Below, one piece after another: positions 1 to 64,000 of a DNA stretch of 64,000 nt. The position numbers and the translations under genes are program-made. The notes beneath the pieces were generated by a model. It was not told the DNA's origin. It saw nothing but the letters and a program-made list of their open reading frames with translations, and did not search any database. The DNA is from Nemertoderma westbladi (taxonomy: Eukaryota > Animalia > Xenacoelomorpha), in contig JAUCBJ010008230.1 of NCBI GenBank assembly GCA_032718475.1, positions 104,437 through 168,436 of the forward strand, read 5' to 3'. Within the stretch, counting starts at the first letter, position 1. Each line of letters starts with the position of its first letter.

Positions 1-690
1 TTTAATCCTTCAAAATCCTGTCTGAGCAGTCTCTTAAGCTGCTCCTCCGCTCTCTCATCACCCATTTCCTGCATAGTTCCCGCGAACATGCATCCTGATG
101 TCTCCGACATCCTAAATGGTATCTTACTCTTGATTGGGCCGCTCAGTGTCCACCCGAATGGTGTTAAAATCGCCACCGGGTCACACTGCCTGTCTTCGCC
201 GAAGACCGTTTGCATTCTCTCGTGGGCCGTCGGGCAGTCCATTCCTACTATGATGGATACTTTCCTGACGTCCACCTCTGGGATTGAGAAGTCGATATCA
301 TCCAGGAATCTATACTGTTTGACCTCGATGTTGGTTGGCTGCCTGGCATTGATATTTATTGATTCAATCACTTGGATGGGGTCGATGGTCGCGCCGTAGT
401 CGCATCCCGGTGCCACCGCTGCAATTGCGCACCGTCCGGTTCTCATCTCCAGGATCTCATCTTTGCTAGAGATGGTTGTTACCGCCATTCTACTTGGCCT
501 CGTTCTCAATCCTATTTCTTTGGCCACCCAATCCTCGATTAATGTGAAGGCAGCTCCACTATCAACCAGCATCAGTGGGGTTACTGATCGATTGCCTTCT
601 CCAATCACTCGCACTGGCACTACCCCAAGTAGCACCGTCCCTCTCTTTTTCGCCCCTACTGTGCTCGTTGCCATCGTTTGGCCTTTACTT
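1..690 (-). pseudogene. pol: aspartic protease / start of pol of element 1
   Basis: Minus strand reads LLGVVPVRV...MLVDSGAAFTL (DSG at 563-555) and ...IVGIDCP...AILTPFGWTLSGP, typical of the BEL/Pao protease region. Confidence 0.75.
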
Positions 691-699
691 TGACCAAAC

Positions 700-3600
700 T
701 TAATCGGCGTTTCCTCGCATTGCCTAGCTCTATGTCCACTCATCACACATCGCGAGCAGATCTCATTTCTTGCCGCGTATATCTTCCCTGGGTAATGCTT
801 GCCAGTACCTGCAGTTCATGGTCTGATGGAGCGCATTTGTATGTAGCTGGCATTTGCTCTTTGGGTCGTAGCCTATCGTATGCATTGCGTATCGTGGTTG
901 CATTTGTACCAAAGTCCCTACTATTCTTATTGTTTGGGTTCGGCCTACTGGCAGTCCCCTGCGTCGCTGCGTATGGCAGTGATTGCCTGAGCTTTGGCAA
1001 TGCGTCTGATGTGTTGTGTTCTGGTTTCGGTTTATGGTTATCTATTCTTGGTCCCTTTCCCAGGCTATCCTCGCTATAGACTGGGTCGGTTATTAATTCA
1101 GCTTCGTAATTTAAGAAGCTCGACATTTCTTCTAGACCCGGTTCCGCGCCCTTCCTATCTCGAGTGGAGAAAGCGACTTTCCTCCACTTGTTGCGCAGCC
1201 ATATCGGTAGTGCCTGCGCTATCGTGGTTATGTTGTTGGACGCGTTGAGCTCGTATGGCGCGTCTAGCGTTTTCAGTACGATTAGCGCCTTTTCGACCTT
1301 GTTCGCGAATGTCTTAATGCTAACGGGATTGTCCTGTAGGCCACCTGATGTTATGCCTCTCAGGGTTTGCTGGATGATCTTGGCTGGGTGCCCGTATTCC
1401 CTGTCCAGTGCCCGCCATGCCATCGTCAAGCCGCCCTCTATGCCCTGGTATTGCCTCACGATGTCGTATGCTGGACCTCCTGTGTATACTTGCAGATACT
1501 TTAGGCACTCCGCCTGCGTCAAGTTCTTTGTTAGTATTTCGTTGCTATACATGCGCCGAAACTGTAGGTATTCTTCCGGCCTGCTCCCATCGAATTTGAA
1601 TGGTTCCACGGGTGGTAGTCTATTAACGTGGCCATTCCCATCGCCTGCGCTTCCAATGGGTTTGATGGATGTTGTATAGTTTCCCCTGTTAGGTGCGGTC
1701 CGTCCGTCCTATTTCCTGCCTTCCTCTGGCTTGGGTATATCATTGGGGGTAGCGGCCCCCTCCATATTTCTGTGTCGCATGACCTATTTCCATCCAAGGG
1801 TCTCATTGTTCTTGCTCATATCGAGGTATATTTTTGATATTGTGATGGGGGAATGTCACCCTGTCCCCCCCCCCCCACCGGTATGTTTGGTACTGGGGTT
1901 GATGTTAATATATTGGGGCCCATGCACCTATCCGCAATAATTCCCCCCTCCCCTGGGTATATGTTATGTCCCTGCATGCTGTAGTCATACTGCTGTACTG
2001 GTACCGGTATAGGCCTATCAGCTTCTGGCCTACCTGCCGGTATATACTCCGCGAGTTCCAGGTTTAATCCCGTCGACCGCGCTATCCTATCGCCAACATT
2101 ATTCCTGTCAGCATGGCCTATGGTATGTGCAGTAAGGCCTACAGTATGTCCTACAGTCTGCATGTGTCGCTCGGGATCTAAGTTTATTCTTCTTGAATAA
2201 TCCTCCTCGCGGCTACCATATTCCAGATCGGCAGGTATATCCCGCCGGAGAGCCTCTCTTTGACCCCCTCTACTGCTCTCGTCTTTGTACCGGTACATCG
2301 TGTACCCCTCTCTCGACGCGTAATGCGCCCCCTCAGGTCGCGTTCCTCCAGGGCGACGGCAATCTCCCGAAGTTCGACCCTGCTGACTCTCCATCTCCAT
2401 CTCTACTACCGATGGCACGCTATCCGTTCTCGCTCTCCTGTCGTTCGCGGCGACACTTCTTCTATTCTCTTCCCTTCTTTTCTTCGTAGTGCAGTATTCC
2501 CGCTCGTGAGATCTCTCGTCGACCTCCCGGTTAAACTCCACTGTTCTTCTTCCCTCTTCTGATCGGGCTCGACGCTTCGTCCGCCCTCTCGCGACGTCAA
2601 CCTGCTTCTCTCTGCTCGATCGCACGCCGCTGGGGATACTCGCAATCCCCCTATTACTCTCCGTCGCCGGGTGTTGCGGTTTACCTATCTCGGCCCGCGC
2701 ATTATCCGTTGACGCCTGTGGGGCACTCTCTGCCCCCCCCCCCCCCCCTTTTCGCCGCTAACTCGCTGTTGTGGGGCTCCTGTAGCCCCCCCCCCCCCCC
2801 CCACTTGCCACATCTAACTTTGCTATCTCTCACCTCACTGCTATATCCTTCTCTAGTCGACACAGCAACCCTACTGCGGCTGGGTCTATTCACCCCCGCC
2901 TCTCCTTCTACTACTGTGTGGCCTACCAGGCCCTCTACTTCCTGCCTACTAACTACGTGGCCTACCAGGCCCCCGCTGGGTTTACCCAACCCAGCCACTC
3001 CCTGCCTACTAACTACGTGGCCTGCCAGGCCCTCTCCGGGTTGGCTCAACCCCGCCACTTCCGGCCTACTAACTGTACGGCCTACCAGGCACTTATCTGC
3101 CGGGTTTTACACGCCCGACGTGTTCACGTTAATAGCACCCATATTAGAAACGGAATTATTTTGTTTGTTCGAAATAAAATAATTTGAATTATTTTGCGCG
3201 ACTACACCATTTGAATTATTTTGTAAATTCGGGTTTGGATCATTATTTAAATTATTTGGATTATTTTGCGTAACTACGTTATTTGAATTATTTCCTACAT
3301 TAATATTATAATCGTTCGGATTTAAATTTAAATTATTACCACTAGGCAAAATATTTCCTGCAATAAAGGTTTGGTTAGTATTATCCAATACGGTACTATT
3401 AATATTAACGACGTCTACTGTACCATTATTATTACCCCCACCGCCCGTACGGTCACACCAGTTTCGGGTCTGTCGTGCGGTCCCTGTAAGTGGGGTATTA
3501 ATAAATGTATCCACTTGGCTCCCCGAAAACACTAGAGCCAGTCCCGCTCTCAGACGCCCCTATCCGCGCCAGTTGCAGTTCGTGCGTGCGTCTAATATTG

Positions 3601-4730
3601 TACTCCATAAGCTCACTTTGGCGTTTTACCAATTCTTTTTGCTCACGCTCCTCTCTTGCCATTCTCTCCCGAACCTCTCGCGCATTCTGGTCGGCCAATT
3701 CCGGCTCTCTCCTAGCTCCCTCCCTTCGCCTCGCCTCACGCTCTTCTTGTTCCTTCCTCCCTATTTCATCACACTCCCTAAGGCTTTTCGCGGCCCTTTC
3801 GGCCCTCTCTCCAGTTTCTCTAATCATTCTCATTTCCTTCTCTAATAGCATTCTCCCATCCTCTAACCGTCTCTCTACTTCTCACTGACTTTGCGCTATC
3901 AGATCGAGATGGTACGTGGCATTTATCTCTCTCACCCGTCTTCCTTTTACAGAGGATGTAGCAGACTTATCGGTTGTGACGGATTCCCTCCGCCTTCCCG
4001 ATCTACTAACTTTCCCTCTCTTCCCAGAACTTCCTCCGACCGACGAGATCGAATAATCGGGGTTAACCTCGGATTCGCCCTCCTGCGGCCTTCTCCAACC
4101 CACTAATTTTATACCCCGGGCATCGACTAAGTATGGCCCTACGTACACTACGCTAGGTTGCATACCCCTACACCGCCATAATTCACACAGTTCCTCGGCA
4201 ACCCCTCTCGCTCTCGCCTTGGCCAGTTCTCTCTGCCCAAAGCGCATTAAATAACTAAAATGTCTATCCGACTCACCTAGTCCTGTTGTCAACTTTACCT
4301 CATCTATCTTCGCCCCCTGCTTGGCCTCCTTAAGTAGCTTCCGGGTCGCGTTGTAGGCCCGTCGAAGTCGATCGGAAACCCCGAAGTCCTCGTCGCCGAC
4401 CTCTCCTCCGTCTCTCCGGGTCCGACGTCGTACCGGCGGCCCCACCGTCGCCGTTTCGGTGGGCCATCTGTCGCCCTCGGCCTGTGGCTGGCCGGCGACA
4501 TCGGTACGTTGACCAACGTGTGTCGACTCGTCTCTTTCTCCTTCCGTCTCGCTCTCTCCTTCTCTCAACTCGGCTTCCGGCTCCAGACAGCCCCCCTCAT
4601 CTTGAACTGCCGGATGACCCGTTACCGATGGGTCCGGCGTTGTGGGCCTATACCGTCTGGTCACAGCCTCGCGAATCGTTAGGTCTTCGTCTGGGGTCTG
4701 TGGTGGCGTCGTCTCACCCAACCAACTCAT
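700..4730 (-). pseudogene. gag: gag of element 1 (frameshifted and stopped), with a long low-complexity N-terminal region
   Basis: Consecutive minus ORFs 4730-3882, 3851-3498 (coiled-coil), 3532-3107 (Asn-rich), 3058-2702, 2625-1816 and 1609-743 (BEL Gag core); frameshifted knuckle CSRCVMSGHRARQC near 770-715. Confidence 0.75.
2900..3092. repeat. ~60-bp tandem repeat inside element 1 gag
   Basis: Repeated CTACTAACTACGTGGCCTACCAGGCCC units, 3-4 copies. Confidence 0.8.
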
Positions 4731-4800
4731 CTTGTACTTTAGATTGGTGGCTGGTAGTCACTGTTTAGCTAACTAGGGGCGGCAGCTTGGGTTTAATCAC

Positions 4801-5307
4801 TGTGATGGGATCCACAAAGGATCCCGATTTATCCGTTTGTCAATCTACGCGTCCCCGCCGTGTGTGAAAGGTAAAAGAGTTTGCGTTGTTCGTCGTATAT
4901 AATCTCCGGGTATAATAGTATAAATAGAGTGATCGTATAATGAATAAGTGAGTAACAATAGTATATTGAAGGCGGAAAACGGTGATTAAGTCCCGGTACT
5001 TCCCTAGCTAACCTAACTGACACTAAATGGATTGGTAACTGCTATTATATTGCACTGGTTGGCCTTGTTACAGTACCTAGTCGATGCTTCCCCCTGATTG
5101 GCTAATATCCCTGTTGGCGCCCTTTGGAGTGTTTCCCTTTACTCCTGCTATTCTCTCTAGGTCAGGGGTATGGCCCCTGACCCTTATTGTGTGTTTCTCC
5201 TTCCCACTTTGTTGGGGTGGCACGAGATTGGGTAACCAACCTCGTGGCCCCCAATATTGCTTAACGGTTTACTTTGTGGGCTGTTAGCGGAATTGAATAC
5301 GCTAACA
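4801..5307 (-). repeat. 5' LTR of element 1 (inner end 4801, alternatively 4762)
   Basis: TG start at 5307; candidate CA ends at 4801 (...CATCACA) or 4762 (...GCTAAACA). Minus-strand TATAAT at 5049-5044 and Inr-like TCAGTT at 5020-5015. The partner LTR lies outside the window. Confidence 0.6.
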
Positions 5308-8300
5308 GGAGTTAAAGTTATTATGTAATGCAATAATTCACCTCAAATATCTCAGTTTTTTCATGAACATAATGAAGTATTAAAGCCATGACAAAATCCT
5401 TGGGGTTTTTCAGCAATAATAATAATAATAATATCCTCAGATTTTTTACAAAAAACGACATCGATTTTCATATTTATAACTTCTAACCCACTCCACGAGA
5501 TAGAGAATCTTAAATGAAAGTCATAAGAACAGGTAACACTTACATTTATAGAAGTAATGAGCTGTTATTTGCTTTGTCTTTCCCCAGGAGATGGATGAAT
5601 TTTGATTGCGTCGGAACACCCCCTTTCTGAGGCTCTCAGAGTGGAGAGATAAGTAGCCTATCTCCCTGTTAATATTGTTGTGTTCTAGAATATTTATTAT
5701 AGTTTCATCGTATTGCCAAAGCGGCTGGAGCCAAAGTTAATATGTAATGCAATAATTAACCTCAAATATCTCAGCTAGTTCATGAATATAATGAGTATTA
5801 AATCCTTGTCAAAATCCTTGGTGTTTTTCAGCAATAATTTATTAAAATCTCCTCTGATTTTTTACAAAAAACGACATCGATTTTCATATTCATGACTTCT
5901 AACCCACTCCAAGAGATAGACCATCTTAAATGAAAGTCAAAAGAGCAGGTAACACTTACATTTATAGAAGGTAATCAGCTATTCTTTGCTTCGTCTTTCC
6001 CCTGGAGATGGATGTTTTTTTATTGCGTCGGAACACCCCCTTTTTGAGGCTCTCAGATTGAAGAGATCAGTTAATACTGTTGTGTTCTAGAAAATTTATT
6101 ATAGTTTCATCGTTTTGCAAAAGCGGCTGGAGCCGAAGATAATATGTGATACAATAATTCACCTCAAATTTCTCAGCTATTTCATGAATATAATGAGTAT
6201 TAAAGCTATGTCAAAATCCTTGGAGTTTTTCAGAAATAATTTATCAAAATATCCTCTGATTTTTTTCAAAAACCACATCGATTTTCATATTTATAACTTC
6301 TAACCCACTCCACGAGATAGAGAATCTTAAACGAAAGTCATAAGAACACGTAACACTTTCATTTATAGAAGTAATCAGCTGTTCTTTGCTTCGACTTTCC
6401 CCAGGAGATGGATGAATTTTGATTGCGTCGGAACACCCCCTTTTTGAGGTTCTCAGAGTGAAGAGATAAGTAGCCTATCTCCCTGTTAATATTGTTGTGT
6501 TCTAGAATAATTATTATAGTTTCATCGTATTGCCAAAGCGGCTGGAGCCGAAGTTAATATGTAATGCAATAATTCACCTCAAATATCTCAGCTAGTTCAT
6601 GAATATAATGAGTATTAAATCCTTGTCAAAATCCTTGGGGATTTTCAGCAATAATTTATCAAAATATCATCTGATTTTTTTTCAAAAACCACATCGATTT
6701 TCATATTCATGACTTCTAACCCACTCCAAGAGATAGAGAATCTTAAACGAAAGTCATAAGAACAGGTAACACTTTCATTTATAGAAGTAATCAGCAGTTA
6801 TTTGCTTCGTCTTTCCACAGGAGATGGATGAAATTTGATTGCGTCTGAACACCCACTCTTTGAGGCTCTCAGAGGGAAGAGATAAGTAGCCTATCTCCCT
6901 GTTAATATTGTTGTGTTCTAGAATATTTATTATAGTTTCATCGTATTGCAAAAGCGGCTGAAGCCGAAGATAATATGTGATACAATAATTCACATCAAAT
7001 TTCTCAGCTATTTCATGAATATAATGAGTATTAAAGCTATGTCAAAATCCTTGGGGTTTTTCAGAAATAATTTATCAAAATATCCTATGATTTTTTTCAA
7101 AAACCACATCGATTTTCATATTTATAACTTCTAACCCACTCCACGAGATAGAGAATCTTAAACGAAAGTCATAAAAACAGGTAACACTTTCATTTATAGA
7201 AGTAATCAGCTGTTCTTTGCTTTGTCTTTCCCCAGGATATGGATGAATTTTGATTGCGTCGGAACACCCCCTTTTTGAGGCTCTCAGAGTGGACAGATAA
7301 GTAGCCTATTTCCCTGTTAATATTTTTCTGTTGTAGAATATTTATTATAGTTTCATCGTATTGCTAATGTGGCTGGAGTTAAAGTTATTATATAATGCAA
7401 TAATTCACCTCAAATATCTCAGTTTTTCATGAACATAATGAAGTATTAAAGCCATGTCAAAATCCTTGGGGATTTTCAGCAATAATTTATCAAAATATCC
7501 TATGATTTTTTTTCAAAAACCACATCGATTTTCATATTTATAACTTCTAACCCAATCCACGAGATAGAGAATCTTAAACGAAAGTCATAAGAACAGGTAA
7601 CACTTTCATTTATAGAAGTAATCAGCTGTTATTTGCTTCGTCTTTCCACAGGAGATGGATGAAATTTGATTGCGTCGGAACACCCCCTTTTTGAGGCTCT
7701 CAGAGTGGACAGATAAGTAGCCTATTTCCCTGTTAATATTTTTCTGTTGTAGAATATTTATTATAGTTTCATCGTATTGCTAATGTGGCTGGAGTTAAAG
7801 TTATTATGTAATGCAATAATTCACCTCAAATATCTCAGTTTTTCATGAACATAATGAAGTATTAAAGCCATGTCAAAATCCTTGGGGTTTTTCAGCAATA
7901 ATTTATCAAAATATCCTCAGATTTTTTACAAAAAACGACATCGATTTTCATATTTATAACTTCTAACCCACTCCACGAGATAGAGAATCTTAAACGAAAG
8001 TCATAAGAACAGGTAACATTTACATTTATAGAAGTAATCAGCTGTTATTTGTTTCGTCTTTCCCCAGGAGATGGATGAATTTTGATTGCGTCGGAACACC
8101 CCCTTTCTGAGGCTCTCAGAGTGGAGAGATAAGTAGCCTATCTCCCTGTTAATATTGTTGTGTTCTAGAATATTTATTATAGTTTCATCGTATTGCCAAA
8201 GCGGCTGGAGCCAAAGTTAATATGTAATGCAATAATTAACCTCAAATATCTCAGTTTTTCATGAATAATAATGAGTATTAAATCCTTGTCAAAATCCTTG

Positions 8301-11300
8301 GTGTTTTTCAGCAATAATTTATTAAAATCTCCTCTGATTTTTTACAAAAAACGACATCGATTTTCATATTCATGACTTCTAACCCACTCTAAGAGATAGA
8401 CAATCTCAAATGAAAGTCAAAAGAGCAGGTAACACTTACATTTATAGAAGTAATCAGCTATTCTTTGCTTCGTCTTTCCCCTGGAGATGGATGTTTTTTT
8501 ATTGCGTCGGAACACCCCCTTTTTGAGGCTGTCAGATTGAAGAGATAAGTTAATATTGTTGTGTTCTAGAATATTTATTATAGTTTCATCGTATTGCAAA
8601 AGCGGCTGGAGCCGAAGATAATATGTGATACAATAATTCACATCATATTTCTCAGCTATTTCATGAATATAATGAGTATTAAAGCTATGTCAAAATCCTT
8701 GGGGTTTTTCAGAAATAATTTATCAAACTATCCTATGATTTTTTTCAAAAACCACATCGATTTTCATATTTATAACTTCTAACCCACTCCACGAGATAGA
8801 GAATCTTAAACGAAAGTCATAAGAACAGGTAACACTTACATTTATAGAAGTAATGAGCTGTTATTTGCTTTGTCTTTCCCCAGGAGATGGATGAATTTTG
8901 ATTGCGTCGGAACACCCCCTTTCTGAGGCTCTCAGAGTGGAGAGATAAGTAGCCTATCTCCCTGTTAATATTGTTGTGTTCTAGAATATTTATTATAGTT
9001 TCATCGTATTGCCAAAGCGGCTGGAGCCAAAGTTAATATGTAATGCAATAATTAACCTCAAATATCTCAGCTAGTTCATGAATATAATGAGTATTAAATC
9101 CTTGTCAAAATCCTTGGTGTTTTTCAGCAATAATTTATTAAAATCTCCTCTGATTTTTTACAAAAAACGACATCGATTTTCATATTCATGACTTCTAACC
9201 CACTCCACGAGATAGAGAATCTTAAACGAAAGTCATAAGAACACGTAACACTTTCATTTATAGAAGTAATCAGCTGTTCTTTGCTTCGTCTTTCCCCAGG
9301 AGATGGATGAATTTTGATTGCGTCGGAACACCCCCTTTTTGAGGTTCTCAGAGTGAAGAGATAAGTAGCCTATCTCCCTGTTAATATTGTTGTGTTCTAG
9401 AATAATTATTATAGTTTCATCGTATTGCCAAAGCGGCTGGAGCCGAAGTTAATATGTAATGCAATAATTCACCTCAAATATCTCAGCTAGTTCATGAATA
9501 TAATGAGTATTAAATCCTTGTCAAAATCCTTGGTGTTTTTCAGCAATAATTTATTAAAATCTCCTCTGATTTTTTACAAAAAACGACATCGATTTTCATA
9601 TTCATGACTTCTAACCCACTCCAAGAGATAGGCAATCTTAAATGAAAGTCAAAAGAGCAGGTAACCCTTACATTTATAGAAGTAATCAGCTGTTATTTGC
9701 TTCGTCTTTCCACAGGAGATGGATGAAATTTGATTGCGTCGGAACACCCACTCTTTGAGGCTCTCAGAGGGAAGAGATAAGTAGCCTATCTCCCTGTTAA
9801 TATTGTTGTGTTCTAGAATAATTATTATAGTTTCATCGTATTGCCAAAGCGGCTGGAGCCGAAGTTAATATGTAATGCAATAATTCACCTCAAATATCTC
9901 AGCTAGTTCATGAATATAATGAGTATTAAAGCCATGTCAAAATCCTTGGGGATTTTCAGCAATAATTTATCAAAATATCATCTGATTTTTTTTCAAAAAC
10001 CACATCGATTTTCATATTTATAACTTCTAACCCAATCCACGAGATAGAGAATCTTAAACGAAAGTCATAAGAACAGGTAACACTTTCATTTATAGAAGTA
10101 ATCAGCAGTTATTTGCTTCGTCTTTCCACAGGAGATGGATGAAATTTGATTGCGTCGGAACACCCACTCTTTGAGGCTCTCAGAGGGAAGAGATAAGTAG
10201 CCTATCTCCCTGTTAATATTGTTGTGTTCTAGAATATTTATTATAGTTTCATCGTATTGCAAAAGCGGCTGAAGCCGAAGATAATATGTGATACAATAAT
10301 TCACATCAAATTTCTCAGCTATTTCATGAATATAATGAGTATTAAAGCTATGTCAAAATCCTTGGGGTTTTTCAGAAATAATTTATCAAAATATCCTATG
10401 ATTTTTTTCAAAAACCACATCGATTTTCATATTTATAACTTCTAACCCACTCCACGAGATAGAGAATCTTAAACGAAAGTCATAAAAACAGGTAACACTT
10501 TCATTTATAGAAGTAATCAGCTGTTCTTTGCTTTGTCTTTCCCCAGGATATGGATGAATTTTGATTGCGTCGGAACACCCCCTTTTTGAGGCTCTCAGAG
10601 TGGACAGATAAGTAGCCTATTTCCCTGTTAATATTTTTCTGTTGTAGAATATTTATTATAGTTTCATCGTATTGCTAATGTGGCTGGAGTTAAAGTTATT
10701 ATGTAATGCAATAATTCACCTCAAATATCTCAGTTTCTCATGAACATAATGAAGTATTAAAGCCATGTCAAAATCCTTGGGGATTTTCAGCAATAATTTA
10801 TCAAAATATCCTATGATTTTTTTTCAAAAACCACATCGATTTTCATATTTATAACTTCTAACCCAATCCACGAGATAGAGAATCTTAAACGAAAGTCATA
10901 AGAACAGGTAACACTTTCCTTTATAGAAGTAATCAGCTGTTATTTGCTTCGTCTTTCCACAGGAGATGGATGAAATTTGATTGCGTCGGAACACCCACTC
11001 TTTGAGGCTCTCAGAGGGAAGAGATAAGTAGCCTATCTCCCTGTTAATATTGTTGTGTTCTAGAATATTTATTATAGTTTCATCGTATTGCAAAAGCGGC
11101 TGAAGCCGAAGATAATATGTGATACAATAATTCACATCAAATTTCTCAGCTATTTCATGAATATAATGAGTATTAAAGCTATGTCAAAATCCTTGGGGTT
11201 TTTCAGAAATAATTTATCAAAATATCCTATGATTTTTTTCAAAAACCACATCGATTTTCATATTTATAACTTCTAACCCACTCCACGAGATAGAGAATCT

Positions 11301-14300
11301 TAAACGAAAGTCATAAAAACAGGTAACACTTTCATTTATAGAAGTAATCAGCTGTTCTTTGCTTTGTCTTTCCCCAGGATATGGATGAATTTTGATTGCG
11401 TCGGAACACCCCCTTTTTGAGGCTCTCAGAGTGGACAGATAAGTAGCCTATTTCCCTGTTAATATTTTTCTGTTGTAGAATATTTATTATAGTTTCATCG
11501 TATTGCTAATGTGGCTGGAGTTAAAGTTATTATGTAATGCAATAATTCACCTCAAATATCTCAGTTTTTCATGAACATAATGAAGTATTAAAGCCATGTC
11601 AAAATCCTTGGGGTTTTTCAGCAATAATTTATCAAAATATCCTCAGATTTTTTACAAAAAACGACATCGATTTTCATATTTATAACTTCTAACCCACTCC
11701 ACGAGATCGAGAATCTTAAACGAAAGTCATAAGAACAGGTAACACTTACATTTATAGAAGTAATCAGCTGTTATTTGTTTCGTCTTTCCCCAGGAGATGG
11801 ATGAATTTTGATTGCGTCGGAACACCCCCTTTCTGAGGCTCTCAGAGTGGAGAGATAAGTAGCCTTTCTCCCTGTTAATATTGTTGTGTTCTAGAATATT
11901 TATTATAGTTTCATCGTATTGCAAAAGCGGCTGGAGCCAAAGTTAATATGTAATGCAATAATTAACCTCAAATATCTCAGTTTTTCATGAATAATAATGA
12001 GTATTAAATCCTTGTCAAAATCCTTGGTGTTTTTCAGCAATAATTTATTAAAATCTCCTCTGATTTTTTACAAAAAACGACATCGATTTTCATATTCATG
12101 ACTTCTAACCCACTCCAAGAGATAGACAATCTTAAATGAAAGTCAAAAGAGCAGGTAACACTTACATTTATAGAAGTAATCAGCTATTCTTTGCTTCGTC
12201 TTTCCCCTGGAGATGGATGTTTTTTTATTGCGTCGGAACACCCCCTTTTTGAGGCTGTCAGATTGAAGAGATAAGTTAATATTGTTGTGTTCTAGAATAT
12301 TTATTATAGTTTCATCGTATTGCAAAAGCGGCTGGAGCCGAAGATAATATGTGATACAATAATTCACATCAAATTTCTCAGCTATTTCATGAATATAATG
12401 AGTATTAAAGCTATGTCAAAATCCTTGGGGTTTTTCAGAAATAATTTATCAAACTATCCTATGATTTTTTTCAAAAACCACATCGATTTTCATATTTATA
12501 ACTTCTAACCCACTCCACGAGATAGAGAATCTTAAACGAAAGTCATAAGAACAGGTAACACTTTCATTTATAGAAGTAATCAGCTGTTCTTTGCTTTGTC
12601 TTTCCCCAGGATATGGATGAATTTTGATTGCGTCGGAACACCCCCTTTTTGAGGTTCTCAGAGTGAAGAGATAAGTAGCCTATCTCCCTGTTAATATTGT
12701 TGTGTTCTAGAATAATTATTATAGTTTCATCGTATTGCCAAAGCGGCTGGAACCGAAGTTAATATGTAATGCAATAATTCACCTCAAATATCTCAGCTAG
12801 TTCATGAATATAATGACTATTAAATCCTTGTCAAAATCCTTGGTGTTTTTCAGCAATAATTTATTAAAATATCCTCTGATTTTTTACAAAAAACGACATC
12901 GATTTTCATATTCATGACTTCTAACCCATTCCAAGAGATAGACAATCTTAAATGAAAGTCAAAAGAGCAGGTAACCCTTACATTTATAGAAGTAATCAGC
13001 TGTCCTTGCTTCGTCTTTCCCCTGGAGATGGATGAATTTTGATTGCGTCGGAACACCCCCTTTTTGAGGCTCTCAGAGTGAAGAGATAAGTAGCCTATCT
13101 CCCTGTTAATATTGTTGTGTTCTAGAATAATTATTATAGTTTTATCGTATTGCCAAAGCGGCTGGAGCCGAAGTTAATATGTGATAACATAATTCACCTC
13201 AAATTTCTCAGCTAATTCATGAATATAATGAGTATTAAAGCCATGTCAAAATCCTTGGTGTTTTTCAGCAATAATTTATCAAAATATCCTCTGATTTTTT
13301 TCAAAAACCACGTCGATTTTCATATTTATAACTTCTAACCCAATCCACGAGATAGAGAATCTTAAATGAAAGTCAAAAGAGCAGGTAACCCTTACATTTA
13401 TAAAAGTAATCAGCTGTTCTTTGCTTCGTCTTTCCCCTGGAGATGGATGAATTTTGATTGCGTCGGAACACCCCCTTTTTGAGGCTCTCAGAGTGAAGAG
13501 ATAAGTAGCCCATCTCCCTGTTAATATTGTTGTGTTCTAGAATAATTATTATAGTTTCATCGTATTGCCAAAGCGGCTGGAACCGAAGTTAATATGTAAT
13601 GCAATAATTCACCTCAAATATCTCAGCTAGTTCATGAATATAATGAGTATTAAATCCTTGTCAAAATCCTTGGTGTTTTTCAGCAATAATTTATCAAAAT
13701 ATCCTCTGATTCTTTTCAAAAACCACGTCGATTTTCATATTTATAACTTCTATCCCACTCCACGAGATAGAGAATCTTAAATGAAAGTCAAAAGAGCAGG
13801 TAACACTTACATTTATAGAAGTAATCAGCTATTATTTGCTTCGTCTTTCCCCTGGAGATGGATGAATTTTGATTGCATCGGAACACCCCCTTTTTGAGGC
13901 TCTCAGAGTGAAGAGATAAGTAGCCTATCTCCCTGTTAATATTGTTGTGTTCTAGAATATTTATTATAGATTTATCGTATTGCCAAAGCGGCTAGAGCCG
14001 AAGTTAATATGTGATACAATAATTCACCTCAAATTTCTCAGCTAATTCGTGAATATAATGAGTATTAAAGCCATGTTAAAATCCTTGGGGTTTTTCAGCA
14101 ATAATTTATCAAAATATCCTCAAATTTTTTTCAAAAACCACATCGATTTTCATATTTATAACTTCTAACCCAATCCACGAGATAGAGAATCTTAAACGAA
14201 AGTCATAAGAACAGGTAACACTTTGATTTATAGAAGTAATCAGCTGTTATTTGCTTCGTCTTTCCACAGGAGATGGATGAAATTTGATTGCGTCGGAACA

Positions 14301-17300
14301 CCCCCTTTTTGAGGCTCTCAGAGTGAAGAGATAAGTAGCCCATCTCCCTGTTAATATTGTTGTGTTCTAGAATAATTATTATAGTTTCATCGTATTGCCA
14401 AAGCGGCTGGAGCCGAAGTTAATATGTGATACAATAATTCACCTCAAATTTCTCAGCTAATTCATGAATATAATGAGTATTAAAGCCATGTCAAAATCCT
14501 TGGAGTTTTTCAGCAATAATTTATCAAAATATCCTCTGATTTTTTTTCAAAAACCACATCGATTTTCATATTTATAACTTCTAACCCACTCCACGAGATA
14601 GAGAATCTTAAACGAAAGTCATAAGAGAAGGTAACACTTTTATTTATAGAAGTAATCAGCTGTTCTTTGCTTCGTCTTTCCCCAGGAGATGGATGAATTT
14701 TGATTGCGTCGGAACACCCCCTTTTTGAGGCTCTCAGAGTGGATAGATAAGTAGCCTATTTCCCTGTTAATATTTTTCTGTTGTAGAATATATTTATTAT
14801 AGTTTCATCGTATTGCTAAAGTGGCTGGAGTTAAAGTTATTATGTAATGCAATAATTCACCTCAAATATCTCAGCTAGTTCATGAATATAATGAGTATTA
14901 AATCCTTGTCAAAATCCTTGGTGTTTTTCAGCAATAATTTATTAAAATCTCCTCTGATTTTTTACAAAAAACGACATCGATTTTCATATTCATGACTTTT
15001 AACCCACTCCAAGAGATAGACAATCTTAAATGAAAGTCAAAAGAGCAGGTAACCCTTACATTTATAGAAGTAATCAGCTGTTCTTTGCTTCGTCTTTCCC
15101 CTGGAGATAGATGAATTTTGATTGCGTCGGAACACCCCCTTTTTGAGGCTCTCAGAGTGGACAGATAATTAGCCTATTTCCCTGTTAATATTTTTCTGTT
15201 GTAGAATATATTTATTATAGTTTCATCGTATTGCTAATGTGGCTGGAGCCAAAGTTAATATGTGATACAATAATTCACCTCAAATTTCTCAGCTAATTCA
15301 TGAATATAATGAGTATTAAAGCCATGCCATGTCAAAATCCTTGGGGTTTTTCAGCAATAATTTATCAAAATATCCTCTGGTTTTTTTCAAAAACCACATC
15401 GATTTTCATATTTATAACTTCTAACCCAATCCACGAGATAGAGAATCTTAAACGAAAGTCATTAGAACAGGTAACACTTTCATTTATAGAAGTAATCAGC
15501 TGTTCTTTGCTTCGTCTTTCCCCAGGAGATGGATGAATTTTGATTGCGTCGGAACACCCCCTTTTTGAGGCTCTCAGAGTGGACAGATAAGTAGCCTATT
15601 TCCCTGTTAATATTTTTCTGTTGTAGAATATTTATTATAGTTTCATCGTATTGCTAATGTGGCTGGAGTTAAAGTTATTATGTAATGCAATAATTCACCT
15701 CAAATATCTCAGCTAGTTCATGAATATAATGAGTATTAAATCCTTGTCAAAATCCTTGGTGTTTTTCAGCAATAATTTATTAAAATCTCCTCTGATTTTT
15801 TACAAAAAACGACATCGATTTTCATATTCATGACTTCTAACCCACTCCACGAGATAGAGAATCTTAAACGAAAGTCATAAGAACAGGTAACACTTACATT
15901 TATAGAAGTAATCAGCTGTTCTTTGCTTCGTCTTTCCCCTGGAGATGGATGAAATTTGATTGCGTCGGAACACCCTCTTTTTGGGGCTCTCAGAGTGAAG
16001 AGATAAGTAGCCTATCTCCCTGTTAATATTGTTGTGTTCTAGAATATTTATTATAGTTTCATCGTATTGCCAAAGCGGCTGGAGCCGAAGTTAATATGTG
16101 ATACAATAATTCACCTCAAATTTCTCAGCTAATTCATGAATATAATGAGTATTAAAGCCATGTCATAATCCTTGGGGTTTTTCAGCAATAATTTATCAAA
16201 ATATCCTCTGATTTTTTTTCAAAAATCACATCGATTTTCACATTTATAACTTCTAACCCACTCCACGAGATAGAGAATCTTAAACAAAAGTCATAAGAAT
16301 AGGTAACACTTACATTTATAGAAGTAATCAGCTGTTCTTTGCTTCGTCTTTCCCCAGGAGATGGATGAATTTTGATTGCGTCGGAACACCCCCTTTTTGA
16401 GGCTCTCAGAGTGGACAGATAAGTAGCCTATTTCCCTGTTAATATTTTTCTGTTGTAGAATATTTATTATAGTTTCATCGTATTGCTAATGTGGCTGGAG
16501 TTAAAGTTATTATGTAATGCAATAATTCACCTCAAATATCTCTGTTTTTTCATCACCATAATGAAGTATTAAAGCCATGTCAAAATCCTTGGGGTTTTTT
16601 AGCAATAATTTATCAAAATATCCTCAGATTTTTTACAAAAAACGACATCGATTTTCATATTTATAACTTCTAACCCACTCCACGAGATAGAGAATCTTAA
16701 ACGAAAGTCATAAGAACAGGTAACACTTACATTTATAGAAGTAATCAGCTGTTATTTGCTTTGTCTTTCCCCAGGAGATGGATGAATTTTGATTGCGTCG
16801 GAACACCCCCTTTCTGAGGCTCTCAGAGTGGAGAGATAAGTAGCCTATCTCCCTATTAATATTGTTGTGTTCTAGAATATTTATTATAGTTTCATCGTAT
16901 TGCCAAAGCGGCTGGAGCCAAAGTTAATATGTGATACAATAATTCACCTCAAATTTCTCAGCTAATTCATGAATATAATGAGTATTAAAGCCATGTCAAA
17001 ATCCTTGGGGTTTTTCAGCAATAATTTATCAAAATATCCTCTGATTTTTTTCAAAAACCACATCGATTTTCATATTTATAACTTCTAACCCAATCCACGA
17101 GATAGAGAATCTTAAACGAAAGTCATAAGAACAGGTAACACTTTCATTTATAGAAGTAATCAGCTGTTCTTTGCTTCGTCTTTCCCCAGGAGATGGATGA
17201 ATTTTGATTGCGTCGGAACACCCCCTTTTTGAGGCTCTCAGAGTGGACAGATAAGTAGCCTATTTCCCTGTTAATATTTTTCTGTTGTAGAATATTTATT

Positions 17301-17901
17301 ATAGTTTCATCGTATTGCTAATGTGGCTGGAGTTAAAGTTATTATGTAATGCAATAATTCACCTCAAATATCTCAGCTAGTTCATGAATATAATGAGTAT
17401 TAAATCCTTGTCAAAATCCTTGGTGTTTTTCAGCAATAATTTATCAAAATATCCTCTGATTTTTTTCAAAAACCACATCGATTTTCATATTTATAACTTC
17501 TAACCCAATCCACGAGATAGAGAATCTTAAACGAAAGTCATAAGAACAGGTAACACTTTCATTTATAGAAGTAATCAGCTGTTCTTTGCTTCGTCTTTCC
17601 CCAGGAGATGGATGAATTTTGATTGCGTCGGAACACCCCCTTTTTGAGGCTCTCAGAGTGGACAGATAAGTAGCCTATCTCCCTGTTAATATTGTTGTGT
17701 TCTAGAATATTTCTTATAGTTTCATCGTATTGCCAAAGCGGCTGGAGCCAAAGTTAATATGTAATGCAATAATTCACCTCAAATATCTCAGCTATTTCAT
17801 GAATATAATGAGTATTAAATCCTTGTCAAAATCCTTGGTGTTTTTCAGCAATAATTTATTAAAATCTCCTCCGATTTTTTACAAAAAACGACATCGATTT
17901 T
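5308..17901. repeat. ~415-bp AT-rich satellite array, ~30 monomers
   Basis: Head-to-tail copies of a unit containing GATTGCGTCGGAACACCCCC and CATCGATTTTCATA; short spurious ORFs recur at multiples of ~415 bp (e.g. 10257 and 11088). Confidence 0.97.
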
Positions 17902-18030
17902 TATATAATTATATCCTCATAAAAGCCGTGGATTTTCAAAATTTAATTTTGTTCGAATTAACTTGTTATAAAGATTACATTAAGTCCTCATTTGTAATTA
18001 CTATAGCTATTTGTATAACATTGTTCAACT

Positions 18031-18103
18031 GGTTCAGTAGCTCAGTCGGTTAAGCGTTAGAAAATTGTGTAGTAGGTATTGAGTTCGAATCCTAGCAAGT
18101 GCG
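18031..18103 (+). promoter_or_regulatory. tRNA-like Pol III cassette (box A + box B) in U3 of element A 5' LTR
   Basis: Box A TAGCTCAGTCGG (18038-18049), box B GAGTTCGAATCC (18081-18092), T-run at 18109-18114; the acceptor stem does not pair. Confidence 0.7.
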
Positions 18104-18180
18104 AATTATTTTTTGTGCTAAATTTCAACTCATTCAAATTTACCGCTACGATTTAATTGCATCTGCTTAAGGTAGATTAA

Positions 18181-18352
18181 CCAATGAGATTGCAGTTATT
18201 TGATAGTAACCAATGTCGTGCAAGATACGTGTTTGCTGGACCAATGATTATCTTTAAAAACCCCATAGAACGCATAGAACAATCGAGATTTATCTCGATT
18301 ATTGCAGCACAAAATTTGCTATGAAAGGTGCGTTTTGTTTATTAGTTATCAC
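18181..18352 (+). promoter_or_regulatory. Pol II promoter of LTR A (three CCAAT boxes, TATA, Inr-like GTTATCACT)
   Basis: CCAAT at ~18181, 18210 and 18241; GCTATGAAAGG (TATAAAA in the 3' LTR); the same architecture occurs in LTR B. Confidence 0.6.
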
Positions 18353-21040
18353 TTCACTTTTCTAATCTTACTTCTGATATTCACTTCTTTATTATACTTT
18401 AGTAGTTCTTTAGTGTATATTATCTTTATTAGTTATCGTTAAATTTTGTAATAAAGTTAGAAGTATTCGCTATATCTGCCCTTTTTTACTATGTTTTCAC
18501 AAATTTGTATTTGATTAGCTAAGTGCTAATTTTTTTGAATAAAATATTTTGATTTGAACCGCGTGTAAAATATTTGGAATTGAATACCGGTGTTTAAAAA
18601 GGGTTTAAATAACATATTGTACCGGTACAAAATTTTCGTAAAAGTACAACCAAACTCTTTTGTTTTTCAGGATTCAGAGCTCATTTCTAGACTGTAACGG
18701 GAGCAAGACCGTGTTTCGCAAGTTTGGGAGATAGATAACTCACAATTTTGGTTGGGAAAATCGCACTTCGTCCGCAATGCTGGAAACGGAAAGGTTCATG
18801 TCCAGTTTGTATCTGGGAATCTGTTTTTCTGGAGAATTATTGGAGTGGGTAAGTTCGAAAAGTTGCATAAATCAGTTAGGCATTACCGTATTAGTTAAAA
18901 TTATTGTGGGTTCCACTGTCTCAAGTATTTATGCATTCCGTACGATTTCTTTTTTATTGCTGAATTAGTCCGTATTATTTGTGTTTAATTTATATATTTG
19001 ATAACGTATATCGTTATCCGATTTATTTGTTATAAAATTGGCCGTTAGGCTAATTTTATTATATACTTACCGTGACATTTATTTGCTGTGAAATTGGCCG
19101 CTAGGCTAATTTTATCCATTTGATATAAAATCGGCCGGTAGGCTAATTTTATATGACTGTAATTAGTACCGTTTAGATATAAATACGGTAAATTTGATAC
19201 TTTGACACTCACATTTTACTTGACTTACAATTACCGAAATGAGTGACAAACAAGACTATACGAAGAATACACCTACCGACTATGACTCATGTGACGCGGA
19301 TAAGTCAGTAGCGGAAGAACCACAGGGGAAGACTCGTGAGCCTACCGAACCTACACCGTGTGCGTCACCAGTACATCCAATGGGAGTACCGGATGCCGTA
19401 GTACGAGGCGACGGCAGGACTGAGGATTTTCTAACGGTCCCGCAACCTAGACACAGGGAAACGGACATGGTAAGTTCAGTAGGAAGCCAATAGAGCGTAG
19501 TTAGAAGCGTCGGAGAATACATGGCACATATTACCAGGAGTATTGGAGAAGGCCAACGCATATTAGACGAGTTGACCGCTCCGATGTCTCGGTTCAAGTT
19601 TTATACCCTACAGGTTAGAGTACAAAGTAAAGTACATAAGTCCGTAGATACCCTAATCAGTCTACAAGATCTAGCCAGACAAAGACAGGATGTGGACACT
19701 CAATTTAGAATCCTCGAGAAATTAATGATCGCCAGGGAGAAACTAATTCAGTTTAAGTTGACCGTTAGACAGATACAACAAGAGCAAGCGAATCAGTTGC
19801 TAGGTGAGTCAGTTTCCGACGAACTATTACAACCCAAGGAAGAACAAGAACAGTACAGACTGGATGGACAATTGAAATACCTGACGGATCACTTACGGTT
19901 GTGCGGCGAAGACGTCGGCGATTTGGAAACCGTGCCGGAAACTACGAGGGAAACTTCACCCGTACAAATCGAACTGGCACCGGGAATATTGGATCAATCA
20001 CTGGTGAGTATTCGCAGCGAAATTGGCGAGGTGAGTATGGTAACGTCAGAAATTTCTCGACAGCAACAACAGTTCGACAGACAACAACGAGACATGGAGG
20101 AACAAACTCAACTGCTAATGATACAAGCAGCAGTAGAGGAAGAGAAACTACGTGTTGCGAATGTTGCAAGAATCTCTCATCTGCAAGAACAAGCTGAGTT
20201 GGAAGCAGCCGAAATGGAAAGGTTAGAGTTGGACATTGCACAACAAGCGGCAGCGGCCGAGTTAGCGCAACGAACAGCAGCGGCCGAGTTAGAGTGACAA
20301 GCGGCAGCGGCAGCAGCAGCGTCCGAGTTAGAGCGACAAAGGTTAGCTTCAGAAGCAAGAACCGAAATGAAAAAACGGCAAATAAAGGCTCAAACAGCTA
20401 TACGATTAGCGGAGCTCGAGGCGCAACAACAACAGACGGAACAATGAGAGAAGGAAGCTAAACTTCATTTCGAACTCGAAAGGAAGGCGAGAGAATTAGC
20501 CAACGCCAAAGAGGATTTAGATCTCAAAGCCCGCGATCGATCAATGAGATCTCGAGACGGACACGATCTAGACTGGATAGAGGTAAGGCATCGTTAAATT
20601 CAGGAACGAATGAAGGAAGGAAGTGTAGGAGCACCTGAACGAGAATGAGAATTGGTTAAGGACTTATGTCAACGATTTCCTCAAGTAACTCCAATGTTTG
20701 CACCAATTACGACCAAAGAACCTGTTTCGATTGCGGGTAGTAGTAATATTTCTCCTATCCATGGTGCGACGGAGCACAGGTTTGTTATTCCGGACAAGTT
20801 TATACCGCCAAGAGCAACGTCATCGCCTATTCCAAAAGTCAAGGTAAGTAACCCGCCGATTACCGATTGTAGTAGTTTATTGGCAGGGACTGCATTACTG
20901 ACAACTAAACAGGTGAGTCAACCTTCGACACCCCAACCTGTTACGCACAACGTAGATCCGATCGCATTTAGATCTAAGAGGACTTTGGATTCGAACGCCA
21001 TTACGCGACCACAGATTCAGTTTACATCGCAATCTACAAC

Positions 21041-21840
21041 TTTGAGGAAGACTTGCGAGCCTACCAAACAACGGAAACTAGTGGGTGATGTTTCCAAACG
21101 GAATGTTAGAATTCGGACAACACAACGGACGCGAGCACGTCGGCCACCGTATCCAGGTGATAGTAGTACTTCAAGCAAATCGGATTACCCGGAACGCGAA
21201 GTGTTTAGAACAGGAGCGGCCGATGAATGCAAATGCGAGCGTTCAGATAATTCCTTTATGAATAATCCTCCACAAAATACACCAACACAGAAAGCGTTAC
21301 AACCAACGGACGCAATTAGTACGCAACAATTCGCCGACCTAATGCAACCAGTTGTCAACAAGTTGGCCCAGATTGAGGAACGCCTAGAGGAAGTTCAAAC
21401 CGATAGTTAGAGAAATACCGAATTCGAACACAATAGAAACTTTGAGGAAGACTTGCGAGCCTACCAAACAACGGAAACTAGTGGGTGATGTTTCCAAACG
21501 GAATGTTAGAATTCGGACAACACAACGGACGCGAGCACGTCGGCCACCGTATCCAGGTGATAGTAGTACTTCAAGCAAATCGGATTACCCGGAACGCGAA
21601 GTGTTTAGAACAGGAGCGGCCGATGAATGCAAATGCGAGCGTTCAGATAATTCCTTTATGAATAATCCTCCACAAAATACACCAACACAGAAAGCGTTAC
21701 AACCAACGGACGCAATTAGTACGCAACAATTCGCCGACCTAATGCAACCAGTTGTCAACAAGTTGGCCCAGATTGAGGAACGCCTAGAGGAAGTTCAAAC
21801 CGATAGTTAGAGAAATACCGAATTCGAACACAATAGAAAC
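21041..21840 (+). repeat. 400-bp tandem duplication in gag of A
   Basis: 21041-21440 is repeated at 21441-21840; AAC microhomology at the junctions. Confidence 0.95.
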
Positions 21841-24800
21841 CCGAAGGATCCACAAAGAGCGATACCTTCAAGAAACACCTCGTATCAAAGGAAAGCGCCA
21901 AGACGAGAGAACATCAACTCGATCGCCAACCAAGGACGCAAAACTTTAAATGTAGCCGAGGAGATAGCTAAATTCGCAGCTAGACAAGGACTACCGGTGC
22001 AACGACCACCTAAGTTTTCCGGTAACTCCAAACCTTGGCACACATTCGTAGACTACATCGAATCTCAAATTGCTGTGTGCGCTTTTACATCAAGGGAGAA
22101 GTTTAACTACCTGCTTCAAACATTGACGGGAGAACCCAAACGTCTAGCAGAGACTTTCGTTGGTGTACCAGATTCCTTCGAGTTAGCATACGATCGCTTA
22201 ACTTCAATCTACGGAGGTACAGTGAGCATGGCCAAGTCAGTAATAGAGGAACTCTGTAAGGAGGGGGCTATTACTAAACCCGTCGACTTACTAAAACTAG
22301 CTGACGAAATCAAAAACGCTATCACTACATCACGTTCTATTGGACAACTCGAGTACGGCAACACCCCTACAGTCCTATTAAAAATTATAGGAAGACTACA
22401 CCATCGACTTCGTCGAGAGTGGAGGAAGATTGAGTAACAGTGGGAAGAAAGGGGTGGATTCTTAAAATTAGAGGATGTATACCTATTGATATCGAGGGAA
22501 GCGGTGGTAGAAACGCATTCCAACTACACCGACCAACATATTGTAGCTGAAGGAATCACCTTACCATCCTCAAATTGACAAAAACTACCAACGACATCTA
22601 CAAGGACGGCCACCTACGCAACACCAACAGAAACCCGACAATTTTCGGACGGTAGTAAAGTGTCCGCACCTATTGGGATCAGACAGACTAGGCAGCAACT
22701 GAGCGCCGACTTTAGCGGTTGCCAATACTGCAAGTGGCTCGGTAAGCGGCATACCAGTCACAAGTTGAGAGGATGTTGACTGTTTCGCGAGATAAACTCG
22801 GAAGAACGAAGACTACAGATACGGCCATTGGATTCTTGTTGGAGGTGTACGCAACATGGACATGTCCGTAAGGACTGCCCAAATACAGACACATGTCCTT
22901 CCTGTGGACGCAACCATGACGGTTTGCTCCATACGGACAGTCACACACCAACGAAACGCTTCACCAGGGAACACCCGGAAGCTGCAGCAAAATGCAACAC
23001 CGCGTATAAGAATCAAGAATCAAAAACAACACCAACATTTGTGACGCATATACGGGATTGTTTCCCGGAACAATCCGGGTCTTCTGATGAAGAATCAGAA
23101 GACGACGACACATACTCAGATGGAGACAAACAACCATCGATTGCGCTTCTGACGCCTGACCAACTGAAGGGATTTAACGTGATTCCTATTAAGATTACGG
23201 GCACAAAAGGTAGCAAACGGATTTACGCTATTTTACATTCAGCCTCATCTCACAGCTATGTGGATGAGAAGGCCTACGTCGTGACGGACCTTAGACAAGG
23301 TAAGCACGTCAGATATACTGTAAGTAGTATGCATGGACAACGTGCAATACCAGTGACTAGAGTTAAGTTAAACTTAGACACTCTTCTTCCGAAATCGCAA
23401 CATAGCGAAAAGGAGAGGTCTTTGTTACCCTTTAAGGATTTGACTTTTGCGGCCAGAAAGGACTTTAGTAATCTACTGGGTCCAGTGCCGGAACAATCCT
23501 TAGAGGACCGTAAGTATTTCAGACACCTTGGTGTACCTGAATGTCCTGTTAATTATCGGTCGGTAGCAATGCTGATCGGGACAGACCAATTCAACTTACA
23601 TCAAGTGTGGGAAACCATACTATCGGTAGTCGTTGCGGGAAACGCTTACGCCTGACGAACTCCGATAGGTTGGTATACTCGAGTGCCTGTGCGCACACTC
23701 GATATAAGTGATGAGGAAGACGATGTGCAAAGTACATGTAGTTTATTAACCACAACTTCGACTCATTCCTTTTCACACGACAGAGACTATACTACAGTAT
23801 GTTCGACAAAACACGACAACGTTACAGGTACGACGTGTGTAGCAAATACAATAGGTCATGGAAGGCAGAGGCCAATCCACAAGGTAAGTTTAGAGATTGC
23901 GAAGGAGACGAGTCAGGCAGAGGTTCCATCAACGACAGATGATAACGCCGGAAGGCTTGCGAGTCTACCTAAACCAATAACCTTAACGACGCCCGTTGAT
24001 GTCGACGCATTAAGAAACTGTCAAGTGGAACAAGCTGCACTAGACAAAGAATTAACAGAGAAAACTATCAGATGGTTGGAGCAAGATACAGCCAAACCAG
24101 GGAGTTACGAACCATGTATGTCGGAACAAGAGAAACAATCTTTAAAGATCATGGAAGATACTATCCGCCAGATGGAAGACGGACATTATGAGGTGGGGAT
24201 GTTATGGCGTAACCAACGTCCTAAACTTATAAATAATTACCCGCTAGCCTTAAGACGTTTAAACTCAATACGACAACGTTTATTGAAGGACGAGAAAGCC
24301 CATCTACAGTATAATACCCAGATGGAGACGTATTTGACAAAAGGGTACGCTATCAGAATGACTAACCCAGAGATTGTGACTGACCAGACATACTATTTAC
24401 CACATCACTACGTGAGACACCCCGATAAACCTGACAAAGTTCGTGTAGTTAATGACTGCGCGGCTCTGTTTGAGGGAATGTCTCTCAATAGTGAGCTGAT
24501 GGATGGACTAAACATGAATAATTATCTCATGGGCGTGATTATGCGCTTCCGTCAACGCCAAGTAGCATTTACTTGCGACGTCGAAGCCATGTTTCACCAA
24601 GTGCAAGCGTTAGAGCGAGACATAGACAGTTTGAGGTTCCTCTGGTACCCGGATGGAGACTTAAGTCAACCACCGGCGACTTACCAAATGCAAGTTCGCG
24701 TTTTCGGTGCCAGAGACAGCTCAAATTGTACTATGTACGCCCTGAAGCAGACCGCTAGGGACCAGAAACATAAGTATGACCCAGAGGTAATCCAGATCGT

Positions 24801-25941
24801 AGAACAAGATTTTTATGTGGACGATGGATTACAAAGTTGTAACACAGTAGAACGTGCTATAACAGTAGCACATCAATTACGGGACTGTTTAGCAGGCGGA
24901 GGTTTTAACCTCACCAAGTTTGCCTCAAACAGTGCCAAATTAGTAAATTCATTCGAAACGACCGAACGTGGGGGTGGTGACATTGACTTAGAGTTTGAAC
25001 CACTACCAACGACCAAGGTGTTGGGGTTCTTTTGTTCACAAGAAGAGTTTTTGGGGACCCAAACACAGACAACTTTCGAGTGAAGGTAAGACTGGACGCT
25101 CAAGGGGATTCTCTGACAAAGAGGTCTTGCTTGTCAAAGCTGAGTCGACTGTTCGACCCCTTAGGTTTTATCAGCCCAATAATACTGCAAGCAAGAATAT
25201 ACATGCGCAGTATTTGGAAAGATGGACTTACATGGGACAAACCAATCTCATCCGAACAAGTGGACTTATGGAAAACTTGGGAGGCGCAATTGTCTTCGCT
25301 AGAAGATTATTCCATACCCTGGGTGTACTTTCCATTACAGACGACATTTCCTGACGACTTAGAATTACATTGTTTTTCCGACGCCAGTGACAACGGCTTT
25401 GGAGTGACAGCGTATTTGCGCAGACAAGTAGACTCAGACGAGTTCGAGGTTTCGCTCATTACTTCTAAGGCTAAAACCATGCCTACTAAGTACATGACGA
25501 CACCACGCGCTGAGCTACAAGCAGCAACCCTGTCAACTACAATCGTAAACATTATACAGACGGAATTACAGTCAAGTTTACAGATATTTTATTGGACTGA
25601 CGCAACGTTAGTTTTATTTTACATAAATAACGACACTCTTGAATTTAAGACATTTGTAGCTAACCGTCGTGCGGAAATTTTGGACCGTTCAATAAAGGAA
25701 GATTGGCGACATTGTCCCGGACCACAAAACCCAGCTGATATTGCGTCACGAGGAATGATGCCTGAGGAGTTCTATAAACTGGAGAACAAGGAATTTTGGC
25801 AACACGGACCACAATTCTTGCAAAGAACATCACAAAATTGGCCGCCACTATACGACAACAAGTCTAACACTATCCCTAAAGACGCAGAAATTACTTACGT
25901 CAACCGCATTGTAAACCTGACAGATTCTTGGACAAACGCGT

Positions 25942-27145
25942 ACCTAAAGAGGTTGAGGTCTCTATAGGGGTGCGCGTAACAGGCGGTGGCAGACTCGTGA
26001 GGGTCTGGGGGCACGTTAAATCTTGTCCTAAGTGCAAGGGAGATACTTAAGGCCCTCGTGTCTAACAAACCATGAATTGCCATGGTGCCGTGGTACCGTC
26101 TAGTCAGCCTGTTGCCGTACTGCCAGTCCTGTACACAGTAGGGGTGGTGGCATGACGTGATTTGTGGCTCATGTGGCGTGAACTATGATTTGTATGTGGG
26201 CGATCAGTGGCAGTTTGCTTGGAGCTTGGATGGGTTCCTTTGGCCATCAGTTGTTCCGTTTTTTTGATACTATATGTTATTGTCTCCATGTCAGCTGATT
26301 GGTCTTTGGGATTTGTTTGGGTCTTTGAGCTTTCTGTTGCTGTGGGTACATGAGTACACGTGATTGTATGTGTGGCCACTGCGAGTGAGTATGGGAACCC
26401 TTGCCAGTTGGTCCAGACGCCGCTGGTATTAGTAGGACCATATTTTACTGCGCCCCAGCATACTTTGGGCACACAAAGTTATTTTACCCTGTCGGTAAAA
26501 TAAGGTACTCTCGATTTGTGGTTGGTCGATACAATTTTGTCCCCTCCGATTTTGTCTTTCCCGATTTTGACCCCGATTTTGTCTTACCCGATTATGTCAT
26601 CTGTGTGTGCATGGTATGTGTTCGATTTTGTGCTTACCATTTGTGTACTTGATTTCGTGAACATCTGTTGAGTACACGTGTACAGTGACTGGTAAGTGGT
26701 TACTTGTTCCTAGCTTTCGAGCTAGTCAATATTGTTTGTGGAACTTACTTCCCCTCAATATTGCCGGTGAGGCAGGTGAAAACGAGTCAAAATTCCATGT
26801 TGGGTAGCGCAAGCCCACGTGGGACAAGACCGTCGGTGAGGCCCAAGGGCGACCTTGGTGCTCGATCGCTATCGACTGGTCCACCTGCCGGTTGACTCTT
26901 TGTTATACTTTGAGTTGGCTCAATGTACAGTCAGGCCACAGTAAGTTGACAGTAGCCGCCCATCTGGCTACACGTTCGACAAGCTGTGCCGGTGTGATCG
27001 GGGGACCGAAAACAGAACCCGGGAAGCATCGGGCCACCCTCCGGCCCGGTCTGATAATAACATCAGTCAGACTGGCCCCAGGGGTGGTGGAAACACGTCC
27101 GCCTTGTGGGTGCGCCTCTGGGAGGAGCCCAAAAGGACGAAAGCG
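25942..27145 (+). ncRNA. Group I intron (IC2-like core) in pol of element A, between RNase H and integrase
   Basis: P1 ACGCGU|ACC pairs with GGU-G-CGCGU (U25941.G25972); P2 with GUGA loop; P3 26771-26778/26882-26889; P4 26783-26788/26828-26832; P5; P6a with GCGA loop; P7 U-[C]-GACUG 26872-26878/CAGUC-A 26928-26933; P8 26890-26898/26912-26920; ends in G27145; splicing restores NACRKLA. Confidence 0.88.
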
Positions 27146-30100
27146 GCCGAAAATTAGCGTGGATTGTACGTTTTGTACAATACGTTAAAGGCAAACACGA
27201 CTTTACACGTCGACTTACATTGACTGAGATTGACAGATGTGAAATTAAATTAATTCGCCATTACCAACTGCGATATTTCACGCGCAAATTCACATCTATA
27301 AGTCAAGGTCATCCAATCAAGTCGTCACCAATATTGAGTTGGAGTCCGATAATTTATAATGGCTTAATTTGTCATAAATCTCGGCTTCAAAACATTGACT
27401 TTAACAATAACTTTAGGTACCCAATAATAATACCGCAACATCACGAATTACAACGTGCAATGATACTGGACACACATTTACATCTGAAACACGCTGGAAG
27501 ACACCACTGTCTTTCCTATTTATGTACAAGATTTGTATTAATTAGACCCAGTAAAGCGTTAAGTTCAGTGAAACATACGTGTATTATTTGTAAAAAGGTA
27601 CATTCTAGAATAGGTACCCAAGAAATGAGCGAACTTCCACAAGCACAACTACAAGCATTCACACCACCTTTCACAGAGACTGGAATTGACTGCTTTGGTC
27701 CCATACATACGAAACGTGGACGTATACTAGTAAAACGCTGGGGACTGCTTTTCACATGTATGTCCAGTAGGGCTGTTCACATTGAACTGGATCTTTCCAC
27801 CAACGCCTTTATACTTGCATTACGGCAATTTATCGCTAGATGCGGACTAGTAAAATGCTTGTACTCAGACCAAGGTACAAACTTTGTTGGTGCTCGAAAT
27901 GAAATTGCTAGAGCCTTTAAGAAATTAGATCATGATCAAATCTCAAACAAACTACGTCCTTACAAAATTGTTTGGAAGTTTAATCCTCCAGATAGTCCAT
28001 GGAGAGGCGGAGTCTGGGAGAGACTGATAAGATCTATTAAAACAGCCATGGCAAAGGTCATTCCAGTACACCACATCTTGACAGACGACCAACTGACCAC
28101 ATTGTTTGTTGAAATCGAGGCAATACTAAATACTAGACCAATAGTATTAGTACCCGATGACAAACAATCCCAATTTGCTTTAACACCGGCACACCTGCTG
28201 ATGCAGGCACCGACAACATTGACGCCTATTTCTATTCCAATAGAAAGCGATAGCTATGGTAGAAAAGCGTGGAAAATCACGCAACTACTGGCTAACAAAT
28301 TCTGGGAAATATGGCAAAACCATTATTTGCCCTCTATTTCTGCCAGAACAAACTGGTACAATAATACCCGCGCATTAAAGCCGGGAGATCATGTGCTGTT
28401 AGCAGAAGTGAATCTAAAAAGACGCTTCTGGATAACAACAGGTGTAATTTTAGCCACATATCCATCTATGGATGGAGTGACAAGAACTGTGACGGTACGG
28501 ACAATTGACGGTCGTACAGTAGATAGAGCGACTCAACGTCTCGTACTTCTAGAAGAGACTCGGAACGAGTCTGGAGACTAGAAATCTCCATCTAATGTTA
28601 GTAAATAATAAGGAGTTTAGAAATAGATTTCCATGTACCTGTACACTGTAGTAAAGACAGCGGTAGAATTCCATTGTCTTTATATGTGAACATTGAGGGT
28701 AGTACCCTTATGTGTCACATAGGAGCGGGATTTGCAGGTATAAGAAATGGAATTCTACATGGAACTCACAATATTGAAACATTTTCGAAATTTAAATAAT
28801 CCATTTTGGATTTGAAAATGTTAAAATTTTCTCCAGTGAATAGATTTCAGGGTACAGTCGGGCGGAACTTAAAATTAGAGAAACAAGAGAACGGAAGACT
28901 TGCAAGCCTTTCTTAAATTTAATTAAATTTTACACGGTCTTGTTTCAATAAGTTACGTCAAATAATAGACTTCCCTATATTTATTACTAATCTTGATTGC
29001 TTATTTTCTGATAATAGTTTGGGACCAAAAGGTGAGTATTTTAGACTCACAGCCAGTTTAGCCCAAAAAAAAATCGTTTTTATTTCGGCAAAAAATTTAG
29101 ATAAGAAACAGTGTGTTATTAAAGAAACCCTAGATCTTAGGCTATGGGTAGGAATTTAGAGCATTGTCAAAGCACAAAGGGCAGACGAAAACCCTCACAT
29201 CTCCTCACAACTAACAATAAACTCTGTTGTATTCCCTCTAGTAGCAATGATTATGGCGAAAGGGATTCATGGAGAGCCGAGATGGGGATATGATATCCAA
29301 GAGGAAGCAGCAGCGCCATTCGAACGATTTGGAGCTAAGGACTACACCATATTTGGAATAAAGGATTTATCAGAAAGTACAGCGAAACTCGCAAAGACTA
29401 AATATGACTCGAACATATTAAAGAGGAGGCAAAACGCGCTAAACGAAATAATCGAAAGTTTGCGTAAAACCTTCAATGAACTTTACCCGTATGATGCTTT
29501 ATGTGATACGGGAGATATTAGTGAAGATTAGCGAAATTAGCGATATTAGCGAAATTAGTCGTTTGTATCACACTATGCAATACCTGAAAGCAGATGAACC
29601 TATGCCTGCGGTACGCGATGAATTCGATTGAATGCATCTTTACAGACGAACTCAAGGAGACGATAGAGAAACGAAGGAAGCCTTTTCAGTTTACAAACTT
29701 TATTATAAATGTGGTGCTTGTATGCGCGAACAACAAAAGGCGATTCCGATGCGTTTGAATAAGGAAAATCCCGAACCGATTGGCAAGGTGTTCAAACCAT
29801 CAACAACTACGCTACCAGGAAGGAGGGTATCCTTTATCGAATCCGTATCATTCATTTGCTATGACTGGTCCAAAGGCGGGAGAAATTGTCGTTTACCCAC
29901 CTAAGATTGTTGAACCCGATGTATTCGAACTTACGCTGGATGAGGAGACTCAGTCAACCCGCGAAAAGAAAGAAGCTCTTAGCCTATACAGAGCCTACAA
30001 GGCTTTCAAGGAAGGTGAGATGGAAGAATGGGGCGGAAGACTTGCAAGCCTACCTTACCATTGGACGTCACACGATCAAACTTCAGCTAAGGAGATGACA

Positions 30101-32518
30101 CCGGAAGTATTCGAAAGTATAAACTTTGCTCAAAAACGTTATTCAGAGACTACAGATTGCATCTCCGGAAAGGACAAGAGAAATGCAATCGCGTAGTACT
30201 TCGACCACGAAACCATTGAGTATGACACTCAATTACCCTATTAGTATACCAGTCCGAGAGGATACGATGTATGAAATACCTATCGTGGATCATCCGGAAA
30301 TCATTTCAAACTTGGAGTTTCTTCCTGCAGTTGTTCTAAGCGATATGGTTAAGATATATGATTTATGTAGACATATTACGCAGAAGGTCGTGCATAATGT
30401 TCCGCCTCATATTCAAGACTTTAGGGAATTGGATAGAGCTGGTGCCGATATAGCTCCGAGTAACCTGAAAGGATATTTAACCAGAACGATTCGTTTATGG
30501 ATTGGAACCGGAACCTTCGAGTCGGATACAGACATCGCCACGAACTGGCAAGGTAAAGTCATTCATTTCGAGGACGAGAGGGATATAGAGAAGATTTGGC
30601 AACCTTGGAAGAATTGATGGATGAATGGAACAGAACGTTCAGATCATTTCAAGAGAATGGCTACATGTTTTGCGGCAGCCATCAACAAAGTCTGACTTCC
30701 AAGACTATACAAATTAGAGCGGCAGGCGGAGTCTTGCACGTTTTCAGTAGACAAAGAAGCGACAAACGAATGCCGATACCTCCAGCAAATACAAAGCGAC
30801 ACCATCTCATCACTAACATAGTAAAGAAGATGGACCAAGCTTGCAATATCGATGCTAGAATGCTACCAAAGATGGTAAGAAATATGATTTTAGATAAAAC
30901 GACCGATTACCGACACCTTACGTCAACACTCGACCTCTTATCCTGTGGTCTATAGAACAAGGATTTTTCCATGAGTATGATACTCAGAAAACCGGAACTG
31001 GATACATCTCCTACCTAATGTTTAATTGGGATTATAAGGAAAGTAAAAGAACCAAGTATATTGAAACGTATGGAGAAGGTGATACTCCGGATATAAACGA
31101 GTTTGAATCACAGCTCAAATGGAGAGGATGCGTGTATTGGGCTATTACGTCACCTCCAAGAGCGGTCCTACAATATTATTTAGCGATAGAGTCATCAGTG
31201 AATGTTTGCCTAGTCGCCAACATTGTGTCTCGGACTCTTAAAAGACATCAACTTTGTCTCGGAGAAGATCATACGTTCTACGCGGAAGGGAGAATTCATA
31301 CCGAAGTGTTTAGACGATTTCTCGAACCCTTCTACAATTCCGACGCTTAGTGCAATGCCTTTACTCGAACAGGATTTAGTATATTTCGAGACGTGTATCT
31401 TCGCTGTGCGGGATCTCTTATCGAGAGACCATCTATGTTTACATTGTTACCCTATGAAGGAGAACGTATCGTGGAGATTACCGACGAATCACGGCAGACG
31501 AGCGCACCTATCGGTCACTTAGGTGATGATTTCGACGTAATGACAACCGTTGATGATCCTCTAGAGGAACTTCTTGAGATTGAAAGGAACCTCCCGAAGA
31601 AATCTCAGACGGAGATTCGACAACTTGAAGCAACAGATGCTGTAGTTTGTATACAACCTTCTGAAACATACCAACATGTAGATCCAGACGACTACGACTA
31701 TAGTGTGGGAGGAAGCGCTCGACCAATTGGAAATCTTATATATGAGCGAGTGTGGTACCCTGCTAACACTATGTGTGGTAAATGTGGCGTCACTGGACAT
31801 CATTCGACAAAGTGCAGTGAAAAGCACATTACTTCAACTCAACTGATTTGTGGATGGTGTGGAGATCGAGGGTCCCATACATTTTATACTTGCTGGAGAT
31901 TTATGGCTCAATGCACATACTGCAATATAAAGGGACATCGAGCATCTGAATGCCAATTACGAGACATACCATACGAACACGAATCTGTAAAACTTGTGAG
32001 AAAACTATTTGACGAATGGGAAGATTTAGCTGACAAACATGTATCGGCGCAAGAAAGACGATTCCCAATGAGAGCACATCTTGGATTTTGGGCGGTAAAC
32101 CCTCAAACTAGGATGTCAGAAGGATATATCTCCGCTATGCCCCAATATGATAAACTTATCGAGGTAGTCGATATTTTGCCTCACGATAGTGGATTTCGAG
32201 TTGTGCGCAAATGTTTGTTGCAGATTCACCCCGACAATAAGAATACATGGCACTTCCAGAAAGTCGTTAATCGTATCACATATGGTGAATTCGATTGTTT
32301 CCGATCGGAAAAGCGAAACAAAGGAGCTTGGTTAACCGTCGCATGGGCGTACCGAGCCGCCTTCTACCATAAACGTATACGAGCGAGCGTATTCGAGGAA
32401 GAGGAGATCCTAGAGGCGACCAACATACCAGCCACTCCAGTTGCGCCGTCTGCACGTCACCCTCGGGAGGACTGGCAGAATAGGATCATCAGGGTTCAGA
32501 AAGTGAGCCAACACTTAA

Positions 32519-34091
32519 CCCTATTAGTACCGGGCTATAAAATGTTGTACAAATACCGGGAGGGGGTCATATTGACCCCCCCCCCCCTCTAAAATCTACA
32601 AATATTTACGAAAACGTCTGATTTTTTGTTTGTACGTAGGTATCACTTGTCTGGATCCGACCGAAAAAAAAATTTCGAAAAAATGTACTGGGGTGGTTAT
32701 ATTGCAGCACCAAAATTACAAGTAGTGCACAATTTTCACCAAATTTGAAAGTTACATTTTCGGCTAATTATTTTTCAATACAGGTTTTCTGGGGTGTAAA
32801 ATACTTTGGAAAATATTAAAAAATGATATGATTACTATAAATGGCTGTTTAGTCCTCTCTGCGTAGGAAAAAAATGAAAAAAACAAGTAACCAGCACTTT
32901 TCAGATAGAACTCAAAATTTTTAATTCACTTATACGATGCTATAAATTCACATTTTCAGGTTTTCGAGGGCGCTGATTCTAATGGAATACATTTCTAATA
33001 TGCTAGATCATTGCTACTTGTATTTTTCGGCGTAATTTGGGAAATTTTGGTGCTAGCACCAAATTTCGTACCCATCACCAAAAAGTACAAGTTTGCGATG
33101 TCCAGTGCAGTTTTTATTGATTCCATCGGATTCAGGACCCTCGTAAACCCGTATAACGCAAGAAACAAGGTGATACTATCTACTTATCAATTTGCATATT
33201 TTCCAAAATTTGGTGCAATTTTCAACAATTTTCAACAATTTTCACCCACCGGCGAAAAATACAAGTTTGACAACTCTTATGAAATTTTTACTGATTCTAT
33301 TGAATTCAGAACCATCACAAACCCGTATAACGCAAGAAACAAGGTGACACAATCATTTGATATATTTGATGGTTTTCAAAATTTGGTGCTAGCACCACAT
33401 TTTGCACCCACATCCGAAAAACACAAGTTTGAGATGTCTAGTTCGATAATTATATTTTCCATTGAATTCAGAACAGCCATAAACCTCTAAAACGCAAGAA
33501 ATAAATTCTCACAAGCAATTTTATCTATTGAATGGATTTTCAAAATTTCGTGCTAGCACCAAAATTTGCACACAGCACCGAAAAATACAAGTTTGATACG
33601 CTTGGTGCAACTCGTATATATTTCTTCGAATCCAGAAACCCAAAAAACCCCAAGTCCCAACTCCAAAAACAAGTTTCAAACGATCAATTTACAAAATTGA
33701 CTTATTTCAAAATTTGGTGCTGGCACCAAAATTTGGCACCCACCGAAAAAAACAAGTTTAAAATTTCTAAATCAATTTATATGAATTCCATCAAATTTCT
33801 AACACCAAAAAAACCGTGTAAATAAAAAATAGAGATGTTACAATTCATATTTAATGAAATGTAATTTTCAAAAAACGTCTCAAAAAAAGGCCAAAAGTAG
33901 GGTTAAAATATGGCGCTATAACTCGAAAAGTACCCAATATTTTTGAAAACGGTTTTCACTACTAGGAAGACAATAGATTTTTAGGAAAAGTCATAAAATT
34001 TCAGATTCCCAACTGCGTTTGTTTCAGAATTATAATAAAAAAACCACGGGAAGGGTCATATTGACCCCCCCCCCCCCCGGGTTTAATAGGG
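32519..34091. mobile_element. non-autonomous piggyBac-type DNA transposon
   Basis: TTAA TSD (32515-32518, 34092-34095); TIR CCCTATTA...TAATAGGG; subterminal GGGTCATATTGACCC at both ends; no transposase ORF. Confidence 0.88.
33040..33830. repeat. ~167-bp internal tandem repeat (5 copies) in the piggyBac-type element
   Basis: AAATTTGGTGCTAGCACC...ACAAGTTTG recurs at ~33043, 33207, 33379, 33543 and 33710. Confidence 0.8.
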
Positions 34092-35180
34092 TTAAAGAAA
34101 ACTATCAACATTGAAGAACGCAAGGGAAATGAACCGACTATTCGAGTTACTCGGGATACGGTGTCACTTCCCAGAGAACCGCAAGGAGGATCGGGACATA
34201 TACCAGCTGATTAAAGGGGGGCGCAAGTTTCTCTTGGGTCTGCGTCGTCCGCTCCTCCCGCGCGTTCCCAGACGTTTTACCAACAGTAGACACAACCGGT
34301 CGATCACGAGGAGTCGGTCGAGGCTTTGGGATGCCTGAGGATATGGGCCTTGGGGATTTTGAGGAAATGGTTGCACCATCTCCCAACGTCCAAGCGATAC
34401 TAGTGACTCGCCCCACAAGTCCCATATCGCGAGCAAAGTCACCTGTATGCAGTTTTCGAGGACGCGGCAGGGCTCGATCCACCAAGCGGTAAAAGGGAGG
34501 GCAAGGGTGGACGGAAGACTCGTGAGCCTTTCTTGTGAATTTTGTGATTTATTTGAATTATATGTTTTATATTTAGTAAGTTTTGTATTCGGAAGGAATT
34601 TATATTTAGTAAGAATTTATATTTAGAAGGAATTTGTATTTTGCAAGATTTATATTTTATATTTGTGATTATTCCGTTTTTATGCAATTTTTACTGTTTC
34701 GAATATTATGCAATTTATATCTTATAAGCAGTATTTTGTATTTGCAGTGAAATAGAAGGCAAGAGTGGACGGAAGACTCGTGAGCGTTTCTTAGGATTTC
34801 ATTTGTAAATCGTTATATTTGTAATTATAAATTTTATATTTAGAAAGTTTGTACTTAGAGAGACTCATATTTGAAATTATTCCGAACTTATGCAATTTAT
34901 ATTTAGGCACGAAAGTATTTGTATTTGTAATTATTTGAATTTATGCAATATCTGAGATGCAATAGATTTATATTGGTGAATTTAATTTAGATTTATATTG
35001 TACTTACTTAATAAAGTCTTAAATACGTAAAGTTTGAATTTGTAATTATTTTGTATCTAATCATTATGTAAAGGTATTATTGTTTGAGATTTAATTTGTA
35101 AATTTATGTAGGTACGCCCCAACTATTTCATAATTTGATTTGATTGGTGAAAACCGTATATTTTATGCACGATAATATCC

Positions 35181-35196
35181 TGTTTTCATGGAGCGG
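35181..35196 (+). other. polypurine tract of element A
   Basis: TGTTTTCATGGAGCGG abuts the 3' LTR; identical sequence abuts the 3' LTR of B (51470-51485). Confidence 0.7.
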
Positions 35197-37092
35197 TATA
35201 GAATTATATCCTCATAAAAGCCGTGGATTTTCAAAATTTTATTTTGTTCAAATTAACTTGTTATAAAGATTACATTAAGTCCTCATTTGTATTTACTATA
35301 GCTATTTGTATAACATTGTTCAAGTGGTTTATTAGCTCAGTCGGTTAAGCGTTAGAAAATCGTGTAGTAGTTATTGAGTTCGAATCCTAGCAAGTGCGAA
35401 TTATTTTTTGTGCTAAATTTCAACTCATTCAAATTTACCGCTACGATTTAATTGCATCTGCTTAAGGTAGATTAACCAATGTGATTGCAGTTATTTGATA
35501 GTAACCAATGTCGTGCAAGATACGTGTTTGCTGGACCAATGATTATCTTTAAAAACCCCATAGAACGCATAGAACAATCGAGATTTATCTCGATTGATTG
35601 CAGCACAAAATTTGCTATAAAAGGTGCGGTTTTGTTCATTAGTTATCACTTCATTTTTCTAATCTTACTTCTGATATTCACTTCTTTATTATACTTTAGT
35701 AGTTCTTTAGTGTATATTATCTTTATTAGTTATCATTAAATTTTGTAATAAAGTTAGAAGTATTTGCTATATCTGCCCTTTTTTACTATGTTTTCACCAC
35801 GGTGAACACAACTGAGGAGCAGGATGGCAGGCTAGACATCGGGCCGCGGCAATAGACAGGAACATCAGAGGAATGTAGGAAGAGACAACCCGCAATATCA
35901 TCCGTAGTTATTCGCCCATCGCCTGAAAGGTTAGACAGCGTTCGATGCCTTGGTACCTAAGTGTAAGACCTAAGATTGAAGGTAGAGGTATTGACACGCT
36001 GTGCGCCAAAAAATTACATTTAGGGACTGTACTTTCTTAACTCAGAGAAAACCCGCAGTAAGCCTTCATATTCCTACGGGGGAGGAGAGAGAGAGTAGAG
36101 CAGGTAGAGATACTAGTACTCAGATAGGACGCAGGCACACTAGTACAAGGCATACACATTGGTTGGGTGCAGCAAGCTGTACGCCTAACTCTTGCTAGGT
36201 ACAGGTGCGTCGGTGACCGTTTGTAGTACACGGTATCTACTATTTGTGTTGGAACTTGTAGGCCAGGAGGTTACTGTGTTTTTACCTGAATTGGGATTGT
36301 ACCATTCAGGCGGTAGGGCAGTTTATTGCTAGGCGCAAATAAATTAAGGCTATTAGGGATACTAACATCTACCGTGTCCCCGCCGACTTTCTGATAAGGA
36401 GTTGCCGTGCCCACCTAGGCAACCAAAATTCTAGATAGGAAGCCAGGCCAGCTATTTGTAACTGTACGCCTACTGTAGTAAACTAACACATTTCTTCTTA
36501 GTATTAGGGACATGGTAATTAAAACTGCCGAATTCTGGGTGTAGTATTAACCTTATGCCTGAATTTGAGTCCTGGAAGTACACAAAAGGGGAAGGAGCCT
36601 CATTATTTGTGAGTATTGGACCTACAAGCCGTAAATTGGGGTATTTATAAAATACACCAGACCCAGTAATTATATATATGAAGGATTAAAACTGATTTTG
36701 ACTGTGGGAATTAACACACGCGCGCGTTAGAAATTATTTACACCTCAAAATATATAAAACAATTTTTGTCCTTACTGCACTTTGGCCGCTAGTTAGACAT
36801 TTAGCTAGCAACCCTCACCCAACCCTTATAAATCACACCGCGGCAAAGTATACAAGCGTCTTTAGTCCATCAGTGAGTCAGTCCGATTTTAGGATTCGCT
36901 GCGCGGGATTTTGTTTTATCGAAGTTTGTCCGTTCGTAGACTGTCTTCTGCCTCACCGGTTATAAGAGACTAATACTGCAATAGGTTCGCATACTTGGAG
37001 TTTACTGTTTTGGTGAGAAGGTCGACTTTATACTTTGATTCACAGACTTTACAGTAGGATATTGCAGGTATTAGGTACGTCTCTTCGCTATA
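35197..37092 (+). repeat. 3' LTR of element A (1896 bp)
   Basis: Starts TATAG right after the PPT and ends CTATA before the TSD ATTTT. Confidence 0.88.
35326..35398 (+). promoter_or_regulatory. tRNA-like Pol III cassette in 3' LTR of A
   Basis: Copy of 18031-18103: TAGCTCAGTCGG ... GAGTTCGAATCC. Confidence 0.7.
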
Positions 37093-37949
37093 ATTTTCAT
37101 ATTCATGACTTCTAACCCACTCCAAGAGATAGACAATCTTAAATGAAAGTCAAAAGAGCAGGTAACACTTACATTTATAGAAGTAATCAGCTGTTCTTTA
37201 CTTCGTCTTTCCCCTGGAGATGGTTGAATTTTGATTACGTCGGAACACCCCCTTTTTGAGGCTCTCAGAGTGAAGAGATAAGTAGCCTATCTCCCTGTTA
37301 ATATTGTTGATTTCTAGAATATTTATTATAGTTTCATCGTATTGCCAAAGCGGCTGGAGCCGAAGATAATATGTGATACAATAATTCACCTCAAATTTCT
37401 CAGCTATTCCATGAATATAATGAGTATTAAAGCTATGTCAAAATCCTTGGGGTTTTTCAGAAATAATTTATCAAAATATCCTCTGATTTTTTTCAAAAAC
37501 CACATCGATTTTCATATTCATAACTTCTAACCCACTCCAAGAGATAGACAATCTTAAATGAAAGTCAAAAGAGCAGGTAACACTTACATTTATAGAAGTA
37601 ATCAGCTGTTCTTTGCTTCGTCTTTCCCCTGGAGATGGATGAATTTTGATTGCGTCGGAACACCCCCTTTTTGAGGCTCTAAGAGTGAAGAGATAAGTAG
37701 CCTATTTCCCTGTTAATATGTTGTGTTCTAGAATATTTATTATAGTTTCATCGTATTGCTAATGTGGCTGGAGTTAAAGTTATTATGTAATGCAATAATT
37801 CACATCAAATATCTCAGTTTTTTCATGAACATAATGAAGTATTAAAGCCATGTCAAAATCCTTGGGGTTTTTCAGCAATAATTCATCAAAATATCCTCAG
37901 ATTTTTTACAAAAAACGACATCGATTTTCATATTTATAACTTCTAACCC
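37093..37949. repeat. two satellite monomers between elements A and B
   Basis: Same ~415-bp unit. Confidence 0.95.
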
Positions 37950-40080
37950 TGATGGATTATTTCACTATAAGATAGCATTTGTAGTTTAATGTAAAAACTT
38001 TCGAAAATCCGACGCATTTTGATTAAGTTACAGTAATGTAATATGCCTATTCATATTAGTACACAGAAAACACGTAGTTAATCTCGTGGCGTAGTGGTCA
38101 GATGGTTAAGGCGTTGGTTGCATTACAGATAGGTTACGAGTTCGAATCCCAGTCGGGAAATTTTCAATTTGGGGCAATTTATTTTCATTTGGTACAATTT
38201 GATAAACCAATGAGGTGCGTACAACACATGGAACGATGAGTTGGGCCAATCATAGGGCATAGAACAACTTATTGCTCCAATGTGAGGCCATGGAATACTC
38301 TGGAAGGTTCTAGCGGATTCTATGTCCCAGATTTAGTATATAAAGGGCTGGTTTGCCTTCGGTTATCACTCTTCACTATTAGTATCTATTTGACTTTAGT
38401 TGTCATTCTTTGTTTCTTTGGAACTTGTTAGTAAATCTGTTTGATAAATCTTTGCTAAACTGTAAATACACTGTAAACTCATGAACATGTTGTTCTTTGT
38501 TTGTCCAACTTTGGGACAGCCAAGCATCAGGAAGATGGCCGCCTAGACCGTTAGGCCATCTGCAATGCAGGGAAATGATGTCCACAACACGCTAGCGCCC
38601 ACATTAGATTAGACCGCGCACCCCCTTTGCCCTTAGAAATACTCCACATTGCCATGCAGCGCCCACTTTACGAGGAAGGTAAGACTTTGTTTGACGCCCT
38701 TGCCCGACGTAAGACCTATAGATCAGGGTAAGCGTGACGCCGTCCTGGGACGCCGCAAATTTAGGATCAAATAATTATATTCAGACAAACCCCCCCCCCC
38801 CCCCCCCCTCAGTATTACAAATCCCTGGGTTAACCTGTATTTCTCACAGGTGCGAACTATTGCCGTTCGTCAGTACACGAGTACATATTAGGTACGGACA
38901 GCATATGTTCCATAATTTAGTGATTTGTAATACTGACCATTTGGTACCGGTTCGCTTTGTAGAACATACATTAGTACCCCCCCCCCCCCCCCCCCCCTGC
39001 CTGAAGTTAGTTATTTGATCAGGCAAGGAGTATTTCTGCTACCGGCACACCGCTTGGCGTAGGGAGGTTTATTAATATCCTACCGCGCCTTGCCACGTAC
39101 TGATAGTTATTTGCTGCTAACTACCGCAGCAACAAAGTTCTAGAATCAAAGTTGTATACCAGATCAGCTAACATACGGTAGCGATTAACCCATATTTCTT
39201 ATCTTACAACCAGAATCTGGTATTTGATGCCGATCACGGGTGTAGTTACTAACACCGTGGTTGCCCAGTTGAGATGTGGATAGGAAGGAGAGAGCTTTGA
39301 CGCCATTTTGTAAGTATAAAGTTCTACAAACGTGACTAGCTTATTTTTGTAGCTAGTGCACGGTATTGTTTTGGTCAGAGAATTACTAAAACCTAGTAAA
39401 TGATATACACCAAATTGTTTTATTGTAACACACCCACACACACGCCCTAAAACATATTTACCCTTAGAGTTCTACTAGATAGCGCACTTTAGATTACCTT
39501 TAGGCAGAATTTATCTGTAATTTACTATTCGTATTTGTAAGTTTAGGATCTGATATTTAGTTACGGCAAAAGGGATTATTTATTTCGTTATTAAACTGTT
39601 GTTTGTCTGAGCAACGGTATCGTTACATTAGGCACGACCCTCTTTAGACTGATTTCGTACAGGGGGATCAGTATTGTTACGCTAGGTCTGTTAACCCACT
39701 AGTTTATAGTATATAAACCATATAAATCACACCGCGGCAAGTTACGGTATTTAGGACTGTCAGCGATAGTTAGGATTCGCTGCGCGGGGATTGTTTTCCC
39801 GTGAGTTTGGTCTGTTACTGTAACTGTACATCTGCCATACCGGTTAGAGGACAGGTTTCCTTTTGTTTAGTTTGTAGGCATTAGACCCGCTCATGTACAT
39901 AGAATAGACACTAGGCTCTGCTCCTCGTCATTAGTCGTTTGTGTATTGTATCTGTTTGTTTAGATACCCAGGACTGGGATTTGTTGTCAGATACTATACG
40001 AGCCCGCATACATTACTAGATCTTACGGTAAGCTACATCGTTACTAGGATCCGGTAAGCGGTATACTACTGGACTTTTTA
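37950..40080 (+). repeat. 5' LTR of element B
   Basis: Near-identical to 51486-53622; terminal CA reads TA in this copy. Confidence 0.92.
38088..38157 (+). promoter_or_regulatory. tRNA-like Pol III cassette in 5' LTR of B
   Basis: GTAGTGGTCAGATGGTTAAGGCG (box A / D-arm-like), GAGTTCGAATCCC (38138-38150), TTTT at 38161-38164. Confidence 0.7.
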
Positions 40081-40380
40081 TTGAGAAATACTATATAAAT
40101 TAGTGTATATTCGTCACTTTTCAGTGTGAAATTAGTGTATATTTGTCACTTTTTAGTGAGAAATACTATATAAATGAGTGTATATTCGTCACTTTTCAGT
40201 GAGAAATACTATATAAATTAGTGTATACATTCTCACTTTACAGTGATAAATATTATATAAATTAGTGTATAGTATTTGTCTGTCTGTCTCACTTTTCAGT
40301 GAGAAATATTATATAAATTAGTGTATAATATTGTTTAGATCTGTACGCTCTGTAAAGTGCGTGCACACTTTACAGTGAGA
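40081..40380 (+). repeat. ~42-bp tandem repeats at the PBS position of B
   Basis: Units CACTTTTCAGTGAGAAATACTATATAAATTAGTGTATA, about 6 copies. Confidence 0.85.
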
Positions 40381-43078
40381 TATATATATAAATAAATATA
40401 TTGTTAGCTATTGTAAAGTAGGAGATATTATTACAATTTAAAATTAGTAAAATTAGTAATTTGTAAAACGTCCCCTGCTTCAGTAGGCTTTTAGGATAGC
40501 TAGTAGTTTCGCATTTATTATTTGACTAGCTAATAGTTAGTTTGTAGCATTTTGTTTTACGCCGTGTGTGTGCGGTGTTACTTTTGGTACTTGAAAAGGT
40601 ACATAGGGTTTAAAGACCAAGTTGTATCGGTACCTAGGAAGATTTTTTGTAGAGTAGAAGTAAAACTCTCACCTTCGAATTTTCAGGACTCAAGGACTCA
40701 TTTCTGGACCGCTTCGAGGATTAGACCGCTTTTCGCAAGTTTGGGAGACGCAAAATTTGTCCGCAACGCCGAAAATGGAACGACCCACATCCGGTTTGTA
40801 TTTGGGAATTTGCTGGAAGATCAAAGGAGCGTAAGTTTAACGACTAGTGTCGTTCAAACTAAAAAGCACAGTAGTACTCAAAATTTGTGGGTTTCACTGT
40901 CTAATTAGTAGTGTTGTTGGTACTTATTTTCCCGTTAGACGTTGCTGTTTTGCCTATTATTTGTACTTGTTGATCTACATTTTGGTATCGTATACCGTTA
41001 TCTCACTTATTCGTACAAATTTAGCCAGTAGGCTAGATTATTATATTTTATTATATAACCTTTTGATTTTATTTGTACCGGTTAGGGTATATATATATAG
41101 TATATATATATATACCAAGGTAAGTTTGACATTTCGACATTTTGACATTCTGATACTTTGACATTTTATTACCCGTACTTGACGTATATAATAGACATGA
41201 GTGATACACCACATTTGACTCGATAACCACCTACCGACTATGACTCGTGCGACCCGGACAGATCGACAGTAGACGAACCAAGAAGGAGAACCCGAGATTC
41301 CACCAATGTCACACCGCGTGCGTCGCCGGTCCCCCGAACGGAAATACCGGAAGCCGCAACGCGTGGCGACGGCAGAATCGAAGATTTCCTTACCGTCCCG
41401 CAGACCAGATCGCGGGAACCGGACATGGTAAGTTTGACTGGAAGCCAGGAGAACATTATTAGGAGTATAGGAGGACACATGGCCCAGATTACTCAAAACT
41501 TTGTTGAAGGTTTTCGCGTTTTACGCGAGTTAACCACCCCGATGTCGAGATACGAGTTCTACACCTTACAGGTAAGGATAGAAAGTAGGGTACATACGTC
41601 CGTAGATAAACTTAAAGGTTTACACGAACTTGCAGAGTTGCGTGGCGACAACTTTACTCAGGTAAAGATAATATATAAGTTGGTAAGTGCGAGGGAAAGC
41701 CTCATTCAGTTTAAGACAGTTGTAGTATCGACTCAGCAAGAACAACGCGACCAACTGTTAGGTGAGTCAGTTTTGGACGCGTTGTTACAACCCGAAGAGG
41801 AAGAAGAACTATACTGCCTGGACGGGAGGTTATGGATGCTCACTAATTTTCTTCGTAGATGCAGAGTACCGATCGAAGAACCGGAAGTTGTACCGAGAGG
41901 GACGACGGAAGTTCTATCTACAGAAGGCTCGCAAGCCTACCAAATTCCACCACTGAATAGATTGTTTATTAGTGTACGGAGCGACGTTGGCAACGTTGGC
42001 GACGTTAGTTGAACAGCGTCTGTAATTACTCGACAACAACAGGAGGTCGCATGCCGACAACAAGTCGTCGAGGAAGAAGCGCAACGGCAGATGGCGCAGA
42101 TCGCCATCGAATGAGAAAGACAGCGCAGAGAAGATATAGCAAAACTTGCAAAACTTCAAGCGCAGGCTGAGTTCGAAGCATCAGAGATGCGGAGACTGGA
42201 GGAGGACTTAGCGCGAGAAGCGGCCGCGGCGGCAGCAGCCGACGAGTTAGCACGACAGGCGGCAGCTGACGAGCTAGCACAACAGGCAGCGGCTGACGAG
42301 CTAGCACGAGTTGCGGCGGCAGCAGCCGACGAGTTAGCACTACAGGCGGCAGCTGACGAGCTAGCACGAGTTGTGGCGGTAAACGCAGCTGAGTTAGCAC
42401 GGAAGAAAGCAGCATCCGAAGCTCGTGCCAAGTTGGAGGCGCAACAAATAAATGCTCGTTTAGCTATACAGGAAGCGGAGTTAGCGGTACAACAACTGGA
42501 AGCAGATCAACGCGAAAGGAAAATGCAACCACAGTTAAAACTAAATCGCAGATCGCGCGAGGCAGCGAACGCGCAAGCGGACCTCGAACTCGATGCTAGA
42601 GATAGATCTATAAGATCGCAAACTGGACACGACTTGTCTGCCCTGGATCGCATGGAGACTCGATATTGCGGAATTCAGAAGCGAATCGAGTGAAGGAAGT
42701 GTGGGAGCGATAGACCGAGGAGAGGAGTTTTTCGAGGATTACTGTAAACGTTTTCCCCAAGTTATTCCTATGCTCAAACCCACGTCTCCAGTAAAACCTG
42801 TCATAGTTGCAAAACCGAAGGAAATATCACCCGTGCAAGGTAATAGGTTTGTTATGACGGAATCAATTCCGCAGCCACGAGCGACTTCATCGCCGATTCT
42901 CGCAGGTAAGATAAGTAGTCCACCTACTGTAAGCCATAGTTTACTTGTAGAGAGAGACAAACCTGCGTTTATGACAGTAAAACAGGTGAGTAAACCATTA
43001 CAAGTTAAACCTGTGACGTGCTGCGTGAACCCAGTCATTTATAAACCTACAGTAGAGCTTAACTCTGATGTTTTTACT

Positions 43079-43330
43079 AGACCTATCAACCAATGTTTAT
43101 CGAGACCTACGACTTCGTGGAAGGCTTGCGAGCCTACCGAACAATGAAGGGCGATGCATGTGGGTAGTACCCACAGGATCGACCGAGTTCAACGAGACCT
43201 ACGACTTCATGGAAGGCTTGCGAGCCTACCGAACAACAAAGGACGATGGATGTGGGTAGTACCCACAGGATCGAACCGAGTTCAACGAGACCTACAACTT
43301 CGTGGAAGGCTTTCGAGACTGCCGAACAAC
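43079..43330 (+). repeat. ~92-bp triplication in gag of B
   Basis: CGAGACCTACGACTTCGTGGAAGGCTTGCGAGCC recurs three times. Confidence 0.8.
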
Positions 43331-46300
43331 GGAGAGCCGTAGATCCCAGACAACAACGAACTCGACCAAGAATAATACTCCGGACGCAAACCCACAAACC
43401 ACCGTATCCCGACGACAGCAACTCATCCAGTGACTCGGAGTCGACGGAACGGGAAATATTCCGTACTGGAGCGGCAGCTGCGGCTGATTACAAACGGGAG
43501 GAAAGATCGACCAACCAATACATCGACAATCCTCCACGAGAAACACCTTTGCAGAAACCCATGTTGCAACCAGTGGAAGCGATTAACGCCAAACAGTTCA
43601 CCGAGATGGCGGACCAACTAGCTCAGATAGAAGGCGACTCAAAGTGCAACCGTCGGATCGATCACGAACCAGCGTGGAGTTTGAACAACCTGAACAACAT
43701 CGACCACCAAGGAGAGAACAGGAGATTAGACAGACTCCGAACCATCGAGAAGAAGATCCCGTTAATATTTCCTACCAACAAACAACGCGCGGAAGGGAAC
43801 AATTGGACGACACAACCGAACAGGGACGTGGACAGTTGGATTTCGTTAGCGAGATTGCAAAGTTCGCGGCTAGACACGGATTACCGGCACAGCAACCGCC
43901 AAAGTTCTCTGGCAACGCGAAACACTGGTGGACACTGGTAGACTACGTAGAGTCCCAGATTGCTAAGTGCGCTTTCACCTTGACGGATAAGTTTAATTAC
44001 TTGCTCCTAGTCCTGTCTGGTGAGCCGAAACGATTAGCGGAAACCTTTATTGGTGTTCCAGATTGCTGAGGAGACTGTTGCAGAGGAGGCAGCATTTCGA
44101 AACCGATCGGTCTTCTACGACTCGCGGATGAAATAAAAAACGCTATAGGCACTTTGCGGTCCATTGGACAACTCGAATACGCTAACGCACCGACATTTCT
44201 CATTTGAACAATTGGTAGACTTCATCATCGAATGAATGGCGACGCATCGAGTACCAGCGTGAAGAGACCGGCGGGCTACTAAAACTCACAGACGTCTACC
44301 AACTGATTTCGCGGGAGGCCGTGATCGAGACTCGATTGAACTACACTAATCACCATATCGCGGCAGAAGGGATAGCTATTTCTGCGCCAAATTGGACTAA
44401 ACCGTTTCCGACGAACGCGAAAGCCGTTACCAACGCCACCCCAACTGAGACTTCGAAAGTTCTGACGCCTATCGGCACCACACAGCCACGACAACAGTTG
44501 CCGGCGGACTTTGTGGGATGCTCATACTTCGAGCGGAATGGCAGGAACCATAGCGGACATAAATTACGTGGATGTCGCGCTTTTAAGGAGTTAGGAATCG
44601 AAGAAAGGAAACTTCAAATTCGATCTTTGGATTCTTGCTGGAGATGAACGAAGCCAGGACACGTCCGGAAGGATTGCCCGAGCGACGATACATGTTCTTT
44701 GTGTGGACTTAACCATGACGCGTTACTTCACACTACCAGTCATATTCCGACCAGACGATTTTGACGAGAGCATCCAGATAAAGCGGCTAGATGCGACGCA
44801 CTATATAAGGAGCGTGCGCCGCGTGAGATCCGTACGTTTGATATGGACTGTATGGATCAATCGGGATCATCGGACGAGGACGAGGAGGAAGACGACACAT
44901 TTTATGTGCATGCGGGTGAGGAACAGCCATCGGTAACACTCCACACACAGAACCAATTGAAAGGGTTTAGCGTGATTCCTATAAAGATTACCGGAACCCA
45001 AGGGAGCAAGTGTATATACGCTATCTTAGACTCTGCGTCATCACATAGTTATGTCGACGAACAAGTAGCCAACGTAGTTACAGACATGAGTCAAGGTAAG
45101 ACTGCTCAGTATACTGTAAGCAGCATGAATGGTAAGAGAGCAATTCCTATGACGAGAGTAAAACTAACCTTAGACACTCTTCTTTCCAAAGCGGTACACA
45201 GCAAGGAGGAGCGCTCATTACTTCCGGTAAGAAATTTGACCTTTGCAGCTACGAAGGACTTTAGTAACTTGCTCAGCCCTGTGCTAGAGCAATCACCGGA
45301 AGATTGTAAGTATTTCCGACACCTTGGAATACCGGAATGTCCTGTTAATTATTGTTCCATCGTGATGTTAATTGGGACAGAACAGTTTAACTTACATCAG
45401 GTATGGGAGACACGTTCCGTTCATCTGTTATTACAGCGGGCAACCTCTACGCATGTAGAACTCCCATAGGTTGGTATACTAGAGCACCAGTACGTTCACT
45501 AGAGTTAAGTGACCAGGAGGACGACGTTTTGAGTACGTGTAGTTTATTGACTAACACGATAGATAATTCTCCTTCACACTCCTGTGGTCCAATTGTACAG
45601 ACTGCACTATGACAGACTTGCGTCGCTAACACAGACGCCACCGATACTGACATAACAGATCTGGACATGACCACACGGACCTCTGACTTACAACTACTTG
45701 CAGTAAACCAGGTTGTATTGACTACCGAAGACCAAAGGGTTGTTGCTGTAGATGACTCAATGAACGAGGGTTTTGGAAGGCTTGCGAGCCTACCGAAAAA
45801 TCCGAAGGTCATTGACCCCACCCACCAGGCTTCGACACCGGCCGTTGATCTAGGAAGAAGGCTTGCAAGCCTACCGACAGATCAAGAAGTTGTCAAACCG
45901 CCGCACGACGATTCGACGCCGACTAGTGACACCGGAAGGCTTGCGAGCCTACTAGACACATTGACACTAGCCACAGCAGCGGACAAAGACGTGGACGAGG
46001 ACCATGGCGCAGTGCAAGCAGAATGCTGACCGAATGCTGACTGAACGGACCATTCAATGGTTGGAACAGAACTCAGCAGGACCCGGTAGTTACGAGACCA
46101 CTATGTCAGAACAGGTAAAACGGTCATTAAATATTATGAGAGATACCATTTGCCAGACCGCAAATGGCCACTATGAGGTTGGCATGTTGTGGCGCAATGG
46201 ACAACCTAAGCTTGTTAACAATTACCCGCTTGCTTTGAGGCAACTCAAATCAATAAGGCAGCGATTGTTGCGAGATGAGATGGACCATATGCAATACAAT

Positions 46301-47899
46301 GCGCAACTTTAGACGTATCTCCAAAGGTGATACGCCATTAGGATGTTAAATCCCGAGGTAACCACAGATCAGACATATTACCTGCCACATCATTTTGTTC
46401 GACACCCGGACAAACCTGGCAAGGTGCGTCTAGTCAACGACTGCCCCGCGCTTTACCAAGAGATGTCTATGAACAGCAAATTGATGGACGGGCCGAATAT
46501 GAATAATTATCTCATGGGAGTCCTAATGCATTTTAGACAACGCAAAGTGGCTTTCACCTGTGACGTAGAGGCCATGTTTCACCAGGTTAAGGCTTTGGAG
46601 TGGGACAGGGACAGCTTGAGGTTTGTATCCGGATGGAAATTTAGAACTACCAAATGCAGGTAAGAGTTTTCGGAGCCAGGGACAGCCTCAACTGCACCAT
46701 GTACGCGTTAAAGCAGACCGCATTGGACAGACGAGACAAATTTGACCCAGAAGTAGTTCAAACAGTGGAACGAGATTGCTACGTGGATGACGTCCAAAAG
46801 AGTTGTGACACTTTGGAGCGCACTACGACCGTAGCATACCAACTCCAGGATTGTCTCGCTGAGGGCGGATTCCGCCTGACAAAGTTCGCTTCCGACGAAC
46901 CCGAACTAGTGAACTTATTTGACCCGACGGATCGCAGTGGAGGTGACTTAGACTTAGACCTAGAACCTCTACCTCCGACCAAAGTATTAGGACATAGTTA
47001 GGACCCTAACACCGACAATTTTAGGGTATGTGTAAGGTCCAACGACCAGACTAGACCTCTCACTAAAAGGACTTGCTTATCGACCATGAGTCGATTGTAT
47101 GACCCATAGTGTTTCATTAGTCCAGTGATCCTACATGCTAGGATCATACTCCGCAGCATTTGGCAAGCTGGACTGGAATGGGACGATCCCATCCCAGAAA
47201 AGTTAGCTGAGCAATGGAGGGACTGGGAAGCCCAACTGACATTCCTACAAGACTATACCATACCAAGGGTATACTTTCCTTTGTAGACCACCTTTCCTGC
47301 CGATTTAGAGCTTCACAGCTTTAGTGACGCTAGCAAGGATGGATTGGGGGTTACCTTATACCTTAGACGACAAGTGACATTGGACAGCTACGATGTGTCT
47401 CTTGTTACTTCTAAGGCTCGAACAATGCCATTGAAGTATATGTGGAGAGCTGCAAGCCGGGACGATATCCACTGATATTGTCAGTCTAGTTCAACGCGAG
47501 CTGGAGGCTAACTTGAAGGTCACATATTGGACGGATGCGACATTGGTACTTTGGTACATAAACAACAAAGCATTTGAGTTCAAGACTTTCGTAGCCAACA
47601 GACGGGCTGAAATATTAGACTGGTTGCTAAAACAAGATTGGCGTCACTGTCCAGGGAAGCTGAACCCAGCTGACATCGCGTCACGGGGGATGCAACCGCT
47701 TGACTTTTGTAAACCGGACAATAAATCCTTTTGGTTTAGAGGACCCGATTTCCTACAGCGACCATCAGACGAATGGCCACCGTTATTTGACGCGACAACC
47801 AATACCATACCAGAGGGTGCCGAGATAAAAATCGACAAGGTTGTCAAATCTAAAGCAAAAGCCAACGCCAAGGTCAAGAGGAAACAAGGATGGACGAAA

Positions 47900-48320
47900 T
47901 GTGATGACCTGGACGTTAGACCTGACATTACGCCAGACGTCTCACCAGAATCTCGACCAGACGCTCGTACAAATCTTTCCCCGGATGTTCCGCGGGAGAT
48001 TTCACCAGACGTTTCGCTGGATTGTTCACCAGATTACTTGCCAGATTATTCACCAGAAGCGACACCAGATTATTCTCCGGATTGTTCACCAGATTGTTTT
48101 ATGGAACTCTCGACAGATTGTCTACCGGACGTTTCACCAGACTTTCCACAAGACATCTCGAAAGACTGTCCACCAGACTTTAGACCAGACTTTCTGACAG
48201 AAGTTACGCCAGACTTTCTTTGGGACCAACGACAGGACATTTTGCTGGATGTTCCGTGCTATGTCTCACCAGACATCTCACCAGACTGTTCACCGGACGC
48301 TTCACCAGACTCTCTACTAG
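47900..48320 (+). repeat. in-frame 12-bp (SPDx) repeat array in pol linker of B
   Basis: TCACCAGAY-NNN repeats encoding SPDV/SPDC/SPDY. Confidence 0.85.
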
Positions 48321-50553
48321 ACACTCCAGTAGAAGACCCATTGGAGCGGACATTTAGAAACTTAACAAATTTGACTTCTTTGGACGATAAAGGTGTGGCC
48401 ACAGCGATCACACTCCGCTCAAAGAAAATAATTGACTTACCACCTTCAGGTAAACGTCTGACTAAGGTTAGGAAGCTTACAGGCTCACAGGAACACACTG
48501 ATACTGTAAAGTTGAAACCGTTACTGCCAGTAGACTCACTAGGAGCGGACGGTAAAGGTAAGACCGTGGGGATTGACATACTTGGGGACTCAGACAAACC
48601 TACCGGAAGGCCCGTGGGCCTACCAAGTCCAAACAAGTATCCACACTATAACTATACCTTACCTGATGATGTCACTAACACTTACATTGACCGGATAGTA
48701 AACCTAACTAGATCATGGAATGACGCGTGCCGCAAGTTAGCATGGCTCAAACGTTTGAGACAATATGCCAGAGGCAAACGCGACTTTCCTAGAAGACTTA
48801 CCTTAAAGGAAGTTGGTCATTGTGAAGTTGATATCATTTGCCATTATCAATTGCGATACTTCGCACGAGAATTGACAGCGATCAACCAAGGTAAACAGAT
48901 CAAGTCTTCACCGATTTTGAGTTGGAGTCCGATTATTTATAGGGGCTTACTTTGCCACAAGTCCAGACTCCAAACCATCGACTTTGCACTTGACTTTAGG
49001 TATCCTATCATCATACCGCAACACCATGAATTACAGCGCGCTATGATACTGGACGCACATGTACAACTCAAACACGTGGGTAGACATCACTGTCTATCAC
49101 ATTTACGATCGAGGTTTGTACTGATTAGGCCTAGCAAGGCACTGAGTTCGGTAACACGGAACTGTATGATTTGTAAGAAGGTGCACGCAAGGATAGGACA
49201 CCAAGAAATGAGTGAACTACCACTTGCAAGATTACAGGCGTTTAGACCCCCTTTCACTGAGACGGGGATAGACTGTTTTGGACCCATAATCGCAAAACAC
49301 GGAAGGGTACAGGTAAAACGTTGGGGATTAATCTTCACTTGCATGGCCAGCAGAGCTGTCCATATAGAGCGTGTGACAGATTTAACCACCAATGCCTTTA
49401 TCCTAGCCTTACGGCGATTTATCGCAAGACGTGGATTGGTCAAATCCATTTATTGTGACAAAGGGACAAGCTTTGTGGGTGCACGGAACAAAATAACCAG
49501 AGCTTTAAGAAAGTTGGACCAAACCAGATTTCCGAGGAACGAATTGTTTGGAATTTTAATACTCCAGACAGTCCATGGAGAGGCGGCGTTTGGGAAAGGC
49601 TGATTGGCTCAATAAAAACAGCTATGCTAAAGTAATACCGACACAACACATCTTGACAGACGACCAACTGACGACGTTACTAATAGAAATCAAAGCGATT
49701 TTGAACACTAGACCGATCGCTTTGATCCCAGACAATAACGACCCACAGTTTGCCTTGACACCAGCGCACCTGCTTATGCAGGCGCCGACGACATTGTTGC
49801 CCATTTCGGTACCCGTTAATAGTGAGGGATAAGGCAACAAAGCTTGGAAAATCACTCAATTACTTGCAAATAAATTCTGGGAAATATGGCAGAAATATTA
49901 TTTGCCCTCTATTTCAACCAGAACTTCTTGGTATCTTAATACCCAATGTTTGAAACGAGGAGACCATGTTTTATTGGCTGAAGCCAATCTGAAAAGACGG
50001 TTTTGGCTGACTGGAGTCATTTTGACCACGCACCCTACATCTGGTGTAGTAAGGACAGTTACTGTACGGACTATCGACGGACGTACTGTAGATAGGCCTG
50101 TACAACGTTTCGTACTCCTTGAAGATACTAGAAACGAGACAGAAGACTACAAATCTCCACCCAATATTAGTAAATAGAGATGTAGGACCCTTGATGGCCG
50201 CCACATAGACTTACCGTATTTTAGTAATTTCGTATTTTGTATTACTGTTTGTGCATTTGTAATCCTCTTTACTGTAGATAGAGAAAGCGGTGGAATTCCA
50301 TTGTCTTTATATGTGAACATGGAGGGTAGTACCCTTATGTATCACATAGGAGCAGGATTGTGTGTACAGTAGGAATACAAGTGAGACAATTTTTCAAATA
50401 TTATTAGACAAATCCATTTAGTTGGATTTAAATTTAAGAAAAATGATTCTCCAGTGAATGCGAATTCTAGAATACAGCTAGATAAAATTAAAATTGGGGA
50501 GGACAAGAGCGGATGGAAGGCTTGCGAGCCTACCGATAAAATTTTTATAGAGT

Positions 50554-50930
50554 ATGGCTAGGAGTACAGCCAAGCTTGCTAAGTCCAAGGCGGATCCGAA
50601 TGTGACTAAACAGCGATTGGACGCTTATAACAAAAGAGCGGAGGAGTTACGCTCGGAGTTCAAAGCGTTGTACCCCCGAGATGCGTTATGCGACACCAGC
50701 GACGTTTGCGAGGACCCGAGACACAGAGATATGATCTTTATAGATGCGCTCGAGGAGCGGATCCGGAAACCAAGGACGCGTTCTCCATTTATAAACTGTT
50801 CTATAAATGTGGAGGATGTATGCGTGAGCAAGACAACGCGATTCCTATGCGCTTGAACATGGAGAACCCCGAGCCGACATTAGCGCGTTGCCCAAACCAC
50901 CAAAGTCTGCGTTACCAAGAAGGTTGTTTC
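50554..50930 (+). pseudogene. truncated ORF3 homolog in element B
   Basis: STAKLAK...LYP.DALCDT.D..ED and AFSIYKLFYKCGGCMREQ..AIPMRLN.ENPEP..ARC.NHQ.LRYQEG match A 29376-29830. Confidence 0.8.
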
Positions 50931-51485
50931 ATTTCCCGGTATTCTAGAACCGCAGGCAACTTGACAGGGCGTGGACGAGTCCGTTCAGCCAAGAAATAGG
51001 TGAGCGAGAGAAAATAAGGCTTGCGAGCCTAACGTTAGCAATTAGTGCTCAGGAAAAGATATCCAGACCAGCAGAACGAACTTTTAAGATCGTCAGGAGG
51101 ACACTTTAAGACTTACTTGGAAGTTATTAGTGCATTATGTTTATTTTATATTTGGATTGATTTAATTTGGTACCTAAAAGGATTTATAATTATTTGTTTG
51201 ATTTGTTTGATTTGTTTTGATTTGTTTTGTTCTGATTTGTTTAATTTGCTTATCTTGATAACCGAAAGCTTTTTTTTGTATTTTATGCACTAAAGTTAAT
51301 TAGTAAGTTTGTTATTTTGTATGTATGATGGATTGTATTTACGCCGTACCTGCAATATTAAGTATGCAATAATTAGATAGTGATTATTTTATATTTTAGG
51401 CCCCACCAGTAGATTTAGAAGTATTTGTAAATAGTTTGTATTTCGATTGGTGAAAACAGTCTTACTTACTGTTTTCATGGAGCGG

Positions 51486-53622
51486 TGATGAATTATTTCA
51501 CTATAAGATAGCATTTGTAGTTTAACGTAAAAACTTTTAAAAATCCGACGCATTTTGATTAAGTTACAGTAATGTTATATGCCTATTCATATTAGTACAC
51601 ATAAAACCCATAGTTAATCTCGTGGCGTAGTGGTCAGATGGTTAAGGCATTGGTTGCATTACAGATAGGTTACGAGTTCGAATCCCAGTCAGGAAATTTG
51701 CATTTTGGGGCAATTTATTTTCATTTGGTACAATTTGATAAACCAATGAGGTGCGTACAAGACATGGAACGATAAGTTGGGCCAATCATAGGGCATATAT
51801 CATCTTATTGCTCCAATGTGAGGCCATGGAATACTCTGGAAGGTTCTAGCGGATTCTATGTCCCAGATTTAGTATATAAAGGGCTGGTTTGCCTTCGGTT
51901 ATCACTCTTCACTATTAGTATCTATTTGACTTTAGTTGTCATTCTTTGTTTCTTTGGAACTTGTTAGTAAATCTGTTTGATAAATCTTTACTAAACTGTA
52001 AATACACTGTAAACTCCTGAACATGTTTTTCTTTGTTTGTCCAACTTTGGGACAGCCAAGCATCAGGAAGATGGCCGCCTAGACCGTTAGGCCATCAGCA
52101 ACGCAGGGAAATGATGTCCACAACACGCTAGCGCCCACATTAGATGAGACCGCGCACCCCCTTCGCCCTTCGAAATACTCCACCTTGCCATGCAGCGCCC
52201 GCTTTCCGAGGAAGGTAAGACTTTGTTTGACGCCCTTGCCCGACGTAAGACCTATAGATCAGGGTAAGCGTGACGCCGTCCTGGGACGCCGCAAAATTTA
52301 GGATCAAATAACTATATTCTGACAGAGCCCCCCCCACCCCCCCCCCCCCCCCGTCAGTATTGCAAATCCCTGGGTTAACCTGTATTCCTCGCAGGTGCGA
52401 ACTATTGCCGTCCGTCAGTACGCGAGTACATATTAGGTACGGACAGCATATGTTCCATAATTTAGTGATTCGTCACCACTGACCGTTTGGTGCCGGTTCG
52501 CTTTGTAGAACATACATTAGTACCCCCCCCCCCCCCCCCCCCTGCCTGAACTTAGTTATGTGATCAGGCAAGGAGTATTTCTGCTACCGGCACACCGCTT
52601 GGCCTAGGGAGGTTTATTAATATCCTACCGCGCCTTGCCACGTACTGATAGGTATTGCTGCTAATTACCGCAGCAACAAAGTTCTAGAATCAAATTTGTA
52701 TACCAGATCAGCTAACGTACGGTAGCGATTAACCCCTATTTCTTATCTTACAACCAGAATCTGGTATTTGTGCCGATCACGGGTGTAGTTACTAACACCG
52801 TGGTTGCCCAGTTGAGTTGTGGATAGGAAGAAGAGAGCTTTGAAGCCATTTTGTAAGTATAAAGTTCTACAAACGCGACTAGCTTATTTTCGTAGCTAGT
52901 GCACGGTATTGTTTTGGTCAGAGAATTACTAAAACCTAGTAAATAATATACACCAAATTGTTTTATTGTAACACACCCACACACACGCCCTAAACCATAT
53001 TTACCCTTAGAGTTCTACTAGATAGCGCACTTTAGATTTCCTTTAGGCAGAATTTATCTGTAATTTACTATTCGTATTTGTAAGTTTAGGATCTGATATT
53101 TAGTTACGGCAAAAGGGAGTATTTATTTCGTTATTAAACTGTTGTTTGTCTGAGCAACAGTATCGTTACATTAGGCACGACCCTCTTTAGACTGATTTTG
53201 TACAGGGGGATCAGTATTGTTACGCTAGGTCTGTTAACCCACTAGCTCGTATATAAACCATATACATCACACCGCGGCAAGTTACGGTATTTAGGACTGT
53301 CAGCGATAGTTAGGATTCGCTACGCGGGGATTGTTTTCCCGTGAGTTTGGTCTGTTACTGTAACTGTACATCTGCCATACTGGTTAGAGGACAGGTTTCC
53401 TTTTGTCTAGTTTGTAGGCATTAGAACCGCTTACGTACATAGAATAGACACTAGCCCTGCTCCTCGCCAGTAGTCGTTTGTGTACTGTATCTGTTTGTTT
53501 AGATACCCTGGACTGGGATTTGTTGTCAGATACTGTACGATGAGCCCGTATACATTACTAGATCTTACGGTAAGCTACATCGTTACTAGGATCCGGTAAG
53601 TGGTATACTACTGGACTTTTCA
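51486..53622 (+). repeat. 3' LTR of element B (2137 bp)
   Basis: TGATG...TTTTCA, preceded by PPT GGAGCGG and followed by the TSD. Confidence 0.95.
51624..51693 (+). promoter_or_regulatory. tRNA-like Pol III cassette in 3' LTR of B
   Basis: Copy of 38088-38157. Confidence 0.7.
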
Positions 53623-56600
53623 AACCCACTCCACGAGATAGAGAATCTTAAACGAAAGTCATAAGAACAGGTAACACTTACATTTATAGAAGTAATCAGC
53701 AGTTCTTTGCTTCGTCTTTCCTCTGGAGATGGATGAATTTTGATTGCGTCGGAACACCCCCTTTTTGAGGCTCTAAGAGTGAAGAGATAAGTAGCCTATT
53801 TCCCTGCTAATATTGTTGTGTTCTAGGATATTTATTATAGTTTCATCGTATTGCTAAAGCGGCTGGAGCCAAAGTAAATATGTAATGCAATAATTCACCT
53901 CAAATATCTCAGCTATTTCATGAATATAATGAGTATTAAAGCTATGTCAAAATCCTTGGGGTTTTTCAGAAATAATTTATCAAAATATCCTCAGATTTTT
54001 TACAAAAAACGACATCGATTTTAATATTTATAACTTCTAACCCACTCCACGAGATAGAGAATCTTAAACGAAAGTCATAAGAACAGGTAACACTTACATT
54101 TATAGAAGTAATCAGCAGTTCTTTGCTTCGACTTTCCTCGGGAGATGGATGAATTTTGATTGCGTCGGAACACCCCCTTTCTGAGGCTCTCAGAGTGGAG
54201 AGATAAGTAGCCTATCTCCCTGTTAATATTGTTGTGTTCTAGAATATTTATTATAGTTTCATCGTATTGCCAAAGCGGCTGGAGCCAAAGTAAATATGTA
54301 ATGCAATAATTCACCTCAAATATCTCAGCTAATTCATGAATATAATGAGTATTAAAGCTATGTCAAAATCCTTGGGGTTTTTCAGAAATAATTTATCAAA
54401 ATATCCTCAGATTTTTTACAAAAAACGACATCGATTTTCATATTTATAACTTCTAACCCACTCCACGAGATAGAGAATCTTAAACGAAAGTCATAAGAAC
54501 AGGGTCATAGGTAACACTTACATTTATAGAAGTAATCAGCTGTTCTTTGCTTCATGTTTCCCCTGGAGATGGATGAATTTTGATTGCGTCGGAACACCCG
54601 ACCCCCTTTTTGAGGCTCTCAGAGTGAAGAGATAAGTAGCCAATCTCCCTGTTAATATTGTTGTGTTCTAGAATATTTATTATAGTTTCATCGTATTGCC
54701 GAAGCGGCTGGAGCCAAAGTTAATATGTAATGCAATAATTCACCTCAAATTTCTCAGCTATTTCATGAATGTAATGAGTATTAAATCCTTGTCAAAATCC
54801 TTGGTGTTTTTCAGCAATAATTTATTAAAATCTCCTTTGATTTTTTACAGAAAACGACATCGATTTTCATATTCATTGACTTCTACCCCACTCCAAGAGA
54901 TAGACAATCTTAAATGAAAGTCAAAAGAGCAGGTAACACTTACATTTATAGAAGAAATCAGCTGTTCTTTGCTTCGTCTTTCCCCTGGATATGGATGAAT
55001 TTTGATTGCGTCGGAACACCCCCTTTCTGAGGCTCTCAGAGTGGAGAGATAATTAGCCTATCTCCCTGTTAATATTGTTGTGTTCTAGAATATTTATTAT
55101 AGTTTCATCGTATTGCCAAAGCGGCTGGAGCCGAAGTTAATATGTGATACAATAATTCACCTCAAATTTCTCAGCTACTTCATGAATATAATGAGTATAA
55201 AAGCTATGTCAAAATCCTTGGGGTTTTTCAGAAATAATTTATCAAAATATCCTCAGATTTTTTACAAAAAACAACATCGATTTTCATATTTATAACTTCT
55301 AACCCACTCCACGAGATAGAGAATCTTAAACGAAAGTCATAAGAACAGGTAACACATACATTTATAAAAGTAATCAGCTGTTCTTTGCTTCGTCTTTCCC
55401 CTGGAGATGGATGAATTTTGATTGCGTCGGAACACCCCCTTTTTGAGGCTCTCAGAGTGAAGAGATAAGTAGCCTATCTCCCTGTTAATATTGTTGTGTT
55501 CTAGAATATTTATTATAGTTTCATCGTATTGCCAAAGCGGCTGGAGCCAAAGTTAATATGTAATGCAATAATTCACCTCAAATTTCTCAGCTACTTCATG
55601 AATATAATGAGTATTAAATCCTTGTCAAAATCCTTGGTGTTTTTCAGCAATAATTTATTAAAATCTCCTTTGATTTTTTACAGAAAACGACATCGATTTT
55701 CATATTCATGACTTCTAACCCACTCCAAGAGATAGACAATCTTAAATGAAAGTCAAAAGAGCAGGTAACACTTACATTTATAGAAGTAATCAGCTGTTCT
55801 TTGCTCCGTCTTTCCCCTGGAGATGGATGAATTTTGATTGCGTCGAAACACCCCCTTTTTGAGGCTCTAAGAGTGAAAAGATAAGTATCCTATTTCCCTG
55901 TTAATATTATTCTGTTGTAGAATATTTATTATAGTTTCACCGTATTGCCAAAGCGGCTGGAGCCAAAGTTAATATGTGATACAATAATTCACCTCAAATT
56001 TCTCAGCTATTTCATGAATATAATGAGTATTAAATCCTTGTCAAAATCCTTGGTGTTTTTCAGCAATAATTTATTAAAATCTCCTCTGATTTTTTACAAA
56101 AAACGACATCGATTTTCATATTCATGACTTCTAACCCACTCTGCAAGAAAAAGAATCTTAAATGAAAATCAAAAGAACAGGTAACTCTTACATTTATAGA
56201 AGTAATCAGCTGTTCTTTGCTTCGTCTTTCCCCTGGATATGGATCAATTTTGATTGCGTCGGAACACCCCCCTTTCTGAGGCTCTCAGAGTGGAGAGATA
56301 ATTAGCCTATCTCCCTGTTAATATTGTTGTGTTCTAGAATATTTATTATAGTTTCATCGTATTGCCAAAGCGGCTGGAGCCGAAGTTAATATGTGATACA
56401 ATAATTCACCTCAAATTTCTCAGCTACTTCATGAATATAATGAGTATTAAAGCTATGTCAAAATCCTTGGGGTTTTTCAGAAATAATTTATCAAAATATC
56501 CTCAGATTTTTTACAAAAAACGACATCGATTTTCATATTTATAACTTCTAACCCACTCCACGAGATAGAGAATCTTAAACGAAAGTCATAAGAACAGGTA

Positions 56601-59600
56601 ATACTTACATTTATAAAAATAATCAGCTGTTCTTTGCTTTGTCTTTCCCCTGGAGATGGATGAATTTTGATTGCGTCGGAACACCCCCTTTTTGAGGCTC
56701 TCAGAGTGAAGAGATAAGTAGCCTATCTCCCTGTTAATATTGTTGTGTTCTAGAATATTTATTATAGTTTCATCGTATTGCCAAAGCGGCTGGAGACAAA
56801 GTTAATATGTAATGCAATAATTCACCTCAAATTTCTCAGCTATTTCATGAATATAATGAGTATTAAATCCTTGTCAAAATCCTTGGTGTTTTTCAGCAAT
56901 AATTTATTAAAATCTCCTCTGATTTTTTACAAAAAACGACATCGATTTTCATATTCATGACTTCTAACCCACTCCAAGAGATAGACAATCTTAAATGAAA
57001 GTCAAAAGAGCAGGTAAAACTTACATTTATAGAAGTAATCAGCTGTTCTTTGCTCCGTCTTTCCCCTGGAGATGGATGAATTTTGATTGCGTCGGAACAC
57101 CCCCTTTTTGAGGCTCTAAGAGTGAAGAGATAAGTATCCTATTTCCCTGTTAATATTGTTCTGTTGTAGAATATTTATTATAGTTTCACCGTATTGCCAA
57201 AGCGGCTGGAGCCAAAGTTAATATGTGATACAATAATTCACCTCAAATTTCTCAGCTATTTCATGAATATAATGAGTATTAAATCCTTGTCAAAATCCTT
57301 GGTGTTTTTCAGCAATAATTTATTAAAATCTCCTCTGATTTTTTTCAAAAACCACATCGATTTTCATATTTATAACTTCTAACCCACTCCATGAGATAGA
57401 GAATCTTAAACGAAAGTCATAAGAACAGTTAACACTTTCATTTATAGAAGTAATCAGCTGTTCTTTGCTTCGTCTTTCCCCTGGAGATGGATGAATTTTG
57501 ATTGCGTCGGAACACCCCCTTTTTGAGGCTCTCAGAGTGAAGAGATAAGTAGCCTATCTCCCTGTTAATATTGTTGTGTTCTAGAATATTTATTATAGTT
57601 TCATCGTATTGCCAAAGCGGCTGGAGCCAAAGTTAATATGTAATGCAATAATTCACCTCAAATTTCTCAGCTACTTCATGAATATAATGGGTATTAAATC
57701 CTTGTCAAAATCCTTGGTGTTTTTCAGCAATAATTTATTAAAATCTCCTTTGATTTTTTACAGAAAACGACATCGATTTTCATATTCATGACTTCTAACC
57801 CACTCTGCAAGAAAAAGAATCTTAAATGAAAATCAAAAGAACAGGTAACTCTTACATTTATAGAAGTAATCAGCTGTTCTTTGCTTCGTCTTTCCCCTGG
57901 ATATGGATCAATTTTGATTGCGTCGGAACACCCCCTTTCTGAGGCTCTCAGAGTGGAGAGATAATTAGCCTATCTCCCTGTTAATATTGTTGTGTTCTAG
58001 AATATTTATTATAGTTTCATCGTATTGCCAAAGCGGCTGGAGCCGAAGTTAATATGTGATACAATAATTCACCTCAAATATCTTAGCTATTTCATGAACA
58101 TAATGAAGTATTAAAGCCATGTCAAAATCCTTGGGGTTTTTCAGCAATAATTTTTAAAATATCCTCTGATTTTTTTCAAAAACCACATCGATTTTCATAT
58201 TTATAACTGCTAACCCACTCCACGAGATAGAGAATCTTAAACGAAAGTCATAAGAACAGGTAACACTTTCATTTATAGAAGTAATCAGCTGTTATTTGCT
58301 TCGCCTTTCCCCTGGAGATGGATGAATTTTGATTGCGTCGGAACACCCCCTTTCTGAGGCTCTCAGAGTGGAGAAATAAGTAGCCTATTTCCCTGTTAAT
58401 ATTGTTGTGTTCTAGAATATTTATTATAGTTTCATCGTATTGCTAATGTGGCTGGAGTTAAAGTTAATATGTAATGCAATAATTCACCTCAAATATCTCA
58501 GCTATTTCATCAACATAATGAAGTATTAAAGCCATGTCAAAATCCTTGGGGTTTTTCAGCTATAATTTATCAAAATATCCTCTGATTTTTTTTTCAAAAA
58601 CCACATCGATTTTCATATTTATAACTTCTAACCAACTCCACGAGATAGAGAATCTTAAACGAAAGTCATAAGAACAGGTAACACTTTCATTTATAGAAGT
58701 AATCAGCTGTTATTTGCTTCGTCTTTCCCCTGCAGATGGATGAATTTTGATTGCGTCGGAACACCCCCTTTATGAGGCTCTCAGAGTGGAGAGATAAGTA
58801 GCCTATCTCCCTGTTAATATTGTTGTGTTCTAGAATATTTATTATAGTTTCATCGTATTGCCAAAGCGGCTGGAGCCAAAGTTAATATGTAATGCAATAA
58901 TTCACCTCAAATTTCTCAGCTATTTCATGAATATAATGAGTATTAAATCCTTGTCAAAATCCTTGGTGTTTTTCAGCAATAATTTATTAAAATCTCCTCT
59001 GATTTTTTACAAAAAACGACATCGATTTTCATATTCATGACTTCTAACCCACTCCACAAGATAAAGAATCTTAAATGAAAGTCAAAAGAACAGGTAACAC
59101 TTACATTTATAGAAGTAATCAACTGTTCTTTGCTTCGTCTTTCCCCTGAAGATGGATGAATTTTGATTGCGTCGGAACACCCCTTTTTTGAGGTTCTCAG
59201 AGTGAAGAGATAAGTAGCCTATCTCCCTGTTAATATTGTTGTGTTCTAGAATATTAATTATAGTTTCATCGTATTGCTAATGTGGCTGGAGTTAAAGTTA
59301 TTATGTAATGCAATAATTCACCTCAAATATCTCAGATTTTTCATGAACATAATGAAGAATTAAAGCCATGTCAAAATCCTTGGTGTTTTTCAGCAATAAT
59401 TAATCAAAATATCCTTTGATTTTTTTCAAAAACCACATCGATTTTCATATTTATAACTTCTATCCTAGTCCACAAGATACAGAATCTTAAACGAAAGTCA
59501 AAAAACAGGTAACACTTATATTTATAGAAGTAATCAGATGTTATTTGCTTCGACTTTCCCCTGGAGATGGTTGAATTTTGATTGTGTCAAAACAACCCTC

Positions 59601-62600
59601 CCTATCTGTGGCTGTCTGAGTGAAGAGATAAGTAGCCTATCTCCCTGTTAATATTGTTGTGTTCTAGAATATTTATTATAGTTTCATCGTATTGCCAAAG
59701 CGGCTGGAGCCGAAGTTAATATGTGATACAATAATTCACCTCAAATATCTTAGCTATTTCATGAACATAATGAAGTATTAAAGCCATGTCAAAATCCTTG
59801 GGGTTTTTCAGCAATAATTTTTAAAATATCCTCTGATTTTTTTCAAAAACCACATCGATTTTCATATTTATAACTGCTAACCCACTCTACGAGATAGAGA
59901 ATCTTAAACGAAAGTCATAAGAACAGGTAACACTTTCATTTATAGAAGTAATCAGCTGTTATTTGATTCGCCTTTCCCCTGGAGATGGATGAATTTTGAT
60001 TGCGTCGGAACACCCCCTTTCTGAGGCTCTCAGAGTGGAGAGATAAGTAGCTTATTTCCCTGTTAATATTGTTGTGTTCTAGAATATTTATTATAGTTTT
60101 ATCGTATTGCTAATGTGGCTGGAGTTAAAGTTATTATATAATGCAATAATTCACCTCAAATTTCTCGGCTATTTCATGAATATAATGAGTATTAAAGCCA
60201 TGTCAAAATCCTTAGGGTTTTTTAGCAATAATTTATCAAAATATCCTCTGATTTTTTTCAAAAAACGACATAGATTTTCATAGTCATGACTTCTAACCCA
60301 CTCCACATGATAAAGAATCTTAAATTAAAGTCAAAGGAGCAGGTAACACTTACATTTATAGAAGTAATCAACTGTTCTTTGCTTCGTCTATCCACTGGAG
60401 ATGGATGAATTTTGATTGCATCGGAACACCCCTCCCTATCTGTGGCTGTCTGAATGGAGAGATAAGTAGCCTATCTCCCTGTTAATATTGTTGTGTTATA
60501 GAATATTTATTATAGTTTCATCGTATTGCCAAAGTGGCTGGAGCCAAAGTTAATATGTAATGCAATAATTCACCTCAAATATCTCAGCTATTTCATGAAC
60601 ATAATGAAGTATTAAAGCCATGTCAAAATCCTTGGGGTTTTTCAGCAATAATTTATCAAAATATCCTCTGATTTTTCTTTCAAAAACCACATCGATTTTC
60701 ATATTTATAACTTCTAACCAACTCCACGAGATAGAGAATCTTAAACGAAAGTCATAAGAACAGGTAACACTTTCATTTATAGAAGTAATCAGCTGTTATT
60801 TGCTTCGTCTTTCCACTGCAGATGGATGAATTTTGATTGCGTCGGAACACCCCCTTTATGAGGCTCTCAGAGTGGAGAGATAAGTAGCCTATCTCCCTGT
60901 TAATATTGTTGTGTTCTAGAATATTTATTATAGTTTCATCGTATTGCCAATGCGGCTGGAGCAAAAGTTAATATGTAATGCAATAATTCACCTCAAATTT
61001 CTCAGCTATTTCATAAATATAATGAGTATTAAATCCTTGTCAAAATCCTTGGTGTTTTTCAGCAATAATTTATTAAAATCTCCTCTGATTTTTTACAAAA
61101 AACGACAGCGATTTTCATATTCATGACTTCTAACCCACTCCACAAGATAGAGAATCTTAAACGAAAGTCAAAAGAACAGGTAACACTTACATTTATAGAA
61201 GTAATCAGCTGTTCTTTGCTTCGCCTTTCCCCTGGAGATGGATAAATTTTGATTGCGTCAGAACACCCCTTTTTTGAGGCTCTCAGAGTGAAGAGATAAG
61301 TAGCCTATTTCCCTGTTAATATTGTTGTGTTCTAGAATATTTATTATAGTTTCATCGTATTGCTAATGTGGCTGGAGCCGAAGTTATTATGTAATGCAAT
61401 AATTCACCTCAAATTTCTCGTCTATTTCATGAATATAATGAGTATTAAAGTCATGTCAAAATCCTTAGGGTTTTTCAGCAATAATTTATCAAAATATCCT
61501 TCGATTTTTTTCAAAAAACGACATCGATTTTCATAGTCATGACTTCTAACCCACTCCACAAGATAAAGAATCTTAAATTAAAGTCAAAGGAGCAGGTAAC
61601 ACTTACATTTATAGAAGTAATCAGCTGTTCTTTGATTCGTCTATCCACTGGAGATGGATAAATTTTGATTGCATCGGAACACCCCTCCCTATCTGTGGCT
61701 CTCTGAATGGAGAGATAAGTAGCCTATCTCCCTGTTAATATTGTTGTGTTCTAGAATATTTATTATAGCTTCATTGTATTGCCAAAGCGGCTGGAGCCGA
61801 AGTTAATATGTGATACAATAATTCACCTCAAATATCTCAGCTATTTCATGTATATAATGAGTAATAAAGCCATGTCAAAATCCTTGGGGTTTTTCAGCAA
61901 TAATTTTTAAAATATCCTCTGATTTTTTTCAAAAACCACATCGATTTTCATATTTATAACTTCTAACCCACTCCACGAGATAGAGAATCTTAAACGAAAG
62001 TCATAAGAACAGGTAACACTTACATTTATAGAAGTACTCAGCTGTTATTTGCTTCGCCTTTCCCCTGGAGATGGATGAATTTTGATTGCGTCGGAATACC
62101 CCTTTTTCGAGGTTCTCAGAGTGAAGAGATAAGTAGCCTATCTCCCTGTTAATATTGTTGTGTTCTAGAATATTTATTATAGTTTCATCGTATTGCTAAT
62201 GTGGCTGGAGTTAAAGTTATTATGTAATGCAATAATTCACCTCAAATATCTCAGTTTTTTCATGAACATAATGAAGTATTAAAGCCATGTCAAAATCCTT
62301 GGTGTTTTTCAGCAATAATTAATCAAAATATCCTTTGATTTTTTTCAAAAACCACATCGATTTTCATATTTATAACTTCTATCCTAGTCCACAAGATACA
62401 GAATCTTAAACGAAAATCAAAAAACAGGTAACACTTACATTTATAGAAGTAATCAGATGTTATTTGCTTCGCCTTTCCCCTGGAGATGGTTGAATTTTGA
62501 TTGCGTCGGAACACCCCCTTTCTGAGGCTCTCAGAGTGGAGAGATAAGTAGCCTATTTCCCTGTTAATATTGTTGTGTTCTAGAATATTTATTATAGTTT

Positions 62601-63258
62601 CATCGTATTGCCAAAGCGTCTGGAGCCGAAGTTAATATGTGATACAATAATTCACCTCAAATATCTTAGCTATTTCATGAACATAATGAAGTATTAAAGC
62701 CATGTCAAAATCCTTGGGGTTTTTCAGCAATAATTTTTAAAATATCCTCTGATTTTTTTCAAAAACCACATCGATTTTCATATTTATAACTGCTAACCCA
62801 CTCCACGAGATGGAGAATCTTAAACGAAAGTCATAAGAACAGGTAACACTTTCATTTATAGAAGTAATCAGCTGTTATTTGCTTCGCCTTTCCCCTGGAG
62901 ATGGATGAATTTTGATTGCGTCGGAACACCCCCTTTCTGAGGCTCTCAGAGTGGAGAGATAAGTAGCCTATTTCCCTGTTAATATTGCTGTGTTCTAGAA
63001 TATTTATTATAGTTTCATCGTATTGCTAATGTGGCTGGAGTTAAAGTTATTATGTAATGCAATAATTCACCTCAAATTTCTCGGCTATTTCATGAATATA
63101 ATGAGTATTAAAGCCATGTCAAAATCCTTAGGGTTTTTCAGCAATAATTTATCAAAATATCCTCTGATTTTTTTCAAAAAACGACATCGATTTTCATAGT
63201 CATGACTTCTAACCCACTCCACAAGATAAAGAATCTTAAATTAAAGTCAAAGGAGCAG
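53623..63258. repeat. ~416-bp satellite array, ~23 monomers
   Basis: Same unit; spurious ORFs every 416 bp (55113, 55529, 55945). Confidence 0.97.
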
Positions 63259-64000
63259 TGTTAGAGTAACCAATATGTAATTTAATCAGATTAATTATAT
63301 TGATTAATTATAATATACAACTGATTAGTCAGCTGTGCAGTAGGAGATAATTGTATGTTACACAGCTGTGCAGTTAGAGGTAGTAGGACAATATGCATAA
63401 CGATGAAGAAGAATTAATTAATATATGAACTATAGTAAACTACAGTAATTGTTTTCTGATCCTGTGAGTAATCCTCACATTTGGTGACCCAGCGATTTCT
63501 TTCTTTTTTTTTTAAATAAATTAGTTGCTATTGTCCAATGTCTTTCACTGCTTACCGTATGGCTGATCTGGCTGAAGTCCTCCAGCAACTGAACAGTTCT
63601 GATCCCAACTACTCGCTACCCGACAAGAAAGCCGACATGATCGATGAACTCAGCAAAGAGAATCCGGTCGCAATTAAGATTCTTCTGTCGCATATACAGA
63701 AGAGTCAAACGGTTCTACAGCCATCAGTACCTCATCCGCAAACACCACATTCGTATCCACAAAAGGTAAAACTACCCGAATTCTATGAGAAAGACGCTAG
63801 AGTATGGTTCCAACAAGTGGAAGCCGTGCTTGAAGGACACCCAGCTGCAGCAATGAGATCCAATTTGTTGGCTGCTTTGCCAACAGAAACAATATTGGAT
63901 GCTGGAGTCAACCTCAGTGATACTTTCGAGACGATTAAAGATAATATAATAACTCATTTGGCTGACAGCGACAACAAACGCCTGCGTAAATTACTTGCAG
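63259..64000 (+). mobile_element. Ty3/Gypsy LTR retrotransposon (CsRn1/Kabuki-like), 5' end
   Basis: LTR TG(63259)...CA(63479); PBS TGGTGACCC (63482) complementary to the tRNA-Trp 3' end; Gag start follows. Confidence 0.8.
63538..64000 (+). CDS. gag: Gypsy Gag, N-terminal part (open to window end)
   Basis: Manual translation MSFTAYRMADL...KVKLPEFYEKDARVWFQQVEAVL..., resembling the VKLPxF...WFxQVEA motif of CsRn1-type Gag. Confidence 0.75.
   Translation, partial: MSFTAYRMADLAEVLQQLNSSDPNYSLPDKKADMIDELSKENPVAIKILLSHIQKSQTVLQPSVPHPQTPHSYPQKVKLPEFYEKDARVWFQQVEAVLEGHPAAAMRSNLLAALPTETILDAGVNLSDTFETIKDNIITHLADSDNKRLRKLLA

Follow-up and report, generated by a model that had tools for sequence, protein, structure and literature searches.

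Host Retrotransposon and Insertion Site

The window (the whole 64-kb stretch of DNA that was analysed) contains a BEL/Pao-type LTR retrotransposon, element A, whose pol gene is interrupted by 1,204 nt, and a diverged relative, element B, in which the homologous site is intact. The features of the locus are as follows (a slash within a sequence marks the insertion point).

17902–35797, + strand: host element A, a decayed BEL/Pao-type LTR retrotransposon copy, recognised by its LTRs, Pfam domains and pol relatives
17902–18500 and 35197–35797: 5' and 3' LTRs of element A, a pair 97% identical
24999–25941, + strand: 5' exon, the pol frame up to SWTNA plus the first base of the split codon; last base U25941
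25942–27145, + strand: predicted group I-type intron, 1,204 nt, delimited by the empty sites in element B and in a DNA contig of sequencing run X1, and assigned by family membership
27146–28581, + strand: 3' exon, which finishes the split codon and continues with RKLAW, Integrase_H2C2 and DUF5641 (frame and Pfam)
48717–48752, + strand: intron-less homologous site in element B, GACGCGT/GCCGCAAG, from the alignment with element A

The host is assigned to BEL/Pao by its LTRs, a gag with DUF1759 and a zinc knuckle (zf-CCHC), and a pol with PF05380 followed by DUF5641/Integrase_H2C2, all of which are present; the PF05380 match covers residues 40–201 of the 5' exon frame, and the closest pol relatives are animal BEL/Pao proteins (31–40% identity). 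The pol frame of element A has several breaks, and since this copy is broken, the intron that it carries may never be expressed.

The insert interrupts the pol ORF between U25941 and the 3' exon and ends in G27145. Element B re-aligns with element A exactly from position 27146: element A reads SWTNA, insert, RKLAW, while element B reads SWNDACRKLAW without interruption, and the block SW..L.R..AW is continuous across the insertion point in related pol proteins. In addition, one DNA contig of run X1 omits exactly 25942–27145 (1204 nt with ends AC..CG and no ambiguity), and both empty sites, that of element B and that of the contig, read ACGCGT/GCC. The preliminary description had placed an insert in a BEL/Pao pol gene at precisely these positions and had predicted that its excision would give NACRKL, matching DACRKL of element B; both statements agree with the empty sites.

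Predicted Structure of the Intron

All the pairings claimed in the preliminary description were verified base by base. The parts of the intron are listed below; the helices P3 to P8 stand on that check, J8/7 on the core layout.

25936–25977, + strand: P1, exon ACGCGU and intron ACCU with GGGU and guide GCGCGU (MFE fold z −3.3; guide covariation in the family)
25978–26123, + strand: conserved 5' domain, comprising an AACAGG anchor, P2 and the next ~115 nt (69–77% identity in 23 metagenome loci)
26124–26765, + strand: lineage-specific spacer between P2 and P3, ~640 nt, without similarity to family members and without Pfam match
26766–26938, + strand: catalytic core P3–P8 (verified pairs, model R3 at 156.5 bits and E 3e-41, family covariation)
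26771–26778/26882–26889, + strand: P3
26783–26788/26828–26832, + strand: P4, with bulged A26785
26793–26800/26817–26824, + strand: P5
26835–26848/26853–26870, + strand: P6–P6a, with GCGA loop
26872, 26874–26878/26928–26933, + strand: P7, with bulged C26873
26890–26898/26912–26920, + strand: P8
26921–26927, + strand: J8/7
26934–27145, + strand: P9 and 3' domain, made up of several hairpins, with GAAAGCG at its end and G27145 as the last base (fold z −3.57; 3' architecture of the family)

P1 consists of ten contiguous pairs (25936–25945 with 25968–25977), places U25941.G25972 at the 5' junction and has a small hairpin (25948–25963) in its loop; helices of at least 10 bp centred on a U.G pair occur at about 3% of the T positions in the window. 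The pairing and the junction wobble thus stand as described earlier, but the guide proper is confined to 25972–25977, the formerly claimed 25969–25977 taking in the P1 extension as well. P2 (25990–25996/26001–26007) carries the GUGA loop ascribed to it, and a GNRA loop caps P2 in 30 family loci. The core helices P3–P8, said to follow the canonical order, were all found, and in that order. The putative guanosine-binding site, predicted from sequence, is the pair G26874–C26932 beside bulged C26873, with U26872 and four further P7 pairs. The last base of the intron is G, as had been noted. As for P10, pairing of the 3' exon with the guide is possible, but amounts here to 3 bp, and its conservation in relatives is not evident by eye.

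The ~640-nt spacer is unusual in length. Direct repeats of 13–15 nt occupy 26531–26645; a search of the spacer for a His-Cys box remnant gave nothing significant (E 0.076), and pairing between the spacer ends was no better than in shuffles.

A Family of Homologous Elements

The 21-mer at 26917–26937, taken as the family search word, retrieved at least 121 metagenome stretches (about 210 estimated) and 12 viral contigs. A 27-nt word across P7–P3'–P8, searched in metagenomes, and R-block words, used in two viral scans, gave no match.

Absence of covariation among homologues had been named beforehand as one of the results that would tell against a group I intron. In the core alignment (89 distinct rows) 92.8% of the paired cells can pair versus 75.5% after shuffling (none of 500 shuffles reaches the observed value), and the figure falls to 30–47% when the pairing is slid. 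Two-sided compensatory changes were found in 40 of the 48 core base pairs, in an alignment fitted to the model, with double changes in each of P3, P4, P5, P6 and P8. P7 is invariant in the retrieved set, its 3' strand having been fixed by the search word itself.

The second line of evidence is the match between guide and insertion site. Of 28 distinct insertion sites, 20 have a 5' flank to which the guide 6-mer pairs perfectly (6/6); the pairing ends in U.G at the junction in 16 of these and in C–G or G–C in the other four, and the remaining eight sites are without a perfect P1. When guides were swapped among sites (2000 permutations), the mean was 1.1 perfect pairings (maximum 6) and 0.55 with U.G (maximum 4). 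The viral members use CAGAAU/GUUCUG as the exon/guide pair. At the other end, the 3' domains of the family are alike in architecture and close with the motif ..A(A/G)G(C/U)G; this motif was recognised in 35 of the 66 loci with enough sequence, and a terminal G is present in 34 of these 35.

Family members lie in sense orientation in the pol genes of retroelements of several kinds (BEL/Pao, Ty3/gypsy and others), in major capsid genes of giant viruses, as well as at the beginning of a histone H3 gene. Sense-strand retroelement domains adjoin the element in 15 loci; such domains are present in 0 of 20 antisense ORFs. The coding sequence is precisely interrupted in the window, in L055, where two ORFs correspond to residues 17–204 and 207–419 of an intact capsid protein, and in L073, whose 3' exon begins RTKQTARKSTGG. 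Three members (L127, L098 and L097) contain ORFs with a PF05551 His-Cys box, that of L127 occupying the position of the P2–P3 spacer. A frame check on 22 loci found the 3' motif absent in eight, the longest flanking frames in phase in six and out of phase in eight; L068, which is flanked on either side by long ORFs, belongs to the last group. The proposed 3' ends are in several cases untrustworthy, decay affects many of the copies, and no conclusion is drawn from these counts.

Some surroundings deserve separate mention. L053 lies ~200 nt downstream of a Penelope-type hammerhead. The element in L122 has a Pho88-like ORF on one side and, on the other, a poly-A run starting 10 nt past its 3' end. 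In L175 and L179 a capsid gene is surrounded by three cores, all within 2.5 kb.

Covariance Models

According to the preliminary description, Rfam model RF00028 should have given an IC2/IC match at about 26750–26960. This expectation failed: on the window, its sub-stretches and the insert RF00028 gave no match at E<=10, and all Rfam models together yielded chance matches alone on the window and sub-stretches (GlsR20, 17 bits; CRISPR repeat, 16 bits). Nor did RF00028 match the relatives, 20 metagenomic and 12 viral, at E<=0.1. The same model recovered three phage T4 introns (105, 40 and 36 bits); of 20 bacterial/archaeal control loci it found 16. That RF00028 can miss subtypes is documented for archaea, where, in the portion of the study available, it gave 0 matches versus 95 with IB4/IA3 models (PMC6125680). 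The resemblance to fungal mitochondrial IC2 introns suggested in the preliminary description was not confirmed.

Three models of our own were applied. R2, a single-sequence model of the real bacterial intron L032, returned 58 matches in the window at E<=10, the core not among them; its best match there (28603–28736, minus strand, 14.4 bits) was rejected as chance, and R2 itself misses two of the three T4 introns. R1, built from the window core, was run on 98 loci and matched 92 of them, with 95 matches in all at E<=0.001; these reach 108 bits, and nearly all span the full model. The matches of R1 to canonical introns are individually weak (best E 0.16). R3 was built from six family members with the window core left out. 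With R3 the core of the window reaches 156.5 bits (E 3e-41), nothing else in the window is significant, and 12 of the 12 viral loci match at 118–132 bits. As to the connection with canonical group I introns, control DNA amounting to 95 kb was searched with R3, and nine of the ten best matches coincide with introns confirmed by RF00028, in the correct strand, although the best E is only 0.022; three printed alignments, those to control introns L041, L015 and L034, are in register. On the three T4 introns R3 gave one match, of 6.5 bits.

Discussion

The family homologues, the covariation, the match between guides and exons, and the gene contexts lead us to regard the insert, judging from its sequence, as a group I-type intron that belongs to a divergent lineage. 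Its position in a BEL/Pao pol gene is supported by homologues with covarying helices, site-matched guides, a conserved terminal G and, in some members, His-Cys box genes. We put at roughly 85% the probability that the insert belongs to a widespread family of group I-type introns undetected by Rfam models and would self-splice by guanosine initiation, restoring the integrase frame. The family is likely to be spreading through genes of retroelements, capsid genes of giant viruses, and a histone gene as well.

The alternative that holds up best, though we consider it doubtful, is that the insert is a relic of a group I intron which no longer splices in this lineage, its non-autonomous copies being multiplied in trans by intron-less elements. 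It would fit the decay of element A, the lineage-specific character of the 640-nt spacer, and the sequencing runs of the organism, which contain many diverged copies of the insert together with an intron-less form, and in which the majority variants G26819U (P5) and G26858A (P6a) break one pair each. Yet in the same runs common variant sites are sparser in the core (four in 163 nt) than in the 3' domain (13 in 212 nt), and the variants in P3 are compensatory in kind, since 26886 U>C in P3' and 26774 A>G in its partner strand both occur; moreover, the window copy has kept P1, P3, P7 and its terminal G intact. The copies also include a deletion in the P8 loop which leaves the stems unaffected.

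Much less probable is a group I-like ribozyme with another job in or beside transcripts, for instance end processing or capping in the manner of the GIR1 lariat-capping ribozyme. The position of L122 next to a poly-A run, the triple cores of L175 and L179, and the frame check, in phase in only six of 14 loci, could be read in this way, but such a function agrees poorly with guides that match the upstream flank and put a U.G at the junction, with the conserved terminal G, with the precise interruption of coding sequence in three loci, and with the existence of an exact intron-less DNA form.

We give very little credence to an unrelated nested transposon or template-switch capture that resembles a group I intron by chance. 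The curated model and the real-intron model gave no match at the core, and a descriptor based on pairing only proved not to be rare, 15 of 600 shuffles reaching the observed score, and was rejected as a discriminator. A second descriptor combined the Rfam-consensus letters of P7 (GACU/AGUC) with P3, P8, P4–P6 and AA in three junctions; its sole match on both strands of the window (128 kb) is the intron core, and dinucleotide-shuffled versions of the insert gave two matches in 40,000. Of 43 control loci with real introns it passes only four, for part of which the register is wrong, and it is therefore a specificity test and not a detector. Chance likeness is ruled out by the family-wide covariation together with the guide-exon matching. 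As for a nested transposon, no target-site duplication, terminal inverted or direct repeats, poly-A or ORF was found at or in the 1,204 nt, so that the duplication, terminal repeats and coding capacity expected of such an insertion are missing.

Two further readings are highly improbable: a spliceosomal intron or introner, although GT at 25940–25941 and AG at 27142–27143 would likewise remove 1204 nt, would leave ..ACGC/CGGCC.. instead of the ACGCGT/GCC of element B and the X1 contig, the true insert ending in AC..CG and not in GT–AG or AT–AC, while an assembly chimera or contaminant is at odds with the presence of insert and flanks in runs X1, X3 and X4 (three studies, same organism label), the exact restoration of the frame on removal, and the comparable pol contexts of relatives elsewhere. 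Nothing was found in favour of a chimera or contaminant; among the run contigs listed, none explicitly bridges an exon-intron junction.

Returning to the group I-type intron, its closest parallels include the nuclear rDNA introns (IC1/IE, such as that of Tetrahymena LSU), with which it shares a P1 guide with U.G, a terminal G, the P3–P9 core with a predicted P3/P7 pseudoknot, and GNRA loops. The P1 U.G pair is described as important at the 5' splice site in the accessible part of a recent survey (PMC11835236). Some members, like the rDNA introns with I-PpoI-type endonucleases, contain ORFs for His-Cys box homing endonucleases, a protein family which, in the sections available, has been described from nuclear rDNA group I introns (PMC9587614). 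Unlike the rDNA introns, the present family is RF00028-negative and resides in coding sequence of Pol II type, in retroelement pol, histone H3 and viral capsid genes; its R/S core reads AUCGACUGG / CAAUGUACAGUC versus UCAaAGACUA / AAGAUAUAGUC in the Rfam consensus. Nuclear group I introns are stated to be confined to rDNA in the available portions of two reviews (PMC3679873, PMC8395846), and a 2025 census, as far as its accessible text goes, records animal group I introns only in sponges, corals and placozoans, mostly in mitochondria (PMC11835236). That census and similar ones start from RF00028, a model that gives no match to the present family, so the family may have been missed systematically.

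Among phage introns, those of T4 td, nrdB and nrdD likewise interrupt protein-coding genes whose proteins require splicing; they are RF00028-positive, unlike the present family, and belong to the bacterial-virus IA type with extra helices. Group I introns are also known in giant viruses. The introns of large DNA viruses and polinton-like viruses (PLVs) are of self-splicing type in structural genes, and the present family occurs in major capsid genes of NCLDV. Available excerpts of one study report group I introns in PLVs integrated into protist nuclear genomes (PMC12220804). The published viral and PLV introns were found with RF00028, whereas the present family is RF00028-negative; some overlap with the published PLV introns is possible (PMC12220804). 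A further difference is that the window copy lies in an animal-type retrotransposon and not in a DNA virus. A group I ribozyme in a Pol II protein-coding retroelement of a probably animal nuclear genome had been called new: this may hold for the animal-type retroelement host, but not for group I introns outside rDNA as such, which are already known in giant viruses and, by the same excerpts, in protist-integrated PLVs (PMC12220804). Our literature search, limited in coverage, returned no paper in which a retrotransposon carries a group I intron, nor any containing the core strings.

The Ogre elements, LTR retrotransposons of legumes, offer a parallel in regulation, having an intron within the polyprotein coding region; according to the part of the source available, it is removed from only some transcripts, and the spliced RNA is translated in full (PMC6317226). 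We predict the same regulatory logic here, although Ogre is a plant Ty3/gypsy element with an intron of the spliceosomal kind, whereas a ribozyme-type intron in a BEL/Pao element is concerned here.

The proposed course of events is as follows. The guide would pair with ACGCGU, and an external G would attack after U25941; G27145 would next enter the predicted G-site in P7, at the G26874–C26932 pair beside bulged C26873, and the exons would be ligated with the integrase back in frame. Unspliced RNA should give Pol without integrase and could serve as the packaged genome, which would account for the many intron-bearing copies. New sites are probably reached by reverse splicing into guide-matching RNAs, the reverse-spliced intron then being copied into DNA by the reverse transcriptase of the host retroelement, and a few members may also move by endonuclease homing. 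We see about even odds that the family represents a group I lineage outside rDNA, in nuclear-type Pol II genes, which is spread by reverse splicing together with the host reverse transcriptase.

Reverse splicing combined with reverse transcription has been proposed for decades, with the complete pathway lacking experimental proof, in the available portion of one review (PMC3679873). The question becomes directly testable with an intron family that is concentrated in retroelement genes and whose guides match their sites; if the proposal is true, this family would be the first natural record of this long-postulated mobility route of group I introns. Likewise, if true, the window would hold the first group I intron from the nuclear genome of an animal. 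The family provides a new, compact, guide-programmable ribozyme scaffold, and for the retrotransposon itself the intron may act as a splicing-based switch between translated and packaged RNA.

The host element and the boundaries of the insert

17902–35797: element A, LTR retrotransposon, LTRs 97% identical
25942–27145: the insert, a candidate intron in pol (1,204 nt)
26766–26938: catalytic core of the insert, P3–P8

The assignment of the host to the BEL/Pao type, proposed in the preliminary description, was borne out by the LTR pair, a gag with DUF1759 and a zinc knuckle, and a pol with the "Pao peptidase" domain PF05380 followed by an integrase with DUF5641 (all Pfam). The nearest named relatives of this integrase (31–40% identity) are all from animals (bivalve, fishes, starfish, insect). 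Element A is a broken copy and interrupts a tandem satellite of ~416-bp period (54 copies found, mostly 92–100% alike, at 5443–17885 and from 37072 onward), into which it inserted. Its gag region contains a perfect 403-bp tandem duplication (21038–21840). The ~6.6 kb separating the end of pol from the 3′ LTR (28600–35196) is unusually long for a BEL/Pao element; this tail carries several open frames at 29160–32592, with a weak zinc knuckle as the sole Pfam match, and ~170-bp internal repeats at 33042–33811.

The pol frame of element A reaches 25941, meets a stop eight codons inside the insert and continues in another frame from 27146. Element B, a relative in the same window (67–73% diverged) whose DACRKL the preliminary description compared with the excision product, gives ...SWNDACRKLAW... 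straight through, its alignment to A restarting exactly at 27146. The block SW..L.R..AW is also continuous across the site in related pol proteins of public collections. One DNA contig of X1, a sequencing run labelled with the source organism, omits precisely 25942–27145, with unambiguous ends AC..CG, and a contig of X6, a run with another organism label whose kind was guessed, joins a diverged 5′ exon straight to 27146; pieces of the insert also occur in X6. A spliceosomal GT-AG reading is excluded because its predicted junction differs from the empty sites of element B and the X1 contig. A search of the insert for a target duplication, terminal repeats, poly-A or a Pfam-recognisable ORF found none.

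Element B has at 47690–48700 an in-frame low-complexity stretch of ~280 residues, rich in S-P-D repeats and absent from A, ~10 residues upstream of the site corresponding to the intron of A. Other copies of the element may likewise diverge there, to judge from loose ends seen at 25891 in both X1 and X3.

The stretch is present in runs from three studies, all labelled with the source organism. Insert and flanks alike are covered by thousands of short contigs at 85–100% identity (2369 aligned over 3 kb in X1, contig depth not being equal to copy number), and the insert is therefore a member of a repeated family, not a sequence unique to element A. The core is poorer in common variants, with 4 sites in 163 nt compared with 13 in 212 nt for the 3′ domain. 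The sole variant of P3′ is 26886 U>C, and the matching change of its partner, 26774 A>G, occurs, unphased, in loose-end contigs of X3 and X4; an 8+2-nt deletion trims the P8 loop and keeps the stems.

Secondary structure and covariance models

All helices named in the preliminary description were found in the insert, including a P1 of 10 consecutive pairs with U25941, the final exon base, opposite G25972. Pairings by themselves are weak evidence: the observed score of a generous pairing-only descriptor was reached by 15 of 600 shuffles, and a P1-like helix centred on U.G can be formed at ~3% of the T positions of the window. A stricter descriptor, which took the P7 letters and A-rich junctions from the consensus of RF00028 (the Rfam group I model) and required canonical order and junction lengths, had the core as its sole match on both strands of the window and was passed by 2 of 40,000 insert shuffles.

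The match to RF00028 that had been anticipated did not appear at E ≤ 10, even when 26740–27150 was searched alone, nor did this model detect relatives of the insert (0/20 metagenome, 0/12 viral, at E ≤ 0.1). It recovered the three T4 introns used as positive controls (105, 40 and 36 bits) and 16 of the 20 bacterial/archaeal control loci. Group I diversity is not covered by any single model such as RF00028, as stated in PMC6125680, which gives for archaea zero matches by RF00028 versus 95 by two subtype models. Control loci L013, L020, L021 and L023, which have perfect canonical group I R and S core motifs, gave no RF00028 match at E ≤ 0.01, a reminder of the limits of the model. R2, a single-sequence model of the real intron L032, gave 22 matches across the control loci; the candidate core was not among its 58 matches in the window at E ≤ 10. 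R2 fails on two of the three T4 introns and is therefore of short reach.

A dispersed family with covarying helices

Relatives were retrieved by exact occurrence of a 21-nt word (26917–26937: end of P8, J8/7 and the 3′ strand of P7), found in 121 metagenome stretches (~210 estimated); the 79 listed metagenome loci have 43 distinct contig-set prefixes. Exact copies of a 19-nt part of the word (26919–26937) are present in 12 viral contigs of IMG/VR. Judged by sequence, these relatives are distinct from element A rather than copies of it: by blastn they resemble the window in three regions, namely the retrieval word, the R-to-S core (73–81% identity) and the 5′ domain at 25968–26123 (69–77%).

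A model built from the window core, R1, was searched against 98 loci (L151–L172 not included); 92 of them matched at E ≤ 0.001, with 95 matches in total, almost all spanning the whole model and the top one at 108 bits. In the R1-fitted alignment of 89 distinct rows, where fitting to the model favours structure, 92.8% of cells are paired versus 75.5% in shuffles (0/500 reach it), and a slid-partner control under the same fitting bias paired only 30–47%. Both sides change in 40 of 48 pairs, with double changes in each of P3, P4, P5, P6 and P8. P7 is invariant in this set, its 3′ strand being fixed by the retrieval word. Conversely, R3, built from six metagenome members only, had the window core as its sole significant match there (156.5 bits, E 3e-41) and found 12 of 12 viral loci at 118–132 bits.

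For a comparison with canonical group I introns, R3 was run on 95 kb of control DNA: of its ten best matches, nine lie on the correct strand of introns confirmed by RF00028, at low scores (best 13.6 bits, E 0.022). The alignments shown for three controls are in register, that of L015 lining up P3, the R element, P3′, P8 and the S element, and R1 behaved in the same way. We read this as a common architecture and catalytic core with little common primary sequence.

Guide–exon matching and intron ends

In relatives whose contig includes the 5′ domain, a variable 6-mer precedes the conserved anchor AACAGG..., after which comes P2, capped by a GNRA loop in 30 loci. In 20 of the 28 distinct combinations of exon and guide, this 6-mer forms all six pairs with the last six exon bases, the predicted splice site lying 26–34 nt upstream of the guide. 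At the junction, 16 of these 20 have U.G and the other four C-G or G-C; the remaining eight combinations are imperfect, and many of these contigs are probably dead copies. Over 2000 permutations, swapped guides gave on average 1.1 perfect sites (0.55 with U.G) and never more than 6 (4 with U.G).

Exon/guide pairs, examples
Window: ACGCGU/GCGCGU
L068: CUUCGU/GCGAAG
L074: ACAGAU/GUCUGU
L108: GUGUGU/GCACAC
L117: ACACCU/GGGUGU
Nine viral loci and L107: CAGAAU/GUUCUG, shorter P1 loop

A 3′ terminal motif is shared by 35 of the 66 loci with enough sequence and ends in G in 34 of the 35. A frame check across loci found 6 of 14 in phase, the 3′ ends being unreliable.

Genes hosting the family

Recognisable domains beside the family element lie in sense-strand ORFs only. 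Retroelement domains (RVT_1, RT_RNaseH, integrase zinc finger, rve, gag knuckles, DUF1759) were found at L062, L068, L074/L086, L081, L082, L084, L088, L090, L093, L095, L108, L116, L117, L119 and L129, and in none of 20 antisense ORFs of at least 150 aa. Several downstream ORFs enter the RT profile only partway along, at position 78 in L095, 65 in L117 and 130 in L108.

L073:2–331 (−): start of histone H3 coding sequence directly abutted by a family member
L127:229–1023 (−): His-Cys box (PF05551) homing endonuclease-like ORF between P2 and core
L098:480–1268 (+): PF05551 His-Cys box ORF after the core, as also in L097
L053:1328–1396 (−): Penelope-type hammerhead (Hammerhead_HH9), 40.7 bits, under the gathering score

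In L073, whose contig lacks the 5′ exon, the base after ...AAAGCG opens RTKQTARKSTGG..., which is histone H3 from the second residue after the initiator methionine. In L055 a giant-virus major capsid gene is split mid-gene, its two ORFs corresponding to residues 17–204 and 207–419 of an intact capsid protein, and in L107 and nine viral contigs (among L173–L184) the 5′ splice site lies where the capsid domain ends. L175 and L179 each have three cores within 2.5 kb around the capsid gene, and in L122 a Pho88-like ORF is followed by the element and by a poly-A run beginning 10 nt past its 3′ end; an intron role is less evident in these three loci, and the L122 contig may be an unspliced transcript or a sign of a 3′ UTR role.

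The His-Cys box ORFs occupy two different positions in the RNA, that of L127 coinciding with the 640-nt spacer of the window copy; endonucleases of this family have been described in group I introns of nuclear rDNA (PMC9587614). In L053 the hammerhead precedes the predicted 5′ splice site of the family member by ~200 nt.

Possible mechanism and significance

The analysis shows the layout of the insert, the family and its covariation, the guide–exon rule, the terminal G and the coding contexts. In the predicted splicing reaction, guanosine would attack after U25941, G27145 would dock in P7 and ligation of the exons would bring the integrase back into frame. The genome that is packaged would be the unspliced RNA. 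The element could spread by reverse splicing into guide-matched RNAs and subsequent copying by the reverse transcriptase of its host element; experimental proof of the full reverse-splicing and reverse-transcription pathway is described as lacking in a review (PMC3679873).

The limited collection of literature searched contained no account of a retrotransposon carrying a group I intron, nor any paper with the core strings. Group I introns outside rDNA have been reported in giant viruses and integrated polinton-like viruses (PMC12220804), so the kind of thing is known, and the novelty originally claimed narrows accordingly. The apparent novelty lies in the lineage itself, in its escaping the standard model, in a retroelement host of animal type and in the breadth of its protein-coding hosts.
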